Of a stretch of 64,000 bases of DNA, positions 1-64,000 are shown piece by piece. The stretch covers positions 41,763 to 105,762 of the forward strand of contig DATJFP010000088.1 in assembly GCA_035495615.1 (NCBI GenBank), given 5' to 3'. The notes under the pieces were generated by a model. It did not search any database and was not told where the DNA came from. It saw only the letters and a list, made by a program, of their open reading frames with translations. Origin of the DNA: Verrucomicrobiia bacterium (lineage in GTDB: Bacteria > Omnitrophota > Omnitrophia > Omnitrophales > Aquincolibacteriaceae). The stretch's first letter is position 1; every line of letters begins with the position of its first letter. The position numbers were made by a program, and so were the translations under genes.

Positions 1-300
1 AGGCGCGCGCGGCCGCGGAGCGCGCGGTTGATGTCGGTCTGCAGCGCGATCTCCCCTTCCCCGAGGGCTCGCAGGAACTGATACGCGTAGGCCATGACGA
101 TGGGATTGTTCTCGTCGACGGCCGCGGGAATCACCAGCTGCCCGCTGCGCAGGAGCGTCGAGATGTGGCGGGCATAAGCGCGGTAGATCGGGCCCGAGTC
201 GAAAAACTGATAGCCGAATTCCCTGGCCAGAGCCCGGGCGGCTGTCGATTTACCGGCCTGCGCGGGACCCGCGATATTGATGCCTTCGGGCGTTTCCAGA
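1..300 (-). other. Cytidylate-kinase-like P-loop NTP-binding module, truncated by the window edge
   Basis: Direct translation: ETPEGINIAGPAQAGKSTAARALAREFGYQFFDSGPIYRAYARHISTLL. Compare Cmk: ItIDGPxGAGKxTxxkxlAxxLgxxxLDSGAiYRxxA. The frame is still open at coordinate 3. Confidence 0.6.
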
Positions 301-3300
301 ATCTGGACCCACTGGTCGAGCGCGGCGTCGCGCTTTTCCTTCGGCAGGAGCTGGAGGAACGCGTTCACTTCGGCGGGCAGGTTCTGCGGCTGGACGCGCA
401 TTTCGGCGCGGCCATAGCGTTCGGCCTTGCGGGAAAGGCGCCAGATCTCCGGCGTTACCGCGCCCGGAGCCAGGTCGCCGATCCGCACCTGGATCGCGCG
501 CGACAGGCGCTGAAGAACGCCGGAATCGGTGTGAAAAACGTATTCGGCGCGGGTGAGCAGCTGCCCGAGGCCTTCCAGCGTCACTTCGCGGAGGTTCAGG
601 GCCTCGGCCGGCATCACCGCGAAATCGCCCAGGCCGTTGTCCGCGGCCCAGCGCAGGTAATTCGCATAAACCGAGAGTTCTTCTTCGGAGGTCTTCGGCG
701 GATCGCGTTTGACGATCCTGGCCAGATCGGCGAGCAGTTCCTGGCGCCGGGCTTCGGCGCTTTGCGGGCCGTGCTGCAGGTTGCGCACCAGCGCGTCTTC
801 GCGGCGGAGCCCGAGGCCGGGCACCACGTCGCGGCGCGAACGTTCGTTCAAGCGTCTCATGCTGCGTTCGATCTCGGGATTGGCCGCGGCGCCTTCCAGG
901 ACTTCGGCGGCGGAAACGCGAGCGATCAAGTGGCCGTCGGCGGATTCCTTGGTGGACGGAAGTCCCGGCACGTTCAAAAGCCCATCGTGCAGGTCTTCGA
1001 TGGCGAACGCCGTGCGCGGCGACTGGACCACGAAAGCGCTGAAATTCACCGAAGCCATGCCCGCGGCCGCGATCGCCTCGACATGCGGCCGCAGTCCGGC
1101 GACATATTCAGGATCGCGGTATTCGATATCCCGAATCACGCCCGCGACCGAGGCGATGTTCTCCGCCAGCGGGCCGCGCGTCTTGTAAATCTCATAGATG
1201 TTGGTCAGGCTGGCCATCGAAGGAAGCGTGACCACCCTTGCGTAATCTTCCGGATTGATCTGCTCGATCAGGCGCCGCATCTGGCGGAGCAGAAGGCGCC
1301 GTTCGGTCGAGGCGCGGCGAAGGGCGATCGAGGCCGTGGACTGCGCGGCTTCGCCCTTGGCGCGTCCCTGCGCTTCCTGGGCGTCCCGGAAAGCTTCTCT
1401 CGCGCGTTCGAGGCGCGGCAGGAGCCCGCGGATCGCGATCTGCGTGGTCATCAGTTTGAGGTGCAGCGAAAGCCGGTCAAGATAGTAAGCCAGGTCGTCG
1501 TCGGAAACCGTATTCTCGAGAAGCGCCTCGGTAACGGAACCGCGCAGCCCGAGCGCGGGCCGGTTTTCCAGCTGAAGCACGAGGCCGGACTGCGTCAGCG
1601 CGTAAAGGATCGCGCGCTGGAACGGCAGGAACGCGGCTTCGGCCTGCTCCTGTCCGAGCTTGGTAGTTTTCATGGTCCATTCGCGTCCGCGCGCGTCCGT
1701 GAAATGCGGGAACAGCGCCAGCACGTCCGGCGTATCCGCGGGCGGGATGCGCGTGATGTTTTTCTGCCAGTACCGCACGAACGACGAGGCGTCGAGCATT
1801 TCCGGAACCTGGTTGCTCGAGGTGTAGCTCACCGCGGCCGCGCCCACCGCCTGCTCGAACAGCTTGACCGTGTCGCGGCCGTAAGCGGCCGAGCGCAGGA
1901 ACGCCATGCCGCGGCGCAGCTCGTCGCCGACCGCGCGCACGACGCGCTGGTAAAGTTCGGGGCCGCGGCGCACGGCGCGCATGAGCGCGATCACGTTTTC
2001 GATGTTGTAGTAGCGGCCGCCCGGCGCTTCCGCGTCTTCGGTCGTGCCCAAAAGCTCCGCGCCCGGCTTGCCGTTCAGCCAATCCGAGTACACGCGGCGG
2101 AAGTCGTCGAGATCGATCTGCTTGATTTCGTAGATGAAACGTTCGACCTGGAAGCGGTAGCGGTCGTCCGCAAGTTCGGCTTCCAGCACGCGGTCGATCG
2201 CGGCCTCGCCGGCATTGACGATGAATTCCGCGAGCGTGATCAGGGAACTCGCCAGGCGCACGTCCGAGCCCGTGATAATCACTTCGTTGTGGCGGAAGAG
2301 GAAGGTGTTGAATTGCTGGCGCTGCTTGGCGGTCATGCCTTGGTAAAGGCGGTCGAGGATCGCGGGGTCCGCCTGCGTGATCGTGATCGGCCCGGGCGCT
2401 TCCGCGGTGCGGGACAAGTCTTCCGCGCGGCGCGAGATGCTGTTGGCGATCAGAAGCTCGCGCAGGTAAGAGCCGAGAAGCTTGGGTTCGCTCGCGCGCC
2501 GGATCTGGTTGGTCCTGCCGTCATAGTCCGTCTTATGGCCCAGGTTGACTTCGCTGTACGGGAAGTGCAGGTGGTACACCATACCTTCGATCGCGGTGCG
2601 GAGAAGCGCGTTCGGATCGAACGTGGTTTGTTCGGGCTGCGCGGTTTCCGAGACTTCGTCGAACACGATCCGCTCAGGCGGCGTCAGGCCTTCCTCTTCG
2701 AACCAGCGCCTCACGTCGTCTTCGGTGAGCGGGCCGGCAACAGGAGCGGCCGGAGCGGGAGCGCCTTCGGCCGCCGGCGTCGCCGGAGCCGGAGCCGCGG
2801 GAACGGGCCCGCGCGTTTTCGACCACTGGAACTGGCTTTCGCCTTTGTACGGGGCGGTCTTGGACGCCACGAGAAATTCTTCGACTTTGGCCGCGCCGCG
2901 TGTCTTGCTGAGCATGAGGGCTTTCAGGAAGCCGGTGATGATACCGCCGGAAACGCTGTCCACGAAGCGGATGTCGGTCTTGGGATCGATGCCCGCGGCC
3001 AGGACTTCCGCATAAATGCCCTCGGCGATCCGGTTGAATTCCGGATCCGTGCGCATGCGTTCTTCGAAATACGGCAGCAGCGCGTCGTAGAAGCGGCGTT
3101 CGCGCACCGCGGCGTCCGCCGTGCCCGCCCGATTCTCGCGTTCCTCGTCCTCGCGGAAGAGGCCGCGCACTTCGCCCACCATGCGTTCCATGACCGGGTA
3201 CGCGTTGCCGAGCTTTTCACGCGACACCTGGATGAGGACGTTTTTCGACTCGTCGAATTCCGCGCCCTGCATCATCTGCTTCGTGATCCAATAGTTTGCG

Positions 3301-6300
3301 CCGTCGCGGGCGAGATAAACATTGACCTTCTTGTCGTCGATCTGATCCACGACGTAAGGCAGCAGGCGGTTGATCGCCACCAGGGCGTGGTAGAAGGTGT
3401 ACTTGCCCCTGTTCGCCGGGTCATAGGCCTCGCGGATCGCGTTCTTCAGGTAAGAGATCCTGGAATCCAGCAGGTAGCGGCGGACGTCTTCGGAAGCGCC
3501 GGTCCCCGCGATTTGAGCTTTGAGCTCCGCGGCTTTCTCATCGAGCTTTTTCAGGATTTCGTTTGCATCGTAGGCTTGAACTTCAGCGGTGGGCTTGTAA
3601 AAGGCATTGAGGCGCATTTCGGGACGCAGGACGGGGCCGGACAAATCGATCTCCTGCGCCGGAGGCCCGCGGCGCGTGAATCTCTTGGCCGCGGCCTGGT
3701 TCACGAACGCGGCATTGGCGCGGCGCAGCGTGCGGTAGTTGTCGAACTGTTCTTCCTGGCTGCTCGGCGCGTGCACGCCGTTGGCGGCCGCGAACGTGGC
3801 GCGGTCCGGCGACTGCCAGGAACGGCCGAGGTCGAGCGTCTTTCTCATACTGCCGGAAATCAGCGCGCGATAGATCAGGCTGCGGAGCGAACCGTACTGC
3901 GTGCCGTACGCCTTTTCGGTCGACGCGGGGCCGACGACGATGGTGCTCAGGAATTCCTGCATGCCCACGGCGTTGTAATCGCGGCCGCCGAGCAGCGCTC
4001 TCGCCTGCTCGTCGGACAGGCCGTAATCTCTCACGATCTGAGCGCGCGTGACGCCGGGTTTCAGCTGCAGCGCGACGGGCTGCAGGCCTTCGTTCAGGTA
4101 GTTCCACAGGAATGCGAGCGCGCGCAGGCGCGGGTCGTCGGGATATCTCGGGCCGGCTTCGCCTGCCGGGCGGTTCGTGGCATGGAGCGTTTCGGTCAGC
4201 CACTCGTAGAACGCGGGGCCGTTACGCTCGTCGATCGCTTCGATCGCGGGCTCGACCGGGATGCCGGTGCCGCGCAGCATTTCGGTGCGAAGGCGCAGTC
4301 CCGAATTGCCCCAGATCGCCATGACGTCGTTCTGGAATTCGGGGCTTGGATTTTCCCTGTCCGTGTGGCCGGTCACGCGTCCGGCAATGATGTCGAAATG
4401 CAGTTCCACCTGGTCGAGGACCTGTTTGCGCACGGGCCAGGGCAAATCGCCTTTCAGGACGAGAAGCAGCGGCAGCGTCGACGGGGCTTCGGTCTTGAGG
4501 GGCTTGGGAGCCGGAGCCGGCACGGTTCCCCGCGTCTTGTCGCCCTTGGTGCCATCGGCCCAGCGCACGCCGTTGCGGTTGTCCAGCGTCTTGACCTGTT
4601 TGAGCGAGGTGGACGCCAGGCCCCGCAGCGTCGGGAAATCCTGGTCCGTACGGAAAGCGGCGCCCACGGAAATCGTGAACTCCGGCATGTTCTGCAGCGG
4701 CTCGGCGCGCAGGTATCTTCCCTGCACCTTGAGTTCCCTGTTCCAGTCTTCCAGCTTGCGGGCGAGCGCGGCCGCGAGCGGCACGTTCTTGCCTTTGTCG
4801 AAAACGATGAGCGCGCGGCCGCGGTTGACCGCGATCGGATAACCCACGGTGGTCTTGATCAAGTCACGCGTCTTGTCGTCGAGCGAGCGGAAATCCTGCG
4901 CGCTCTCGGCAAGGCCGAAACGGCCGTGCGTGCCGAACGAAATTTCGGCGCGCAGCCTTTCGAGGAAACGGGCGGCAAGCGCCTTGTCGAGCGGCCGGTC
5001 ATTCGTGCCGGTGATCAGCAGCCAGGATTCGTCGGGGCCGCGGCGGATCTGGCGGGCCGCGAGCTTGGGACCGTCCGCGTCGCGGAAAACATCTTCTTTC
5101 AGGATGTCGTCGATCGCGCGGTTCATGACGATGCGCACCATGCCGGCGAACTTGTACGTGCGGCCTTCGAAGGCCGTGTGGTACTGCGTGAGGAAGTCGA
5201 TGTCGACGGTGGCCAGCGCGAACTGTGTGTTCTGCTCGATCAGCTGCCCGATGAGGCGTTCGCCGTCGCGCTGCCCCATGGCCGCTTCGGAAGTCGTCAT
5301 GATCGGCGTATCGTCGCTGATTTCGGTGGCGGTTCTCCAGGTCTCGCGCTGTTCCAGCTTCGTGGCATCCAGGAAATAAACCGGGGGCAATTCGGAATAA
5401 CGGCGGTTGCCGGCCGCGTCCCACAAGCCCAGCGTATCGTAGTTTTCCTGCCCGCGGACGAGAATCATTTCGGAGTTGAGGAAGGCATCGGCCACGTCGC
5501 CCGCGATACCGCGGTCCCCGTCGTGGCGCTCGGTGCCGGAAATGTTGCGGAGATCGAGGCCGTAAGTGGCCGGGCCGTGATCGGACAGCACGAAGCGGCC
5601 TTCCAGCTTGTGGCGGCGCAGGTGCGCGAGCGCCGGATGTTCGAGAGCGGTCTCGATGTCGCGGACCGTGAGGGCGCGGCCCACGGGCACGGCTTTGGCC
5701 ACGCCGAAAATCGTCAGGCCCTGGTTGTCGTCGAGCCATTTCTGCACCGCGAGGAGGTCCTGCACGCCTTTAGGATCGCGCGGGTTCACGTTTCCGAAAA
5801 CAAAAGTCGCCTTGGCGAAGCTTGAAAGCTGCGGAATCGCCGTGATCGCCGGAGCCGGCGCGTCCAGCACCGCGGTGATCGCCTGCGCCTGCGCGTTCGC
5901 GGCTTCGTCATGTCCGGCTTCTTTGAGCGCCATTTCCACGATGCGGTTGTGCAGCGTCACGTATTCCGGAGCGCTGAGCGTGGTGCGGAATTCACGGCCG
6001 CCCAGGAAAGGCGGCTTCCACTGGCGCACGCGGGCGGCAAAATCTTTCACGTAAGTGCGCGTCGCTTCGTTCTGGATGCCGCGCGCGTCCAGAGCCGCGT
6101 CGAGGAAATCGTCCATTCTCGCGTCGGCGGTGACAAAATCCGTGATCGGCGCGCCGGGACGATAGTCTCCGGGCACCTGCGTCAGAAGCATCTGGGTCCT
6201 GTTTCCGGGTTCGTAATGCGGGGCGTCCACGCTCTCGACTTTGTCCAGGTTGCCGAGGAAAAGATCCATCATGTCCAGCACGACTTCGGCCAGGGTGCGG

Positions 6301-9300
6301 TCGCGCGTGACCACTTGCTGCCCGCCGCCCGTCGCGGCCTGAGGAGCGCCGTAACCTCCGGCGGCCTGAACGCCGTATCCGCCCGCCGCAGCCGGGGCCC
6401 CGCCTTCCGCCTGGGGCGCGCCGTATCCGGGCGCGGCAGCCTGGCCGCCTGCCTGGGGCTGTGCCCCTGCGGCGGCATAACCGCCCACAGGCGCGCCTTC
6501 TATCGGCTCGGACGTGGCCGCTCCGTAACCGGGAGTGGCGGCCGCGGCTCTCGCGGCCCCCGCCCTGACTTCCCTCTCTATAATAGGAAGGAAGCCCAGC
6601 CTGGAAACTTCATCCGCCAGGTCCAGCGTCGCCTGGTAAGCGACCGCGTCGAGGGACCGGATCTCGCCCAAGTTGGCATTCGGTTCTTTTTCGCGCAGCA
6701 GCTGGATCGCGCGCACGCCGCGCTTGATCTGATCCAGGTTGATCTGGCTGTTGGCCAGGAAACGGCGCGCGCCGTACTTGTCCAAAAGCCGGTCCGCGGC
6801 TTCGAACGATTCGGCGTAAAGATAAAGGTCTTCCACCAGGTGCCGGAGGCCGGCCGCGGGCTTGGCGCCTTCGAAGAAGGTCTTGAGTTTGCGCCCGCCC
6901 CTGCCGAGGTCGCCTTCGATCTCGAAATCAAATTGCAGCATGAAGCGCAGGATTCTGAGCGCCAGGCGCGGGTTCAGGTCCGCATGGCCCGCATCCGGAT
7001 AATTGACCCGCAGGACGCCTTCGCGGAGATCTTCGCGGCCCGAGAAGCTGTCGTGGATAATGTAGTCGCTTCCTTCTTTCCACAGCGCAAGACGGTTGAT
7101 GGTCAGTTCCGGCACTTCGGTAAGGGCCCCGACGTTGGGCGGCGTTTCATGGACGCGGCCCGTCGTGGCGTCGATGACGCCCGTCACGTGGATGGGCAGC
7201 CGGCGCCCGTCCGTGTGGACCATGACCGCGCGGCCTTCGAGCACTTCCTGCGCGGTGAGGTCCTGCGAAATCGTGCCGTCGAGCGCGCGGCCCTTGAATT
7301 TCTGGGCCAGGACGCCTGCCGCGGGCATGGCCGCGTCAAACAGCAGCCGCTCGCGGAACTGGTTGATGAGGTAAGCGCGGAAGGCCAGCATCACGATCTT
7401 GTCCGCGTCTTCGCGCGTCAGCGGGCTCTTCGCCTGACGCTGGGATTCGTAGACGTCGCGGATCTGCCGGCGCAGCTTGAGATTGAAGGCCGGGTCCGAG
7501 GCCTTGGCCGCTTCATAGGCTTCTTTGTAACGCTTGTAGTCCGGATACTCTTCCAGGATTTTTTCGTACAGGCGCTGCTGGTCTTCCTTGATCTCGACGT
7601 GATTGGCGTGCTTGATCTCGCCGATGAGCTTGGCATCCTGCGGAAGTTCTTTCAGCCAGGCCAGCTCCGTCTCGCGGGCATTGAGCCGGGCGACGGCTGC
7701 GTCGTCGAGGCGGACCTGGAGCAGCACGTCGACTTCGTCGCTGCGCTTTTCCTGCCCTCCGAGCTCGTTACGCACGATGCCGCCGAACGCCACGACCGCG
7801 GGATTGTTGACCCCGTCGAGGAACGCGCGGAGCGCCCCGTTCTGCGTGAGCTGGTTCGGGGCCAGAGTCTCGCGAAGCTCCGCCCTTTGCTGCACGGCCG
7901 TCACGGCCGCGGCCAGCCGCGGGTTGTTCAATTCGGGCGCGTCACGGAGAAGCGGAACCACGTGATGGCGGACGAAAATGCCGAGTTCCCGGAGCGCGAC
8001 CGGCTTGAACCGGCGCGCGCCGCTGAGGGCATCTTCCACGACCGTAAGCGCCGCGTTTGCGAAATAAGCGTCGCCCACGGCGGCGCGGACGTCGTTGATG
8101 CTTTGCACCGGCGCGTCTGGAATAATTTCCGTGCTGAGGCTCGAGAAAGGCGTGAGGCCGCTTTCGATCCGCGACACCACATCGCGGAACGCTTCCCGAT
8201 CTTGGAGCGGCTTCAGCGCCCGCGTCAGCCTCTCGCTTCCGAGCTCCGGGCGGCTCTGGATCAGTTTTTTCAGATGTTTCACGATGAAGCTCAGCTTCGC
8301 GTCTGGAAGATTGTGGAGCCGCGGCTCTTCGAGCATGAGCTGCACCGTCTGCATAAAGGCCAGGTCGCCCATGTCCTTGCGGAAATCATCCACGAATTTC
8401 CAGGCCGCGTCATACTCAAAGTCAGGATAAAAGGAGCGGTCCCGGATGCCGTCCGCCAGCTTTTTCGCGGCCGCGGCAAGATGCGTGTCCGGCGTTTCGG
8501 CCGTGAGCTCGGCCGGCACGGGCTTGTCCGCGAGATCGGGACGCCGCGCAAGCAAGGGACGCAGGTGTTCTTCTTCGAGCCTCTGGTACAGCACGGGAGC
8601 AAAGCTCTTGACCCGGTCTTCGAGAATGGCGTCCAGCGCGCCGCGGAAATAAGCGTCGCCGGCAAGGATGGCGGCCAGCGCGGCGTGATAGGTTTCGTCG
8701 CCCAGGTCTTTTCCGACGGCCTCGATGCGTTCTCTGCGGACCTCCGGGCCCAAGTCCCCCGGCGCACCAAAGCCGGTGCCGGCCACCGCGTCGAAGATCC
8801 GCGTGATCGCGCGTTCGAGCGGCGTCTTGCCGTAGCGCGAGCCTTCTTCGTAGACGCGGCGGAAATTCGTGACGGCGTTGTCAAGCCTGTCGTTCAGCAG
8901 CATGGGCCGGCGGGTAAGCATGCGGCGAACATGGAGATTAAGCAATTCAGCCACGATGCGCGGCGGCAGATCGTAGTGGCCGGCTTCTTCCACGATCGCG
9001 ATTACGGCTTCGCGGAAGAGCACGTCTTTGGCCTCGCGGCGGACGCTCTCGATCATTTGTTCGCGCATCAAGTCACGGTCCTGGGCTGCCTGCACCGCGA
9101 TCAGGATTTTGCGCACCGTCGCATAAACCGGCGGCAGTTCGGGCGCCGCGGGCGCTTTTTCCGGAACCTTTTCGAGTTTCGACGCGGCCGGGACCTTCTT
9201 CACGAAACCCTCGTAAAACCGCTGGAACGTCTCGGGGAACTTCTCGCCTTTTCCGAAATTGCGCAGCAGGCCTCCGATGATCGGAACGCCCGCGTATTCT

Positions 9301-12300
9301 TCGCTCTTATGGAAGAGCTGGTCGAAGCCGTCGGTCATGTACGTGCCCAGGTCCGTGTCCGGGCCGATGAGGCCGCGGTCGAACTGGAAGATGGCCTTGA
9401 TCTCGGCCGGCTTGTGCTTGGGAGAGGTTTCGAACCGCACACGGACGGTCTTGGCATCCACCTGCGCGACCGTGACCTTGTAGCCGGGATAATTTTTCCA
9501 GGCGTAGACAACTGGCTCTTCGAGCTTCACTTCCACGGGAATGATCTCGTCACGGGACGGCACCACTGACGGCGCCGCGTGCGCTTCCACTTCAGGCACT
9601 TCTTCTTCGGCGGCAACGCCCACGAGATACGTGCGCAGCGTCGTTCCCAGGATTTGGCCGCGCTGGGCTTCATCCGCGACAAAAGGCGCGAGCGACCAGA
9701 CTTTCGTGCTGCTCCTGCGGATGCCGATGAGTGCGGCCGCGCGGCGGGCGGTATCGCCGGCGGCAAGGCCGCGGCGGCTCGCGATTTCCGTGACCAAGGC
9801 TTCGCGTCCGTTGAGCCCGGCCCTTTCGAGGGCTTTCAGCTTTTCGGCAAAATCCGCGGCGGTCGCCGGTTCGGTCTGTTCTTTCAGGAGCGCGGCCAGG
9901 ACCTCGTCCACTTCCTTGAGAAGCGCGTCCGCCGCTTCCGGTGTGGGAGGCACTTCCGCGAGCGCGGCGATGAGAAGATCCACATTGTCCACGTAGCGCC
10001 GGGTGCCCGGATTGAAATAGCTGCCAAAGAAATCGTCGCGGAGCACCGCGGGATCGTGCACGCGCAGTTCCGTGCGCGCGAAACTCCATTCGCGGCGCGT
10101 CTCGTCTTCCTCGTCGCCGAATTCGCGCGCGGTGTCCATGGCGTCGATGACTTCGTGCACGGCGCCGACCGCGTCGGCGTCCAGGCCCGGCGTTTCTTCG
10201 ACTTCCGGCAGCGCTTCCGGCGTGAGGCCGGTGGTCGCGGGCGCGTAACGGCGGGCGGCCCAGCGGATAGCCTTTGCAGACAGGACAAAAAGAAGCACGG
10301 TCAGCGTGCCCGCCACCATCATGGTATGGAACGCCATGAAGTACCACGGGAAGCGGACTTCGTTGGAAAAGGCAAAGCCGGGCGGCGGCAGCGCGGTCAC
10401 CATGCCGTCACCGATGGAAATCGCGGATCCCACCGGGCTCATCGCGAACGGCGGGATGCCATAGATAAGGAAGACGACGGTCAGGCCCATGGTGATAAGG
10501 CCCATGGCGATGCTGACGCCTTTGGTCCAGGATTTATTTTTCCACAGGATGCCCGAGAACCAGGATGCGAGAGGGCCCATCATGAAGGCCACGCCGATCG
10601 GGAAGAACCACAGGAACCAGTGATAGTCGAGAAGCAGCGGCAGGATCGGCCCGAGAGCGCCGACCGCGGCAATGCGGAAGGCGGTCGTGACCGACCACCA
10701 GAGCAGCCTTCCCCGCTCGCGGGAAATGTCGCGGCGGATCAGGTCCGCGCGGCCCGGCGTCAGGCGCAGGGCTTCGTCGTAGGTTTCGCGGATGCCGCGC
10801 GTCACGAAGAAATTGTCCGCCAGTCCTCTCAGGCTAATGGGGATGGTAAAAAAGTACAAGTTGATCCGGAAATCAATGAGCCTGAAAAATCCGCGTAAGA
10901 GGTCCACCGCCCACATGAGGTGCATGGCCCGCAAGACAGGCTCCGGCCCGTACCATTCCATGAGCGCGCGCATCACCACGAAAACAATGCCGACCCCGAG
11001 GCCGATGAACCATCCGAACGGCAGGACCGTGGAGAAAAACGCGGCCATGCCCACTTTGGCGACGATCCATTGCGAGACGCCCGGAATGGCGCCGATCATC
11101 AGGATGCCGAGCATGGCGTGAAGGACGAGGCGGTACCAGCCGGTCCGCGCCGCCTGCCGGACTTTCGTGTCGCGCTCGATCATCGTCTCCGCCTGTTTTT
11201 CGGGCGTGGTTTCTTTCGTGGGATCGATCTCGTGGCGGAAATAGCGCGCGCCCCAGAAGCCGGTCAGGATCGCGGAAAGAATGCCCGTCAGCAGCGCGGC
11301 GCCGAAGACCGCGAGCGCGCCGAAGCCGAGGAGGAAATGCCCGATGAGGAAGACCGAGAAGAGACCCAGGCCGAACGCGAACGAGGTGCCGAACTCTTCG
11401 AAGTAATGCGCGAGCGGCAGTTCCGGCGATTCCGTGCCCGTCGATTTCCAGACCGGCTTGGCCTGCGCGGCCAGCATTTCGAAACGCACGGCGTTGGCGT
11501 GGTCGCCGCGGATGCGGGCCAGGCGCGCCTGCTGCTTGTAATGGGACACGAGCGTATAGTTGGCATAGAACTGGCGGAAGCCTTCGGCATTCGCGTCTTC
11601 GGTGAGGAACAACTTGTTCAGATAAATCAGCGTGGACATCACGGTCTCGGCCACTTCGATGGGCACGTCCGTGAAAAGGTAATTGCGCCATTCGCGGAAC
11701 ATCACGGTCGAGACGACGAGTACTGCGAGCGCCGGCAGGAAGACGGCCGGCGTGATGGGCAGAAGCCCGATCGCGAGCGGGATTGCGACGAACGCGCGCC
11801 ACACGTGTTTCGGGATGCCGAAGGTCCTATCGCGGATGCCCAGGTAAATCAGGATGAGCGTCGCGACAACGCCCAGGATCGGCGCGGTCCACAGGAGCGC
11901 GGTGAGCGACAGCCCCATAAACGGCACGAAGGCAAGGAGAATGGGCACGGCGAGCGCCAGGTATCTCAAGAACCCGGGCAGCCGGAACGTCCTCAGGAAC
12001 GGGAGCCGCACCGTGATCGGCCGCGGGCCGTTGCGCACCGCCCAGAAGAAGATGGCGGCGCCGAAGAACAGGGCGAAAAACAGAAGCGGCAGCGTGACTG
12101 AAGCAAAGATGCCGAGCGTCAGCGTAGCCGCGCTCAGGAATTTAAATCCGACGATGAGCGCGGCGATCATGCCGCCGATCGAGAACATGATGCCGAGCCC
12201 GTTGTAGAGGCTGCCATAGCGGCGGTCGAAAATCCGGTCCGCTTCCGAACGCATCTCTTCCTGGTCCTGCAGCCGGATATGCGCCGGCGCGTCTTCGGCG

Positions 12301-15300
12301 TTCGCATCCACGAACTGGTTCATGAGGCGTTCCCAGAGCGGCGCGACAAATTTCGGCGCAATGAGCGTGATCATGACCTGGAGGAAGATCGTGACGGCGT
12401 AAAGGGCGTAGAAGACTTCGGAAACGCCCGGGATCATGACGCTGATGAAGCCGATGAAGAGCAGCCGCTTCCAGATCGGCTCGCCGATGATGCCGCGCAT
12501 GACGAGGTTGTTCGGGTAGCGCGAGTATTCACTCGTGTTCCAGTGGCCGAGGAAACGCAGCGCCACGTTCGTCACGTCGAAACGTTTCCAGATGCTGACT
12601 TCGCGTTTGTGTTCGTCCGGGAAGTGCGCGGGCGTGCCTTCGGTGATCGGAACGTCGGTGAGCAGCGTGGCCGCGACCGGCAGCATGACGTTGCGCTCGG
12701 TGTCGGGCTCGGCTTCGTAGATGTTCGCGGACGATTCTTTTTCGTCGTGCGATTCCCAGATTTCCGGGTCCGCGGGATAGTCTTTCATCATTTCCGGGAT
12801 GAGGCCGTCCATGACGTCGGAACGCATGCCGAATTTACCGAACGCGCGGCCGCGTCCTTCGGTCGCGAACAGGACCACCTGGAAGAAACGCAGGGTGGCC
12901 TGGGCCACGCCCTTCAGGAAGGTGTACTGCGCGTCGCCCCAGTTCGAGTACTCGATCCACGGCTGGTACATTTTGTACTTCGCGTTGTTTTCCGAGTGCG
13001 ACATCTTCTGCACCGTGCGCAGCGCCGTATCGCGCGGCCACACGTTGTCTTTGTCCGAGATCAGGTGGTTCTTGATGCTGTTGACCGGGTCGCCGATGTT
13101 CAGCGGATTGCCGCGGTATTCGCCGTAATAGAGCTGGCCGTGGGCATTGCGGCGGAAGTAATCGCGGCCGGTCATGTCCGGCCCCGTGTCGCCGTGCGTG
13201 AGGTAGCGGTTCAGGTTGTAATACGACCACGGCTTTCTCACCTGCGACTGGCGCGGGAACACGTAGAACTTGTCTTTGCCGAAATCGCGCCACAACTCGT
13301 AGGCCAGGCGCGCCGTGCGCTGCTCGCGCGGGTCGCTGAGCGCGAGGAGGCGCGACATGTCGCCGTTGGCCGCGGCCCAGCCCGCGTCCAGGATGCGCTG
13401 GATCTGCGGCCACTGGCCGTCGGAAGTACCGCCGTCGAAAATGACGCGCATGTTGTGAAGCGGGTCCGGATCGTCCGGGTCCGCGGTGTCGAGAATGCCC
13501 TGCATGCTCTTGCGCGCGCTGTCCATCACGATATCGAGTTCGGTGATGCGCGCGACGTAGGTGATCGCGCTCTGGTCGATTTCTTTTTTGCCGACTTCAG
13601 GCAGCCCGCGCTCCATGCTGCCGAACGAGAACATCCAGGTCACGAGGCTGAAGCCCAGCGTGATGATGATGCGCAGAAGATAGAAGGTCGCGATCACGGA
13701 AAAGAGGTTGGCGCCCAGGATCAGGTAGCCGGAGAAAATGCCGCCCTTGATCAGCGTCAGCGCCGTGTCGATGACGAGCGGGTTCTGGCTGAACATGTAA
13801 CCGAACACGTACCACAGCGTGCCGAAGAGAATGCCGGAATGGAAGAGCTGCCAGAGCGTGGCCTTGCCGAACTTGCCCACGGAGGCCGGGACGTGCAGCG
13901 TGAACAGGTGCCAGCCGAAAATCGAGATCCTTCTTTCCACGTTCGGGCCCGGAAAGTCGTTGGTCCTGCCCCAGATCGACTGCGGGACCAGCAGGTCGAT
14001 GAGCGCGCCGGTAAGCGTCGGGATAAATCCCGCGGAAACCATTTCGCCCGCGAGCAGGATCGCCAGGCCATACACGATGGCGGCCAGCGGCAGGAAGGCG
14101 GGCAGCAGGAGTTGAATGATCAGGACCGCGGCGCCCGTGATGCCGATGATCGAAAATTTCGCGACCTGCGGCCGGTAATCCGCGTCGATGACCGAAAGCA
14201 GCCGGTAGGCCAGGAAGGCCGCGGACAACAGGCCTCCGAGCAGAAGGACAGCCGGCACCAGGAATTGCGCGGCGAAATAACCGATGAGGCCCAGTGTGAG
14301 CCCGGTGAGCACGCCCATGACCGTAAGGCGCTTGCCGATGTTCGCGTACGGATTATTTTTGGCGGCTTCGCGCCAGGCCACGCCCACGCGGTAGAACGGC
14401 TTGCGCAGCGTGGAAAGGCTGAAGAGCTGCATCACAAAGCGCGCGAGCACAAGCCCCAGGATGACCAGCGCATGCGTGGCCAGTGTCCCCGGCTTGTTCA
14501 GGTCGTACAGGCTGCGGAAAAAGCCCCAGACGCCCGAACGTTCTTCTTCGGGCAGGAAGCGCTGCAGGCGGCGTTCGATCTCCTGCCGGTGCGCTTTGTT
14601 GACGCTGCGCTCGGCATACGTAATGAAAAGTTCTTCGGCGTCCGAACGCATTTCCTCGCCCGGAGGCAGGTCGCCGCGGGTCTCGCGCAGCACCTGCAGG
14701 ATACCCACCCTGCGGCGCACGTCGCCGCGGATGTCCATCAGCAGCAGGAGTTCGGTCTGCGTGAGCGCGGGAATCGAGTCGGGAACCGTCGTCGGATCGG
14801 TCGCCTGCTGGAAGTAACGGCCCGGATAAAGAATGTTGATCTGGGCCTGGGCGCTCACGATGCGCAGACGCTGGTGCGCTTCCATCACGTCATCGACAAG
14901 CAGCCGGATGTCGTTGGGCAGGAGTTCGCCGCGGCGGATTCTGTCGACCAGCGCGGCCACGATGGCCGGGTCGGTCAACGAGCGGCCGCCGAGCCAGTAG
15001 CGGGCGCGGCCGAGATTCTCGGTATCCAGCCGCGAAAGCTGCTGGCTGACGATGCGCGTGAGCTGCTGGGTCACCATTTCGTTCAGTTCGCGGTCGGTCA
15101 CGTAAGGAGTCACGGGCCGCTCGGCCAGACCAATCTTCAGCCACACGTCCGCGAGATAAAGCGCGTGATCGATCGGGAATTCGTACCAGTGCATGGCGAC
15201 AATGGGATCGCGGTTGAAGTCCGCGAGATCGGCGCGGGCCCGCTGAAGCAGGACGCCGCCGACCGTCGGATCGACGAGCGATACCGCGATGGCCTGGGTA

Positions 15301-18300
15301 ACGGCCGCTTCCCGCTTCGCGCGTTCCTGCCGGATGATGAAATCCGCGGGATTGCGCTCGAAATCCGTGACCGCCCTCTGGGCCGCTTCGAGCTGGGGAC
15401 GCAGCGATGCGTCCGCGGCCGCGAGCGGCGTGAGACGCGTGACTTCGGCCTGAAGGCGCGTGCGTTCGGCATTGATGACCTGGATCGGAACGGTTTGATG
15501 GTTGTCCCGCGCGATCTGCCGCAGCCGCTGCGTGCTGAGCTGCTGAATTTCGCGCGCCATCCTTACCCACGCCAGCAAATCCTCGAGCCTGACGCCGGCG
15601 TTGCGGGTATTGTCCGCCATCCGGTAGGCCTGGTCGTCGGTGACCGGATAGCCGGCTTCGTTGAGCGCGGTCTGGAGCTGACGCGCGCTGTCGAGCACGA
15701 TCTGCAGGTCCTGCACGTCGCGCAGGATGACCGCGTCCACGCTGAAACCCAGGCGGTTGACGACCTGCTGGCGCTGATCGGGATCGGTGAATCCCCACGT
15801 GTCGTAAAGGCGCTGCGAAAAAGCAGTGATGCGCGAGCGGTGATAAAGCGGCAGGCGTTCCCGCGGGTCGCGGGGCAGGTTATAGACCTGGCGGTAGATG
15901 CGCTCCACCTCGTTCTGGATGGTGACGTATTGCATCACGACGTCGTCGACGGAGCGGCCCTGTTCGATCATGACGTTCACGTAGTAGCTGACGTCGAATT
16001 GACCGAGCGAAGCCGGGTAGCCGCGGTCGCGGATGTCGGGGCGCTGCAGGTAGCGCTGGTACGATTCCTGGATCTTCTGGGCTAAGGTTTCCGGAGTCTC
16101 TCCCGCCGGAATGCGGCCGCGCAGCGCCGTGCGCTGGTCCGCGCGCAATGTCCAAAGGTCGCGGACGGCCTGCGTTTCGCGGTAGGTTCTGTTGCGCAGA
16201 ACCTCCGCCTCGCGCTGACGCTGCGGCATGCGCGCAATCAAGTCGAGGAGCGGCCCGTTGGTGGAAAGGCGCGGCTCAAGCAGCAGGTTGAAAATTTCCC
16301 CGCGGCCCGGACGGACGTACTGCGAGACTTCCTGGTCCGGGCCGAATTGCAGGTACACCTGGTGGCCGAATCCCGAGGCAAAGGTCTGGTCCGCCATGCT
16401 GAGACGCGCGATGAGTTCGCGCTGCGCGGCCTCGCGGTAGTTCGGCGACAGCGCCTGGAATCCGGGCATCCGCATGATGCGCGTCCAGGCCGCGGACACG
16501 CGGTCGGTCGTGGCCTGGTCCGGCACTTCATGGAAGATGTTGGCCCAGGTCCACAGCAGGCGGCGCTCCATGTTGCCCTGCGGCCCGAGGTCGCGGTAGC
16601 TGGAGTCGCCGCGCGCCACGACTTCGAAGAAGCGCCGCATCTGGAAAATCTGCACGGGGTTCATGGGCTCGCTGGCGGCCCTGCCCTCGCCTTCGCGGCG
16701 GAAACGCTGCACGGCCGAGCTGATGTTGAGCGCGTCGATGAAGACGTGCAGGTATTCGTAAGAAGCCTTCTGGATGTTGAGCACGTCCTGGAAATATTCG
16801 ACGATCCACTGGCGGTCGCGGCCGAGCTCGTGCATGCGCACGACAAAACCGAGGCGCTGCCACGGGTCCATGACCGGGAACTGGTCGGCGGCCGCATCCC
16901 CGTAGGTGCGGCGGATTTCCTCGATGGCCAGCCTTTCCTGCTCCATGACGAAGCCGTCGTCGCGCAGGAGGCCGGCGATGATGTGGACGCTGGCTTCTTC
17001 GCTGTCGGAAACGATCCGGGAACGGACGAGCGTGATCCACGACGAGAGGTCGGCGAGTTCCAGGCGCTGGTGCACGCCGCCCTGGCGGTGATAGCGCATG
17101 TACACGGCCTGCAGCAGCATTTCCGTGCGGCCGCGGTCCATGAAGAACTGCCGCGCCTGGTCGATGTCCGCGAACTGGAATGGCTGGCCGGAAAGGCTGT
17201 AGCTGCGCATCTGGCCGCGCTGGTCGCGCAGGAACTGCGTGGCGAGCTGCACGGCGTCGCCGGGCAGCACCATTTGCTGGCTGAGACCTTCCCGAATGTC
17301 GCGGTCCGGATTGCCGAGGATCAGGTCGACCAGGCTGGGGTTTTCGGCGGAGCCTACCAGGTCGTCGTCGGTCACCCACGCCGGGCGCGGCGCGGTGCCG
17401 GCGCGCCAGGCCTGCAGCTCGGTGACCAGGCCGGGCCGCGTCGTGAAGCCGGAATCGTTCTGGGCCGAGAGGCGCCGGACGTTCTGGGCGAACTGGACGA
17501 GCTTGAAGAAATCCTCGATCGTGAAGCGGGTGCCGAGAAGCTGGGCGTAGGAGCGGTCCGTCCCCTCTTCGGGGATCTGATAAGTGCGGTAATAATAAAG
17601 GTAGAAGTACTTGACCTCACCGTCGGTCAGGCCGCCGTTGCCGCGTCCGGGCCAATGATCGCGCGCGGCGCTCTGGACGCGGAGAAGATCGGTCATGGTC
17701 TGCGTGATGTCCGCGGCCGGGAGGTCGATCCTGCGGTTGACTTCCTCGATCATGCGCACGCGGGAATCGAAAAGGCCCCACATGCGGCCGCGGTCGGCGG
17801 GGCTCATGGCGCGCAGCGCGGCGTCCGAAGCAAAAGGAGCGACCAGCGTGCCGAGGTTGATGCCCTGGTAATACTGCACCAGCTGCGGGCGCAGGTTGAA
17901 GATCATGTGCGCCAGATTGCGAGTATGCGCCGTGAACCGCTGCACGTCGGAAAGCGGCGCTCCCGTCGTCACGAAGTTCTCCTTGCGCGCTTCGATGGAC
18001 AGAAACGCGGTATAACCGATGAGGAAGTTCCAGCCGTCGTCCGAGCGGTAAAAGCTGTTCAGTCCCGTGATGGAAGCGCCGCGCGTGCGGGCCGCGGCCG
18101 CGTCGCCGGTATCGTTGAAGAGCTGCAGCTGCCCGACCGTGCGGTAGAAATCAAGGCGCGCGGACGGATTGGCGTCGATGGCGGGCAGGACGCGCAGGAC
18201 GTCGTCGACAATGCCGCTCGTCGCGCGCCAGCTCGCCTGGTAATCGACGAGATATTCCGTGCGGAACTGCACCCAGCCGAGCACCGCGCCGAGCGTGCGG

Positions 18301-21300
18301 GGATCGCTGGCAAAATTTTCACCGACCGTGAGCCGGTTGTCGCCGCGGCCTTCGAGGCGGAAATTCAGGAGCCGGTCGGCCTCGCGGAGAGCTTCGGCGC
18401 GGCGCGTCGGATCGCGGAACACCCACTGCAGCCGGGGAACGCGCAGGCGCACCTTTTCCATGTAACGCGTGAAGAGTTCGTCCCAATGCCGCTGGATCTG
18501 CGCGTTGTTCCAGCCCGGCTGGACGCGGGCTTCAAGCGCGGCGCCGGCAAGGAAACCGTTCAGGAGGCCGCTCGCCTGCTGGTCCGAGAAAAGACGGCGG
18601 TCGACGCGTCCGTCTTTGCCGATGTAACCGGTCAGGCGCGGCAGTTTGCCTTCGCCGAACGCGTCCGCGCCGAGAATCGCTTCATAGTACTGCTGGGCGT
18701 TGCGGAGCGCGGTGACGAGGCGGTCGTTGTTGGCGAGATAATAGTCGATCTGGCGCGTGCGCGATTCCGAAGCTTCCAGCGTCAGGGACGGCAGGCGCAG
18801 TTCAGGGCCGTCCGCGGTGGTCGGCGGAGGCGCGATCTGAGGCGCCCCTCCGAACGGCGCCCCTGCCCTCGCGGGCGGAGCGGCAACGACGCCGCGGACT
18901 TCGACGTCCGCGCCCGGCGGAATGCGGTTGGCCGTGCGCCAGGCGGAAAGCGCGTCGCGGTGCAGCATGGCGAAAGCGTCCAGCCGCGACCGTTCGCGCA
19001 AAAAGGCCATTTGCGATTCGCCCTGGCGGCCGATCAGGCCGTTCAGGCTCCTCAGGTGATTGGCCATCACGTACGTGCGTACGGCCGTGCCGCCGCCGTC
19101 CTGCGAATCAAAAGGCCCGTTGGGTCCCTGGCCCTGGAAATTGCGGATCCACGTGGCGACGGCTTCGGGATGCTGGCTCGCGAATGCCGCGACCGGCGTG
19201 ACGGTCAGATGGTCCATGCGCGGAGTGCCCGATTGCGAGCGGAACGCGCTGTTGCCCATGTTCGGATCGAAAGCGCCGAACGGACCGGAAACCGCGGACG
19301 GGCTGAAAACGCCAGGGCGCCCGTTCTGCCTTGCGTCGTCCATCATGGCGCGGAAATAATTGGCCTGCATTTCGCGGAATCCCGGAATGTTCATCTGCGC
19401 CCAGATCGGGGCGTTGTAGCTCATGCCGGACGCGCCGCCGGTGGATGTCGTCGCGACGCGCGCGGTCGAGCCTCCGGCGAAACGGTAATCCGAGGCCGTG
19501 AACGTGGGCGTCAGCCCCGTGAAAGCGCGCGAGTCGACGTCGAAGAGCGTCACGATGAGCGCGATGTCGGCGGAATCTTCGGCGAAAAGATCGGTGCGGA
19601 GATTCTCGCTCAGCGTGACGCGCTGAAGGTCCGCGCGCGGCATGAACGTCACGCGCGCCGAAGTGTGGAACAGGTGCCGGTCGCCGTTCAGCATGGCGCG
19701 GTAGCCTTCCCGCTGGGCGTTGATCGCCGCGATCGCCTGGTCGCGCAGGTCGGTCAATTCGCGCGGGATTTCTTCGCCCGCGGCGCGCAGGCGGGCGATT
19801 TCGCGGATCAGACTGCCGGCATAGCGCGCGAGCGACGCGGTGAGGTGGGCATTGTCGACGAACGAGATGTCGCCGCTTTGCGGGCGCGGGTCCGCGCGGT
19901 CGAGGTGAAGCCCGGGGATCAGCCCGTTCCAGCTCGACTGCGGGTTGCCCTGCAGGCGGACAAGCGTTTGCAAAATGAGCCGGGATTGCGCGGCCGCACG
20001 GGCGCGGTCTTCGGGCGCCACGCGGCTGTTCACGTCGCGCGCCTGGACGTGGCCGTAATATTCGAGAAGCGCGCCGATTTCGGTGGGCTGCGTGGTCTGA
20101 CGCGGCGCGGTCTGGTCCGGGCCGTAAACTGAATACGGGAAACCGGTCCTGGGATCGATGACCATGGAGCGGTCGCCGCTGCGGGCATCGAGGACGTCGT
20201 CGAACTGATCCACCAGTCGCTGCACGTCCGCGGCATCGGGAGCCGGTCCAGCCGGGCCTGCGGGTCCCGCGGGCCCCGTGTCCGTATCCATCTGTCCAAA
20301 GATCAACAAGACTAAAGGAAGCGCCATCATGCCGGCCGAGCCTGCATCCTGCACCGGCGGGCGGAGCGGCGCGAGAATCGGCGCGGCCCTGACGCCTGTC
20401 ATGGGATCCACGTCCACCTGGCGGGCGAGTTCGTGAATCGCGGCGGTCGTCAGTTCCGGCGGCATTTCCCGGCCGGAGTTGAGCACGCCGCGGAGCGCGA
20501 CGACTGAGGGTTTGATCGTGGAAACGTCTTCGCCGTTTTCTTCCATGCGGTCCGTGGCATGGGAGACGTTGCCCATCATGACGAGCGATTGGGCCCTGCC
20601 GAAATCGCGCAGGCGGTCTTCCGGCGCGCGCGCGTTGCGGGCCTGCGCCAGAACGCGTTCGGCGGCGTCCCGGTCTGCCCCCGCGTCCAGACGGTCGACG
20701 CTCGCGCTCATGGACTGATAAACCTGGATTTCCTTCGAGCTCCATCCGGACCGCGAGAGGTCGCCGACTTCGGTATGCACGCCGACGACGCCGAGAACAG
20801 TCGCGCTGAAGCGCATCACCGAGTCCGCCACCGTGATTCCGGTTTTGTCCTGAGCCCAGCCCAGGATGTCATGGCCGACGTTGATCGCGTGATGCTCGAC
20901 GAACGTGACGGGCGAAGCAACGGCGTTGGTGACGTCGACGTTATCGCCGCGGATCTGCGTGAAGACCCAGGAAGTGCCCTTGCCGATGTATTGCGCGAGG
21001 CCGTAATCGTGGACATTGCCCTGGGCGTCGGGATGACCGCCGGCCAGCACCGCGATTTCCGCGCCGACCGTCAGCATCATGCCGAAGGTACGGATGAATT
21101 GCAGCCAGAACTTTCCGGATGACAGGGTCCGGAACAAGCCAATGGCAGGCGCGTACGCGAAGCGCTGTGCGAGCGTCGGAATGATTACGGTCGGAGGCGC
21201 GCGGGGCGCGGCAGGCGGCACCGCCTCGACGGGCCGAGGTTCGTCGGCCATGCCGAGCAGCGCGCGAAGAACGCGCATTTCCGAGTCCACGCTGTAACGG

Positions 21301-24300
21301 ATGAACGGTTCGAGCGCTTCGAGCGAACGGTAGATGTCCGCCTTCTGTTCCGTGGAGATGCCGCTGTCGTCCTGCGACGCCTTCAGCATGAAATTCCGCA
21401 CCGCGCCGTAATCGAGCGATTCCAATCCTTTGAGCGCGGGCATCTGCGCGAGCAGGAGGCCGTCCAGGTACTGGTTCGAGAAGGACCGCGCGAAATTCGG
21501 AATCGTGAGGACCATGGACAGGAAAGCCGTATTAAGGAAGCCGGAAACCGTGAAGGCATGGACAAACGCCTGCACCGCGATGCCGATGATCGGAATGCCC
21601 GCCGTGCTGACCGTAAGATACGAGCCGACAAAACCCAGGAGGCTCGCGCCCGCGATGCCCGCGGGAAGGGCAAAGGAAATCAGGGCGAGGCCGAGCGCGC
21701 CGATGAGGGCCATCATGGTCCTCTTCTGGATGAATGTCAGGGCCGGGAAGACGAGCGGCTTCAAAATCAATTTTTGGACGACGCGGTAAACCGTGTTGTA
21801 CCAGCGATTGCCGTACTGGAGTCCGTTCAGGACGGACACCACCGGCTTCCAGCGCAGGAACAGGTGGTAAATCCCCTTCTCGGCCAGGCCGCCTTTGCGC
21901 CAGTCCGTGAACTGGCGGTCGTAACCCGCCTTGTTGGCGGCAAGCATGGCGCCGGCCAGCGCGTGGATCGACGAAGAACGGTCCATGGCTTCGACCGCGC
22001 TGATGATCGTATAGCCGCGGATCGTGAGCCCGCCGCGGAAAAATCCGAAAATGATCGCGCGGCGGAAATAACCGTAGAAGAACTGGTCCAGGAGGTGCGG
22101 GCCGGCCATGACAAACCAGCGCGCGATGCGGTATCCCCGGTACAGGAATCTGCCCCAGAACGTCTTGGGCTGCTCATCCGGGCCTTCGTGCGGCTGCTGG
22201 TCCGCGCGTTTGTAATGCGCTTCGAATTCTTTTTCAAGCTCCGAGTAGATGAACTGCCACTTCTTCACGTCCGGATCGTTGTAATCGAAGCCCGTGGCGC
22301 GCGCCAGGTCTTTCAAGTCTTCTTCCGAGTAGCCGAATTCCGCGCGGATGCGCAAAATGATCCGTTCCCGGTCCGGATTCACGCCGAGCTTGAGCATGCC
22401 CTGGATGTCGGGCGGCTTGCGCTCGTAGCGGCGAAGGACAGCCTGGATCGCGGTTTCGAGCGCGGCCGACTGCGTCCGCAGTTCCGCGCGCGGCATCGTC
22501 TCGTTGACGCGAAGGCCGGAACGCATGCCGGTAAAGATGCCCTGCAAAAATTCGCGGCGGCCGAAATCTCCGGCCTGGGCCATTTCAAGGGCGTTCTTGC
22601 CGAACCACAGCGCCCCCATGCCCATCCCCATGCCCTTCTTTTCCATGTTGCGTTCCTGCTCGAGGGTCTGCTCGTAAATCCTTTCGTATTCGTCGCGCCA
22701 GAAGCTGAAGTAAAGGCCCTGGTAATAGCTGTTGTCCGGAAGTTCGGCCTTGAACTGGTCGTACTCGGTCTGGAATTCGGGACGGACGAAAGAGCCGTCG
22801 GGGTTTTCGACATTCACGCCCTGCAGCGCTTTGAGGCGGCGGAAGGCGCGGCGCATGAAACGTTCGCGCAGGTCGGCGATGTCGGCGCGGCGTCCGATGC
22901 GGTTGATCGCGCGCACCATCTCCAGGCCTTCGCGCAGCACTTCGCCCACGTTACGGTCCCGCTGGTCGGAGCGGTAGCCGAGCGTCAAGATCGAGTTCAC
23001 GTAAGCGCGGACGCGCGGGTTCGAGTAATACATCTCCGGCGTGATGTTTTCCGGGATGTTCGGGTCGGTCGGGAAAAGCGTCCGGTAGAAGCCGCGCGAC
23101 AATTCACGGGCCCAGTCGAACGCGTGCTTGGTCTGCAGGGTGTCGTTCTGCGGGTTACGCAGTTCGAAAAGGAGCTGGCGGGGCTGCGTCGCGTCCGCGC
23201 GGTTGAAGCGCGTCGGATTCGCGGCGCCATCCGCGGGAACACGCGCGCGGCGGCCGTAGTCGATGAAAATGTCTTTCAGCAGCGCGACGCGGCCGAGTTC
23301 GTTGCGGTGGTCGGCTCTTGCCGCGGAGATGCGCTGGTTTCTCGCGGCCCCGTCGGCGCCCGTGATGAGCCGCGCCCTTTCGATGATGGCGTTCAGAAGC
23401 GCGCTCACTTCACCTTTGGTGATCTGCGGCAATTCGTCGAAGGACGGTTCGTCCGGCAGGACCGGCTGACGCAGCCCGAGCGCGCGGTTGCGGATGTTGG
23501 CCAGCGAAGCGACCGCGTTCAGCAGCTGGTTCAAATGGTTTTTCCCGCTCGAGGGATCCGTCTTGATCCTCTCGGGGTCGGCTTCGATGTAATCGACGGC
23601 CGCCTGCAGGCGTTTGCGGAAATTCACGACGGCGTCGCGGTTGTTGGTGTCCGCGGGCGTTTCGCGGATCACGTCCGCGGCCAGGGCGAGCAGCATGCCC
23701 ATGTTGAACGGCGCCGCTTCCATCTGTTCCTTGATGAGTTCGCGCTCCTTTTTCTTGGTGGGGTCGAGGCGCGGATTGCGTTCGACGCGCAGGACGCGTT
23801 CCTCTTCGGGAACATCCGACCAGTTCGTCCATTCTTCGTCGCCGCTTGTCCGCAGGCGGTAGATGTAGCGCTGGGCCAGCTCGTCGTTCTGCAATTCGTG
23901 CGCGATGCGCAGGTCGAGCTTCATCGTGTTGTAGTCGTAGCCGAGCGCCGAGAAATCTTCTTCGATCCTGGAGACGATCGACTGGTCGCGGAAATACGGG
24001 TCGGCGATGTTCAGCCTGCGGCCGTAAAGACGCTCGAGGTCCGGGAGCATCTCGCGGATGTTGCGCAGGCGGCCGTGGAAGAAGTCTTTGAACGCCTGCG
24101 TGACGCGGCGGTCCCCGCCCTCGCCTTCGAAAACCGGGATGTTCCGCTTGTCGGCGATCTCGCGCGTGCTGATCACCCACGCCATGCGCATGTTGACCCA
24201 GTACTGAAGAACCATCTGGCTCGTCCACTGCACCAGGTCGCCGCGCAGACGGCGCGTGACGCGGCGGACCCTTTCGTTGTTGCCGCTCAGGATGTCGAGC

Positions 24301-27300
24301 AGGTCTTTTTCGAGCAGGCCCGCCTCGCCCAGGATCGGAAAATACTGCGCGCCCTGGCTTTCGACGATGGCGAGCGCGGCTTCGAACGCGCGGCGGTCGC
24401 CGGCATTGCCGCGTTCGATCATGTCGAGCAGCTGAAGGGTTCTTCCGATTTCGGCCCCAAACGGATGCGGGAGCCTGCCGACACGGACGCGCTCGCGCAG
24501 CCACGCTTCCAGCGCGTTGTACTGGTTCTGCGCCTGGACGTTGTTGGGAATGAGCTGGCCGCCGCGGTCGATCGTAAAAATGGTCTGGGCATTGCCGGTC
24601 ATGAATTGCGGCACGTACAATTCGAAGAATTCGCGGCCGAAGACGTTTTCGTACATCTGAGCGAACCCGTCGTTGCTGATGTCGTACGGCGCCGGCCGTC
24701 CGTCGCGCGGCTGCTGGTCAGGAAGCTGGGCCCGGTAGAGGTCGAAGAAGTCCGCGTTGGTCTGGCGCAGGGCCGCGTCTCTTTCCGCCAGATTGCGGAT
24801 GTTTTTAGCGCGGCTGTATTCGGGGGTCAGGAACAGCATGTCCCCGAGTTTTTTGCTCATCTGGTTGTAAAGCGGCTCCTTGGTCTGGTCCACGCGCGCG
24901 GCGACAGGCTGCGGCGGCGGATACGGCGTGGCGACCCAGCCTTCGCTGAAATTGTACAGGCGCGGCTGGTCCTGACCGAGCTGTTCGAGCAGCGTCTTGA
25001 ACTGCTGTTCGTGCGGCTGCAGCGCGGTGGCTGTTGTGGGCGGCGGTGTCGCGCGCCCGCGGAACATGTGGAAGACCTGGCGCAGGCGCGTGATCTGCGA
25101 CTGGCCGGGTTCGCGGCCTATGGCTTCCAGGCCCGTGCGGTAATTCTGCTGAAGCTGCTGGTACGTCGTGGTGGTAAGCGTTTCGCGGCCCTGCGGCCCG
25201 AGGATCGTGAGATTCTGGCCCGACGTATTCCACACGATCACGGCGCGGTTTTCCGCGAGGCTGGAGATGAACGTGTCCCGATCGATGTAAGAATAAGCCG
25301 TCCTGGCAAGGTTGCCTGCGACGTTCAAAAGAAGGTTCGGCTTGAGCTGGTCTTTCAGCTGGTCCACGGCGGCCTTGAAGCCGATGGCCGCGTCGCGGGC
25401 GATCGCTTCTTCATCCTGCGGCTGGAAAAGCGTGAGGCCCAGGATGATTTCGGGCGAAGGCCGGATGTAAGGCACGTCGTTTCTCTGGAAGAGTTCGTAC
25501 TGGTTCGAGGCAATGATCTGCAGGGCCTTGTTGCGCGTCGGCGTGTCGTACAGCGAGTCGCGGGCGCCGCCGCGCACCCGCAGGGACGCGAGGCTGGCCA
25601 GCTTATAAGTATTAAGGAAGTCCAGGTCGTGGTTCGCGTACACCATCCGGGTCATGGCCACCCTGTAAGCTTCTTCGCGCAGGAAGTCGACGAGTGATTG
25701 TTCCGACTCGATGCGCGCGGCTTCCTGGGGCGCGCGGTAGTACACCGTCGAGGAACCCAGCTGCGCGGAATTGATGAACGTGGAATAACGCGTGACGCGC
25801 GGGGCGCCGTGCACGGCCAGGCTCCGGACCTGATAAGCCCGGTAGAACGTGTCCGCTCCCGACAGATGCCACCACGGCAGGAGCGCGGCGACCGGCGTTT
25901 CGGTGACTTCGGACATGATCACGTCGCGGATCCTCTGGGCCCTTTGCCCGGCGAGGTCTCTGACGGCTTCGCTCAGGATAAAGCCCATGTAGCTGGAGCG
26001 CGAAACCTTGGAAGCGAGGTTCAGGACTTCCCACTGCTGGTCGAGCTGGCCGCGCTCGTCCTTGTCGCTTTCCAGGTCACTCAGGAAGATCCGGCGGAAA
26101 GACTGGAAATCCGTTTCGTTCAGGCGGCGGAGAACCGTCCGCAGATTGCGGCCATCGCGCCCTTTGGCGGACGCGACCATCGACTGCAGGAGCAGGATGC
26201 GTCCCACGCGCTGGTTGCGCGTGATGTCCGTGGCATTGTCGGCGGAAAGGTTCATGCGGGCGAACAGGCCTTCGAATGTTTTCTTGAGCCAGTCGTATTC
26301 GTCGAAGCTGCGCGGATCGTTCCGGTGCAGCGCGGCCACTTTGTCCTGGTTGTCCGCTTCATGCCGCAGCAGGCGTGTACGCAATTGCCGGCTCTCGAGA
26401 CGGATGCGGTTGGCCGGAGCTCCGGTCACGCCGCTCGGAATCACGCCTAAAGCGCGGAGCAGGTTCTGTTCCGGGTTGCGGCCGTCTTCGTTGCGGAAGA
26501 CCGGGAAATTACGGATGGGGTCGATCGCGGTCGGATAGACCGACTTGTCATCGTCCAGGTAAAACTCCTTCAGGAACTGGCGGACGAGGTTGAGTTCGAT
26601 AAGATCCGCGGTCTGGGTGAAAGTATCGTCGGCCTCCACGGTGAAGCTCCGGCGGTTGTTCCCCTGCGTGATCCAGTGATTGACGCGTCCCGCCTCCGGC
26701 AGCGTGGGCATGTGGCTGACCTGGCGCACGGCCGTGGCTGTCACCGGCGTTTCCGGCGAGCGGTTGGCAAGGAATTGCTCGCGTGCCGTTTCCGGCTCAC
26801 GCCTCGGTTCCGGGCGCAAAAAGCCCAGGCCCGGCGGCGGCGGAAGAAGATCAAAACGCGGCATCAAAAGTTCCGGATCGATCTCCGGCAGCATGATGTC
26901 CGGCAGCGGAGGCGGCTCGATCGGGCGCGGACGAAGGAGTTCGTCGAGCGACGGATCGAATTCCAGCGGCGGCGCATTCGGGTCGATCGGGCCCGGGCGC
27001 AGCATGATGTCCGGATCAAAATCAAGGAGATCGGGTTCCACGTCTCCCGGCTGTCCCGGCGTGGGCGTTGCGGCCTGCTGGGCCGCGCGCTTGGCGCGCT
27101 CCTTATTCCAGATGTAGCCGCCCGCGATCACGGCCGCGACGCCCACGACGGCGCCCGCGATGATGATGTTGCGGCGGTTGACTCCCCGCTGGCGCTTGGC
27201 CGCGGCTTCGTCCGCCGCCTGCCTTTCCTTGGTCGATCGGGCCATGTACTCGAGCCCGTGCCGGATGGCTTCGATCTTGTCCGCGGCTTTGGGATGGATC

Positions 27301-30300
27301 GGAATTCCCTCGTCGCGGGCCGTTTCCTCGAACTCCTTGATGCCGGCCTCGATCGCGGTCTTCGCGTCCTCGATGGCCTGCAGGTGCTCGGGATAATCTT
27401 CCTCGTCGAGTTCCATGTCTTCATCTTCGATCAAGGCCTTGTGCTCGGCCAGAAGCTTGTTGTACGGCTTCACCGCTTTTTCCATCAGGATCTGTGTAAC
27501 CTCGCGCACCCGTCCTTTTTTAACTTCCGCTTCCTTTTGCTTGGCCACGCCGATGTTGCGGTGGATCTGCTCACGCGTCGTCCTGATCTCGTCGATGCGC
27601 GCGGTCAGAGGATGGTCCGGCTGCTCGAGGCGCGGCAGCTTCGCGAAGATCGTCTGCGACTCCTCGGCAAGCTCGAAAAGGGCGATCATGTTGTTGACCG
27701 CATCGGCCGCTTCGTTCACCGCGGCCCGCTCATGATCTTCGATGGGCTCCGCGGTTCCTTCCTTGTCGCCGAGCGCCCGCGCCAGGTTGTAATAAGTCTC
27801 GTAATGTTCGTAGAGGGTCGCGCGCTGGTCGGCCGCTTCCGCCGTATCCGCGAAAAGCTGCGGCATAAAACCCTGCTCGCGCAGCGCCTGCAGGTACATG
27901 GCTTCGAGGCCGGGGACCTGGGCTTCCATGGCGCGCAGATCCCGCACTTTGATGAACCACATGGCATAGAGTTCCGAAAAGAGGAAGTTCCCGCCCAGGC
28001 GGTGCGACGAAGTCTCGGCGCGCAATTCAGGGCGGGCAATGCCGCTGACCGCGCCGGGGTCGATGCTTTTGAGCTTTCCGTCGTCGTCCAGGATGAGATT
28101 GCGCCAGACGTCATCGATATCCACGATGCGTTTGTCGTTTCTCAGTTTGACGGTCGCGGCAAGAGCGCGGTGGCGGCGCACGTCCGCCTGGAAGACGGCC
28201 TGGAAAACCGCGGTCTTCTGAGCGGGTTCGATATCCCCGCTCGCGGCGACAGCCTGGAGGATGCGGGCCATGTCCGGGCCCTTGTAATCCTGTTCCACGG
28301 TAAGCTTGCCCGGTTCCTCGGAAACCTGCCGCGTCGGAACGAAGAATTCGCCCAGCACGGCCTGGTTGGCGAGACTGAGGCGCGCCTTCGTGTCGTCGAG
28401 GCTGACGGCCTCGTATTCTTTGGTCACTTTCGTCGGATGGGCTTCGTCGTCGGCGCTCAGCTTGGCGTGGAACCCGGACTTGATGCTGACCGGCAAGGTC
28501 GCTGCCACCTGACGGAGGATGGCCACGACTTCCGCGGGAAGCGGCGCGTTGTTGCCGCGCTCTTCCTTGATGGCATTGTTCAGCGCGCCTTCGATCTTAT
28601 TGAGGACGTTTTCCGCGTGCTCGAGTTTCGGCCGGTCGCCTTTCACGAGATTGGCGTAGGCAATGACGAGTTCGCGCAGGCGCCGGGCCGAGAGGTCGCG
28701 TCCCGTGCCTTCCCAGTTTGCGCGGTTTCCATCAAACCGTTCCCGCTGAGGCACGGACAAACGCGCGAGCATGCGTGCCTGCTGGCGGAGGATGTCGTCG
28801 ATGTCGAGGAAGGCCTGCAGGAATTCGTCCAGATAGGTGCGCAGCGCGGCTTCGTCTTTGGCCGCAATGACGGCCTGAACGTTGGCCAATTTGTTCCGTT
28901 CGCTCCAGACCGCGCCCGCGGCTTCCAGGCGCGACTGCAGGACATCCGGAAAGTTCTTCTTTTCGACTTCGATCTTTTTCTTTCCCGCGAGTTCCTTGAG
29001 CTCGGCCGCCATGTCGCCCAGGATTTTTTTATTTTCCGTCTTGTCCAGGTCCGCGAGGATGCCGTCGACGTCGGCCGGCGTCGCGGCCGAGGTGATGCGG
29101 TCGGTGAATTGGCGTACCAGCGCGGTGCGGGTGTCGTCCTCCTGCCGTTTCTGGTCTTCGAGAGCGCGCTGGCGGGCCTGGGCCTGCTGCACGAGGCGCT
29201 CCTCGACTTCCGCCGGAAGCTTGGCCGCCCGGATTTCTTTGAGCACGGCGGTGATGTTGTCGAGCGTCGCGCCTTCGATTTTCTTTTCCAGGTTTTTGGT
29301 CTTACGGTGGATGTTGATTTCTTCTTCCAGTTCCTGCTGGGCGCCTGTCGAAAGCGCGCTCTTGCGGACTTCGTCCAGGATGCCGTCCAGCACCGCGAGA
29401 TTGGCCACGGTCACGGCCGCGATGCGGCCGCGGAAGGACGCGATCAGCGCGTCCTCGGCCTGCAGTGTTTCGTCAGCGGCCGCGCTCAGCCCGATGCCGG
29501 TTTCTTCGGCCACTACGCCCGGAGGAGGCGTGCTCGGACGGCTCGGCGTCGGCGGAGTGACGCCTGCCGCGCGCGCGAGGTATTCATCGACGACGCTTTC
29601 CAGCGTGGCCTGCTTTCTCCAAACCCGCACAAGACCGTCCTTAATGAATTCTTTCCAGAGATCATGGCCCAGCTTGCGGCGCATGAAGTCCATGAGGACG
29701 GGCCCGTAATGATATTCCGCGGATTCCGGCGCACCCTCTTCGATTTTTCTCTTCAATTTCGTGGCGTGGAGGCTGCGCTTCTGCTCTGACAGCGCGGGGA
29801 AGGTCACGTCCAGCACGACATTGCCGGTCGCCGTTTCCCGCTGAAGGGTTTTGAGTGCCGCATAGACGAAATCGTTGGCCAGCGCTTCCGTGGCATAAAG
29901 CTGGTCCGGAGTGCGCGGGCCGGTCAGCGTGCGGTGCATTTCGTTGAAGATCGCATGGCCGACTTCCTCGATGTGGCGGACAAAGATGTCGGTCAAGCTC
30001 AGGTTCGCGATGTTGAGCGTGATGATGGTCTTCAGCGTCCCCTCTTCGCGGACCATGCGGGCACGGGCCTTCTTGTCTCCGTCATTGCTGGAACGGATGA
30101 CGATCCGGGTGATGGGAACCCGGGTCTTGGGCCCGTAATATTCGCTGCTGAAGCGCGTCAGAAAATCGTTGAGGGTGTAGAGCTTGCCCTTGTAGGGGTA
30201 GACTTTCGCGTACTTCACGATGAAGGCAATGAAATGCGCGCGGTATTTCGCGTTCCACGACGCGTCTTCGGGATTGTGCTTCTGGATCATCTCGACGATC

Positions 30301-33300
30301 TTCGCGCGCACTTCGTCCTGCTCGGCTTCGTCTTCGATGTTTTCCTGCAAGTACCGGTCGATATCGTCCTTGACCTTGTCGGGCGTCATCTTCAACACCT
30401 GGAAAAGATGGTCGGTGAGCGTCCTCACGTTCACTTTACCCCAATTGAGGCGGACGCGCGCCACATTGGCATCCGCGTCATGAATGGCCGTATCGAGATT
30501 GCCTTCGCGCAGCAGGGTCTCGGCCACGGGCTCGCTGAGAATAAGGCCCTTCTTGACCTGTCCCGATTTTCCGTTCGCCGTCAGCCGCAGCAGCTCCACC
30601 TGCATGGGCATCAAAGCGCCGGGCTTTTCCTCCGGGGCCGCCGGCAGCGTGTCTTCGGCTTCGCCCGGTTCCGGCAGGAGTTCTTCTTCGTTTTCCGTGA
30701 CCACGGCAGGCACGGCCACCGGCATTTCGGGGGTCACCGCCGCAACGGGCGCCACTTCGCCCGCTTCGCCGACGATGTCGGCCTGGGCCCGGGCCATGCG
30801 TTCCAGGCTTTCCTGCGTTTCCGTCGGGAGCCCGCTCGCGGCAACGGCGGCAAGAACGCCCGCGGCCGTGTCCGGAGTCATGTTCGTGATCTGCTGTTTG
30901 AGGTCCGCGATCGTGCTCGACATGGCCAGGGACATGCCGCCCTCGGCCTCGGACTTGGTGATGAATTCCCTTCTGGTTTCGTAAGGCCCTTCGAGTTCGC
31001 CCAGGTGCGACACGTAATCGGCGATCTGCCGGTTCACGGCCTCGCGGTCCGCCGCCTCGTACAAGCGCCCGAACTTTCTCTCGATCGCTTTCCGGCGCGC
31101 GTCGATTTGTTCGAGATGCTGCGTCAGGTCGAAATCATCGAGCGAAGCCATGGTCTGGATCTGGTCCAGCAGCGCCTGGCGGTCGAGCGCCTCGTCCAGC
31201 TCCGCGCGGAAGCCGCGGACCGTGCGCAGCACCAGTTTCTTGAAGCTCGCGTCTTTGGCGCGGCGGGCGGCAAGCGCGGCCGCGATCGGATCCTCTTCCG
31301 GCGGCGTCATGCGCAGTTCGGAGCGGCGCTGCTGGCTCTCACGCATTTCCGCCTTGAGGCCGGTAAGCTCTTCCTGCTTGGCCACATAAAGCGCGTCCAG
31401 ATGTTTGAAGCGGTTGTTGTCGGTGGCAAAGGCATTCAACCGTCCCTGGATCTGCTGGTAATGCTCGACGGTAAAGGCCTCGCCGTAATTTTCGCGCATG
31501 GAAGCGGCCGCGGTCCGGATGGACTCGAGATGCTCGGTGAAATCGAAATCGTCGATGTGCTCCATGGACGCGATCCGCGCTTCGAGGACTTCCGTATTCA
31601 AGAGTTCGTTGTCGATGCGTTCCAGGAAATAACCGACGGCGGCAGGGACCAGCGCCGCAATCTGCCGGTCGAGATCCTTGTCGAAGTCCGGCACCTGCAC
31701 CGACATGAGCGCGTCCGGAATCGACGTGTCCGTGCCTTCTTCATTAATATAGCGTTTGGCCGTGACGAGCGCTTCCAGGCGCAGCGGCACCAGGTGGCGC
31801 TGGGCGTCCGCGCCGATCTGCGGGCCGAATTCGTCGATGACAAGATTTTGAGCGGCGACAAATTGTTTGAGGCGGGCCACGGTCACGTCTTCTCCCGCGG
31901 CAAGGGGCTGTCCATAGAACCGGGCCATGATCGCCTTGGCCGGCGTGGGCTTTTTGCCGTGCGTGGCCTGGAACTGCGTCCGCAGCTGCACCAGCCCGTC
32001 CGACAATCTGCCGCGCGCCACGTCCAGGAGGCCGTTGACGCGGTTGGCTTCGATGAGCCGGTTCATGCCCGGCCCTTCGGCGAGAACTTTCCCCGCGGGA
32101 AGAACGGTTCCCACAAGCGTTTTTTGCGACGCCGCTTCTGCGATGGCGCGTTTCACGCGGCCGGCCGCCTCGCGCAAGACGCCGAGTTCCGAGAGGATTT
32201 CCTGCTGAAGGGCGCGGTAAGCTTCGTCGAGAGGTTTATAATTTTCGCGCACCGTAACGAGGCCGCTTTCGTCCTGGGCCGCGTAGGGGTGGTCCGCTGC
32301 GAGTCCTTCGAAGAACTTTTCGAGGACCCGGTCGACTTCCGTGGGATCGTCGGTTTTCGAGGGAAGGTCGTTGAGATTCCGGATCCGGCTCTGAATGCGG
32401 GTCAGCGCGCTATGCAGGTGGCCTTTTTTATCGGGCTGCGATTTGATCCGGGCCAGATTGCCGGCAAGCAGTTCTTCCATCGCCGCTTCCTGGTCCGGAT
32501 GCGTGCGCAGGAAATCCACGATTCCCTTGTTCCCGATAATGTCGGTGAGCCGCGACAGTTCCGCCTCGACGGTGCCGTGCATGTCGCCCTGGACCTGCGC
32601 CAGCATCCCGCTCACTTCAGGCCTGAGGGTTTTCGCGGTTCCGTCCAGCGAGGCCTGCAGCGCGATCTCGTCGAGCCTGGCCGGGGTCATGTCCTGGAGC
32701 GCCTCGTTGTCCATGTGCAGCGCGGTCAATTCCGCCACCACTTTTTTCGAGATCAGAACATGATAAAGGTCGCGGATGTCGGCCGGCATGTCGTCAAAGC
32801 CCTTGCCGCTGGTCGAGGCCCGCATGGCCGCGGCCTTCAGGGCGTCGCCGGTCGTCTCTTCCAGCTTTTTCCCGGTCGCGTCGCCCTGGATGTCTTTCAG
32901 GTACTGGCGGACATTGTCCGCGATGGCATTGCGTTTTTGGGGTGCGAGGACCGTGACCACCTGGGTTTTCAAGTCCGCGGGCACGTTCTTGAGCAGGAGG
33001 AGCATGCGCTCGACCGTGACCACGGCATTTTTCTTCTCGCTGATGTTTTTCATCCAGCTCTGGACTGCGGCGGTCGTGGCCTTGAAAATCGCCGCGGCTT
33101 CATCGGCTTTGAGGGTGAGCTCCTGGCGCAGCGCGTCCGCGCTCTTGATCTTGCCTTCGGCCGTCGGATAATCGCGTCCCGGCTGGGCCTTGGCTTGATC
33201 GAGAAGCGAGAGCACTTCCTGGATTTTGGCCAGCCGGATATCCTCTTCCGTCGGGGCCGCGGCCGATGGAGGCGCCACTTTTCCGGGCGTCTGCAGTCCC

Positions 33301-36300
33301 ACGAAAGAAACGTCATCGTCGTCGGCAAAAGGATTCGCGCGTTCCAGCCTCTTTTCCAACCCGTCTCCGGGGATCGAGGAGGCGTCCCGCGCGGCCTTGG
33401 CCAGCGCGTGCACGGTCTGATCCAAAGGCAGGGTGCGCGTCATCTCAACCAGTTCTTCCATGCCCGGGATCGGCATCACGCGGCCCACGACCGAGATCGT
33501 GGCCAGCGGCTTGCCGGGTTTGTTGGCGAGTGTCGTCGTCCGTATCGTGCTCAAACCGGCAGGCGTGCTCTTGTCGCCGCCGTCGGAATAAACCAGCGCC
33601 CGCGTTCCGGGAGGCACGTCCACCTGGGTGCGGTTGTTGCTGCCCAGCAGAAGAGCATCTCCGGAAAGGAATTCGTCGTGCTTGTGGCGGACGCCCAGAT
33701 AAAGCTCCAGGTTCTCCTGCGTTGTGAAGCGCGGAAGCGTCTCGCCGAAATCTTTGGCCTCCACCTTGCCGTCCGGGAGAATGAAAATGCCGGTGCTGTC
33801 GCCGTAATCGAGACCCAAGCCCGCGTATTTTTTCTTATCCGGATCGGCAATCTGCCGTGTTTCCGGGTATTCCCAGACAAGACGGATCGTGAGGGTGGTC
33901 ATGGCCCGCGAATGAATCTGCCGGGCCCGTTTGGCCTCGGACAAAGCTTCATTGGCCGCATCGACCGCGTCCTCGAGGACTTTCAAGGCGGCCTCGGGCG
34001 TTTGCGCCGCGAGCAGCTTTTCCCGGGTGGCTTCCTTCTCGATGGCGGCGATCACGATAAGCGCGGCCTGCCGCCCGTCCGGCTGCCCTCCGGCACCGTC
34101 CGCCACCGCGATGAGGCCCCGGTCCGGCAGGTTGAGAATGGCGTCTTCGTTGTTCTGGTCCGCCAGCGGTTTATTGATGCGGTACACTGCGGGAGCCGTG
34201 TAAGCCCAGGTCGTAAAACCCGTAGCCTTGCCTTCGATAGCTCTCTTTTTCGCGTCAAAATCATCTCTTACCCAAGGCCTGATCCGCTCCGGAAGCGCTT
34301 CGATCTGGCCTTCGACCGCCGCCAACTCCCCCGCGCTTGAATTCAGCGTCAGCGCGTCGACTGCCGCCCGCACCGGCATGTAACGGCGCCGGTCTTCCTG
34401 GATGCGCTGGGTAATCTGCAGCTTCTTGGCATCGGCCGCGCGGCCGATCTCGTCTTCGAAGCGCTGATAAACGCGCGGCGTGGTTTCTTCTTTGGCGCTC
34501 TCGACGTTTTCGTCGACGATGGCGATGCTGAGGATGTTGATGTCCGCCTTCTGCAAGTCCTGGATAAATTGCCGGAGCCGCTGCTCATCCCTCTTATCCT
34601 TGGCCGCGATCTTTTCTTTCTTGGCCCGTATGGCTTCCTGGACGTCGGCACGCTGCCGCAGCCGCGCATCCGTCAAAATCTTGGCCGCTTCCCCTTCGAC
34701 ATCGGCTTCCGCGACGGTTCTGGGGTCCAGGGCTGTGATCTTGCTAATGGCTTCGAACGCCGCCTCCTCATCCGCGGCAACCCGCGTCCGGATGGCCTCG
34801 TTCTTTTCGGCGAGCCGGGCCTGTTGCAGCCGGGCCGCGGCGTCCTGCGCGCCGTTCAGCCGGTTTTCCAGCGGTGTGACGTCCGAAAACGCATTGAGTG
34901 GGGTCAGCGCATCGACTTTGGGCGTAATGTCCGCTACGATCAGGCCCACGACTTCCCCGATTTCCCGCTTCAAAGCCGCCTGCAGTTCCGTGTCTTCCTT
35001 AATCTGGTCCGCGCGGCTGAGCAGCGCTTCGGCATCCGAAACCTGCGCCGCGGCAACATTCTTGCGGAGGTCTCCCAGGAGCCTGCGTACGTCCGCCGCG
35101 ATGTCGTTGTTCGAGCGCGAACGATCCCCGATCGACTGCCGAGCGGCTTCGAATTCTTCTTTGAGCGATTCTTTGAGATCTTCCCGGTCCGCGACACGCG
35201 CTTCCTGAGCCTGCACGTCCGATTCGTTTTTGACCCGGCGGAGCTGGATCTTGATATCCGCCATCAGGTCGCGGTCGAGGCTCTCGCGCTGCGTGATGGC
35301 CTCTTCCTTGGCTTCCACCTCGCGCAAAAGACGCGCCGCCCGTTCGCCCCGGGCGCCGGTCACGCGCGCCCGCAAGCCCTGCGCGGCGGTAAGGTCGCTG
35401 CGGTCAGTGAGCTGCGCGATCTGCGGTTCGATCGCATCCATGATCTTTTCCGCGGCCGCGTCGATCTCGCCTTTCACCTTGTCTCTCAGTACGGCGCCCG
35501 CGATCTGATCCGCCTGGTCGGCAAGGTCCTGCATGGTGCGGACATAAACGCCGTCGATCGCGGCCGTTTCCGTAATTCTCAGGCGCACCGCGGCGGCGGC
35601 CGTGTCATCGGCCTGGATGCGGCGCTGGATCGCGCCGCTGATGTCATTGGCTTTTTGCGCGAGGCGGTTGGCGCGCTCGGTCTTCGCATTGACGAAACGG
35701 CGGCGCTGCGCCTCGACTTCCTCTTCGGTGCTGAGTTCGCCGAGCCGGTCGAGAGACTCGTCGATGTGAGCGGCGACAAGCACCATTTTGCGTTCGATGA
35801 GCGCCTCGAGAGGGCCGCGCATTTTCGCGTTCTTCAAGCCGGCCAGTTTTTCCGTGACGGCTTCGACGTCCTGCAGCGCGGCCGTTTCCGTGTCAAGGCC
35901 CTGAAGCGCCCCGCGCACGTCCTGGTCGATCGCGCCGTCCTGCCGGATCCGTTCCTGGATCGCGGTTCTTTTCTGCGTGGCAAGATCAAACAGCTCGGGA
36001 ACCGATTCCGCTTCCTGCATCCGCGCTTCCTGCGCGGCAACGTCCTTTTCTTCGTTCAATTCCGTGAGCGCTTCCAGTTTTCCCCGGATGTCGGCCGCTA
36101 CAAGCCCGCGCGACTGCTCGATCGCGGCAACAGTCCTGTCGCGAATGGCCACGGTCACGATTCCCTGCGCCCGGGCTTTCGCGGTCTCAAACGGCTTCAC
36201 CGTTGCCGTGGCCGGCGTTTTGGGAAGGCCGCCGAGGATTTCCCGCGCGGTTTCTTCGTCGCGGCGTCCGCGGTCGCGGATGCGCGTCTTGATGTCGGCG

Positions 36301-39300
36301 GCGAAACCTCCGATGCGCTGACGCTGCCGTTCTTCGGGCAGCCGCGCCACGGCCGCATCGACGTCCGCTTCCGTGCTCTGTTCGTTGGCGGCGAGCGCGT
36401 TCATGGCCGCCTGCGCGTCCCGGATCAGTCTCGAATCTTCTTCTTCACGTTCCCGCAGGAAATCGCGGCGCGCCAAAGCCGCTTGCCGCAATCCTTCAAC
36501 TTCGGGCGATTTGGCGTTCTTCAGCCGGTCTTCCTGGGCGCGGATGTCGTTGACGTCTTCCGCGGCGGCGATTCGTTCCCGGATGTTCTGCACCACGGCA
36601 ACGCGCTTGGCCTCGATCTGCGGCCTCGCTCCTGTTTTCAAATCCTCATAAGGTACGGCTTCTGCCCGCTCGGCATAAGATTCGATGACTCCGAGCGGCA
36701 CGCCGTCTACGCCAAAGCCCGTCACGTCGCCGACCAGCCGTTCCATTGTTCGCTGGTAGTAATCGTAAATCTGGGCTTCCATCTGAGTCCGCTTGGCCTC
36801 GAGCCGCGGGAACACGAAAAGAAGGAGCGCGTGAAGGCTGGGGGTCGATTCGGTTTGAGCCAGGAGGTTCTTTTTCGCGCGCGCGTAGGCGGTTTGTTCC
36901 GCCGCGGCTCCGGCCTCCTGGTATTCTTTCAGCGCGCGGACGAATTCGTAGGAACTCTTCTGGTCCAGGGGCGGCATTTCCGTGGAAGTCAGCATGGCCG
37001 CGGCTTCGGGCACGATCTGGTCCGGCTTGTCGAGCTGTGCCGCCATGGCCGAGATGAGCCGCGATTCGTACTCGGCGAGGGCGGCTTCAGTCGTGCTGAG
37101 GCGGGCGCCGATGCGCGATTGAAGTTCCGAGACAAGAGGCGCGGGACTGTCGGCCGTTCCGGCAAGCGCCGCGGCTTCCTGGCCCAGGCCCTGGAGGCTC
37201 TGGTAATTTTCGTGCGGATCGCCGCGGGTCTGCTCGAGACGCTGGGCAATGTCGCGGAACTTGATCGTGTTATCGACCTGCGGCGTACGAACTTCGCCGG
37301 GCAGCACTTCGAAAAAGGCAATGACCGCCAGGATGGCGTCGAAATTCGCGGCCACATCCCCCATGTGGGGCTGCAGCGCGCCTTGCAGGAGGGTTTGTCC
37401 GCGCGCGGCAATGATGCCCGGAATCTGGGGCCTGTCCGCTTCGGAGGCCGCGCCGCGCTGCGCGTACGTGTCTACCAGGATCTGCGGGCTCATGGCCTGC
37501 GCCGTCGTGGTCTGGATCAGTTGAAACGCCCGGGCCAGCTTCAGGACGTTCAGGGCGTCGTTATTTTCAGGAGAAAATTTCGTGGTGTCCCACGTGATGG
37601 CGGCCAGACGCTCGAAGGAGTCCGCGCGGTTGATTTGCTTGGCCAGCCGGCCGAAGCGGGATTTTTCCGTGCCGCGCCATTTGATCACTCCCCAAATGGC
37701 TCCGGCTCCGGCCGCGAGACCCGCTGCGATTAAAGCGGGCCCGGTAAGATTGGGCGCGTTGACCGTGACGCCTCCTGCTTGTTCCGCCAAATACTGATAA
37801 AGTTCGTAAACGCCGTAAACCGCCACGCCGGCGCCGGTGAGAACTCCCAGGCCGAGCAGAATGCGGTTTCTCCAGACGCGGGCCGTCTCTTCCCGTCTTT
37901 CCAGTTCGGTCTTTCTCGCGCGCGCGCCGTCCTGCTCCGCCGCGGGCAGATCATTGATCACAGCTTCGGTAATATCGGCCGACCGCCGGGCTGCTGCGAC
38001 GGCTGCGCGCGCATCCTCGATCTTCTTGAGAGCGTCGCGCTTTTCCCGGGCCTGGTCCCGCTCGCCGTCGTTTTCGAGATCCGCGAGCACCGCGTCGGTA
38101 ATCTGCGCCGACTGCGTGGCCGTGGCGACCGTACTTCTCGCGGCTGCAAGGCGCGCCGCCTGGATCGCCGTCCTCTTGCCTTCCGCGACTCCGGCGAGCC
38201 TCGCCGCTTCCGTCGTCTGAGCTCCTTCCAGACGCGCCGTCTGCGCGGCCACCTCTTCGATCGTGCTGGCGTCGGTCAATGCCGTCAACTTGCCTTCGAT
38301 GTCCGCCACGATTTGCGTGACTTTGCCGCGGATTTCATCTTCCACCGCCCCGCGAGCGGCCCCGTCTTTGATGCCGGCCGCCAGAGGCAGAAGAGCTTCG
38401 GCGTCGCTTATTTTCGCGGCAGCGGCATCGATCTGTCCGAGCTGTGTCCGGATATCGCGCGCTTTATCCTCGTCACCCCGCAGCCGGTCGCGAATCTGTT
38501 CCACGGCGGCATCCGCCTGGTCTTTCACCTGGATGCGGAGACGTTCCTCCAGACCGTTCACAATGGCGGCGAGCTGATCTTCCGTGGCCGTTTCCAAATC
38601 CAGGGCTCCGATCGCGCGCTTGGCCTCAGCGACCGCGCGGCCGTCCGCTTCGATTCTCGCCTCGATGGCTGCGCGTTTGGCTTCCGCCAATTCCCGCAGC
38701 CGCGCTGCTTCGGGAGTCTTGGCATCTTCGAGGCGTGCGGTCTGCGTCACCACCGATTCGGGAGTGTTGAGTTCGGTGAGGGCATTCAATTTGCTTTCGA
38801 TGTCGGCGACGATCTGCCCGACTTTGCCGTTGATCTGGCTTTCGACACTGCCGCGAAGCGTCGCGTTCTGGATCTGCGCGGCGCGCGTCAGCAGGGCTTC
38901 CGCGTTTTCGATCGTGGCGCTTTCAGGCTGAACCTGCCCGAGATCCGAAAGGATGGCGCCGGCTTTTTCGTTGTCGCTGCGGCCGCGCTCGCGGATCGCG
39001 GCAATCTTGGCATCCGCTTCGTCGCGCACATGATCACGCAGGCGGGCCGGCAGCCCGCTGCGAATGGCTTCAACGGCGTCTTCCGCCGCCGTGTTCACAT
39101 CAATGTCGTCGATCTGGCGCTTGGCTTCGACTATAGCCCGGGCATCGGCCCCGAGCCTGTCGCTGATCGCCTGTTTTTTCTGTCCCGCCAGATCGCGCAG
39201 GCGTCCGGCATCGGCAGCGGCGGCGCCTTCGAGCCGCGCAGCCTGGGCATCCGGGTCAGCCAGCGCATTCAGTTCCGTCATGGCGTTCAACTTGCCTTCG

Positions 39301-42300
39301 ATGTCCGCGACAATCGCGGTAACGCGGGCGTTGATTTCGCCCTCGATCGCGCTCCTCAAGGTTTCTCCCTTGATCTGTTTCGCCCGCGGCAACAAGGCTT
39401 CGGCGGCGTGCACGTTGGCATCGCCCGGAAGGAGGGCCGCAAGATCGCCGCGGATCGCTACTGCTTTTTCATCGTCGCTTCTCAAACGTTCGCGGATGGC
39501 CGAGAGCGCCGCCGCGACATCTTCCGCAATCTGGTCACGCACGCGTTCGGGCACGCGCGTCTCGATGGCTTGGACCTGGGCAGGCGTCGCGGTTTCGGGA
39601 TCGAGCTGGCCGAGGTCCTGTTTGGCCGCCGTGACGGCTTCGCGGTCCGCGGCGATGCGCCTCGTGATGGCGTCCATCTTGCCGCGCGCCAGATCGCGAA
39701 GGCCTGCGGCTTCCGAGGTAAGCGCGTCTTCGAGGCGCTGGACCTGCGTGTCGACTTCGGCCGCCGCGCTCAACTCGGTCAAGGCTTCCAGTTTTCCGCG
39801 GATGTTTTGGACGATCCCGCCCACTTTCGCGTTGATTTCATCCCGCACGGTTTCTCTCAGAGCGGGGTTCTTGATGTCCGCGGTCTCCGTCAAAAGGGCT
39901 TCGGCTTCTTTGACAGCGGCCGTTTCAACCGGCAGCAGTCCAAGCCGCTCACGAATGCTTTGCGCTTTTTGTCCGTCGGTTTCGATGCGCTGGCGGATCG
40001 CAAGCAGGGCCGCCTGCGCTTCGGTGCTCACCTGGCCGCGCAGACGTTCAGCAAGACCGTTCACGACGGCTTCGACATCGGTGGCCGCGGCTTCATTTAT
40101 ATTAAGGCTCGTGATCGCCTGCTTCGCCTGGCTTACGGCGAGCTCGTCCGCCCGGATCCTTCTCTCGATGGCGGCCGATTTTTCTTCCGCAAGCGTGCGC
40201 AGCCGGCCCGCTTCGGACGTGGCCGCGTCTTCCAGCCTCGGCGTAATCGCCGTCACGCTGGCGGGCTCGTTCTGGTCCGTCACGGCATTCAATTTCCCTT
40301 CGATGTCCGCAACGATCGCTTTGACTTTCTGATTGATCTCGCCTTCGACCGCGGAGCGCAGCGTTCCGTCTTTGATCTGCCCGGCGCGGGTCAGCAGCGC
40401 TTCCGCGTCTTTGATCGCCGCCGTATTGGCAATCGCTCCGAGGTCACCCCGGATGGCCGCCGCCTTTTCGGTATCGCCCTGCGTGCGTTCGCGAATCGTG
40501 GCGGCCGCGGCATCCGCTTCGGCCTTGACCTGATCACGCACCCGTTCGGGCACGCGATTGCGAAGGGCTTCTACGTCGTCCACCGCGGCCGTGTCCAGAT
40601 TGAGCGCCGCGATCGCCTGCTTGGCTTCGCGCACGGCGCGTTCGTCCGCGTCGATCCGGTTTTGAATGGCCCTGGATTTCTGCTCCGCCAACTCCCGCAG
40701 CCGGGCCGCTTCCGGCGTCACCGCGCCTTCAAGCCGCGACGTCTGGGCCGTCACTTCTTGGGCCGTGCTGAGTTCCGTCAAGGGCGTCAGCTTCGTTTCG
40801 ATGTCCGCGGCGATCTGGCCGGTCTTGGCATTGATCTCGCCTTCCACGGCCGGACGCAGCACCGCATCTTTGATCTGCGCCGCGCGGGGAAGCAGCGCTT
40901 CCGAATCCGTGAGCTTGGCCGTCGCGGCGGCGATACCCTGCAGGTCCGAACGAATCGCCGCGGCTTTTTCTCCGTCGCCCCGCGTGCGGTCGCGGATCGT
41001 GGCAATGGCCGCGTCCGCTTCGGTCTTCACCTGCTCGCGCACCCGCTGGGGCACCCCATTGCGGAGGGCTTCCACTTCGTCCACCGTGGCCGTGTCCAGA
41101 TTGAGCGCCGCGATCGCCTGCCTGGCGCCGCTCACTGCGAGCGTGTCGGATTCGCCGCGGCCGGAGATGGCCTGAGACTTTTGGCCTGCCAGCTCCCGCA
41201 GCCGGGCCGCTTCCGGCGTCACCGCGCCTTCGAGCCGCGCCGTCTGGGCCGTCACCTGGTCGGCCGTGCTTTCGTCCGTCAAGGCGTTCAACTTTCCTTC
41301 GATGTCCGCGACGATCCGCGTCACGACCGCGTTGATTTCGCCTTCCACGGTCGTCCGCGCGGTCTGGTCCTGAATCTTTGCGGCGCGCTCGAGCAGCGCT
41401 TCCGCGTCTTTGATGTTCGCGGCCGCCGGCACGATCCGTCCGAGATCCGCGGCAAGGGGCCCGCGAAGCGCCGTGTCTTCTTCGCCCCGCTTTAAGTCAT
41501 CCCGCCGCCGTTGAGCCCCTGCCAAAATCACGTCGTAGGCGCTTCTTTCATCCCCGGCGAACGTCACCCCCGTCACAAGCCGTTCCGCTTCATCAAGTTT
41601 CTGCTGCGCCTCGGCCGCTGTGTCCGCAGCCTGGGCTGCGGCAAGCAATCCGACCAGCGAAACAACATTGCCTCGGCGCGTTACCTGCTCTTGTTCGGCT
41701 CGCTTCAAGTCGCGCTGCTTTACGCGCAGGGCTTCGAGGGCTTCGGTATAACGGGCTTCTTCCTGGCCGGCAAATGTGACCTGGCTGCGCAGTGCCGTGA
41801 CGGTCGCGATCGTGGCTTCCGCCTGCGTCGACGAGGTCGGCTCCACGGCCAAAAGAGCCATCAGGTGCCGGACTTTTCCCGAACGTTCGGCTTCCGCATC
41901 TTCGTCCGTCTTGAGACGCTGCGCGGCTTCGCGTGCAAGCCCGAGCGCATCGGTGTACTGCCGCTGTTCATTCCCCTGAAATTGGACGCGGCCTGCAAGG
42001 TCTTCGGCTTCTCGGATCATTTCCTCGGCTTCGGATGCCGTTGCGGCGCGCTGCGCGCCTGTCAGCAGGCTCTGGATGCGGCGCACCGAGGCTTCGCGGT
42101 CCGCGACAAGTGCCCGATGCTCGGCGATGAGTCCGGCCAGCGCGCGCGTGCGAGTGCTTTCAGCGGCGCCTTCCAGCCTTTTTTCCTGGAGGTCGAGGAC
42201 GCCTGTGTCATAAGTGCTCGTGACCTGGGTCCGGATATTGGATTCGATGGCAAGCGCGGTTTGTTCGACTTCCCCTTCGAGCGTCGTGCGCAGGCCTTGA

Positions 42301-45300
42301 TTGCGGACGCGCGCCACGTCCTTCAGCACGGCTTCCGCTTCCGCCAGCGTGGCCGTCGCCGCTTTCACATTCAAATTCGCGAGCGCGTCACGTACGGTCC
42401 TGGCCAGGGTTTCTTCCTGCGCCACGGCTTCCTGGATGGCTTTCTTTTTCTGTCCCGCCAGCGCCTGGAGCCACGGCTGGGCCGCGGGATTGAAACGCCT
42501 TTCCTGCGCCTCGACCGCGCTGACGGCCGCGGTTTCGTCCATCGCGGTCAGCGTTTCCTGGATGTTGTCAATGAGGCTGCCGATCACGCGGCCGACTTCG
42601 CCCTGCCACGCCTGACGCACGCCTTTGTTCTGGATCTGATTGACCCGCTGATAAAGCATTTCCGCGTCGCTGATCTGGGCAGTCGTAAGGTCGAGGCCCT
42701 CGATCGCTTCCATCACGCCTACGGCAATCTCATCGTCTTTGCGGATCCTGTCGCGGATGGCCTGGCGCACGGTCTCGGCTTCTGCGGCAATGCGCGTCTG
42801 GAGAGGTTCCCGCAAAGTCGCGGCCACGGCGTTCACGTCTTCTTCCTTCGCGGTCTTCGGATCGATCTTGCTCAGTTTCCCCAGAACGTCCTGCACGCTC
42901 GCCGCGTCTTCAGTTTCCTGCAGGGCCATGAGATCCAGCACTTCCACGACCTGTTTGTCCCCGCGCACGGCGTCTTGGAGCCGCAGCGGAAGCGCAGTGA
43001 TCGCGGCTTCCACGTCCTGGGAGGCCGCTTGCCCGATCACCATGCTCGTGATGGCGGCGATCGTCTGCGTTTTCATCGCTTCGTCTTTCTGCTCACGGGC
43101 CGTGATCGCGCGGGTCATCTCCTCCACCTTGCTGCTCAGCCTTTTGAGGACGTCTTCCGGAAGGCGGAGGGCCATATCTTCGGGAAGACGGAACATGACG
43201 GCGTTGACCTGAGGCACGGTAGAGGTCTCGACCGGAAGAGCGCCGATCTCGGCAACCAATCCGTCGATAAAGGCGGAGTCGCTCGCCGCCTGGAAACGAT
43301 CATGGACCGCCTTGACGCCGGCCGTGAGATCCGTGCGCAGATTTCCGCGGTAGCCGCGGGTCCGTTCGCTCTGAGCGGCAAGCTCGTCTTCATTTTTGAC
43401 TCCGGCCAGACGCTCGACGACGTTCTGCGCCACCTTCTCCTGCTGCGCGGCCGCGGCCTGTTCGATCTGGTCCCGGTAAGCGCGGCCAGGCGCAAATCCC
43501 AGCAGCCGCAGCCCCTGTTGGACAAAAGCCGAGACGTCGCGCACCGACACCTCGCGCGCGTCGATTTCCCCGATTTGCCGGACAAGGTCTTCCACGGCAC
43601 TATCCATTCTCTGCCGGCTCCGCTGTTCGCGGCTTTCGGCAAGGTCACGCTGTCTTTTCTGTTCACGGGCCTGACGCGCCTGGTCGACCGGCACGGCTTC
43701 GAGTTGTTCGACCGCGGTTTCGCGGGCCTGTTCTTCCGGCTGTGGCACGGGCTTGGGCTGTTCTTCGGCCACTTCGGCCGCGGGAACTGACTGGACCACG
43801 AGCGAATACAGATGCGCAATGTCTTTGTATTCCTGGAGGACGAGCTTGATGACTTCCGTACGCGTCTGCACGGCCATCTCGAAAAGCGCCTGCTTTCTGC
43901 CTTGCGCGGTTTCATCCGCATCGGTCGTCGACTGCTGTTTCAGCGCCTCGAAAAGCGCGCGGATGAGCGCCGGGAGCTGGGCGAGTTTTTCCTGGACGGC
44001 CAGAAGCTGGCGCGCGGTCTGTTCGCTGGACAATTCTTCTTCGCTGGCAAGGCGTAAGGTTTCCAGGGTGTCGCGAAGGCTGTGGAGTCCCTGCACGAAG
44101 TTCGCGCCGTCCTGATAGCCTTCGCTCAGCTTCGAATAAATATCGCGGTAGGCCACACCGATGGCCTGGACCGCGTTGTCTTGGGCCGCCCGCAATTTCT
44201 CATCCAGGCTTCCGAGCGCTTCATCGAGCTGCTGGATGCGTTCGGTGAAACGCACGCGCAGCGCCTCGGCCCGGGTCTGGATTTCAGTGCCTTCATAATA
44301 AGATTCCCGTGACAAGGCAGCCAGCTGCTCCATGACCACGTCCCGAAGCCGCCACAGGGTGTACTGTTCGTTTTCGATGACCCCGGCCGCTTCACGCACC
44401 AGCGGGAATTGCCCCGCGGGCTGCTGCAGCTGGGCCTCAAGCTCTGATATATAGGAAGCGGTGTGCCCGAGCTCCTGGTCCGTTTCGCGTTCGATTGTGT
44501 TCAAACGGCGCGTCAGCACGCCCATGTTATATTCCGCGATTTGCCGGATCTTCTCGTCCGCGGCGGCGCGGACGCGGTCTTTGAGATTCGCGGGTAGGAG
44601 ATCGACCAGCCGGTTGACTTCCGCGGGCGTGCCGACCGGAACCGAGACTTTCGTCTCGATGGCGGCCGTGACTTTTTGCACCTGCAGGTCGTCGAGCTTG
44701 CCCAGGGAAGCGGCGCCGCGCGCAATAACCGCGGCAAGCGCCTGCCTTCTGGATTTCAAAAATTCAATTTCGCTTCGCACGCCGGGATCCACGGCGTCCG
44801 GATTTTTTCCGAAGGCATCTACCTTCGCGTCGAACTGCGCGAGCGTCCTATCCGCTTCCTCCCGGATTTTCCCGATCTGGAGCCGGATCGTGTCGAAGAT
44901 GCTAGTCGTTTCTTCGGTGAGGTTCGGGACGTTCATGAGGCTTTCGGCGACTTCGAGGCTGCGGATCAGCCTCGTCTCTTCCGTTTCGTAGAAAGCGCGG
45001 GCTGCGGTGACTTCGCCCTTCAAGGCCAAAACGCGTTTTTCCGTGAGTTGGATTTTACGCGTCAGTTCCCGGATCCCGGCCTGGGCGTCTTCGGTCACCC
45101 TCTTCAGGGAATCGTCGAGCTCGCGGAGAAGGTCTTCGGGTTCTTCCGTCGTCCTCAATTCCGCGCGCAGGCCGACAGCAAGCTGGGGCATCTGGCGGGC
45201 ATTCCCATTCAAGCTTGCGAGAAGCTGGCTGCGTCCTTCGCTTCCGAGACCCGCAAAATAGGCATCGGGCCGGCCGAGCAGTTCGCCGATCAGGGCCAGG

Positions 45301-48300
45301 ATTTTTCGGACCGCTCCCGCCGACGGAGTCTGCTTGAGTCCCGCCAGCGTCTGTCCCGCTTCCGCGATCGCTTTCTTGGCATCGACCGCCGCGGGCTGCT
45401 GCACGGGTTGGCGGGCCCGCTCGAGCGCACGCGCGATGCCGGGAAGATCGCGGATTTCAGGAGGCAGGGCTTCGAGAGTCTTGGCAATTTCGGCGACTGG
45501 TTCCGGGACCATCTCCGGATCGAGCTCGGGCGTCAGCGAAACATCGAGGGCATGCTGGATATTATTGTAGAGCAGATTCCCTTCTGTCCCCGTGGCCTTG
45601 TCTTCGTAAGAGAGCTTCTTAATAATGTAGTCGCGCAGGTCCGCCATTGCGAGAGCGATCGTGCCGGCCTGAATCTGGCGCGCGGCAAACAGAATCGCGT
45701 GATGGTCATACGTAATGCCCGTCGTATCCGAAACCTTGGGCATGTTCGCGGCGCGGTCTTCTTTCCAAAGGTCCTCATTGCTCATGGCCGCTTCCGGGAA
45801 GGCCTTGTTATGCTGGCGCAGCGATGCTTCCTCAAGCAAATCCAGGACGGCGTTCCGCTGCTGGCCGCCGAGCGCGTTCCAAGCCGCTTCGTCCGACCGG
45901 CGGATCAATTCGATCTGGTCGCGCAGCGCCTGCTGCAACTGCCCGGCCGCCTCTTCCCGCTGGATTTGGGAAGTCCACGCCTGCGGCAATTTATCGAGGA
46001 TCCAACGCTGTACCTGGACCGAATAATCCGTGACTTTCTTTTCCGTGGCCGTGCGCGGAACGGTGAGGCTCATCGGGTCTCCCGGCTGGACTTGCAGCCG
46101 GTCCAGATGCATCAGGAAATGAATGAGCGCGTTCTTTTCCTGCTTCGTCCACGACGTAAGCTCGGAGTTCCACCGCTGAAGCCCCATGAACCGGTTTCTC
46201 GAGAGATCGTAGCGGCGCTTTTCGATTTCCGGACGCGGGCGCTCCACAGCGCCTTCCTGGAACCGCAATTCGCCTTTCAACGCGGCCTGGCCGAGGTCGG
46301 TAACGACGACGCTGATCTGGCCGGGCTGCACCTTGCCGAGCGCTTCCGTGACGGCCGGATCCCTGACCAAGTGCGCATCCACGGGCCCGGAATAATAGTT
46401 GCTGTCGCCGAGCTCCAGCCGGTTCAAACGGTCGGGCTGTTTGAAAAGCCCGCGGGCTTCCGAATCCTGGCTGCGAAGCACCTTCGCAAAAAGGCGCAGC
46501 GCCTGTGTCTTGTCTTCGCCCGTCTGCCACAAAAACTGGTTCGGACCTTTCCGCTCCAGCACGCCGCCGAAACGGTTGACGATCGCGAGGAGACCCTGCT
46601 GGTATTCCGCAGGAATTTCCGCGGCGATTTTCTTACGCATTTCCTCGAGCGCCTGCTCAGGAGTATTGCTTTCGAAGATGCTTTCGACGATCGTCAGGGT
46701 CATGAGGAAAAAGGCGTGCGCGTATTCAGGATCGCGGGCGATGAAATCGGCGGCTTCCTGGCGGAGACCCAGGCTCGCCGCATTCAGAAATTCGCGCGCC
46801 TTGGGCGATTTTTCGATGACCATGTGCCAGGCCGCGAGCTGGAAGCGCGGGTCGCTCAGGCTTTGCTGCTGGGGCGGGAGGAAAGTCTCCACCAGCCGCG
46901 TTTCGAGCGGCATCGGCTTCTGGCTGAGGGCGTCCACGTAAAGCTGCGTTTCCTTGGTGTCGTCGATCTGGCCGTGGATCCGCGGCGCGATCACAAGGAA
47001 AGAATAATCGTTTTCCTTGAGATAGGCCTCGATGCCGGGCGTATGGAAACCACCGGTAATGATCGCCATGATCTGCTGCTTCCCGGATTCCATTTCCCCG
47101 ACCGCTCTCTCGATCAGGATCTTGTCGCGTTTGAGAGCTGCGGAATAATAACGCTCCACGCGGCCAAGATCCTGATCAAGGATCTCCAAAAGGGACGGCA
47201 ATCCATTGGAGAACTGATGTTGCTTTAAGAGCGGTACGAGGAAATTACGGAATGTCTCTGCCTTGAATTCGTCGCGGTATGTGTAGAAAAAGTCTGCGTC
47301 CTGCTTGGTCAGGGTGAAATTGAACATCTTCTGGTAAATCTCGAAAATGCGGAACAGCCGGTCCAGCTGCACTTCCTCTTCGTTGCGGAACAGCTTGTTC
47401 TTGATGTCCCGCTCGAGCGCCTCGATCTCGCTGAAGATCGCGACGTCGATCGAATCGTAGAGCCTCATATATTTAAGGTAGCGCAGGACCTCGTCGTACT
47501 TCTGGGCCAGCTCTTCCTGCCCGGCCCCCTGCGTCGACTGCATGTTCTGGATTTCGACCTGGAGATAGCCGTAATAGTCCGCGCGCTTCATCTTCTTCAT
47601 GCGGAACTGGACCGTGTTGGTCAGAAACTCGGAGAGTTTTTCACGCGTGAGGACGTTTTTCAGGTCGTTGATCAGGTCTTCGATGCTTTTTTCGGCTTTG
47701 TCGAAATCGATTTCTTTTTCGAGATCGATGAGCGAGAGAAGCGAGTGCATGCCCGGATAATCGTAAAGGGCGATGTTTTCTTTGCGGGCCGTTTCCACGA
47801 GATGGCGGACGTAACTCACGAGTTCGTTGCCGCCGGACTGGAAGGCCTGCCGGTAATGCAGCATGTCCCGCAGATCATCGGAGAAAACGAACCGGGAAAC
47901 ATCGTCCATCAGCTTTCCGAGGTCCGCCAGAACTTTTTCGTCTCGGTCTTTGTATTGCAGGGCGTCGAGATAAGCGCGCCTGTTTTCTTCATAGATCTGG
48001 CGGTCTTCCACGCCGTACAGGTTCAGTTCCGGCCGGTCGACGATCGCGAGGTATTCGGGCCCCGTCAAACGGGCTTCTTTCAAAAAGTAATCCGCGACAT
48101 TTTTGCGGGCTTCTTTGTTCGGAAAAAACGAAAAGAGTTCGGTGAAGAGTTCGCCCTCGGCGCCTTCCAGGTTGATCAGTTTAAGACCGTAATTTTTGGC
48201 GAAATAATCAAGGATGCCCGCGATGTTGCGCTGGGCCTCTTCATTTGCATGAGCGTCCTGGATGTGGATGACGATGCGGTCGCGGGAACCCTGGAAGTTT

Positions 48301-48530: not shown

Positions 48531-48704
48531 GAGGATTTGCCGTCCCTATGTTTTGCTGGCCAAATTGACGTGCTAACTTACCGACTACTTAAAAAATTGA
48601 TTTATATTGTTATATTTAAACTATATATCAAAGTTTTTAAACTCACAATAGTATAGACCGAAATAATTGTAAGTTAAATACTTGATAAAAGTTTTTATGA
48701 AGTA

Positions 48705-48733
48705 AGTATAGCCGCCACTTTCTAAATTGTCAA
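48705..48733 (-). promoter_or_regulatory. Candidate sigma70-type promoter for the giant gene
   Basis: The minus strand reads TTGACA (48733-48728), then a 17-nt spacer, then TATACT (48710-48705). It sits in a ~265-bp AT-rich intergenic region, about 175 nt upstream of ATG 48530. Confidence 0.4.
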
Positions 48734-48779
48734 TCGGAACTTTAGGCAGAAAGGGAGTTTAGCCTGGTTTTAAGGAAAG

Positions 48780-48795
48780 CCCCTACAATAAGGGG
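48780..48795 (-). terminator. Short hairpin directly after the stop of the response-regulator gene; weak intrinsic-terminator candidate
   Basis: The minus strand reads AAA-CCCCT-TATTGT-AGGGG-CTTTCCTTAAAA. The stem is 5 bp, the loop 6 nt, and the U-tract is poor. Confidence 0.3.
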
Positions 48796-48796
48796 T

Positions 48797-49228
48797 TTAT
48801 TCTTCGGGATCGTCTTCCGGGGTCTTCTTCGGGGCGAGGTTATCTTCGATGCATTTGACCAGGTCCTTGGTACTGACCGGCTTAGAAAGGGCAGGTTTAA
48901 TGGTAAACGGCCGCCCCCCTACCACTCCGCCGAAGGCTTCGCTTTGCCCCTTGCCCACGGTAGCGGTAAGAAAAACGATGGGGGTGTTATTGATCTTTTC
49001 CGTTTCTCGGATTTCGATGGCCACCTCCGTACCACGCTTGTCCGGCATAATCACGTCCAGAAGAATGAGGTCGGGTTTGAAGTCTTTGGCCGCCTGCAGC
49101 CCCTGGGCGCCTTTGGTCTCCACGCGGACCTCGAACTTTCCGAGGGCTTCCAGGTTTTTTTTGATCATGCTTGCGAATTTTTCTTCATCGTCGATAACAA
49201 GGATTTTTTTCTTTGCCGGGTCTGCCAT
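48797..49228 (-). CDS. Single-domain response regulator (CheY-like receiver)
   Basis: 143 aa. KILVIDDEE...PDLILLDVIMPDKRG...PIVFLTA...IKP gives a canonical acidic pocket, phospho-acceptor Asp, Thr and Lys. AGGAGG lies 4 nt upstream of the ATG. Confidence 0.9.
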   Translation of the reverse strand: MADPAKKKILVIDDEEKFASMIKKNLEALGKFEVRVETKGAQGLQAAKDFKPDLILLDVIMPDKRGTEVAIEIRETEKINNTPIVFLTATVGKGQSEAFGGVVGGRPFTIKPALSKPVSTKDLVKCIEDNLAPKKTPEDDPEE

Positions 49229-49239
49229 GATTCCTCCTG

Positions 49240-50802
49240 TTAAAATTTCAGCGTGACTTTGGCGCCGTTTTTCTTTCGGTTTTCGATTTTTATTTCCCCT
49301 TTGTGCATTTCGACGATGCTTCGAACGACCGAAAGGCCCAAACCGGTGCCGCCGAGTCCGCGGCGCGTCGTAATGAACGGGTCAAAAATCTTGTCTAGAA
49401 TCTCCGCAGGGATGCCCGTTCCTGTATCTTCTATTTCGACCACGACGCGAAATTCTCCAGCAGGAGGATCCAGGCGACGCGTCGTCAAAATAAGGTCGCC
49501 TCCCTGAGGCATCGCGTGAATGGCATTGGAGAACAGGTTAACAAAAACCTGCATCATCCTGTTTTTGTCGAGCGGCAGCGGAGAAACGCCCGAATCGTAT
49601 TTCTTGGAAGTTTGGACTTTATTATTCATCAGCAGGTGCTTGACCAGATTCAGCGATTCATCCATGACTGAATGCAAATCCACGTTTTCCATCATGGGTT
49701 CCACGGGAGCGGCAAAATCCAGGAGACCTTTGATGACAGCGTCGGCCCGGCGCACCGCGTCGATCATGTCCTGCAGGACGCTTGCCTTTTCCTGATCTGC
49801 ATCACCCATCGTCTGCTGTAAATATTCCGCGCCTTGAAGCAGGATCGCCAGGGGGTTTTTGACCTCATGAGCCACGCCCGCGGCTAAGCGGCCCACCGAT
49901 TGCAATTTCTCCGCCTGGATGAGCTGGTCCTGGGTGGAACGCAGACGTTCATTGACCCGTTTCAATTCCATCAGGGCTTCGATGAGCTTCTGCTCGTTCT
50001 TTAATTGCTCCTGAATGGCGTCTTTGAGCTTTTCCTCGACCTTGACCTGGTCCGAGATCTCCCGAAAAAAAAGCATCAGGCCGGCAAGCGTGTTGTTGTC
50101 AAACACCGGATGGACAACGAAGTTCACCGTCAAGGTCCCGCCCTTTTTGTCATAAAAAGAGACCTGATCGGCGGCGCGCAGTTGTCCGTCGCGGAGGGTT
50201 TCCAACATTTCTTTCCCTGGATTCAAAGCCGGCGGTGAAAGGCCTGTATCCGGCATCAGGATCTCCTCGAGGCTGTGGCCGAGAATCTCCTTCACGCTCC
50301 GTCCGAGCATCCGGCACGCAGAAGCATTCGTTTGAACAGCCCTGCCGTTCAGGTCCGTCTCCACGATTCCTTCGGTCACGGCATTCACGATCAAAGCCTT
50401 CCTCAGCTGGCTGCTCAGGAGCGCGATCTGGAGATCTTTCTTGGAAGCGGCATTCTTAAGCCAATGCGCCAGAAGCTCCGCGTCCAGGCTCGCCTTGGGA
50501 AGATAATCGGCAAATCCCATCTGCAGGGCCTGGGCGGCCGCCCGCTCATCATTGTTGCGGATGAGCGCAAGAACAGGGATTTGTTTGGACTCGGAAGAGA
50601 ATTTTTCAACGCGATCGGGACGTCCGGAAAAAAAATCGAAATTGACCAGAATGATGGAAGGCAAAAAACCGCGGATCTTCGACAAGCCCTCTTCGAGGTC
50701 CGCCGCTCTATAAATCTGCAGGCTCGCTATTTTCTGCGATTCCAGCAGCCCTTCCAAAAAGTCGGCATCCTGGGCATTGTTTTCGATGAGAAGGACCTTC
50801 AT
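49240..50802 (-). CDS. Sensor histidine kinase with N-terminal receiver-like domain, PAS-like region, HisKA and HATPase_c
   Basis: 520 aa. H-box: LAAGVAHEVKNPLAIL. ATPase boxes: FVNLFSNAIHAM, EDTGTGIP, GGTGLGLSVVRSIVEMHKG. The N-terminal 120 aa has a receiver-like pattern (VLLIENN...SIILVNFDF...YLPK). Confidence 0.9.
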   Translation of the reverse strand: MKVLLIENNAQDADFLEGLLESQKIASLQIYRAADLEEGLSKIRGFLPSIILVNFDFFSGRPDRVEKFSSESKQIPVLALIRNNDERAAAQALQMGFADYLPKASLDAELLAHWLKNAASKKDLQIALLSSQLRKALIVNAVTEGIVETDLNGRAVQTNASACRMLGRSVKEILGHSLEEILMPDTGLSPPALNPGKEMLETLRDGQLRAADQVSFYDKKGGTLTVNFVVHPVFDNNTLAGLMLFFREISDQVKVEEKLKDAIQEQLKNEQKLIEALMELKRVNERLRSTQDQLIQAEKLQSVGRLAAGVAHEVKNPLAILLQGAEYLQQTMGDADQEKASVLQDMIDAVRRADAVIKGLLDFAAPVEPMMENVDLHSVMDESLNLVKHLLMNNKVQTSKKYDSGVSPLPLDKNRMMQVFVNLFSNAIHAMPQGGDLILTTRRLDPPAGEFRVVVEIEDTGTGIPAEILDKIFDPFITTRRGLGGTGLGLSVVRSIVEMHKGEIKIENRKKNGAKVTLKF

Positions 50803-50877
50803 GACGACACACCGGTCTTCGGGAATAAACCAGATTCAGGAAGGAAATGTTGGGGCGCGGGACGTAGGAAGCGAGGA

Positions 50878-51243
50878 TTACTCTTCCCCAAGATTGCTTC
50901 GCACTTTTTTTAGCAGGTCTTCCGGGCGGTAGGGCTTCACCATGTAGTCCTTGACGCCTTCGAGCTCGAACAGGTCTTTCATCTTATCCTTGGCAGTCAG
51001 GACAATCACGGGAGTCGCCTTGATGGCCTCATTGCGCTTGAGCGTCCTTACGAAAGTGTAGCCGTCCATCTTGGGCATGAGAACATCGACGATGATGAGA
51101 TCGGGATGTTCTTTTTGGACTTGCAGGAGGCCTTCTTCCCCGTCATGAGCCGTCACTACCTGATAGGAACACGCCACCAAACGGTTCTTCAGCAGTTCCA
51201 CGATGTGGGGGTCGTCGTCAATGACTAGGATTTTTTTTGACAT
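50878..51243 (-). CDS. Single-domain response regulator (CheY-like receiver)
   Basis: 121 aa. [15 protein letters not shown]...[16 protein letters not shown]...PVIVLTAK...DYMVKP. Confidence 0.95.
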
Positions 51244-51326
51244 TCATCCTCAATGCCTTCGCCGGGAGAGGGCCCGATGTCGGCCCCTAAAATATCGGCC
51301 TCTCTCCAGGGAAAATTAAGCGAAGA

Positions 51327-51402
51327 TGGTGGACCTGAGGAGGATCGAACTCCTGACCTCATCGTTGCGAACGATGCGCTCTCCCAGCTGAGCTACAGGC
51401 CC
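51327..51402 (-). tRNA. tRNA-Ala(CGC): tRNA-Ala, anticodon CGC, with genomically encoded CCA
   Basis: The minus strand reads GGGCCTGTAGCTCAGCTGGGAGAGCGCATCGTTCGCAACGATGAGGTCAGGAGTTCGATCCTCCTCAGGTCCACCA. It folds by hand into a 76-nt cloverleaf with stems of 7, 4, 5 and 5 bp, anticodon loop TTCGCAA, T-loop TTCGATC, and the G3:U70 alanine identity pair. Confidence 0.95.
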
Positions 51403-51411
51403 ATTGAATTT

Positions 51412-52257
51412 TTAGTCCAGACGCGAAAAGGATTCCGACGCGTTAAGAAACTGGCGGAGCACTTCAAAGACCTTTTCCTGGCCTAATTCATTAAAAATTT
51501 CATGATAAAACCCCTCGAAGATTTGCATCTCTTTGTGGGGTGACTTCACTTTGTCAAAGAAAGCCTTCGTTTTTTCCCGGTCCACGACTTTTTCAAGCCC
51601 AGACATCAGGATGTAAACGGGAAAAGGGAAATCAAATGCCGGTTCGGCATCAATTTTGCGGCCATATGTTATCATTTCCGCCAGCAATCGAACAGAAATT
51701 TTTCGCTTAATGAGCGGGTCCTTTTTGTAGGCCTCGATCTCTTCGGGATTATGCGACAAGTGCGGCGGGTAGACGGGATTGGCATACACGAGCCTCGGGT
51801 GAATCCGGTTGAGCATCGCGTTGAATGCGATCAGAAAGGAAGACAGCTTGAGCCCCAGGCACGGTGACGATAAAATCAAGCACGCAATTTCTTCCGGAAA
51901 CCGCTTCGCCCAATGGACCGCGACAAGCCCGCCGAGGCTGTGCCCGAACAGAATGATCTTACCGTTCACACCGTGGCGTTTTCTCAAAAAATCCCGGAAC
52001 GCGGTGAGGTCGTCCACAAACCGGTCGAGCGAATCAATATAAACCTCGCGTCCCCCTGAACGCCCCATACCCCGCGCGTCGTACATGGCCAGGGATATCT
52101 TCTGCGTTTCGAGATGACGGACAAATTTATGATACCGGCCGCAGTGCTCGCCGTGTCCATGGACGATGATCATGGTCCTCTTGGCGTCGGGATTAGCGTA
52201 ATAGCGGTAAAATAATTTTGTCCCGTCCTGCGCTTGAAAAAAATCCTGCTCTTCCAT
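51412..52257 (-). CDS. Alpha/beta hydrolase, lysophospholipase/monoacylglycerol-lipase-like
   Basis: 281 aa. Motifs: [14 protein letters not shown] and the nucleophile elbow LFGHSLGG. Confidence 0.85.
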
Positions 52258-52267
52258 GCCGCTGCTT

Positions 52268-54073
52268 TCAGGAAACGGTCCTGAAAGACTCTCCTTTTTG
52301 ATACATGGCTTCGACCACCGATTGGAACTTTTCCAAAACCGCCTTCCGTTTGATTTTCAGGGTAGGCGTCAGCTCTCCCCCTTCGACGGTCAGGTCCTTT
52401 TCGAGAAGCGTGAAATATTTGATCTGTTCATACCGCGCGAGATTCGCCGTCTTGGCCTTAATATGCTCCTCGGCCCACTGCAGGATCTGGGGATCTTTGA
52501 GGAGTTCCGCCCACGGCCGCTGCAGTCCCAGAGCGGCGGCATGCCCCTCGAATTCGGTGCGGTTAGGGACGATCAGGGCCACAAGATAGTTCCGCTTGTC
52601 GCCGACCACCACGGCCTGGAGGAAGATGCGGTCTGCGGTCAGTGTGTTTTCGATGTTCTGCGGGGAGATATTCTTCCCGCCCGAGGTTACGATGATGTCT
52701 TTTTTCCGATCTGTGATTTTCAAAAAACCTTCCGCATCGATTTCTCCGATATCTCCGGTACGAAACCAGTCTCCGTCAAACACCTGCCGCGTGGCCTCGG
52801 GATTCTTGTAATAACCTTTCATGACGCACGGTCCCTTGGTGAGGATTTCGCCGTCCTCCGCGATTTTGACTTCCACGTTGGGAAGCGGCTTCCCTACGGT
52901 TCCCAATTTGAGCGCATTGGGACAGTTCACCGCAATGACCGGGGAGGTTTCGGTGAGTCCGTATCCTTCCAAAATAACGACGCCGGCTGCGTAAAAAAAT
53001 TCCGCGAGCTCTTTGGAAAGCGGGGCCCCGCCCGAAATAAAAAACCGGATACGCCCTCCGAGCTTGCCGCGCAGTTTATTGAAAACCAGAAGCGCGGCAA
53101 TGCCTCTTTTGAATTTCAAAGCAGGCGAAGGCTGTTTCTTACGCAGGTTGACGGCTGCGTACTCCCGCCCCGTTTTCACGGCCCAGGCAAACAGAGCTTT
53201 GCGGAGCGGCGAGGCATGCTCGATCTTTTCCATGATACGCGCATGCATTTTTTCGTAGAGGCGCGGGACGCTGGCCGCAATCGTCGGTCGCACTTTCATC
53301 ATGTCGTCGGGAACGCTCTGCATACTTTCCGCGTAGGCAATGGCAGCGCCGTGAAAAATCATGAAATAATAGCCGGCAAGGCGCTCGAAGACGTGGCTCA
53401 AGGGCAGAAAAGAAAGCGCGACATCGTCTTCCCGGACTTCGATGACTTCGCTGGCGCCGAGGTAATTCGCCACGAAATTCCGGTGGGTCAGCATGACTCC
53501 TTTCGGAGGGCCCGTGGTGCCGGAAGTATAGATTAGCGTCGCAAGATCTTCGGGCGACGTCTTGTCTATTTCCTGGCGCACCGTGTCGGGCGAGCGTTTT
53601 TTTTCTTCTTCTCCTTTTTTCAGAAAACCGTCGAATCCGGGCCCGTCGAAGAGGACGAGCATCCGGAGCGCCTGGTAGCCCGACAATGCCTCCTGAATGC
53701 GCGCCTGCTGTTCTTGCGTGGAGACAAACAGGACCTCGATACCGGCATTTTCCAGGATGTAACGGATGTCTTTGCAGGAGGAGGTGGGATAAATGGGAAC
53801 CGTGACGGCTCCAAGCGACAAAATACCGAGATCGGCGACAGTCCATTCAGGCCGGTTTTCGGAAAGGATTCCGACGCGGTCCCCTCGGCGCACGCTGGCC
53901 GCATGAAGCGCGAAGGCCGCCGCCTCGACTTTGGCAGCCCATTCCTTCCAGGTCCAGCCCACGTAATCGCCTGAGGGACGGGTCTTATAGAAGAGCGCTT
54001 TTCTGTCCCGGAACCGGTCCACCCGCGCGAGGTAAAGCTGGACCAGGTTGGATGACAACTCCTGATTGTCCAT
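52268..54073 (-). CDS. Long-chain fatty-acid--CoA ligase (AMP-forming acyl-CoA synthetase)
   Basis: 601 aa. Motifs: IYTSGTTGPPKGVMLTHRNF, EGYGLTETS, WFRTGDIGEIDAEGFLKITDRKKDIIVTSGGKNISPQ. Confidence 0.95.
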   Translation of the reverse strand: MDNQELSSNLVQLYLARVDRFRDRKALFYKTRPSGDYVGWTWKEWAAKVEAAAFALHAASVRRGDRVGILSENRPEWTVADLGILSLGAVTVPIYPTSSCKDIRYILENAGIEVLFVSTQEQQARIQEALSGYQALRMLVLFDGPGFDGFLKKGEEEKKRSPDTVRQEIDKTSPEDLATLIYTSGTTGPPKGVMLTHRNFVANYLGASEVIEVREDDVALSFLPLSHVFERLAGYYFMIFHGAAIAYAESMQSVPDDMMKVRPTIAASVPRLYEKMHARIMEKIEHASPLRKALFAWAVKTGREYAAVNLRKKQPSPALKFKRGIAALLVFNKLRGKLGGRIRFFISGGAPLSKELAEFFYAAGVVILEGYGLTETSPVIAVNCPNALKLGTVGKPLPNVEVKIAEDGEILTKGPCVMKGYYKNPEATRQVFDGDWFRTGDIGEIDAEGFLKITDRKKDIIVTSGGKNISPQNIENTLTADRIFLQAVVVGDKRNYLVALIVPNRTEFEGHAAALGLQRPWAELLKDPQILQWAEEHIKAKTANLARYEQIKYFTLLEKDLTVEGGELTPTLKIKRKAVLEKFQSVVEAMYQKGESFRTVS

Positions 54074-54116
54074 CGGACCTCCGGAAGATACTGTTGCTGG
54101 CCGCGGACTGGCGGGG

Positions 54117-54818
54117 CTAAAGGGGCTGTTCTTGATCCTGAGATTCTTCGGAGGGGCCCTGGTCGAACGAATCGACGGTTGCCTTGTTCTTTTCGGTTTC
54201 TTGTCCGATCAGACGCATTTTTTCCTGCCGCAGAATCTCATCCACATCCTCAGATTTGACCTCACCCGCGTCCTTCTTCTTTTCTTGGATCTCCTCGAGT
54301 AATTTGCGGTGGATCTTAGCCTGGTCTGTTATTTGTTCGATTTGGGCAATTTGCGCTTGGCGGGCTTGCTTGATTTTCTCATTCGCGCGGATGATTTCGC
54401 TGATCTGCTTTTGAATCCGGATCACCTGGAGGTCGCGGAAAACATTGCTTCCCCCTCCCCCTCCTCCCGACGCGGGAGCTGCATTGACGGATGCCGGCGG
54501 AAGAGCGGCCGCTTTCTGCGATTCGGTGACGCCTTTCGGCGCGGCCTTCATTTTATCAGGAGCCGACCGCGGTGCTTCGTCCTCGGCCACGGCATCCGGA
54601 AGTTGGAAATCGTCGGATGTAACCTGCTGTTTCATGTCTTCGGTCGTCATCTCCAAAACATTCGGGCGGGTCAATTCGGCATCATCGGAAGGCATCGAAA
54701 GGCTGCTGGAAGACTGGGACAGGGAATCGGATTTCTGCTTTTCCTGTTTTTTCCCGAAAGTAAAACCCAAACTCAAACACACCGAGAGAGTTACAACAAG
54801 GAACTGCCGGTGAAGCAT
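54117..54818 (-). CDS. Hypothetical secreted protein (signal peptide, acidic/Ser-rich region, Gly6 run, C-terminal coiled coil)
   Basis: 233 aa. N-terminus MLHRQFLVVTLSVCLSLGFTFG. C-terminal heptad-like QKQISEIIRANEKIKQARQAQIAQIEQITDQAKIHRKLLEEIQEKKK. No recognisable family. Confidence 0.55.
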   Translation of the reverse strand: MLHRQFLVVTLSVCLSLGFTFGKKQEKQKSDSLSQSSSSLSMPSDDAELTRPNVLEMTTEDMKQQVTSDDFQLPDAVAEDEAPRSAPDKMKAAPKGVTESQKAAALPPASVNAAPASGGGGGGSNVFRDLQVIRIQKQISEIIRANEKIKQARQAQIAQIEQITDQAKIHRKLLEEIQEKKKDAGEVKSEDVDEILRQEKMRLIGQETEKNKATVDSFDQGPSEESQDQEQPL

Positions 54819-54980
54819 ATTTCCCCTTTCGAGCCTATTCCCCGCGTCATGAAACGGGGGCCGCAGATGTTGCTAAAAGTTATCGGCCTTTTATCTTAAG
54901 GATTAAGAGCTGTGCACTCAAATACTAGCATGGAAACTTAAATTTGTCATCCAACCATCAAAAAGGAGCCAAAACTATCA

Positions 54981-57014
54981 TCATTCAGCCAAAAGTTGTT
55001 TAATTTCATTAATTTGCGCACGCGCCACTTCTTCCCCGGCCTTGATGAATTTCTGAGGATAATAGAACTGGGCCCAGTGAGCATCCGGAACCATGGGATG
55101 CAGGAGGATGTCCGCCTTCTTGCCCCAGACTTCAGCCATCTCGAATTCCATGAATTGGATCGTATTCATGATGACGTTGAAAATGTTATCGGAATAGCGT
55201 TTGTGAAAGCGGTCGACCTGGTTAGTAACCGCTTTGTCCCAGAAATTCTTATTGGCCACCATCTCCATGCGCTTGCGGTACTTTTCCTGCTGAATTTTGT
55301 GCTTTTCCGCCCAATCCATCGGGCTGGGCAGCACGTTCACGCCGATGATTTTTTTGACGCCTAATTTGCTCAAAACGCGCACGGGTAACGGGTCGATCAC
55401 CCCACCGTCGATCAAAAGCTGGCCTTCGTGCTGGAACGGCCTGAAGATGCCGGGAATCGAAACGCTGGCGCGGATCGCATCCGTGACTTTGCCCGCCCGG
55501 AAAATGACTTCTTCAGCCGTAAATAAGTTCGTTGCCGTGACCCGCAGCGGAATTTTGAGGTCCTGAAACGTCTTGTCGCCCAGATAGGGCGCCAAAAAAT
55601 GGTGCAGCTTCTGTCCTTTGAAAAAGCCATGATGAGCGATCGACAAATCCGCAAACCCGAAGATTTTGAAAAAGGCCGTTTTCTTGTCGATGCCGAAAGC
55701 AAATTCTTCGAGCTGATCCGCATTGTATCCGGCCGCCCAGATCGCACCGACAAGCGCGCCGATGCTCGATCCCGCCACCACGTCGATTTGAATGTTCTCC
55801 TGTTCGAGCACGCGCAAGACTCCGATATGCGCCAGACCGTAGGCCGCGCCGCTTCCCAGGGCCAGCCCGGTCAGATTGCCAGAAAGCTCCTTGGCGAGAT
55901 AACGCAGATTGGCATCATAACGGTCGGCTTGACGATGGCGGTCCGGCACCAGAGAAAAAATGCGCTGCCCCAGAAGTCTTTCCTTTTCTTCAAAAGTAAT
56001 TTCCCTGTTTCCGTTGTCATCTTCGGGAACCAGAACCTTGATTTCGCTGCGGCTGAATCCGAAGGCCTTTTCGAATTCCCCCACGAGCCGGGAAGTTTCC
56101 ACGAGGTCCTGAACTTCCGGCCTTGAATAAAGGTAGATCTCGTCGGATTGTTTGAGCGCGCGGAAAGAAAGGTGCGTGTTGTCCCAGGGAAGCTGCAGCA
56201 ATAGATGGTCATAGCGCGCAGTGAGCGAGCTGAGAAGCGCGGAAAGCCTTTTCTCCTCCCGGTCTCCCGCATTTTCAAAGCCGACATGCAGGTAGTGAAA
56301 TCCGGACGGATGCGGGATCAGAAAATTCCGGAGGTCCGATTCCCGGGAAGGCTCCATCGTAGAGAGCTGATAGGCCGGAATGTTTCCCTTTTTCAGCTGT
56401 TCCGAAACTAAGGGAGAAACCGGCGAAACAAAATCGATGAGCACCACGTCGCCGCGGCCCACCTCCATGAGATTGCGGGCAAAGTCAAACCACAGATGGC
56501 CGTCCTGGGAATTCCTGCCTTTCGCATAAAGCGCGGAAATTTTGACTTCGCGCCGTCGAGTTCCCCCCGCGCTCATGGTCAGACGATGTCCCAAAGACCG
56601 GTTGAGATGCAGCGAAATCGCGGGCATTTCGTTGACCAGCCTGAGAAAGTCTTTTTTTTCCAGCTTGAGGATCAGACCGTCGCTTTTGGCTTCGACAGTG
56701 GCGCTGTGCGGACGCCCGGTCAGAAGCGAGGTTTCTCCGAAGTGGTCCCCGCGGTAAAAATTGAGGAGCGTCTGTTCGGGACGGTCGCCCCTGGGGCGGT
56801 TGAAAAGACGAAACCGGCCGGCGCTCACAACATAGAAGGCATCCGCTTCGGTTCCCTCTTCATAAACGATATCGCCCCTCTTGTATTCCAGAAGGCGCGC
56901 TTTTTTTTCGATGATTTTTTGTTCTGCTGGTGTGAGGGACGAAAAGATGGGGATATCCTCTAAGGAAATCTCCAGCCCAATGTCCATTTTGCGCCCGAAT
57001 TGAAAAAATCCCAT
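54981..57014 (-). CDS. Cyclic-nucleotide-binding domain fused to a patatin-like phospholipase
   Basis: 677 aa. cNMP-binding motif: FGETSLLTGRPHSATVEA. Patatin motifs: GSGAAYGLAHIGVL, the GxSxG nucleophile AGSSIGA, and DGGVIDPLPV. Confidence 0.9.
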   Translation of the reverse strand: MGFFQFGRKMDIGLEISLEDIPIFSSLTPAEQKIIEKKARLLEYKRGDIVYEEGTEADAFYVVSAGRFRLFNRPRGDRPEQTLLNFYRGDHFGETSLLTGRPHSATVEAKSDGLILKLEKKDFLRLVNEMPAISLHLNRSLGHRLTMSAGGTRRREVKISALYAKGRNSQDGHLWFDFARNLMEVGRGDVVLIDFVSPVSPLVSEQLKKGNIPAYQLSTMEPSRESDLRNFLIPHPSGFHYLHVGFENAGDREEKRLSALLSSLTARYDHLLLQLPWDNTHLSFRALKQSDEIYLYSRPEVQDLVETSRLVGEFEKAFGFSRSEIKVLVPEDDNGNREITFEEKERLLGQRIFSLVPDRHRQADRYDANLRYLAKELSGNLTGLALGSGAAYGLAHIGVLRVLEQENIQIDVVAGSSIGALVGAIWAAGYNADQLEEFAFGIDKKTAFFKIFGFADLSIAHHGFFKGQKLHHFLAPYLGDKTFQDLKIPLRVTATNLFTAEEVIFRAGKVTDAIRASVSIPGIFRPFQHEGQLLIDGGVIDPLPVRVLSKLGVKKIIGVNVLPSPMDWAEKHKIQQEKYRKRMEMVANKNFWDKAVTNQVDRFHKRYSDNIFNVIMNTIQFMEFEMAEVWGKKADILLHPMVPDAHWAQFYYPQKFIKAGEEVARAQINEIKQLLAE

Positions 57015-57134
57015 AGGCCTCTATTATCGGCTGTTAAGAGGATTGGATTGAACGCCAATGAGGAAGATAGCCGCGGGGAAGACGGGACCCAAGGATGAGT
57101 CCGGAATGGTACGGGATCTAAGGCAAGCGGAATC

Positions 57135-57566
57135 TTAGCTTATGCCGGGAACTTCCTCTGGATCATTGAAATCATTGACCTTGGTTTCAAGCCAGTGATT
57201 GTAAGCATAGTCCAGAACGCGGAACTTATCCACGGGATCCATCATCAGGAAGCGGACGCCCTGATCATAGCCCTGATTACGGCCTTCTGCCGGGCAGGAC
57301 CACATCACCGTTCCGGAGGTACGGACCGGCTTGGGATCATCCGGAATGTCGATTTCCAGGTCTACCAGAGTCCCCTGTTTGAGATGGACATTGGAATTCA
57401 TCTTGATTCCCTCGCGGGACAGGTCTTTGCTTAAGCTGATGCCCTGAACTTCTTCGCTGCCGGGAGTTTTGAATTTAACGCTCATGTAAGCATCGAATCT
57501 TTTAAATTTTCTCCGCTCTTTTTCCATGAGCTCCTCCTTGTTGTTTGTCATCCTGAGGTTCTCCAT
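57135..57566 (-). CDS. PilZ-domain protein (c-di-GMP receptor family)
   Basis: 143 aa. RxxxR motif ERRKFKRF and DxSxxG motif DLSREGIKM. Confidence 0.75.
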   Translation of the reverse strand: MENLRMTNNKEELMEKERRKFKRFDAYMSVKFKTPGSEEVQGISLSKDLSREGIKMNSNVHLKQGTLVDLEIDIPDDPKPVRTSGTVMWSCPAEGRNQGYDQGVRFLMMDPVDKFRVLDYAYNHWLETKVNDFNDPEEVPGIS

Positions 57567-57744
57567 TTGATCGAGATAGACTTTTATAAGTCGTTAAAAA
57601 AACTGGGCTTACGAATAGCGTTTCCAAAATCAATCCAAATATAACACATGAATTTTTCGTTTACAAGAGCACCAAAAAAAAATCTTGGAGCTTTAACTCG
57701 AAGAATGGAAGGGACTTACAGAGCGGGGAAAGAGTTTCCAGAAA

Positions 57745-58242
57745 TCATCTAAAATTCGTAAATTGCAACGGAATGTCAGCGGTGTCCGTGGATAAGCTAT
57801 GAATAACAGCCTGTAATTCGTCTTTGCTTTTGGAGGTTACCCGGATTTCTTCTCCCTGGATGCTCGCCTGCACCTTGTAGTTGCCGTCTTTGATCTTCTT
57901 GATGATGATTTTTGCTTTGTCCTGCGGGATACCGTTTACGATAGTCGCTTCCTGCCTCAGGGTGCCCTCGAAAGCTTTTTCGGGTTCTTGGAATTGCAGG
58001 GCTTTCACAGAGATCCGGCGTGCCGCCATGCGGGTCTTCAAAATGTCCTGGAGGTTTTTTAATTTCAAATCGTCATCGGCGATCAGGCGGATTTTTTTTT
58101 CAACCTTCAAAAACTCAATGGTACTCTTGCTGCCCCGGAAATCGAACCGGTTACGGAGCTCTTTGACGGCCTGATTGACGGCATTGTCGACCTCTTGGAA
58201 GTCAACCGAGGAAACAATATCGAAGGAAAACTGCGAAGGCAT
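57745..58242 (-). CDS. yajQ: YajQ-family nucleotide-binding protein (UPF0234)
   Basis: 165 aa. MPSQFSFDIVSSVDFQEVDNAVNQAVKELRNRFDFRGSK matches the conserved YajQ N-terminus, and the length is typical. Confidence 0.9.
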   Translation of the reverse strand: MPSQFSFDIVSSVDFQEVDNAVNQAVKELRNRFDFRGSKSTIEFLKVEKKIRLIADDDLKLKNLQDILKTRMAARRISVKALQFQEPEKAFEGTLRQEATIVNGIPQDKAKIIIKKIKDGNYKVQASIQGEEIRVTSKSKDELQAVIHSLSTDTADIPLQFTNFR

Positions 58243-58251
58243 AGCGGAGCT

Positions 58252-58617
58252 TTACGGAACGTTTTTCTTGGCGAAGGATTCGATCTGTTTTTTCAGGAGA
58301 TTCTGGTTGTCGGTGTCCATGTCTTCGAACTCAATGCCGACATCATAGCGAACCTTGCGGTTACGCGAGTTGCCTACCGGAACGATCCAGACAACCTTCC
58401 CCTTACACTCGATGACTTCTTTTTTGCTCCCGAGATCAAGGCGGACCATGCAGCGGCTGAAACGTTCCAGCGAACGGTTAAGGATCACCGCAACGCCGCC
58501 GACGCCCACGTTCTCCGTCATGGAGCTGAGAGGAACGCCCTCTTCGTCGGAACGAATTTGAATTTCGCAATGCAAATTCATCCGGGGAAATTTTCTTTGA
58601 TCAAAGCCGTCCCACAT
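58252..58617 (-). CDS. PilZ-domain protein
   Basis: 121 aa. RxxxR motif QRKFPRM. N-x-G-x-x-G variant (ENVGVGGVAV) in place of D/NxSxxG. Confidence 0.7.
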   Translation of the reverse strand: MWDGFDQRKFPRMNLHCEIQIRSDEEGVPLSSMTENVGVGGVAVILNRSLERFSRCMVRLDLGSKKEVIECKGKVVWIVPVGNSRNRKVRYDVGIEFEDMDTDNQNLLKKQIESFAKKNVP

Positions 58618-58643
58618 GAGCGCCGGGTCCTCTCAAAAGGCTT

Positions 58644-59663
58644 TTAATCCAGGGTCCTGACAAAAGCATCCTGGAATGATTTCGAGGCATTGCCTTTCCG
58701 GAATTTTTCCAAATAGGTCTGAGCCTCGTCCGCGTCGGAAAACCTTCCCAAAAAAACCGAATGATAGACGCGGCCGCTGCGGCTCGAAAGGGCTTTGACA
58801 AATGCCGGGGCGCCGCTGTCTTTAATATCCTGAACAACGCGTTCCGCATCTTGTGCCGTCGCATATGTGGCGACTTGCACGACGTAGCGCTTGCCTGTTT
58901 CAGCCTCGGCTTTCGGAGCATTCGGCTCAGCCTGCGCGGCATTTTCCACCGCAGGAGCTGCGGCGGGCGCGGGCGTTTCCTGTGCGGAAGAGCGTTCTTC
59001 TTCCCCGCGGGCGCGCTCTGCGCGGGAAGCCTTGGCGGGCTTTGCAGCCTGTTTCGTAACGGTCTTTCCCGGGTTTTTCATGGCTCTTTCACGATTCACA
59101 TTCAGCACATGAATTCCGGCGAAAACAGAAATCAGCAGGGCTGCGCCGACGACGCCAAAAAACGCACGCCGTATGGCGGGACGGCGAAAGTCGACGAGTT
59201 TGACCACCTTCCACAGCGACGTGAAAAGGACGATGGCCGCTTTCAAAAGAAATTTTCCGACGGATAGCGCGAACGCCGAGAGATTAGTCCAAAAGGATTG
59301 AGGGATCGAAGGCATTTTGAAAGGCGGCTTTGAGGACTGCGGCTTATTCGCCGCCTTTTGCTGCTTGGATTTTTCCGCTTCTGCGAGCTCTTCAAGGCGG
59401 GCCATGCGGTTGTGATCGCCCTTCGGCTCTTTATTTTCCGGCCTTTGAGTCTGCGGAGCCGGCCCTGAAAAAAGATCTTTGGAAGGCTGTTCTAACGTCG
59501 CGCTTTTCTGGGAAAACCCAAGCCGTTGCATGGGTTTGTTTTGAGGCGGTGTGGACGGCAGCATCGGCGGGCGAAGTTCCCCGTAGAGCTTTTTCTGAAT
59601 GTCGTTCTCGCTTAAAGTGCGTAAACTGCCGTTGCTTTTCTTGCCCTTATTGAACAACCCCAT
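58644..59663 (-). CDS. SPOR-domain protein with a central TM segment (peptidoglycan-binding, division-site family)
   Basis: 339 aa. C-terminal SPOR pattern: RYVVQVATYATAQDAERVVQDIKDSGAPAFVKAL...YHSVFLGRFSDADEAQTYLEKFR. Hydrophobic segment: AFFGVVGAALLISVFAGIHVL. Confidence 0.8.
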   Translation of the reverse strand: MGLFNKGKKSNGSLRTLSENDIQKKLYGELRPPMLPSTPPQNKPMQRLGFSQKSATLEQPSKDLFSGPAPQTQRPENKEPKGDHNRMARLEELAEAEKSKQQKAANKPQSSKPPFKMPSIPQSFWTNLSAFALSVGKFLLKAAIVLFTSLWKVVKLVDFRRPAIRRAFFGVVGAALLISVFAGIHVLNVNRERAMKNPGKTVTKQAAKPAKASRAERARGEEERSSAQETPAPAAAPAVENAAQAEPNAPKAEAETGKRYVVQVATYATAQDAERVVQDIKDSGAPAFVKALSSRSGRVYHSVFLGRFSDADEAQTYLEKFRKGNASKSFQDAFVRTLD

Positions 59664-59680
59664 AAAGAAAGACCGTCCTT

Positions 59681-60178
59681 TTAGAAAGATTCCCCTGATT
59701 TATGGCCGTCCCTCAAGGAAAGGGTAAACTTGAGAAGCTCGATGTCCCCCAGTTGAATCTTGGCGCGCTGCACGAAACCCTTCTTTTGGCAAAGGAGAAT
59801 AGCGCCCTGCATGCGCGACGTCGTCTTGAAGACGAGTTCCTGATAGCCCACTTCCTGGCAAAATTTCAAAGCGCGCTCGAGGAGCTTCTGCCCGATCTGC
59901 TTCTTGCGGTAATCCAACGAAACGAAAAGGCGCCGGAGAAGCGCGATGCGTTCGTCTTCTTTTTTGATGGCGACCGTGCCGATGACTTTGTTGCCGTCTT
60001 CGGCAATGAAAAAAATATCGCCGATATTGCCGTAGGCCTTTTCGATCTGCTCGATATCCGTGATCGGATACGCGCCCTGATCTTCCTTAAACTCGCGCGC
60101 CATGATGGCGGTGATCAGGCCTTTAATCGCTTCCTTGTCATCTTCGCGAAAACGCCGAATGCTGACCGGTTGGCTCAT
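59681..60178 (-). CDS. GNAT-family N-acetyltransferase (start moved to internal ATG 60178)
   Basis: The track ORF begins at 60262, but its first 28 codons (MRRVLRLLPEPLLKKPKPPRRPKKPRNN) overlap the end of the better-supported upstream gene. MSQPVSIRRFRE starts at 60178, 2 nt past that gene's stop. GNAT motif: LRRLFVSLDYRKKQIGQKLLERALKFCQEVGY. Confidence 0.8.
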   Translation of the reverse strand: MSQPVSIRRFREDDKEAIKGLITAIMAREFKEDQGAYPITDIEQIEKAYGNIGDIFFIAEDGNKVIGTVAIKKEDERIALLRRLFVSLDYRKKQIGQKLLERALKFCQEVGYQELVFKTTSRMQGAILLCQKKGFVQRAKIQLGDIELLKFTLSLRDGHKSGESF

Positions 60179-60179
60179 A

Positions 60180-60461
60180 TTATTTCTTGGCTTTTTCGGC
60201 CGGCGCGGCGGCTTTGGCTTTTTCAGCAGGGGCTCCGGCAGCAGGCGCAGCACCCTTCTCACCCGCGGCAGCTTCTTTCGGACCGCCGGCAGATTTCTTC
60301 ACTTTAATCTTGATGGATTTGTACTTTGGCAGGCCGTAAACGGAAGCCTCTCCGCTCCATTTTCCGTCCGCTTCCATTTTTTTGATGCGCTCGTATTTCT
60401 TCAGCACGTTGCGGTGCTTGACGCCGACGCTGTCGACTTTAAGACTCGGATGCTGTGACAT
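60180..60461 (-). CDS. Small basic protein (SQHPSLK...RNVLKxxERI...GLPK pattern) with an Ala/Lys/Pro-rich tail
   Basis: 93 aa. AAGGAG Shine-Dalgarno 7 nt upstream of the ATG. MSQHPSLKVDSVGVKHRNVLKKYERIKKMEADGKWSGEASVYGLPKYK resembles, from memory, the 'small basic protein' family seen in PVC-group bacteria. Confidence 0.6.
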   Translation of the reverse strand: MSQHPSLKVDSVGVKHRNVLKKYERIKKMEADGKWSGEASVYGLPKYKSIKIKVKKSAGGPKEAAAGEKGAAPAAGAPAEKAKAAAPAEKAKK

Positions 60462-60726
60462 GAACTCTCCTTAGACTAAAAAATTTGGCTAATAGCAGCC
60501 ATGAGTACGGGTTGGCATTTCCGCGGCTCGGCCGCAAATCGGGAACCGCCCGGGACTTCGCATCCCTCTGAAATATCGAGGATTATACTCAATCCCTGCA
60601 CCTTTGGCTAGATGAAATTGATACTCCCAAACCGTCTTCCCGGCTCTCGAAAGTTACTCCGGATGGGGTCATTTGACGCTAAAGAGTGAAATTGCTAGTG
60701 ACGAACCGGCTAAGGACGGCCGGAGA

Positions 60727-61383
60727 TCAATGCGGCATGTTCCGGACGTACGCGTCCTGAGGGACCAGGTTTTGCACCTTTAAATTTTTGAGCAGAGAGG
60801 TTGCCGCGGACCGGCTCTCGAAAGCATTCACGCAGACTTGCAGGCTCTTGCCGCTGGGAATGACAAATCCCTGGTAGCCTTTGGTGGCCAGCTTTTCGAT
60901 ATGCTTTTGCGCCTGGGACTGGCTTTTATAGGTGACGACCTGAATCGTGTATTTGCCATCGGGCTTTGCGGCCGGCGCGGAAGCGGCTGCCGCAGGCGCA
61001 GCTTCGGCAACGGCGGCCGTCGGAGCTTCGGGTTCGGCTTTGGCAGTGGGAGCAGACGCTTCGATGGCCGGCGCAGCCGTCACGACGGCGGCCGGAGGAT
61101 TCGGAATTTGCGTGGCGTCGATAATAACGGTCTGCTGCCCTTCCGGAAGCACCGTCTTGGCGGGCTCAGCATACCGAGGGTGGATCTCACGCCCCGCGAA
61201 CTGCTTCCCTTTTTCCACGCCCATGCAGAAAACGACCGAGCTGAACACCAGCATGGCGATCATGACGATGAGTGCCTGGTCCAGGCGGATGGTGAACCGG
61301 TATTTTTCGAGGAATGCCGGACGTGTAACAGGGGTTATCGTGGATACCGATGCCGGAATTTTAAATAAGTCTGCTTGAAACAT
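60727..61383 (-). CDS. SPOR-domain protein with an N-terminal TM anchor
   Basis: 218 aa. TM segment: LDQALIVMIAMLVFSSVVFCMGV. C-terminal SPOR pattern: KYTIQVVTYKSQSQAQKHIEKLATKGYQGFVIPSGKSLQVCVNAFESRSAATSLLKNLK. Confidence 0.8.
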   Translation of the reverse strand: MFQADLFKIPASVSTITPVTRPAFLEKYRFTIRLDQALIVMIAMLVFSSVVFCMGVEKGKQFAGREIHPRYAEPAKTVLPEGQQTVIIDATQIPNPPAAVVTAAPAIEASAPTAKAEPEAPTAAVAEAAPAAAASAPAAKPDGKYTIQVVTYKSQSQAQKHIEKLATKGYQGFVIPSGKSLQVCVNAFESRSAATSLLKNLKVQNLVPQDAYVRNMPH

Positions 61384-61404
61384 AAGGCCTCCCAGTAGGA
61401 ATGA

Positions 61405-62676
61405 TTAGAACGCCTTTATGTTACGGCACAATTCCGCCAGGACATGAGCGCTTTGCCGCACTTTTCTTGCCTGGGTAGCGTAATCGACTTCGACGAGGCC
61501 AAAACGGGGCTTGAATCCGTCTGCCCATTCGAAATTATCCAGAAGCGACCAGTAGAAAAAGCCCATGACGTCCAATCCGTCCTTGCCCGCCCGTTCCAGC
61601 GCGCCCAAATGGGATTTGATGAACGCCTGGCGCTGTTCGTCCTCGTGCGCGCAGATGCCGTTTTCGCAAACCAGAACCGGAAGCCCGTACTGCTTCAGGC
61701 TCATGAGAATGCGGTAAAATCCCTCGGGATAGACTTCCCAGCCCATGGCATTGATTTCCTTGGATTCGCCCGGATGATGCTTTTCATTGCAATCTGAACC
61801 CAGCGGCGTGGGTGCGTCCCCGCCCGCCCTGACGAAATGGCGCGTGTAATAATTCACGCCGATGTAGTCCAACGTGCTCCGTGACGAAATGAATTCGCAG
61901 AAAAGCCCGGGGAAAAACAGGAAGCCATTTGTCAGCGCCTGCAAAAAAAGATGGTTGAAAAACCAGTCGCGCAAAAACGTAAACCACCGGTCTTTCACGC
62001 TCAAAGGATTGCAGGGAGTGAAATCAGACAAATGCTTGGCGATGGAAATCATGGCCCGGGTCCCCAGCGCTTCTTCGTAGTGCTGCTGCATGGCCTCGTA
62101 AGCGCCGACGTGCCCCTGGAGCAAATGGCGGAAAACTTTGACCGCGTCCGGAAAAGTTTTTTTTCCCGGGGGCCACAGTCCCGTGCAATACCCATGAAAA
62201 AGGTAAACCACCGGCTCGTTGATGGTGTTCCAGTAAGTCACGTGGCGGCCCAGGACTTCGGCCACTTTGCGGGCGTATCTTTTGAAATAACGGGGACTTT
62301 CCGGAGAAAGCCAGCCGCCCTTCTCCGCGAGCCATATCGGGTTGGTGAAGTGGTGGAGCGTCACGACCGGTTCGATCCCGAAACGACGCATCTCGAGGAT
62401 CATGTCTTCATAGTGGTGGAAGGCGCTTTCATCCCAGCGGCCTTCTTCCGGTTCGATGCGGCTCCATTCGATGGAAAAGCGGTGAGCATTATGCCCGAGC
62501 TTGGCGATCATCTCGATGTCTTTGCGGTACAGCTCGTATTGGTTGCACGCGAGTTCCGAGCAGGTCCGCACGCGGCCCGCTTTTTCAAAGGCCCACCAGT
62601 CGTTGTTCCGGTTGTTGCCTTCCACCTGGTGGGAGGAAGTCGCGGCGCCCCAGAGAAATAATTTCGATTCGGTCAT
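61405..62676 (-). CDS. Glycoside hydrolase family 1 beta-glucosidase
   Basis: 423 aa. Motifs: FLWGAATSSHQVEGNN, TLHHFTNPIW, acid/base WNTINEP, nucleophile VCENG. Confidence 0.95.
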   Translation of the reverse strand: MTESKLFLWGAATSSHQVEGNNRNNDWWAFEKAGRVRTCSELACNQYELYRKDIEMIAKLGHNAHRFSIEWSRIEPEEGRWDESAFHHYEDMILEMRRFGIEPVVTLHHFTNPIWLAEKGGWLSPESPRYFKRYARKVAEVLGRHVTYWNTINEPVVYLFHGYCTGLWPPGKKTFPDAVKVFRHLLQGHVGAYEAMQQHYEEALGTRAMISIAKHLSDFTPCNPLSVKDRWFTFLRDWFFNHLFLQALTNGFLFFPGLFCEFISSRSTLDYIGVNYYTRHFVRAGGDAPTPLGSDCNEKHHPGESKEINAMGWEVYPEGFYRILMSLKQYGLPVLVCENGICAHEDEQRQAFIKSHLGALERAGKDGLDVMGFFYWSLLDNFEWADGFKPRFGLVEVDYATQARKVRQSAHVLAELCRNIKAF

Positions 62677-62776
62677 GGATCGTTTTCTTTTTGGAGGATT
62701 CAGGAAAGACGTTTCGTACCGATTTCTTCCAGTAAAGATTCGGCCGGTCGCCTTAAAAAATGAAGGATCGAGAAGG

Positions 62777-63412
62777 CTATTCCGCTTTTTTGATCCGCTG
62801 GGGGGGCCACCAGATCAGAAAAGCTTTTCCGACGAGATTGTTGCGGGGGACAAATCCCCAGCTCCGGCTGTCCGCGGAATGCGCGGAGTTGTCGCCCAGG
62901 ACGAAATAACTGTCTTCGGGAACGCGGATGACTTCGTTTTCGAGCCCGAGCCGGCCTTCCTTGACATTGTAATAATAATTCTTGGTGAAGACCTTGTCGT
63001 CGAGGACCTTGCCGTTGATGACGATCTTGCCGTCCTTGATCTCCACCGCTTCGCCAGGCAGTCCGACGAGCCGTTTGACAAAGTCTTTCTTTTTGTCGAG
63101 CGGGTACTTGAAGACAATGATGTCGCCGCGTTCCGGAGGACGGAACCGGTAGCTGATCTTGTCGACGAAAATGCGGTCACCCACAAGGAATGTGGGAATC
63201 ATGGATCCCGTGGGGATCTTGTAGGGACCGAGCAGGAACGTGCGGATCAGGACGGCGAGCACCGCGGCAACCAGGAACGGCTCGCCCCAATTCTTCCATT
63301 TGTCGAAAAGCCATTCTCGCCGGCGCGTCTGGAAACCGCGCCATTCTTCGGCGAGTTTGTGGCGGTAAAGGATGAGAAGACCCAGGGCCGCCAGAGCAAT
63401 CCAAATGATCAT
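62777..63412 (-). CDS. lepB: Signal peptidase I
   Basis: 211 aa. Catalytic Ser box TGSMIPTFLVGDRIFV, Lys box FVKRLVGLPGE, GDNSAHSADSRSWGFVP. The start ATG (63412-63410) overlaps the lepA stop TGA (63411-63409). Confidence 0.95.
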   Translation of the reverse strand: MIIWIALAALGLLILYRHKLAEEWRGFQTRRREWLFDKWKNWGEPFLVAAVLAVLIRTFLLGPYKIPTGSMIPTFLVGDRIFVDKISYRFRPPERGDIIVFKYPLDKKKDFVKRLVGLPGEAVEIKDGKIVINGKVLDDKVFTKNYYYNVKEGRLGLENEVIRVPEDSYFVLGDNSAHSADSRSWGFVPRNNLVGKAFLIWWPPQRIKKAE

Positions 63413-64000
63413 GTGTCCACCTTGAGGACGGTGATAAAGGCTTCCTGAGGCAGATCAATCCGCCCCACCTTCTTCATCCGCTTCTTGCCTTCCTTTTGTT
63501 TTTCCCAGAGCTTGCGCTTGCGTGTGATGTCGCCGCCATAGCACTTGCTGGTCACATTCTTTTTCAGCGGCCCAATCGATTCGCGCGCGATGATCTTGCT
63601 GCCGACTGCGGCCTGGATCACGACCTCGAAGAGCTGCCTTGGGATCACTTCCTTCAATTTCTCGGCCAGTATCTTCCCGCGCTGGTAGGCCCTTTCCCGG
63701 ACCACGATGCTCGAAAGCGCGTCCACGGGCTCGTCATTGATCAAGATGTCGAGCTTCACCAGCTTGGATTCCTGCGGCTTGATGAAATCATAATTCAGCG
63801 AGCCGTAGCCCGACGTCGCAGATTTGATTTTATCATAAAAATCCATGACGACTTCGGCAAAAGGAATTTCGTAGATGAGCATGACACGCGTCTGGTCCAG
63901 ATATTCCGTGCTCTTATAAATTCCGCGCCGGTCCTGGCATAATTGCATGATGATGCCGATGTTGGCAACAGGAATAATAATGTTGGCGCGGATGAAGGGC
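63409..64000 (-). CDS. lepA: Elongation factor 4 (LepA), C-terminal part; 5' end lies outside the window
   Basis: Hand translation keeps the frame open to coordinate 64000 (…PFIRANIIIPVANIGIIMQLCQDRRGI…). C-terminal LepA signature: KCYGGDITRKRKLWEKQKEGKKRMKKVGRIDLPQEAFITVLKVD. It shows the classical lepA-lepB order. Confidence 0.95.
   Translation of the reverse strand, partial: PFIRANIIIPVANIGIIMQLCQDRRGIYKSTEYLDQTRVMLIYEIPFAEVVMDFYDKIKSATSGYGSLNYDFIKPQESKLVKLDILINDEPVDALSSIVVRERAYQRGKILAEKLKEVIPRQLFEVVIQAAVGSKIIARESIGPLKKNVTSKCYGGDITRKRKLWEKQKEGKKRMKKVGRIDLPQEAFITVLKVDT

Follow-up and report, generated by a model that had tools for sequence, protein, structure and literature searches.

What does a 501-nt periodicity inside a very long open reading frame represent: a recently amplified, unstable repeat or an old series of protein modules, and what kind of protein carries it? 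The question was addressed for a 64,000-nt stretch of genomic DNA (the window; coordinates are counted from its first nucleotide).

Coding frame and family of the giant protein

In a six-frame scan, the minus-strand frame from 48545 to 3 was open throughout (16,181 codons). Because this stop-free ORF runs off the window, the protein comprises at least 16,176 aa; the gene extends past the window start. The giant ORF of the original prediction is real and free of stops, and is specified here as lying on the minus strand, which the predicted Ala/Glu/Arg-rich reading fits. Strand and frame were fixed by homology of the N-terminal head.

3..48530, minus strand: giant ORF, from the first ATG (48530), stop-free to the window start
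48441..48497, minus strand: hydrophobic helix at the N-terminus, residues 17-35 of the open frame, Kyte-Doolittle 2.04
46446..48530, minus strand: conserved head (~600-700 aa) carrying the motifs IHIQDAHANEEAQ and GGFHTPG

The N-terminal helix (MIDWQTRRAKPWLR-TVALLVALIFIV-HDVVWA/DGG, with R/K on its N-terminal side) resembles a signal peptide or a signal anchor. The head, which has neither a Pfam match nor a PDB sequence match, gave 42 matches in a protein search (E down to about 2e-288), all organism-named ones being Omnitrophota/Omnitrophica, and 341 relatives among GTDB species genomes. The head-containing ORFs ran off the locus end in 69 of 82 cases, often >3,400 aa downstream, and synteny upstream of the giant gene was found with one relative locus (L001). 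The protein belongs to an Omnitrophota giant-gene family in which a homologous head of ~600 aa starts a very long ORF; judged by these sequence relationships, its host is an Omnitrophota bacterium.

That the periodic region lies outside any real giant protein, as non-coding repeat DNA or as plus-strand genes of 1,000-1,900 aa (e.g. 37779-41495), has a negligible probability. The region is indeed covered by long plus-strand ORFs, but all of them occupy one frame, the antisense frame in codon register with the minus ORF, and they are broken every ~1,200 codons, compared with no stop in 16,181 minus codons. The homologues of the head, a dN/dS below 0.5 between array units and confident AlphaFold2 folds were likewise all obtained in the minus frame, and this evidence refutes the alternative for practical purposes. 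In annotation, one minus-strand giant ORF should be called, not a string of antisense ORFs of 1,000-1,900 aa.

Scanning the complete 16,181-aa translation in the window against Pfam gave only a marginal PP2C_2 match (24.2 bits), a 37-aa piece of the Cytidylate_kin P-loop and a weak ARMT1-like match. In being largely without Pfam annotation, the protein resembles the 137 "dark-matter" proteins of Nielsen & Lui 2026, and within the window it differs from two known types of giant proteins. Archaeovorin-type proteins carry SecA DEAD-like domains, HEAT/TPR repeats, glycosyl transferases/hydrolases, methyltransferases and NUDIX domains (West-Roberts 2023, bioRxiv 10.1101/2023.11.21.568195); these hallmarks, including SecA_DEAD, HEAT and glycosyltransferases, are missing by Pfam from the 16,181 aa in the window, the C-terminal part of the protein lying outside it. 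Dockerin-type proteins carry dockerin/EF-hand and thrombospondin type 3 repeats in large numbers (West-Roberts 2023, bioRxiv 10.1101/2023.11.21.568195), and no PF00404 or PF18884 match occurs in the same 16,181 aa.

Layout and age of the array

Self-comparison of 38001-41600 bore out the predicted periodicity: identity at a lag of 501 nt was 0.528, compared with 0.311 ± 0.019 for all multiple-of-3 lags (~11 sd), and lags 1002 and 1500 stood out too. A repeat-family search returned spacings of 501/498/1002. TRF, which considers periods of up to 500 only, reported no repeat over the array; the divergence of the copies is also too great for it. The sequence anchor noted at 38298, 38799, 39300, 39801, 40302, 40800 and 41301 is present at all seven positions; TTCGATGTCCGCGACGATC was matched by six of the seven anchors at ≤2 mismatches (0.05 chance matches expected), the one in U4 being missed even at ≤3 mismatches. 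The array spans aa ~2379-3534 of the giant ORF (~37.9-41.4 kb) with a period of 501 nt (once 498) and is a generic tandem domain-repeat array: its units run head to tail and in frame, with similarity far above chance. Successive unit lengths are 167, 166, 167, 167, 167 and 167 aa, and the single 498-nt spacing is due to a one-codon deletion in U2 near its C-terminal loop.

40911..41411, minus strand: unit U1, 167 aa, aa 2379-2545, unit HMM 248 bits
40413..40910, minus strand: unit U2, 166 aa, aa 2546-2711
39912..40412, minus strand: unit U3, aa 2712-2878
39411..39911, minus strand: unit U4, most diverged full unit, aa 2879-3045
38910..39410, minus strand: unit U5, aa 3046-3212
38409..38909, minus strand: unit U6, aa 3213-3379
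37944..38408, minus strand: unit U7, decayed, aa 3380-3534, unit HMM 86 bits (111 after iteration)

With the unit HMM, six copies had domain E-values of 1e-74 to 1e-78, and U7 had one of 1e-28. U7 scored 86 bits versus ~245 for full units; it is well preserved over its first ~85-100 aa and barely recognisable beyond them. The array comprises six full copies and a seventh that is half decayed.

The original prediction had described the units as near-identical. The pairwise matrix of the six full units gives 54-73% DNA and about 45-69% protein identity, and U7 shares 48-53% (DNA) and 36-44% (protein) with them. U1/U2 is the single most similar pair. It holds the longest exact run common to two units (39 nt) and two ~96% identical patches, each ~60-75 nt long; 40691-40755 and 41192-41256, which belong to this pair, differ at four of 65 nt rather than at two. 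The best 100-nt window between any units matches at 88/100.

It had further been proposed that the units arose by recent tandem duplication or are subject to ongoing gene conversion, so that copy number would be unstable and the array possibly an assembly artefact. This is very improbable. The U1/U2 patches and exact run speak for it, as does the fraction of identical codons in U1-U2 (0.68). Across unit pairs, the same codon is used at 45-68% of the residues identical between two units, compared with 47% predicted by codon usage alone, and 12 of the 15 full-unit pairs (0.45-0.58) lie near this baseline, so most pairs are saturated at synonymous sites; some nucleotide-level signal is kept only in U1-U2, U1-U3 (0.66) and U3-U6 (0.65). 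The clustering of identical codons that would mark conversion tracts is weak; the values for U1 pairs (p = 0.015-0.07, uncorrected, 15 pairs) are lost after correction for 15 tests. Between units, dS is 0.64-2.1 and dN/dS 0.22-0.50. Only 15 duplicated 30-mers occur in the 64-kb window, all of them between U1 and U2, which leaves nothing able to collapse in assembly; with a longest exact repeat of 39 nt, every unit is uniquely placeable by an assembler k-mer above ~40 or by reads of ≥100 nt. The synonymous near-identity and long exact runs of a recently amplified or homogenised tandem repeat are thus not seen among the units. Given the divergence, the dS values and the few duplicated 30-mers, recent duplication, gene conversion and assembly collapse are unsupported, and the reading as recent duplication or ongoing conversion is largely refuted by the divergence figures. 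The array is an old, diverged repeat of stable sequence, neither recently amplified nor assembly-prone, and can be trusted for annotation and assembly.

In giant proteins of Omnitrophota, repeated internal domains are the norm, and the nucleotide tandems have mostly dissolved (Nielsen & Lui 2026, bioRxiv 10.64898/2026.06.07.730766). The array is ordinary in this respect, and the general picture is unchanged. With >10,000 aa, a signal-like N-terminus, transmembrane helices and repeats that persist at the protein level after decay of the nucleotide tandems, the protein resembles the tandem-repeat scaffold class of this phylum (bioRxiv 10.64898/2026.06.07.730766); membership of that class, however, depends on one dominating Pfam family (TSP3, NHL, WD, HEAT, TPR), and the 167-aa unit matches no Pfam family.

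Predicted fold and older copies of the module

The predicted charged, Ala/Glu/Arg-rich helical character of the module was confirmed in composition (21% Ala, 202 D+E and 158 K+R in 1156 aa; 31% charged) and in AlphaFold2 models. The array is devoid of aromatic residues and of Cys, and 27 of the 43 invariant unit columns are A, L or I; conserved polar positions are scattered Arg/Glu/Asp/Lys, with no obvious polar patch beyond these. Models of one unit (pLDDT 94.1, pTM 0.74) and of two units (pLDDT 92.9, pTM 0.64), made with input alignments of paralogues only (3 and 14 rows), are all-alpha and share the helix order short-long-short-long-short-long; Ala-rich idealised helical sequences tend toward high model confidence regardless. 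The helices are predicted to pack as elongated bundles, and the long ones carry heptad-like Ile/Leu/Val/Ala positions. Within the unit, hhalign (E = 1.6e-3) and a sub-repeat alignment revealed a weak three-fold repeat, offset by ~53 aa. In the models, the module appears as three related hairpins of a short and a long helix, ~47-60 aa each.

By iteration of the unit HMM, 18 module copies were found in three blocks of the giant protein, the array being block B. No relative carrying either the array or the unit was found in any collection searched.

41886..43484, minus strand: block A, ~5 old copies, partial or of variable length, aa 1688-2220, HMM E 4e-16 to 6e-34
34227..36683, minus strand: block C, six old copies, aa 3955-4773, HMM E 3e-23 to 2e-43
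37683..37862, minus strand: hydrophobic hairpin, aa 3562-3580 and 3603-3621, ~30 aa past the array

Copies in block A are 10-39% identical to other copies and those in block C 20-41% identical to block B. Inside block B, module identity is 43-71%, versus 10-41% otherwise; the array is the youngest and best-kept block, with older, degraded blocks on both sides.

Two indications of the side of the membrane are opposite. The positive charges on the N-side of the N-terminal helix would put the array outside the membrane, whereas the flanks of the hairpin, which are K/R-rich (8 and 7) around a connecting loop without K/R, would put it in the cytoplasm.

Comparison with known helical repeats and proposed role

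The 167-aa unit matched no Pfam family above threshold. The spectrin repeat (PF00435) is a three-helix bundle of ~106 aa, typically with a conserved Trp. Tandem helical bundles and heptad-patterned long helices are common to both, and those of spectrin form elastic rods; the present unit, however, is 167 aa long, has twice as many helices (six, of which three are short and three long) and lacks the conserved Trp, as it does any aromatic residue, and Pfam gave no spectrin match. With alpha-solenoids and designed repeats (HEAT, TPR, DHR) it shares repeated helix-turn-helix hairpins of ~45-60 aa, but its hairpins are asymmetric (helices of ~10 and 24-39 residues) and grouped by three in a higher-order unit; Pfam gave no signal for HEAT or TPR, and the aligned lengths were just 74-96 residues.

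A similar format is seen in Embp and Ebh, bacterial proteins of giant size in which all-helical repeats of 125-170 aa follow one another in tens of copies, with low identity between repeats and a conserved helix pattern, as here. The 170-aa F-repeats of Embp consist of two three-helix bundles, are 70 Å long and form rods (PMC7587433); like the present unit they have six helices, a short one first and then a longer one. No sequence relation exists: neither FIVAR (PF07554) nor GA (PF01468) was detected by Pfam, and the Embp/Ebh chains (6GV8, 6GV5, 2DGJ) were absent from the PDB matches. The staphylococcal proteins also belong to another phylum and envelope type, and their YSIRK signal and DUF1542 are lacking here. 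The best reading is that the helical bundles form a lineage-specific rod or scaffold, an analogue of the spectrin and Embp/Ebh repeats that belongs to neither family.

With a probability of roughly 0.6, the array consists of six full and one half-decayed all-alpha modules of 166-167 aa in a giant membrane-associated protein, and probably serves as a rod or scaffold. The copies would have arisen by old tandem duplications and diverged later under purifying selection, the hydrophobic core and some Arg/Glu/Asp/Lys being kept while the surface drifted. Stacked end to end, the modules could form a helical rod or scaffold that is long, stiff and strongly charged and, by analogy with the Embp F-repeats, tens of nanometres in length. 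It might space or present the remainder of the giant protein with respect to the membrane, in the manner of spectrin and Embp/Ebh repeats. The two-unit pTM, the composition and the Embp analogy suggest this rod or spacer role as the most likely one.

It is unlikely that the modules are instead multivalent binding units, fastening the cell Velcro-like to a matrix or to the surface of a partner or prey, as the fibronectin-binding FG- and F-repeats of Embp/Ebh do. The match in format to the Embp F-repeats, with ~170 aa, six helices and many tandem copies in a giant surface protein (PMC7587433), the prey adhesion proposed for Omnitrophota giant proteins (bioRxiv 10.1101/2023.11.21.568195) and the signal-like helix, which suggests export, would agree with binding; the conserved columns, however, are mostly of the core type, the total lack of aromatic residues is unusual in glycan or protein binding sites, no adhesin signal (FIVAR/GA or other) was found by Pfam, and the hairpin flanks favour a cytoplasmic location.

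A wider form of the rod reading is possible but doubtful. The unit would be an undescribed, lineage-restricted domain family, amplified 18-fold in an insertion of ~7,900 aa between the head and the next conserved module, and the resulting charged rod of ~50-125 nm would set the distance from the membrane to the functional part, as an independently evolved bacterial "spectrin". 

Among Omnitrophota giant proteins, whose "dark matter" is mostly without annotation, the unit adds one concrete building block that is foldable; these proteins appear to grow through old, local amplifications of helical modules inserted between conserved parts. A construct of two to four units, which is small, free of Cys and confidently predicted, offers an easy entry to first biophysics on these proteins.

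Helices rich in Ala/Glu/Arg/Leu and interrupted by Pro/Gly, with a membrane hairpin nearby, also recall exchangeable apolipoproteins, whose amphipathic helices are closed in solution and open onto lipid; the array would then coat or remodel a membrane rather than form a free rod. Pfam Apolipoprotein A1/A4/E (PF01442) matched 2 of 14 copies below threshold (U2 best, E = 2.2e-6), and a PDB sequence match to ApoE3 was marginal (E = 0.12). All scores fall far under the family thresholds (13.7 bits for U2 against a gathering threshold of 90), as expected from composition alone, and an apolipoprotein-like role is considered quite improbable; no periodicity of 11/22 residues could be confirmed, and the AlphaFold2 models are confident closed bundles.

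Reading frame of the array

The 501-nt array is old and repeats a six-helix module in tandem and in frame, with purifying selection that mainly keeps core positions. It is carried by a single giant ORF, along which amino acids are numbered here; features assigned to it were as follows.

48545 down to 3, minus strand: giant ORF, a stop-free frame of 16,181 codons that extends past the window edge
46446–48530, minus strand: head, a conserved N-terminal domain of ∼600 aa with the invariant motifs QDAH...E...GGFHTxG
aa 1688–2220, minus strand: block A, five partial or variable-length copies of the unit (unit HMM)
aa ∼2379–3534, minus strand: block B, the array of units U1–U7 (unit HMM)
aa 3955–4773, minus strand: block C, six copies (unit HMM)
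∼33,890–34,160, aa 4796–4886, minus strand: marginal PP2C_2 phosphatase match (24.2 bits; cut-off 24), directly after block C
aa ∼14,262–14,372, minus strand: weak ARMT1-like match (Pfam)
∼170–280, aa 16,089–16,125, minus strand: P-loop match of 37 aa to the start of Cytidylate_kin (Pfam), near the window edge

The first ATG of the frame is at 48530. A protein database search gave 42 homologues of the head (lowest E 2e-288), and all of those named by organism belong to Candidatus Omnitrophota/Omnitrophica; 341 relatives were found in GTDB species genomes, in Omnitrophota. Together with the minus-strand frame, these homologues assign the array (aa ∼2379–3534) to a giant protein from Omnitrophota, at least 16,176 aa long. 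This phylum is known for its giant genes (bioRxiv 10.1101/2023.11.21.568195). The plus strand carries fourteen consecutive open frames of 400–1,940 codons (3–48653), all of them in the one antisense frame whose codons are aligned with those of the giant ORF; they are shadow ORFs, cast by a GC3-rich gene, and gene callers could take them for real genes. The probability that the array has been read on the wrong strand, or is non-coding, is accordingly negligible.

The GC content was 61–67 % over most of the giant gene (1–48530) and 50–55 % in its neighbours (48800–64000). GC3 climbs from 0.73 to 0.86 along the giant gene (neighbours 0.60–0.74), and the overall GC of the head resembles that of the neighbouring genes. 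The Pfam scan of the 16,181 aa gave no signals besides the three matches listed.

Periodicity, divergence and age of the units

The periodicity of 501 nt that had been proposed for the array was confirmed. Base identity at lag 501 was 0.528, against a mean of 0.311 (sd 0.019) over multiple-of-3 lags (autocorrelation, 38001–41600), with lags 1002, 1500 and 1503 the next highest, and a repeat search returned families of four to six copies, spaced 501, 498 and 1002 nt apart, with 60–78 % identity to the reference copy. Autocorrelation and repeat search were used in place of TRF, which reported no repeat on 30–50 kb: its periods are capped at 500, and the copies have drifted too far apart (under ∼70 % alike). 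The sequence anchor was found at all seven of its stated positions; a 19-nt anchor consensus matched six of the seven with at most two mismatches (chance expectation 0.05 matches). In the phase 'xDAEALL...', the units (U1 nearest the N-terminus) are 167, 166, 167, 167, 167 and 167 aa long, followed by a seventh with a decayed second half.

The near-identity of the units that had been described did not hold. Whole-unit identity among the six full units U1–U6 was only 54–73 % for DNA and 45–69 % for protein, and U7 was 48–53 % (DNA) and 36–44 % (protein) identical to the others. In the stretch of 65 nt cited as an example with two mismatches, four were counted, and it comes from the exceptional pair U1/U2. 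These two units are the closest pair, U4 and U7 being the most diverged; adjacency does not systematically give the highest similarity.

Among the six full units, dS was 0.64–2.1 and dN/dS 0.22–0.50 (Nei–Gojobori); purifying selection acts on each copy. The same codon is used at 45–68 % of the positions at which two units share a residue; the codon usage of the gene alone predicts 47 %. Synonymous sites are thus saturated in most unit pairs, and nucleotide-level signal is left only in U1–U2, U1–U3 and U3–U6 (identical-codon fraction 0.65–0.68). The original prediction had inferred recent duplication or ongoing gene conversion, and with it a vulnerability to assembly collapse. In its favour, U1/U2 share two patches at ∼96 % identity. 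Clustering of identical codons, assessed by permutation, gave p = 0.07 for U1/U2 and 0.015–0.06 for three other U1 pairs, which is not significant when corrected for 15 tests. Duplicated 30-mers in the 64-kb window numbered 15, every one between U1 and U2, and the longest exact shared run was 39 nt. Saturation, the failed conversion test and the scarcity of duplicated 30-mers leave recent duplication, ongoing homogenisation and assembly collapse unsupported, and a recent or unstable repeat is very improbable.

The old array belongs to a larger family. An iterated HMM of the six full units, taken to convergence, detected 18 copies in the three blocks; chunked blastp was also used, since a self-search with the whole protein returned only the trivial self-match. 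Copies within block B are 43–71 % identical, whereas those of blocks A and C are only 10–41 % identical to any other copy, so the 501-nt array is the youngest block of an older, larger family. For the long proteins of one survey, it is reported that nucleotide tandems have generally dissolved whereas repeats at the protein level persist, that a domain is repeated at least twice in 65 % of those that are Pfam-positive, and that 80 % are sequence singletons (2026 preprint, bioRxiv 10.64898/2026.06.07.730766). With its protein repeats kept and its nucleotide tandems lost, the array is a textbook case of this pattern.

Fold, relatives and possible role of the unit

The helical appearance noted for the unit was borne out by AlphaFold2. 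Models of one unit (pLDDT 94.1, pTM 0.74; 14-row alignment) and of two consecutive units (pLDDT 92.9, pTM 0.64; 3-row alignment) were both all-alpha, with confidence values that are to be read with caution, as the alignments held paralogues only and idealised helical sequences score high. Non-overlapping unit pairs were used for the second alignment, because a staggered three-unit MAFFT version joined overlapping identical parts. In both models each unit consists of a short helix (∼10 aa), a long one (24–28), a short (10), a long (36), a short (9) and a long (37–39), that is, three asymmetric hairpins. The unit profile aligned with itself at an offset of ∼53 aa (hhalign, E = 1.6e-3), and the three sub-repeats align on a common pattern; this hints weakly at an ancestral hairpin of ∼55 aa. 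Ala, Leu or Ile occupy 27 of the 43 invariant columns, and residues of this type recur with a spacing of 3–4 in the long helices (consensus sequence read by eye). The array (1,156 aa) contains 202 acidic and 158 basic residues, two His, two Met, and neither aromatic residues nor Cys.

No relatives of the unit were found in a word-indexed set of 5.8 billion proteins, in GTDB genome contigs, in JGI metagenome contigs or in six-frame translations of 87 loci carrying a homologous head, and a full HMMER search of 1.84 billion cluster representatives gave no genuine match. Two marginal HMMER matches (E = 3e-6 and 6e-5) were rejected as spurious because they are beta-rich repeat proteins. Pfam gave no at-threshold match for the unit, a PDB sequence search with its profile nothing below E = 0.07, and Foldseek against the PDB nothing specific (best E = 0.13). 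Membership tests did not place the array among spectrin, FIVAR/GA, apolipoprotein, HEAT/TPR, Archaeovorin-type or Dockerin-type domains. What is new here is the module alone, an orphan helical unit that has neither a Pfam family nor a structural homologue.

By analogy, the modules are most likely stacked as a charged helical rod or scaffold, long and stiff, which would sit between the conserved head and a membrane hairpin. The nearest working analogues are the repeats of spectrin and of staphylococcal Embp/Ebh (F-repeats, 170 aa; FG-repeats, 125 aa). Those of Embp/Ebh are pairs of three-helix bundles ∼70 Å long and assemble into rods that reach hundreds of nanometres (PMC7587433). If the geometry were Embp-like, seven units would, as a rough estimate, span some 50 nm and 18 copies more than 100 nm. 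The copies might instead be multivalent binding modules, but this is unlikely. Lipid-binding helices of the apolipoprotein kind are a still less likely alternative: single units did match Apolipoprotein in Pfam, though only below threshold (13.7 bits; cut-off 90) and in two of 14 copies.

Membrane segments, head domain and related loci

Hydrophobic features were assigned on either side of the array as follows.

48441–48497, aa 17–35, minus strand: N-terminal hydrophobic helix (hydropathy scan)
37683–37862, aa 3562–3580 and 3603–3621, minus strand: hydrophobic hairpin, ∼30 aa after the array (hydropathy scan)

No convincing extra transmembrane helix was found between aa 36 and 3561 (best KD 1.36, aa 950–968). 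Four R/K precede the N-terminal helix and 'VWA|DGG' follows it; it resembles a signal peptide or signal anchor, which would place the 3,500 aa after it, array included, outside the cytoplasm. The outer flanks of the hairpin carry eight and seven K/R and its loop none, which by the positive-inside rule would make the array side cytoplasmic. The sides predicted from the two features conflict; West-Roberts et al. described topology calls as unreliable for Omnitrophota giant proteins (bioRxiv 10.1101/2023.11.21.568195). The hydropathy scan gave further hydrophobic helices at aa 7127 and 8946/8977. About 20 strongly hydrophobic 19-residue segments form a dense cluster at aa 11,359–12,755 (window ∼10,280–14,470), which has the appearance of a polytopic membrane region within the giant protein.

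The head had no Pfam match, and a PDB search with its profile gave nothing below E = 0.07; its His-containing motifs allow the guess of a metal-dependent enzyme. It is nearly always the start of a very long ORF; in 69 of 82 cases this ORF ran off the locus as fetched, often >3,400 aa downstream. The loci with the closest heads (L083, 79 %; L084, 69 %; L001, 67 %; L002, 64 %) either end before the position of the array or have nothing in common with the window past aa ∼700. Upstream of L001, the gene order matches that of the window (SPOR, PilZ, YajQ, PilZ, patatin-cNMP, AMP-binding, hydrolase, histidine kinase, response regulator), and similarity to the window protein ceases after aa ∼700. This locus (JGI 3300056623, Ga0558116_01763, 10001–18886) is on a contig that stops 8.9 kb into the region, and past its head it was called as shorter genes (691, 1160, 571 aa and so on).

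The sole part beyond the head that is common to relatives is aa 8601–9300 (window ∼20,600–22,740), found in 8–10 loci at up to 46 % identity. Because this module sits ∼1,000–1,600 aa from the start in the relatives, the ∼7,900 aa between it and the head, with all three repeat blocks, behave as a lineage-specific insertion. Of 38 related giants for which 3,000 aa or more were available, few had sizeable internal repeats in that stretch. In one of these, L019 (JAUYMS010000050.1; head 53 % identical), aa ∼1250–2778 of the ORF hold a helical repeat of ∼41 aa (consensus 'RVDGLMADAxRYGMTxERPTTKxxADxLAxxIExAR'), which lies within a larger repeat of ∼485–732 aa and is unrelated to the 167-aa unit. Downstream of one and the same head, helical repeats have thus expanded independently in separate lineages.

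The giant-gene papers searched made no mention of cysteine. The giant ORF has none in its 16,181 codons (3–48545, minus strand), and Cys makes up 0.63 % of 16 flanking genes. In homologous giant ORF pieces from 82 related loci it amounted to 0.064 % (136 in 211,407 aa), with 27 of the 82 pieces lacking it altogether, so that its depletion is family-wide and about ten-fold.

What the first reader, a model, noticed from the sequence alone, without database searches (positions are those of the whole stretch)
46900..48800. Sharp compositional step inside the giant gene: a host-like 5' end and a much more GC-rich remainder
Seen, from rough hand counts of individual 60-nt lines: 43-53% GC in lines sampled at 47.0-47.8 kb and in neighbouring genes at 49-52 kb. 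Lines sampled at 46.9 kb, 46.0 kb and near coordinate 1 gave 60-70%. The protein composition changes in parallel: the N-terminal ~500 aa are Lys/Asn/Tyr/Ile-rich like the neighbours, and the remainder is Arg/Ala/Glu/Gly-rich and Lys-poor. Inference: either most of the gene has a foreign or separate evolutionary origin fused behind a native N-terminal export module, or strong amino-acid and repeat-driven bias shapes it.
Basis: partly seen in the sequence, partly recalled or inferred. Interest (0 to 1): 0.55.

Follow-up and report, generated by a model that had tools for sequence, protein, structure and literature searches.

The report
Composition step inside Omnitrophota giant gene
The sharp GC jump is real, but it marks the border between a conserved enzyme-like head domain and an alanine/arginine-rich body of one native giant gene of an Omnitrophota bacterium, not a foreign graft; codon choice does not change at that point.

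Summary
The best GC change-point in 40-64 kb is at 46,990 (0.629 against 0.529). It lies inside a stop-free minus-strand ORF (3..48,530, at least 16,176 codons, cut by the window edge) of an Omnitrophota bacterium.

The step falls at codon 514, the end of a conserved, membrane-anchored head module with a Tiki/TraB/ChaN/erythromycin-esterase-like fold. Only codon positions 1 and 2 change there (GC12 0.447 to 0.522), so the step comes from amino-acid composition. Synonymous usage does not change (p = 0.43-0.67).

The whole gene, head included, is richer in GC3 than the 16 flanking genes. It uses the same unusual codon preferences as they do (GAA, CGC and GGC favoured). The bias grows from 5' to 3' (ENC 46 to 35).

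The head and the flanks are syntenic and diverge together in about ten relatives. The body is an orphan: it cannot be aligned even with 60-69% identical orthologues, and nothing matched past about residue 855 among 1.84 billion proteins. Relatives show no such GC excess.

A foreign graft or a chimeric join at 47 kb is therefore not supported. The cause of the gene-wide GC3 excess is inferred to be selection on translation and ORF integrity. Homopolymer depletion fits this. Separately noted: the protein has no cysteine.

The parts
3..48530 (-). Giant ORF, at least 16,176 codons from the ATG at 48,530, with no stop. It runs off the window at coordinate 1.
   Evidence: Six-frame stop-free scan and translation. 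The head hits only Omnitrophota proteins.
46989..48530 (-). Conserved N-terminal module (residues 1-514): a TM anchor, an alpha/beta core split by a helical insert of about 300 residues, and invariant H94, E122 and H496. GC is 0.535 and GC12 is 0.447.
48441..48497 (-). N-terminal hydrophobic segment (residues 12-30), a signal anchor or TM helix.
   Evidence: Kyte-Doolittle scan. Helix 9-32 in the model.
46986..46992 (.). The compositional step. The nucleotide GC change-point is at 46,990 and the GC12 change-point is at codon 514 (46,988).
   Evidence: It coincides with the last beta strand, E510-516, of the module model.
46386..46988 (-). Conserved extension of the module (residues 515 to about 715). 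It is already in the GC-rich composition and is still alignable to relatives, so homology runs unbroken across the step.
   Evidence: tblastn alignments to 30 or more loci end at residues 560-692. Hits of the full HMMER scan are confined to residues 516 to about 715, at most 855.
34227..43484 (-). Array of about 20 diverged (30-70% identical), all-helical repeats of about 167 residues, rich in Ala, Glu and Arg and free of aromatics. GC12 peaks here at 0.60-0.61.
   Evidence: AF2 model with pLDDT 90.9, all helix. No PDB fold match.
20460..22463 (-). The only body domain shared with relatives (residues 8690-9357). In L022, L025 and L030 it sits 450-700 residues after the module, which shows that the bodies are mosaic.
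   Evidence: tblastn, 26-35% identity. No PDB or word-index hits.
10281..14486 (-). Two clusters of TM-like segments (residues 11,349-11,623 and 12,023-12,750).
   Evidence: Hydropathy scan, 22 segments in all.
111..281 (-). Start of a cytidylate-kinase-like P-loop domain embedded near the window edge.
   Evidence: Pfam PF02224, E 2e-8. PDB cytidylate kinases, E 8e-5.
48705..48733 (-). Promoter-like site TTGACA-17-TATACT (11 of 12 matches) in the 30% GC spacer upstream of the giant gene. The terminator-like hairpin of the preceding gene lies at 48,780-48,794.
   Evidence: These are consensus matches only.
48797..63948 (-). Sixteen co-oriented flanking genes: RR, PAS-HK, RR, hydrolase, acyl-CoA ligase-like, cNMP-patatin, PilZ, YajQ, PilZ, SPOR, GNAT, SPOR, GH1, LepB and the LepA C-terminus. 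They serve as the background: GC 0.538, GC3 0.66, ENC 47.9.
   Evidence: Synteny with L001, L008 and other loci.
51327..51402 (-). tRNA-Ala(CGC), conserved upstream of the module in 7 of 10 relatives.

Best explanation
SHOWN. The window holds the first 16,176 or more codons of one giant, membrane-associated protein gene of an Omnitrophota bacterium. It has its own AT-rich, promoter-like upstream region.

The GC step at 46,990 is the border between two parts of the protein.
- Part (i) is a conserved, TM-anchored head of about 514 residues. It has a Tiki/TraB/ChaN/erythromycin-esterase-like fold and ordinary globular composition. It is inherited vertically together with the flanking genes.
- Part (ii) is a fast-evolving body. 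It starts with Ala/Arg/Glu/Gln-rich, aromatic-poor helical sequence and later carries helical repeats of 167 residues. Its codons are GC-rich at positions 1 and 2.

Synonymous usage does not change at the step, so it is a protein-composition boundary. It is not a join of two DNA histories.

Separately, the whole gene, head included, carries more GC3 than its neighbours. It uses the same preferred codons as they do, but more strongly. The bias rises along the ORF: the GC3 residual goes from +0.07 to +0.15 to +0.20, and ENC goes from 46 to about 36 by codon 7000.

INFERRED. This extra bias reflects selection acting on a very expensive ORF, for translational efficiency, accuracy and processivity. 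The cost of ribosome drop-off grows with position, which would explain the rise. Selection against frameshift-prone runs fits the roughly 9-fold lower density of homopolymers. A uniform GC mutation pressure or a high-GC donor is less likely. By analogy with the C39 and S8 peptidase heads of other giant Omnitrophota proteins, the head may act as a membrane-tethered hydrolase or peptidase that processes the giant protein or a target.
For: The step is real and sharp.

Decomposition of the GC difference. Of the 0.098 difference between body and flanks, about 0.052 comes from amino-acid composition and about 0.046 from synonymous usage.

At the step itself.
- GC12 changes at codon 514 (46,988) from 0.447 to 0.522.
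- The GC3 residual is +0.068±0.020 for codons 1-510 and +0.076±0.008 for codons 510-3000 (p = 0.67). It is 0.00 in the flanks (p = 0.002).
- A log-likelihood scan of codon usage shows no step at 47 kb.

Native codon preferences.
- The preferred codon is the same in nearly every family.
- Flanks and giant gene deviate from the trend across Omnitrophota in the same direction. GAG as a share of Glu codons is 0.31 in the flanks and 0.25-0.28 in the giant gene, against 0.48-0.57 predicted. CGC as a share of Arg codons is 0.40 and 0.46-0.63, against 0.26-0.32 predicted.

Not a uniform GC pressure.
- Seven G/C-ending codons fall: GAG, GGG, CGG, AGG, CCC, TCC and TTG.
- Two-fold codon families shift heterogeneously. 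The log-odds ratio is +1.69 for Phe, +1.51 for Gln and -0.16 for Glu (Cochran Q 79.8, p 1.5e-14).

Gradient along the ORF. ENC is 47.9 in the flanks, 46.4 in the head, then 42.9, 41.9, 39.7 and about 36. Spearman correlation of the GC3 residual with position is 0.71.

Homopolymer runs of 6 or more.
- Density is 0.35 per kb in the giant gene against 3.0 per kb in the flanks. Observed over synonymous-shuffle expectation is 17/28 against 41/28.
- The same direction is seen in 22 relatives (p = 0.002).

Continuity across the step.
- Alignments to 30 or more relatives run unbroken across codons 510-545.
- The head and the flanks are collinear, and their identities fall together in L008, L001, L014, L031, L020, L039, L043 and others.
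- The RR gene and the 5' end of the giant gene are also joined on contigs from two other samples.

Fold of the head.

Theory of position-dependent selection against nonsense errors: PMC13271495.
Against: Background and coverage.
- Only 15 kb of background is available, and the genome-wide GC and the optimal codons are unknown.
- Read coverage could not be checked, and both metagenome scans found nothing.

Signs that the giant gene stands apart from the flanks.
- The dinucleotide-signature distance between flanks and body is 86, against 30 between the two halves of the flanks. Five of 68 foreign loci are closer to the body than the flanks are. The gene is therefore compositionally distinct beyond GC.
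- Relatives show no excess. Body GC minus background GC averages 0.000±0.020, and the body GC3 residual averages -0.031. ENC is about 52, with no gradient over their first 3600 codons. The GC3 excess is lineage-specific, and the positional model rests on a single gene.

Weaknesses of the selection argument.
- Much of the ENC drop is what any GC3 shift would give. By Wright's expectation the deficit rises only from about 13% to about 19% (my arithmetic from the values).
- The fall in stop-adjacent codons (0.339 to 0.271 per codon) is confounded with GC.

Confidence: 0.72

Rival explanations
1. The body, or the whole gene, was acquired or replaced by recombination from a related Omnitrophota lineage with higher GC. 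The step marks where the native conserved head meets imported DNA.
For: - The body is unalignable even with 60-69% identical orthologues. One shared domain sits at a different distance from the head in relatives, so the bodies are mosaic.
- The dinucleotide distance from flanks to body is 86.
- The GC excess is unique to this lineage.
- The head exists as a separate gene in some genomes.
Against: - Synonymous usage does not change at 47 kb. The head itself already carries the giant-gene GC3, CpG and GG/CC signature, yet it is vertically co-inherited with the flanks.
- The body shares the flanks' off-trend codon preferences, with low GAG and high CGC and GGC.
- The GC3 excess rises gradually rather than in a block.
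- No homologue of residues from about 720-855 up to 1500 exists among 1.84 billion representatives. The two other body segments tested by word-index search (residues 8600-9500 and 10,000-11,000) also found nothing.
- No integrase or mobile-element genes are present in the window.
Confidence: 0.12
2. Neutral GC-enriching process local to this gene. GC-biased gene conversion in a recombination-prone, hypervariable surface gene, or transcription-associated mutation bias, raises GC at all codon positions.
For: - GC rises at all three codon positions, and the Arg/Lys ratio rises from 0.77 to 1.8-2.6.
- The body is hypervariable between relatives.
- CpG is enriched.
Against: - Glu stays about 72% GAA, and seven G/C-ending codons decrease. 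The shifts are strongly heterogeneous between codon families.
- Relatives with equally variable bodies show no GC3 gain.
- Internal repeats are only 30-70% identical at the protein level, with no sign of recent conversion.
Confidence: 0.1
3. Assembly chimera. Two populations, one at 53% GC and one at 63% GC, were joined in frame within the conserved head/extension region.
For: - The step is very sharp.
- An independent JGI protein (P0001) from the same population has a deletion and frameshift at residue 441 and stops at about 47,000. This hints at assembly or strain trouble nearby.
- Coverage could not be checked.
Against: - The frame stays open for 16,181 codons.
- Homology to 30 or more relatives is continuous from the head through residues 560-692, across the step.
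- GC3 residual, codon log-likelihood and CpG signature are the same on both sides.
- The same rise in GC2 after the module occurs in nearly all relatives (module GC2 0.26-0.38, body 0.30-0.46).
Confidence: 0.04

Closest known systems
Giant genes of Omnitrophota ('Archaeovorin' and Dockerin-type giant proteins; West-Roberts et al. 2023, bioRxiv 10.1101/2023.11.21.568195; Nielsen & Lui 2026, bioRxiv 10.64898/2026.06.07.730766)
   Same: - The phylum is the same.
- It is a single ORF of tens of kilobases.
- It has an N-terminal signal or TM segment and many further TM segments.
- Most of its length has no annotation.
- A putative hydrolase or peptidase sits at the N-terminus.
- Small-enzyme domains are embedded in it (cytidylate-kinase-like).
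- It lies in a co-oriented gene neighbourhood with PilZ genes.
   Different: - In the 16,176 residues available there are no GT, GH, methyltransferase, NUDIX, HEAT, dockerin or SecA_DEAD Pfam domains.
- The head has a Tiki/TraB/EreA-like fold, not the C39 or S8 peptidase described in those papers.
- Neither paper's text, as searched here, discusses GC, codon-usage or homopolymer patterns in giant genes.
Tiki/TraB/PrgY/GumN/ChaN/erythromycin-esterase superfamily (Pfam clan with PF01963, PF04187, PF05139; structures 2rad, 2qgm, 2g5g, 6xcq, 5t09, 5w6l)
   Different: - No member reaches a Pfam gathering score, and no PDB sequence hit was found.
- A helical insert of about 300 residues splits the core.
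- The domain is N-terminally membrane-anchored and fused to a protein of more than 16,000 residues.
Position- and length-dependent codon adaptation (selection against nonsense errors / ribosome drop-off; Cope, Pak & Gilchrist 2026, PMC13271495; earlier work by Eyre-Walker 1996 and Gilchrist et al., from my own knowledge)
   Same: Codon bias is weakest at the 5' end, rises along the CDS and then plateaus.
   Different: Here the rise extends over about 7,000 codons in a single bacterial gene. The organism's optimal codons and tRNA pool are unknown, and relatives sampled over 3,600 codons show no trend.
Compositionally atypical genomic islands (horizontal transfer)
   Same: A long stretch with GC about 10 points above the neighbours, and a tRNA gene nearby.
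   Different: - The boundary lies inside a protein-coding domain junction.
- Codon preferences match the host.
- The tRNA and the gene order are conserved in relatives.
- No integrase or repeats were found.

Membership tests
Omnitrophota giant genes (Archaeovorin type, West-Roberts 2023) | Encoded by Omnitrophota; a single uninterrupted ORF of giant length | tested here: met
   The head hits only Omnitrophota MAG proteins and contigs. The frame is stop-free for 16,181 codons and is truncated by the window. The full length is unknown.
Omnitrophota giant genes (Archaeovorin type, West-Roberts 2023) | Numerous transmembrane segments | tested here: met
   22 Kyte-Doolittle TM-like segments, including two clusters. 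This is a hydropathy scan, not a dedicated predictor.
Omnitrophota giant genes (Archaeovorin type, West-Roberts 2023) | GT, GH, methyltransferase, peptidase, NUDIX and HEAT domains | tested here: not met
   A Pfam scan of all 16,176 residues found only weak PP2C_2, ARMT1-like and a cytidylate-kinase P-loop. The authors needed structure prediction to find many domains, so this negative is weak.
Omnitrophota giant genes (Archaeovorin type, West-Roberts 2023) | Divergent SecA_DEAD / preprotein-binding domain, usually towards the C-terminus | tested here: inconclusive
   Not found in the part inside the window. The 3' part of the gene lies outside the window.
Tiki/TraB/ChaN/erythromycin-esterase superfamily (head module) | Shared alpha/beta fold | tested here: met
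Tiki/TraB/ChaN/erythromycin-esterase superfamily (head module) | Significant match to a family profile | tested here: not met
   No Pfam hit at threshold. Only Cofac_haem_bdg at E 0.006 (2 of 16 members) and TraB at E 0.01 (1 of 16). No PDB sequence hit.
Tiki/TraB/ChaN/erythromycin-esterase superfamily (head module) | Conserved His/Glu/His catalytic or metal-binding motifs | tested here: inconclusive
   H94, E122 and H496 are invariant in 16 sequences. Their equivalence to the family's motifs was not checked by residue-level superposition.
Tiki/TraB/ChaN/erythromycin-esterase superfamily (head module) | Hydrolase (protease or esterase) activity | not testable with these tools
   Needs biochemistry.
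Horizontally acquired island | Codon and oligonucleotide usage foreign to the host | tested here: inconclusive
   Same preferred codons and the same off-trend preferences as the flanks. However, GC3 is stronger and the dinucleotide distance is 86, against 30 within the flanks.
Horizontally acquired island | Phylogenetic or syntenic incongruence; mobility genes at the borders | tested here: not met
   The head is collinear and co-diverging with the flanks in about ten relatives. No integrase or transposase domains were found. The body could not be tested because it has no homologues.
Chimeric contig | Break in homology, frame or signature at the join | tested here: not met
   Continuous alignments across codons 510-545, an open frame, and unchanged GC3 residual and CpG on both sides.
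Chimeric contig | Coverage or read-pair discontinuity | not testable with these tools
   No reads were available. Exact-pattern scans of metagenome contigs found nothing.

The most novel reading that the evidence does not exclude
Giant ORFs are shaped by selection for ORF integrity that strengthens with distance from the start codon. In this gene, codon bias climbs over about 7,000 codons (ENC 46 to 35). G/C-ending codons that would extend a run (NGG, NCC) are replaced by NGC and NCG. Homopolymer runs are purged about 9-fold. Codons one mutation away from a stop decline. Together these effects produce much of the GC excess. If this held in complete Omnitrophota genomes, giant genes would be a natural test bed for nonsense-error and frameshift-cost theory, and the pattern would help explain how ORFs of 50-400 kb stay intact. 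A second novel element is that a previously undescribed Tiki/TraB-like membrane-anchored head family (561 or more loci) is the conserved 'handle' on which unrelated giant bodies are built.
Probability: 0.3. Interest if true: 0.65.

Novelty: new member of a known kind. Interest (0 to 1): 0.38.

Why it matters
For the scan, a 10-point GC step inside a gene looked like a graft or a chimera. It turns out to be an ordinary domain-composition boundary and should not be counted as evidence of horizontal transfer.

Three things may be of wider use.
1. Total GC can mislead where GC3 or residual codon analysis does not.
2. The head module defines a large, unannotated family (561 or more loci). It marks the start of many Omnitrophota giant genes, so it could be used to find and orient them in fragmented assemblies.
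3. The 5'-to-3' codon-bias gradient and the homopolymer depletion, together with the complete absence of cysteine, give testable hints about how very long ORFs are kept translatable and intact.

Tried and rejected
Searches that found nothing or could not run.
- Independent contigs spanning the step: two exact-pattern scans of metagenome contigs found nothing. The contig of P0001 is not on record. Contigs carrying the identical RR gene are only 2.6-2.8 kb long and have no DNA available.
- Donors or homologues of the body: word-index searches with residues 8600-9500 and 10,000-11,000 found nothing. A full HMMER scan with residues 516-1500 hit only the module extension. PDB sequence searches found nothing useful.
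- The afdb50 fold library was unavailable.
- The first self-BLAST returned nothing for a technical reason and was redone with fragments.

Explanations tested and rejected or left open.
- Repeat-driven composition is rejected. There are no DNA tandem repeats of note, and the protein repeats start 3.5 kb past the step.
- The dinucleotide genome signature was tried as a test of nativeness and was inconclusive.
- A family-wide GC excess in giant genes is rejected. 23 relatives show none.
- An ENC gradient was looked for in 22 relatives and not seen over their first 3,600 codons. Power is low, because this window's gradient also appears mainly after about codon 4,800.
- Stop-adjacent codon load falls along the gene but is confounded with GC.
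- There is no relation between gene length and GC3 among the 16 flanking genes (rho -0.05).
- The fold of the 167-residue repeat has no significant PDB match.
Full report
**1. What is there**

The window contains one stop-free minus-strand frame from 48,545 down to coordinate 3. That is 16,181 codons, with an ATG at 48,530, and the frame runs off the window.

Upstream lies a 250-nt spacer of about 30% GC. It holds a near-consensus promoter-like site, TTGACA-17-TATACT, at 48,733-48,705. A terminator-like hairpin follows the preceding response-regulator gene.

From 48.8 to 64 kb there are 16 co-oriented ordinary genes: RR, PAS histidine kinase, RR, hydrolase, AMP-binding enzyme, cNMP-patatin, PilZ, YajQ, PilZ, SPOR, GNAT, SPOR, GH1, LepB and the end of LepA. 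A tRNA-Ala(CGC) also lies there.

The first 520 residues of the giant protein match only proteins of Omnitrophota MAGs. Most of those are annotated 'partial', meaning giant genes cut by contig ends. A scan of GTDB species genomes found at least 561 stretches encoding the same module, all in Omnitrophota or unclassified PVC bins. The object is therefore a member of the giant genes known from this phylum (West-Roberts et al. 2023; Nielsen & Lui 2026).

**2.

One-kilobase GC is 0.60-0.68 up to 47 kb and 0.46-0.57 beyond it. The best single change-point in 40-64 kb is at 46,990 (0.629 against 0.529). Neighbouring 500-nt windows fall from 0.604 to 0.508. None of 93 body windows is below 0.56.

The amino-acid claim is largely right. 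Lys, Tyr and Phe drop, and Ala and Arg rise. Glu is enriched only in residues 516-4700, and Gly is not enriched.

**3. What changes at the step and what does not**

I split GC by codon position and compared observed GC3 with the value expected from the flanks' synonymous usage given the amino acids. I call the difference the GC3 residual.

| Segment | GC1 | GC2 | GC3 |
|---|---|---|---|
| Flanks | .59 | .37 | .66 |
| Head (codons 1-520) | .60 | .30 | .70 |
| Remainder | .68 | .43 | .80 |

Of the 0.098 GC difference between body and flanks, about 0.052 comes from amino-acid composition and about 0.046 from synonymous usage.

Within the first 1000 codons, the GC12 change-point is at codon 514, which is 46,988 (0.447 to 0.522). 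GC12 then climbs further, to 0.56 and then to 0.61 in the Ala-rich repeat region.

The GC3 residual behaves differently.
- It is 0.00 in the flanks.
- It is +0.068±0.020 in codons 1-510.
- It is +0.089±0.018 in codons 510-1020.
- It is +0.076±0.008 in codons 510-3000.
- There is no change at the step (p = 0.43 and 0.67), but the head differs from the flanks (p = 0.002).

A per-codon log-likelihood scan (flank model against distal-body model) also shows no step at 47 kb. The dinucleotide signature agrees. CpG relative abundance is 1.19 in the flanks, 1.34 in the head and 1.31-1.37 in the body. GG/CC is 1.02, 0.90 and 0.78-0.81.

The 47-kb step is therefore a protein-composition boundary. The boundary in 'DNA style' lies at or just inside the start of the gene.

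**4. What the two protein parts are**

*Head (residues 1-514).*
- An alignment of 16 family members shows invariant QDAH94, E122-G, G173-x-E175 and GGFH496.
- AlphaFold2 gives a confident model (pLDDT 83). It has an N-terminal helix (9-32) and an alpha/beta core built from strands 73-174 and 487-516. A helical insert of about 300 residues interrupts the core.
- Three family members give sub-threshold Pfam hits to ChaN/Tiki and TraB. No profile threshold is reached.
- The last beta strand of the core (510-516) coincides with the step.

*Extension.* Homology to relatives continues past the step, to residues 560-692 in tblastn. In a full HMMER scan of 1.84 billion representatives it continues to about 715, at most 855, and always lies directly after the targets' own head.

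*Body.*
- It starts with Ala/Gln/Arg/Glu-rich, aromatic-poor sequence.
- From residue 1683 to 4768 it contains about 20 diverged copies (30-70% identical) of an all-helical unit of about 167 residues. The unit has no PDB fold match.
- Further on there are 21 TM-like segments.
- One domain (8690-9357) is shared with three relatives.
- A cytidylate-kinase-like P-loop lies at the window edge.
- Pfam finds nothing else.

**5. History of the two parts**

The head and the upstream genes are collinear in about ten relatives. Their identities fall together: L008 and L001 are closest for both, followed by L014, L031, L020, L039, L043, L035 and L034. The head is therefore native and vertically inherited.

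In a few genomes the head is a separate gene of 504-524 residues. There it sits between a giant gene with a PilZ gene and large genes carrying glycolytic-enzyme domains. In most genomes it is fused to an ORF of thousands of codons.

The body has no alignable counterpart, even in orthologues whose heads are 60-69% identical. The single shared domain lies 450-700 residues after the head in L022, L025 and L030, but 8,000 residues after it here. So the head and the body do have different evolutionary dynamics.

**6. Is the body foreign?**

*Evidence against a foreign body.*
- The preferred codon is the same as in the flanks for nearly every amino acid, including the unusual retention of GAA and about equal use of AAA and AAG.
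- Relative to the trend across 83 Omnitrophota loci, flanks and giant gene deviate in the same direction.

| Codon share | Flanks | Giant gene | Predicted from trend |
|---|---|---|---|
| GAG among Glu | .31 | .25-.28 | .48-.57 |
| CGC among Arg | .40 | .46-.63 | .26-.32 |
| GGC among Gly | .45 | .51-.68 | .38-.43 |

- The shift is not a uniform GC push. Seven G/C-ending codons decrease: GAG, GGG, CGG, AGG, CCC, TCC and TTG.
- Two-fold families shift heterogeneously. The log-odds ratio is +1.69 for Phe and -0.16 for Glu (Q = 79.8, p = 1.5e-14).
- No donor could be found.

*Evidence that keeps the question open.*
- The dinucleotide distance from flanks to body is 86, against 30 within the flanks. 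Five of 68 foreign loci are nearer to the body than the flanks are.
- The excess is lineage-specific. In 23 relatives the body-minus-background GC is 0.000±0.020 (maximum 0.039), and the body GC3 residual is -0.031±0.043. Here the values are about +0.09 and +0.076 to +0.138.

I rate import of the body at about 0.12.

**7. Chimera?**

Reads were not available, and searches for independent spanning contigs failed.

Internal evidence argues against a join at 47 kb.
- The frame is open for 16,181 codons.
- Alignments to relatives run unbroken across the step.
- Synonymous and dinucleotide signatures are identical on both sides.
- The same rise in GC2 after the module occurs in nearly all relatives.

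One oddity remains. A JGI protein from the same population (P0001) is identical to residue 441, and then shows a deletion and frameshift that end at about 47,000.

**8. Why is GC3 higher, and why does it rise along the gene? (inference)**

- The GC3 residual goes from +0.07 (codons 1-3500) to +0.10 to +0.15 (4000-7000) and +0.12 to +0.20 beyond. The Spearman correlation with position is 0.71.
- ENC falls from 46.4, through 42.9, 41.9 and 39.7, to about 36. In blocks of 1200 codons it falls from 43.6 to 34.5.
- The codons that gain are NNC in all pyrimidine-ending two-fold families, plus ATC, CTG, CGC, GGC, CAG and NCG. GAA is kept. From my own knowledge, this resembles translational selection as seen in many bacteria.
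- Theory predicts that selection against ribosome drop-off strengthens with codon position (PMC13271495).
- Homopolymer runs of 6 or more occur at 0.35 per kb in the giant gene (17 observed, synonymous-shuffle expectation 28, z = -2.5). In the flanks they occur at 3.0 per kb (41 observed against 28 expected, z = +2.9). Runs of 7 or more number 1 against 18.
- The same direction holds in 22 relatives: 1.79 against 2.76 per kb, and observed over expected 0.93 against 1.14 (Wilcoxon p = 0.002).
- NGG and NCC are replaced by NGC and NCG.
- Single-step routes to stop codons fall from 0.339 to 0.271 per codon. This is confounded with GC.

*Caveats.*
- Much of the ENC change is what a GC3 shift alone produces.
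- Relatives have weak bias (ENC about 52) and no gradient in their first 3,600 codons.
- Only one full gradient is observed.
- The optimal codons of this genome are unknown.

I give this mechanism about 0.4. The core statement, that the step is an amino-acid boundary within one native gene, I give about 0.8.

**9. Comparison with what is known**

As a gene it belongs with the Omnitrophota giant genes. In the part available, however, it lacks the domain set that defines 'Archaeovorins' or the Dockerin type. Its head is a Tiki/TraB/EreA-like fold rather than the C39 or S8 peptidases reported.

Neither giant-gene paper, as far as their text could be searched, discusses GC or codon patterns.

The compositional step itself is ordinary once decomposed.

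**10. Verdict**

Amino-acid bias is correct, and a separable native head is correct. A foreign graft, a repeat-driven cause and a 'host-like' codon style at the 5' end are not supported.
- Novelty: a new member of a known kind, with an undescribed head family and suggestive signatures of selection for ORF integrity.
- Interest: 0.38.

Noticed in passing
window 3-48530 (-): The giant protein has no cysteine at all in 16,176 residues. The flanks have 0.63% Cys, which gives P of about 1e-45. In relatives, ORFs of 2000 residues or more have 0.28% Cys against 0.84% in ordinary ORFs, and 6 of 64 are Cys-free.
   Followed up: partly
window 3-48530 (-) versus 48797-63948: Homopolymer runs are strongly depleted in the giant gene. 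Runs of 6 or more occur at 0.35 per kb against 3.0 per kb in the flanks, and runs of 7 or more number 1 against 18. The giant gene lies below its own synonymous-shuffle expectation, while the flanks lie above theirs. The same direction is seen in 22 related loci (p = 0.002).
   Followed up: partly
window 51327-51402 (-); L008, L014, L020, L027, L031, L039, L043: A tRNA-Ala(CGC), which reads GCG, lies 2.8 kb upstream of this Ala-rich gene (12.8% Ala, 46-49% of it GCG). The same tRNA is conserved 0.4-2.8 kb upstream of the head module in 7 of 10 syntenic relatives.
   Followed up: partly
window 3-48653 (+), frame in phase with the giant gene: Sixteen antisense 'shadow' ORFs of 400-1,940 codons tile the plus strand. 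They exist because the sense codons TTA, CTA and TCA occur only 8, 1 and 12 times in 16,176 codons. They could mislead gene callers.
   Followed up: yes
L002, L004, L005, L006 (module at about 10001-11515): In more distant Omnitrophota the head module is a stand-alone gene of 504-524 residues. It sits right after a giant gene (6,300 to 11,500 or more residues) and a PilZ gene, and before ORFs of 1,000-2,700 residues carrying PFK, FBPase, PPDK, PGK, TIM and enolase domains.
   Followed up: partly
L011, L022, L045, L048, L059, L060, L070, L072, L073; CP070780.1 (L074, L081): Several loci carry two copies of the head module within 10 kb, and single genomes carry two or three loci. The module therefore heads multiple large genes per genome.
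   Followed up: no
window about 47,000-47,210 (-); protein P0001: A JGI protein from the same population is identical up to residue 441. It then shows a deletion of roughly 94 nt (estimated by eye, not computed) with a frameshift, and it ends at a TGA at about 47,000, close to the step. This is either a strain variant or an assembly error.
   Followed up: partly
window 111-281 (-): A cytidylate-kinase-like P-loop domain begins about 90 residues before the window edge, inside the giant ORF.
   Followed up: no
L001 (JGI 3300056623), 1-18886: The syntenic orthologous locus lies in a genome of about 37% GC. There the giant gene is called in pieces (691, 1160, 571 ... residues). Its GC is also 4-5 points above its flanks, starting at the head.
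   Followed up: partly
window 57135-58617 (-) and relatives: A PilZ - YajQ (DUF520) - PilZ trio, together with a cNMP-binding patatin-like phospholipase, is conserved upstream of the giant gene in relatives. This hints at cyclic-nucleotide signalling linked to the locus.
   Followed up: no
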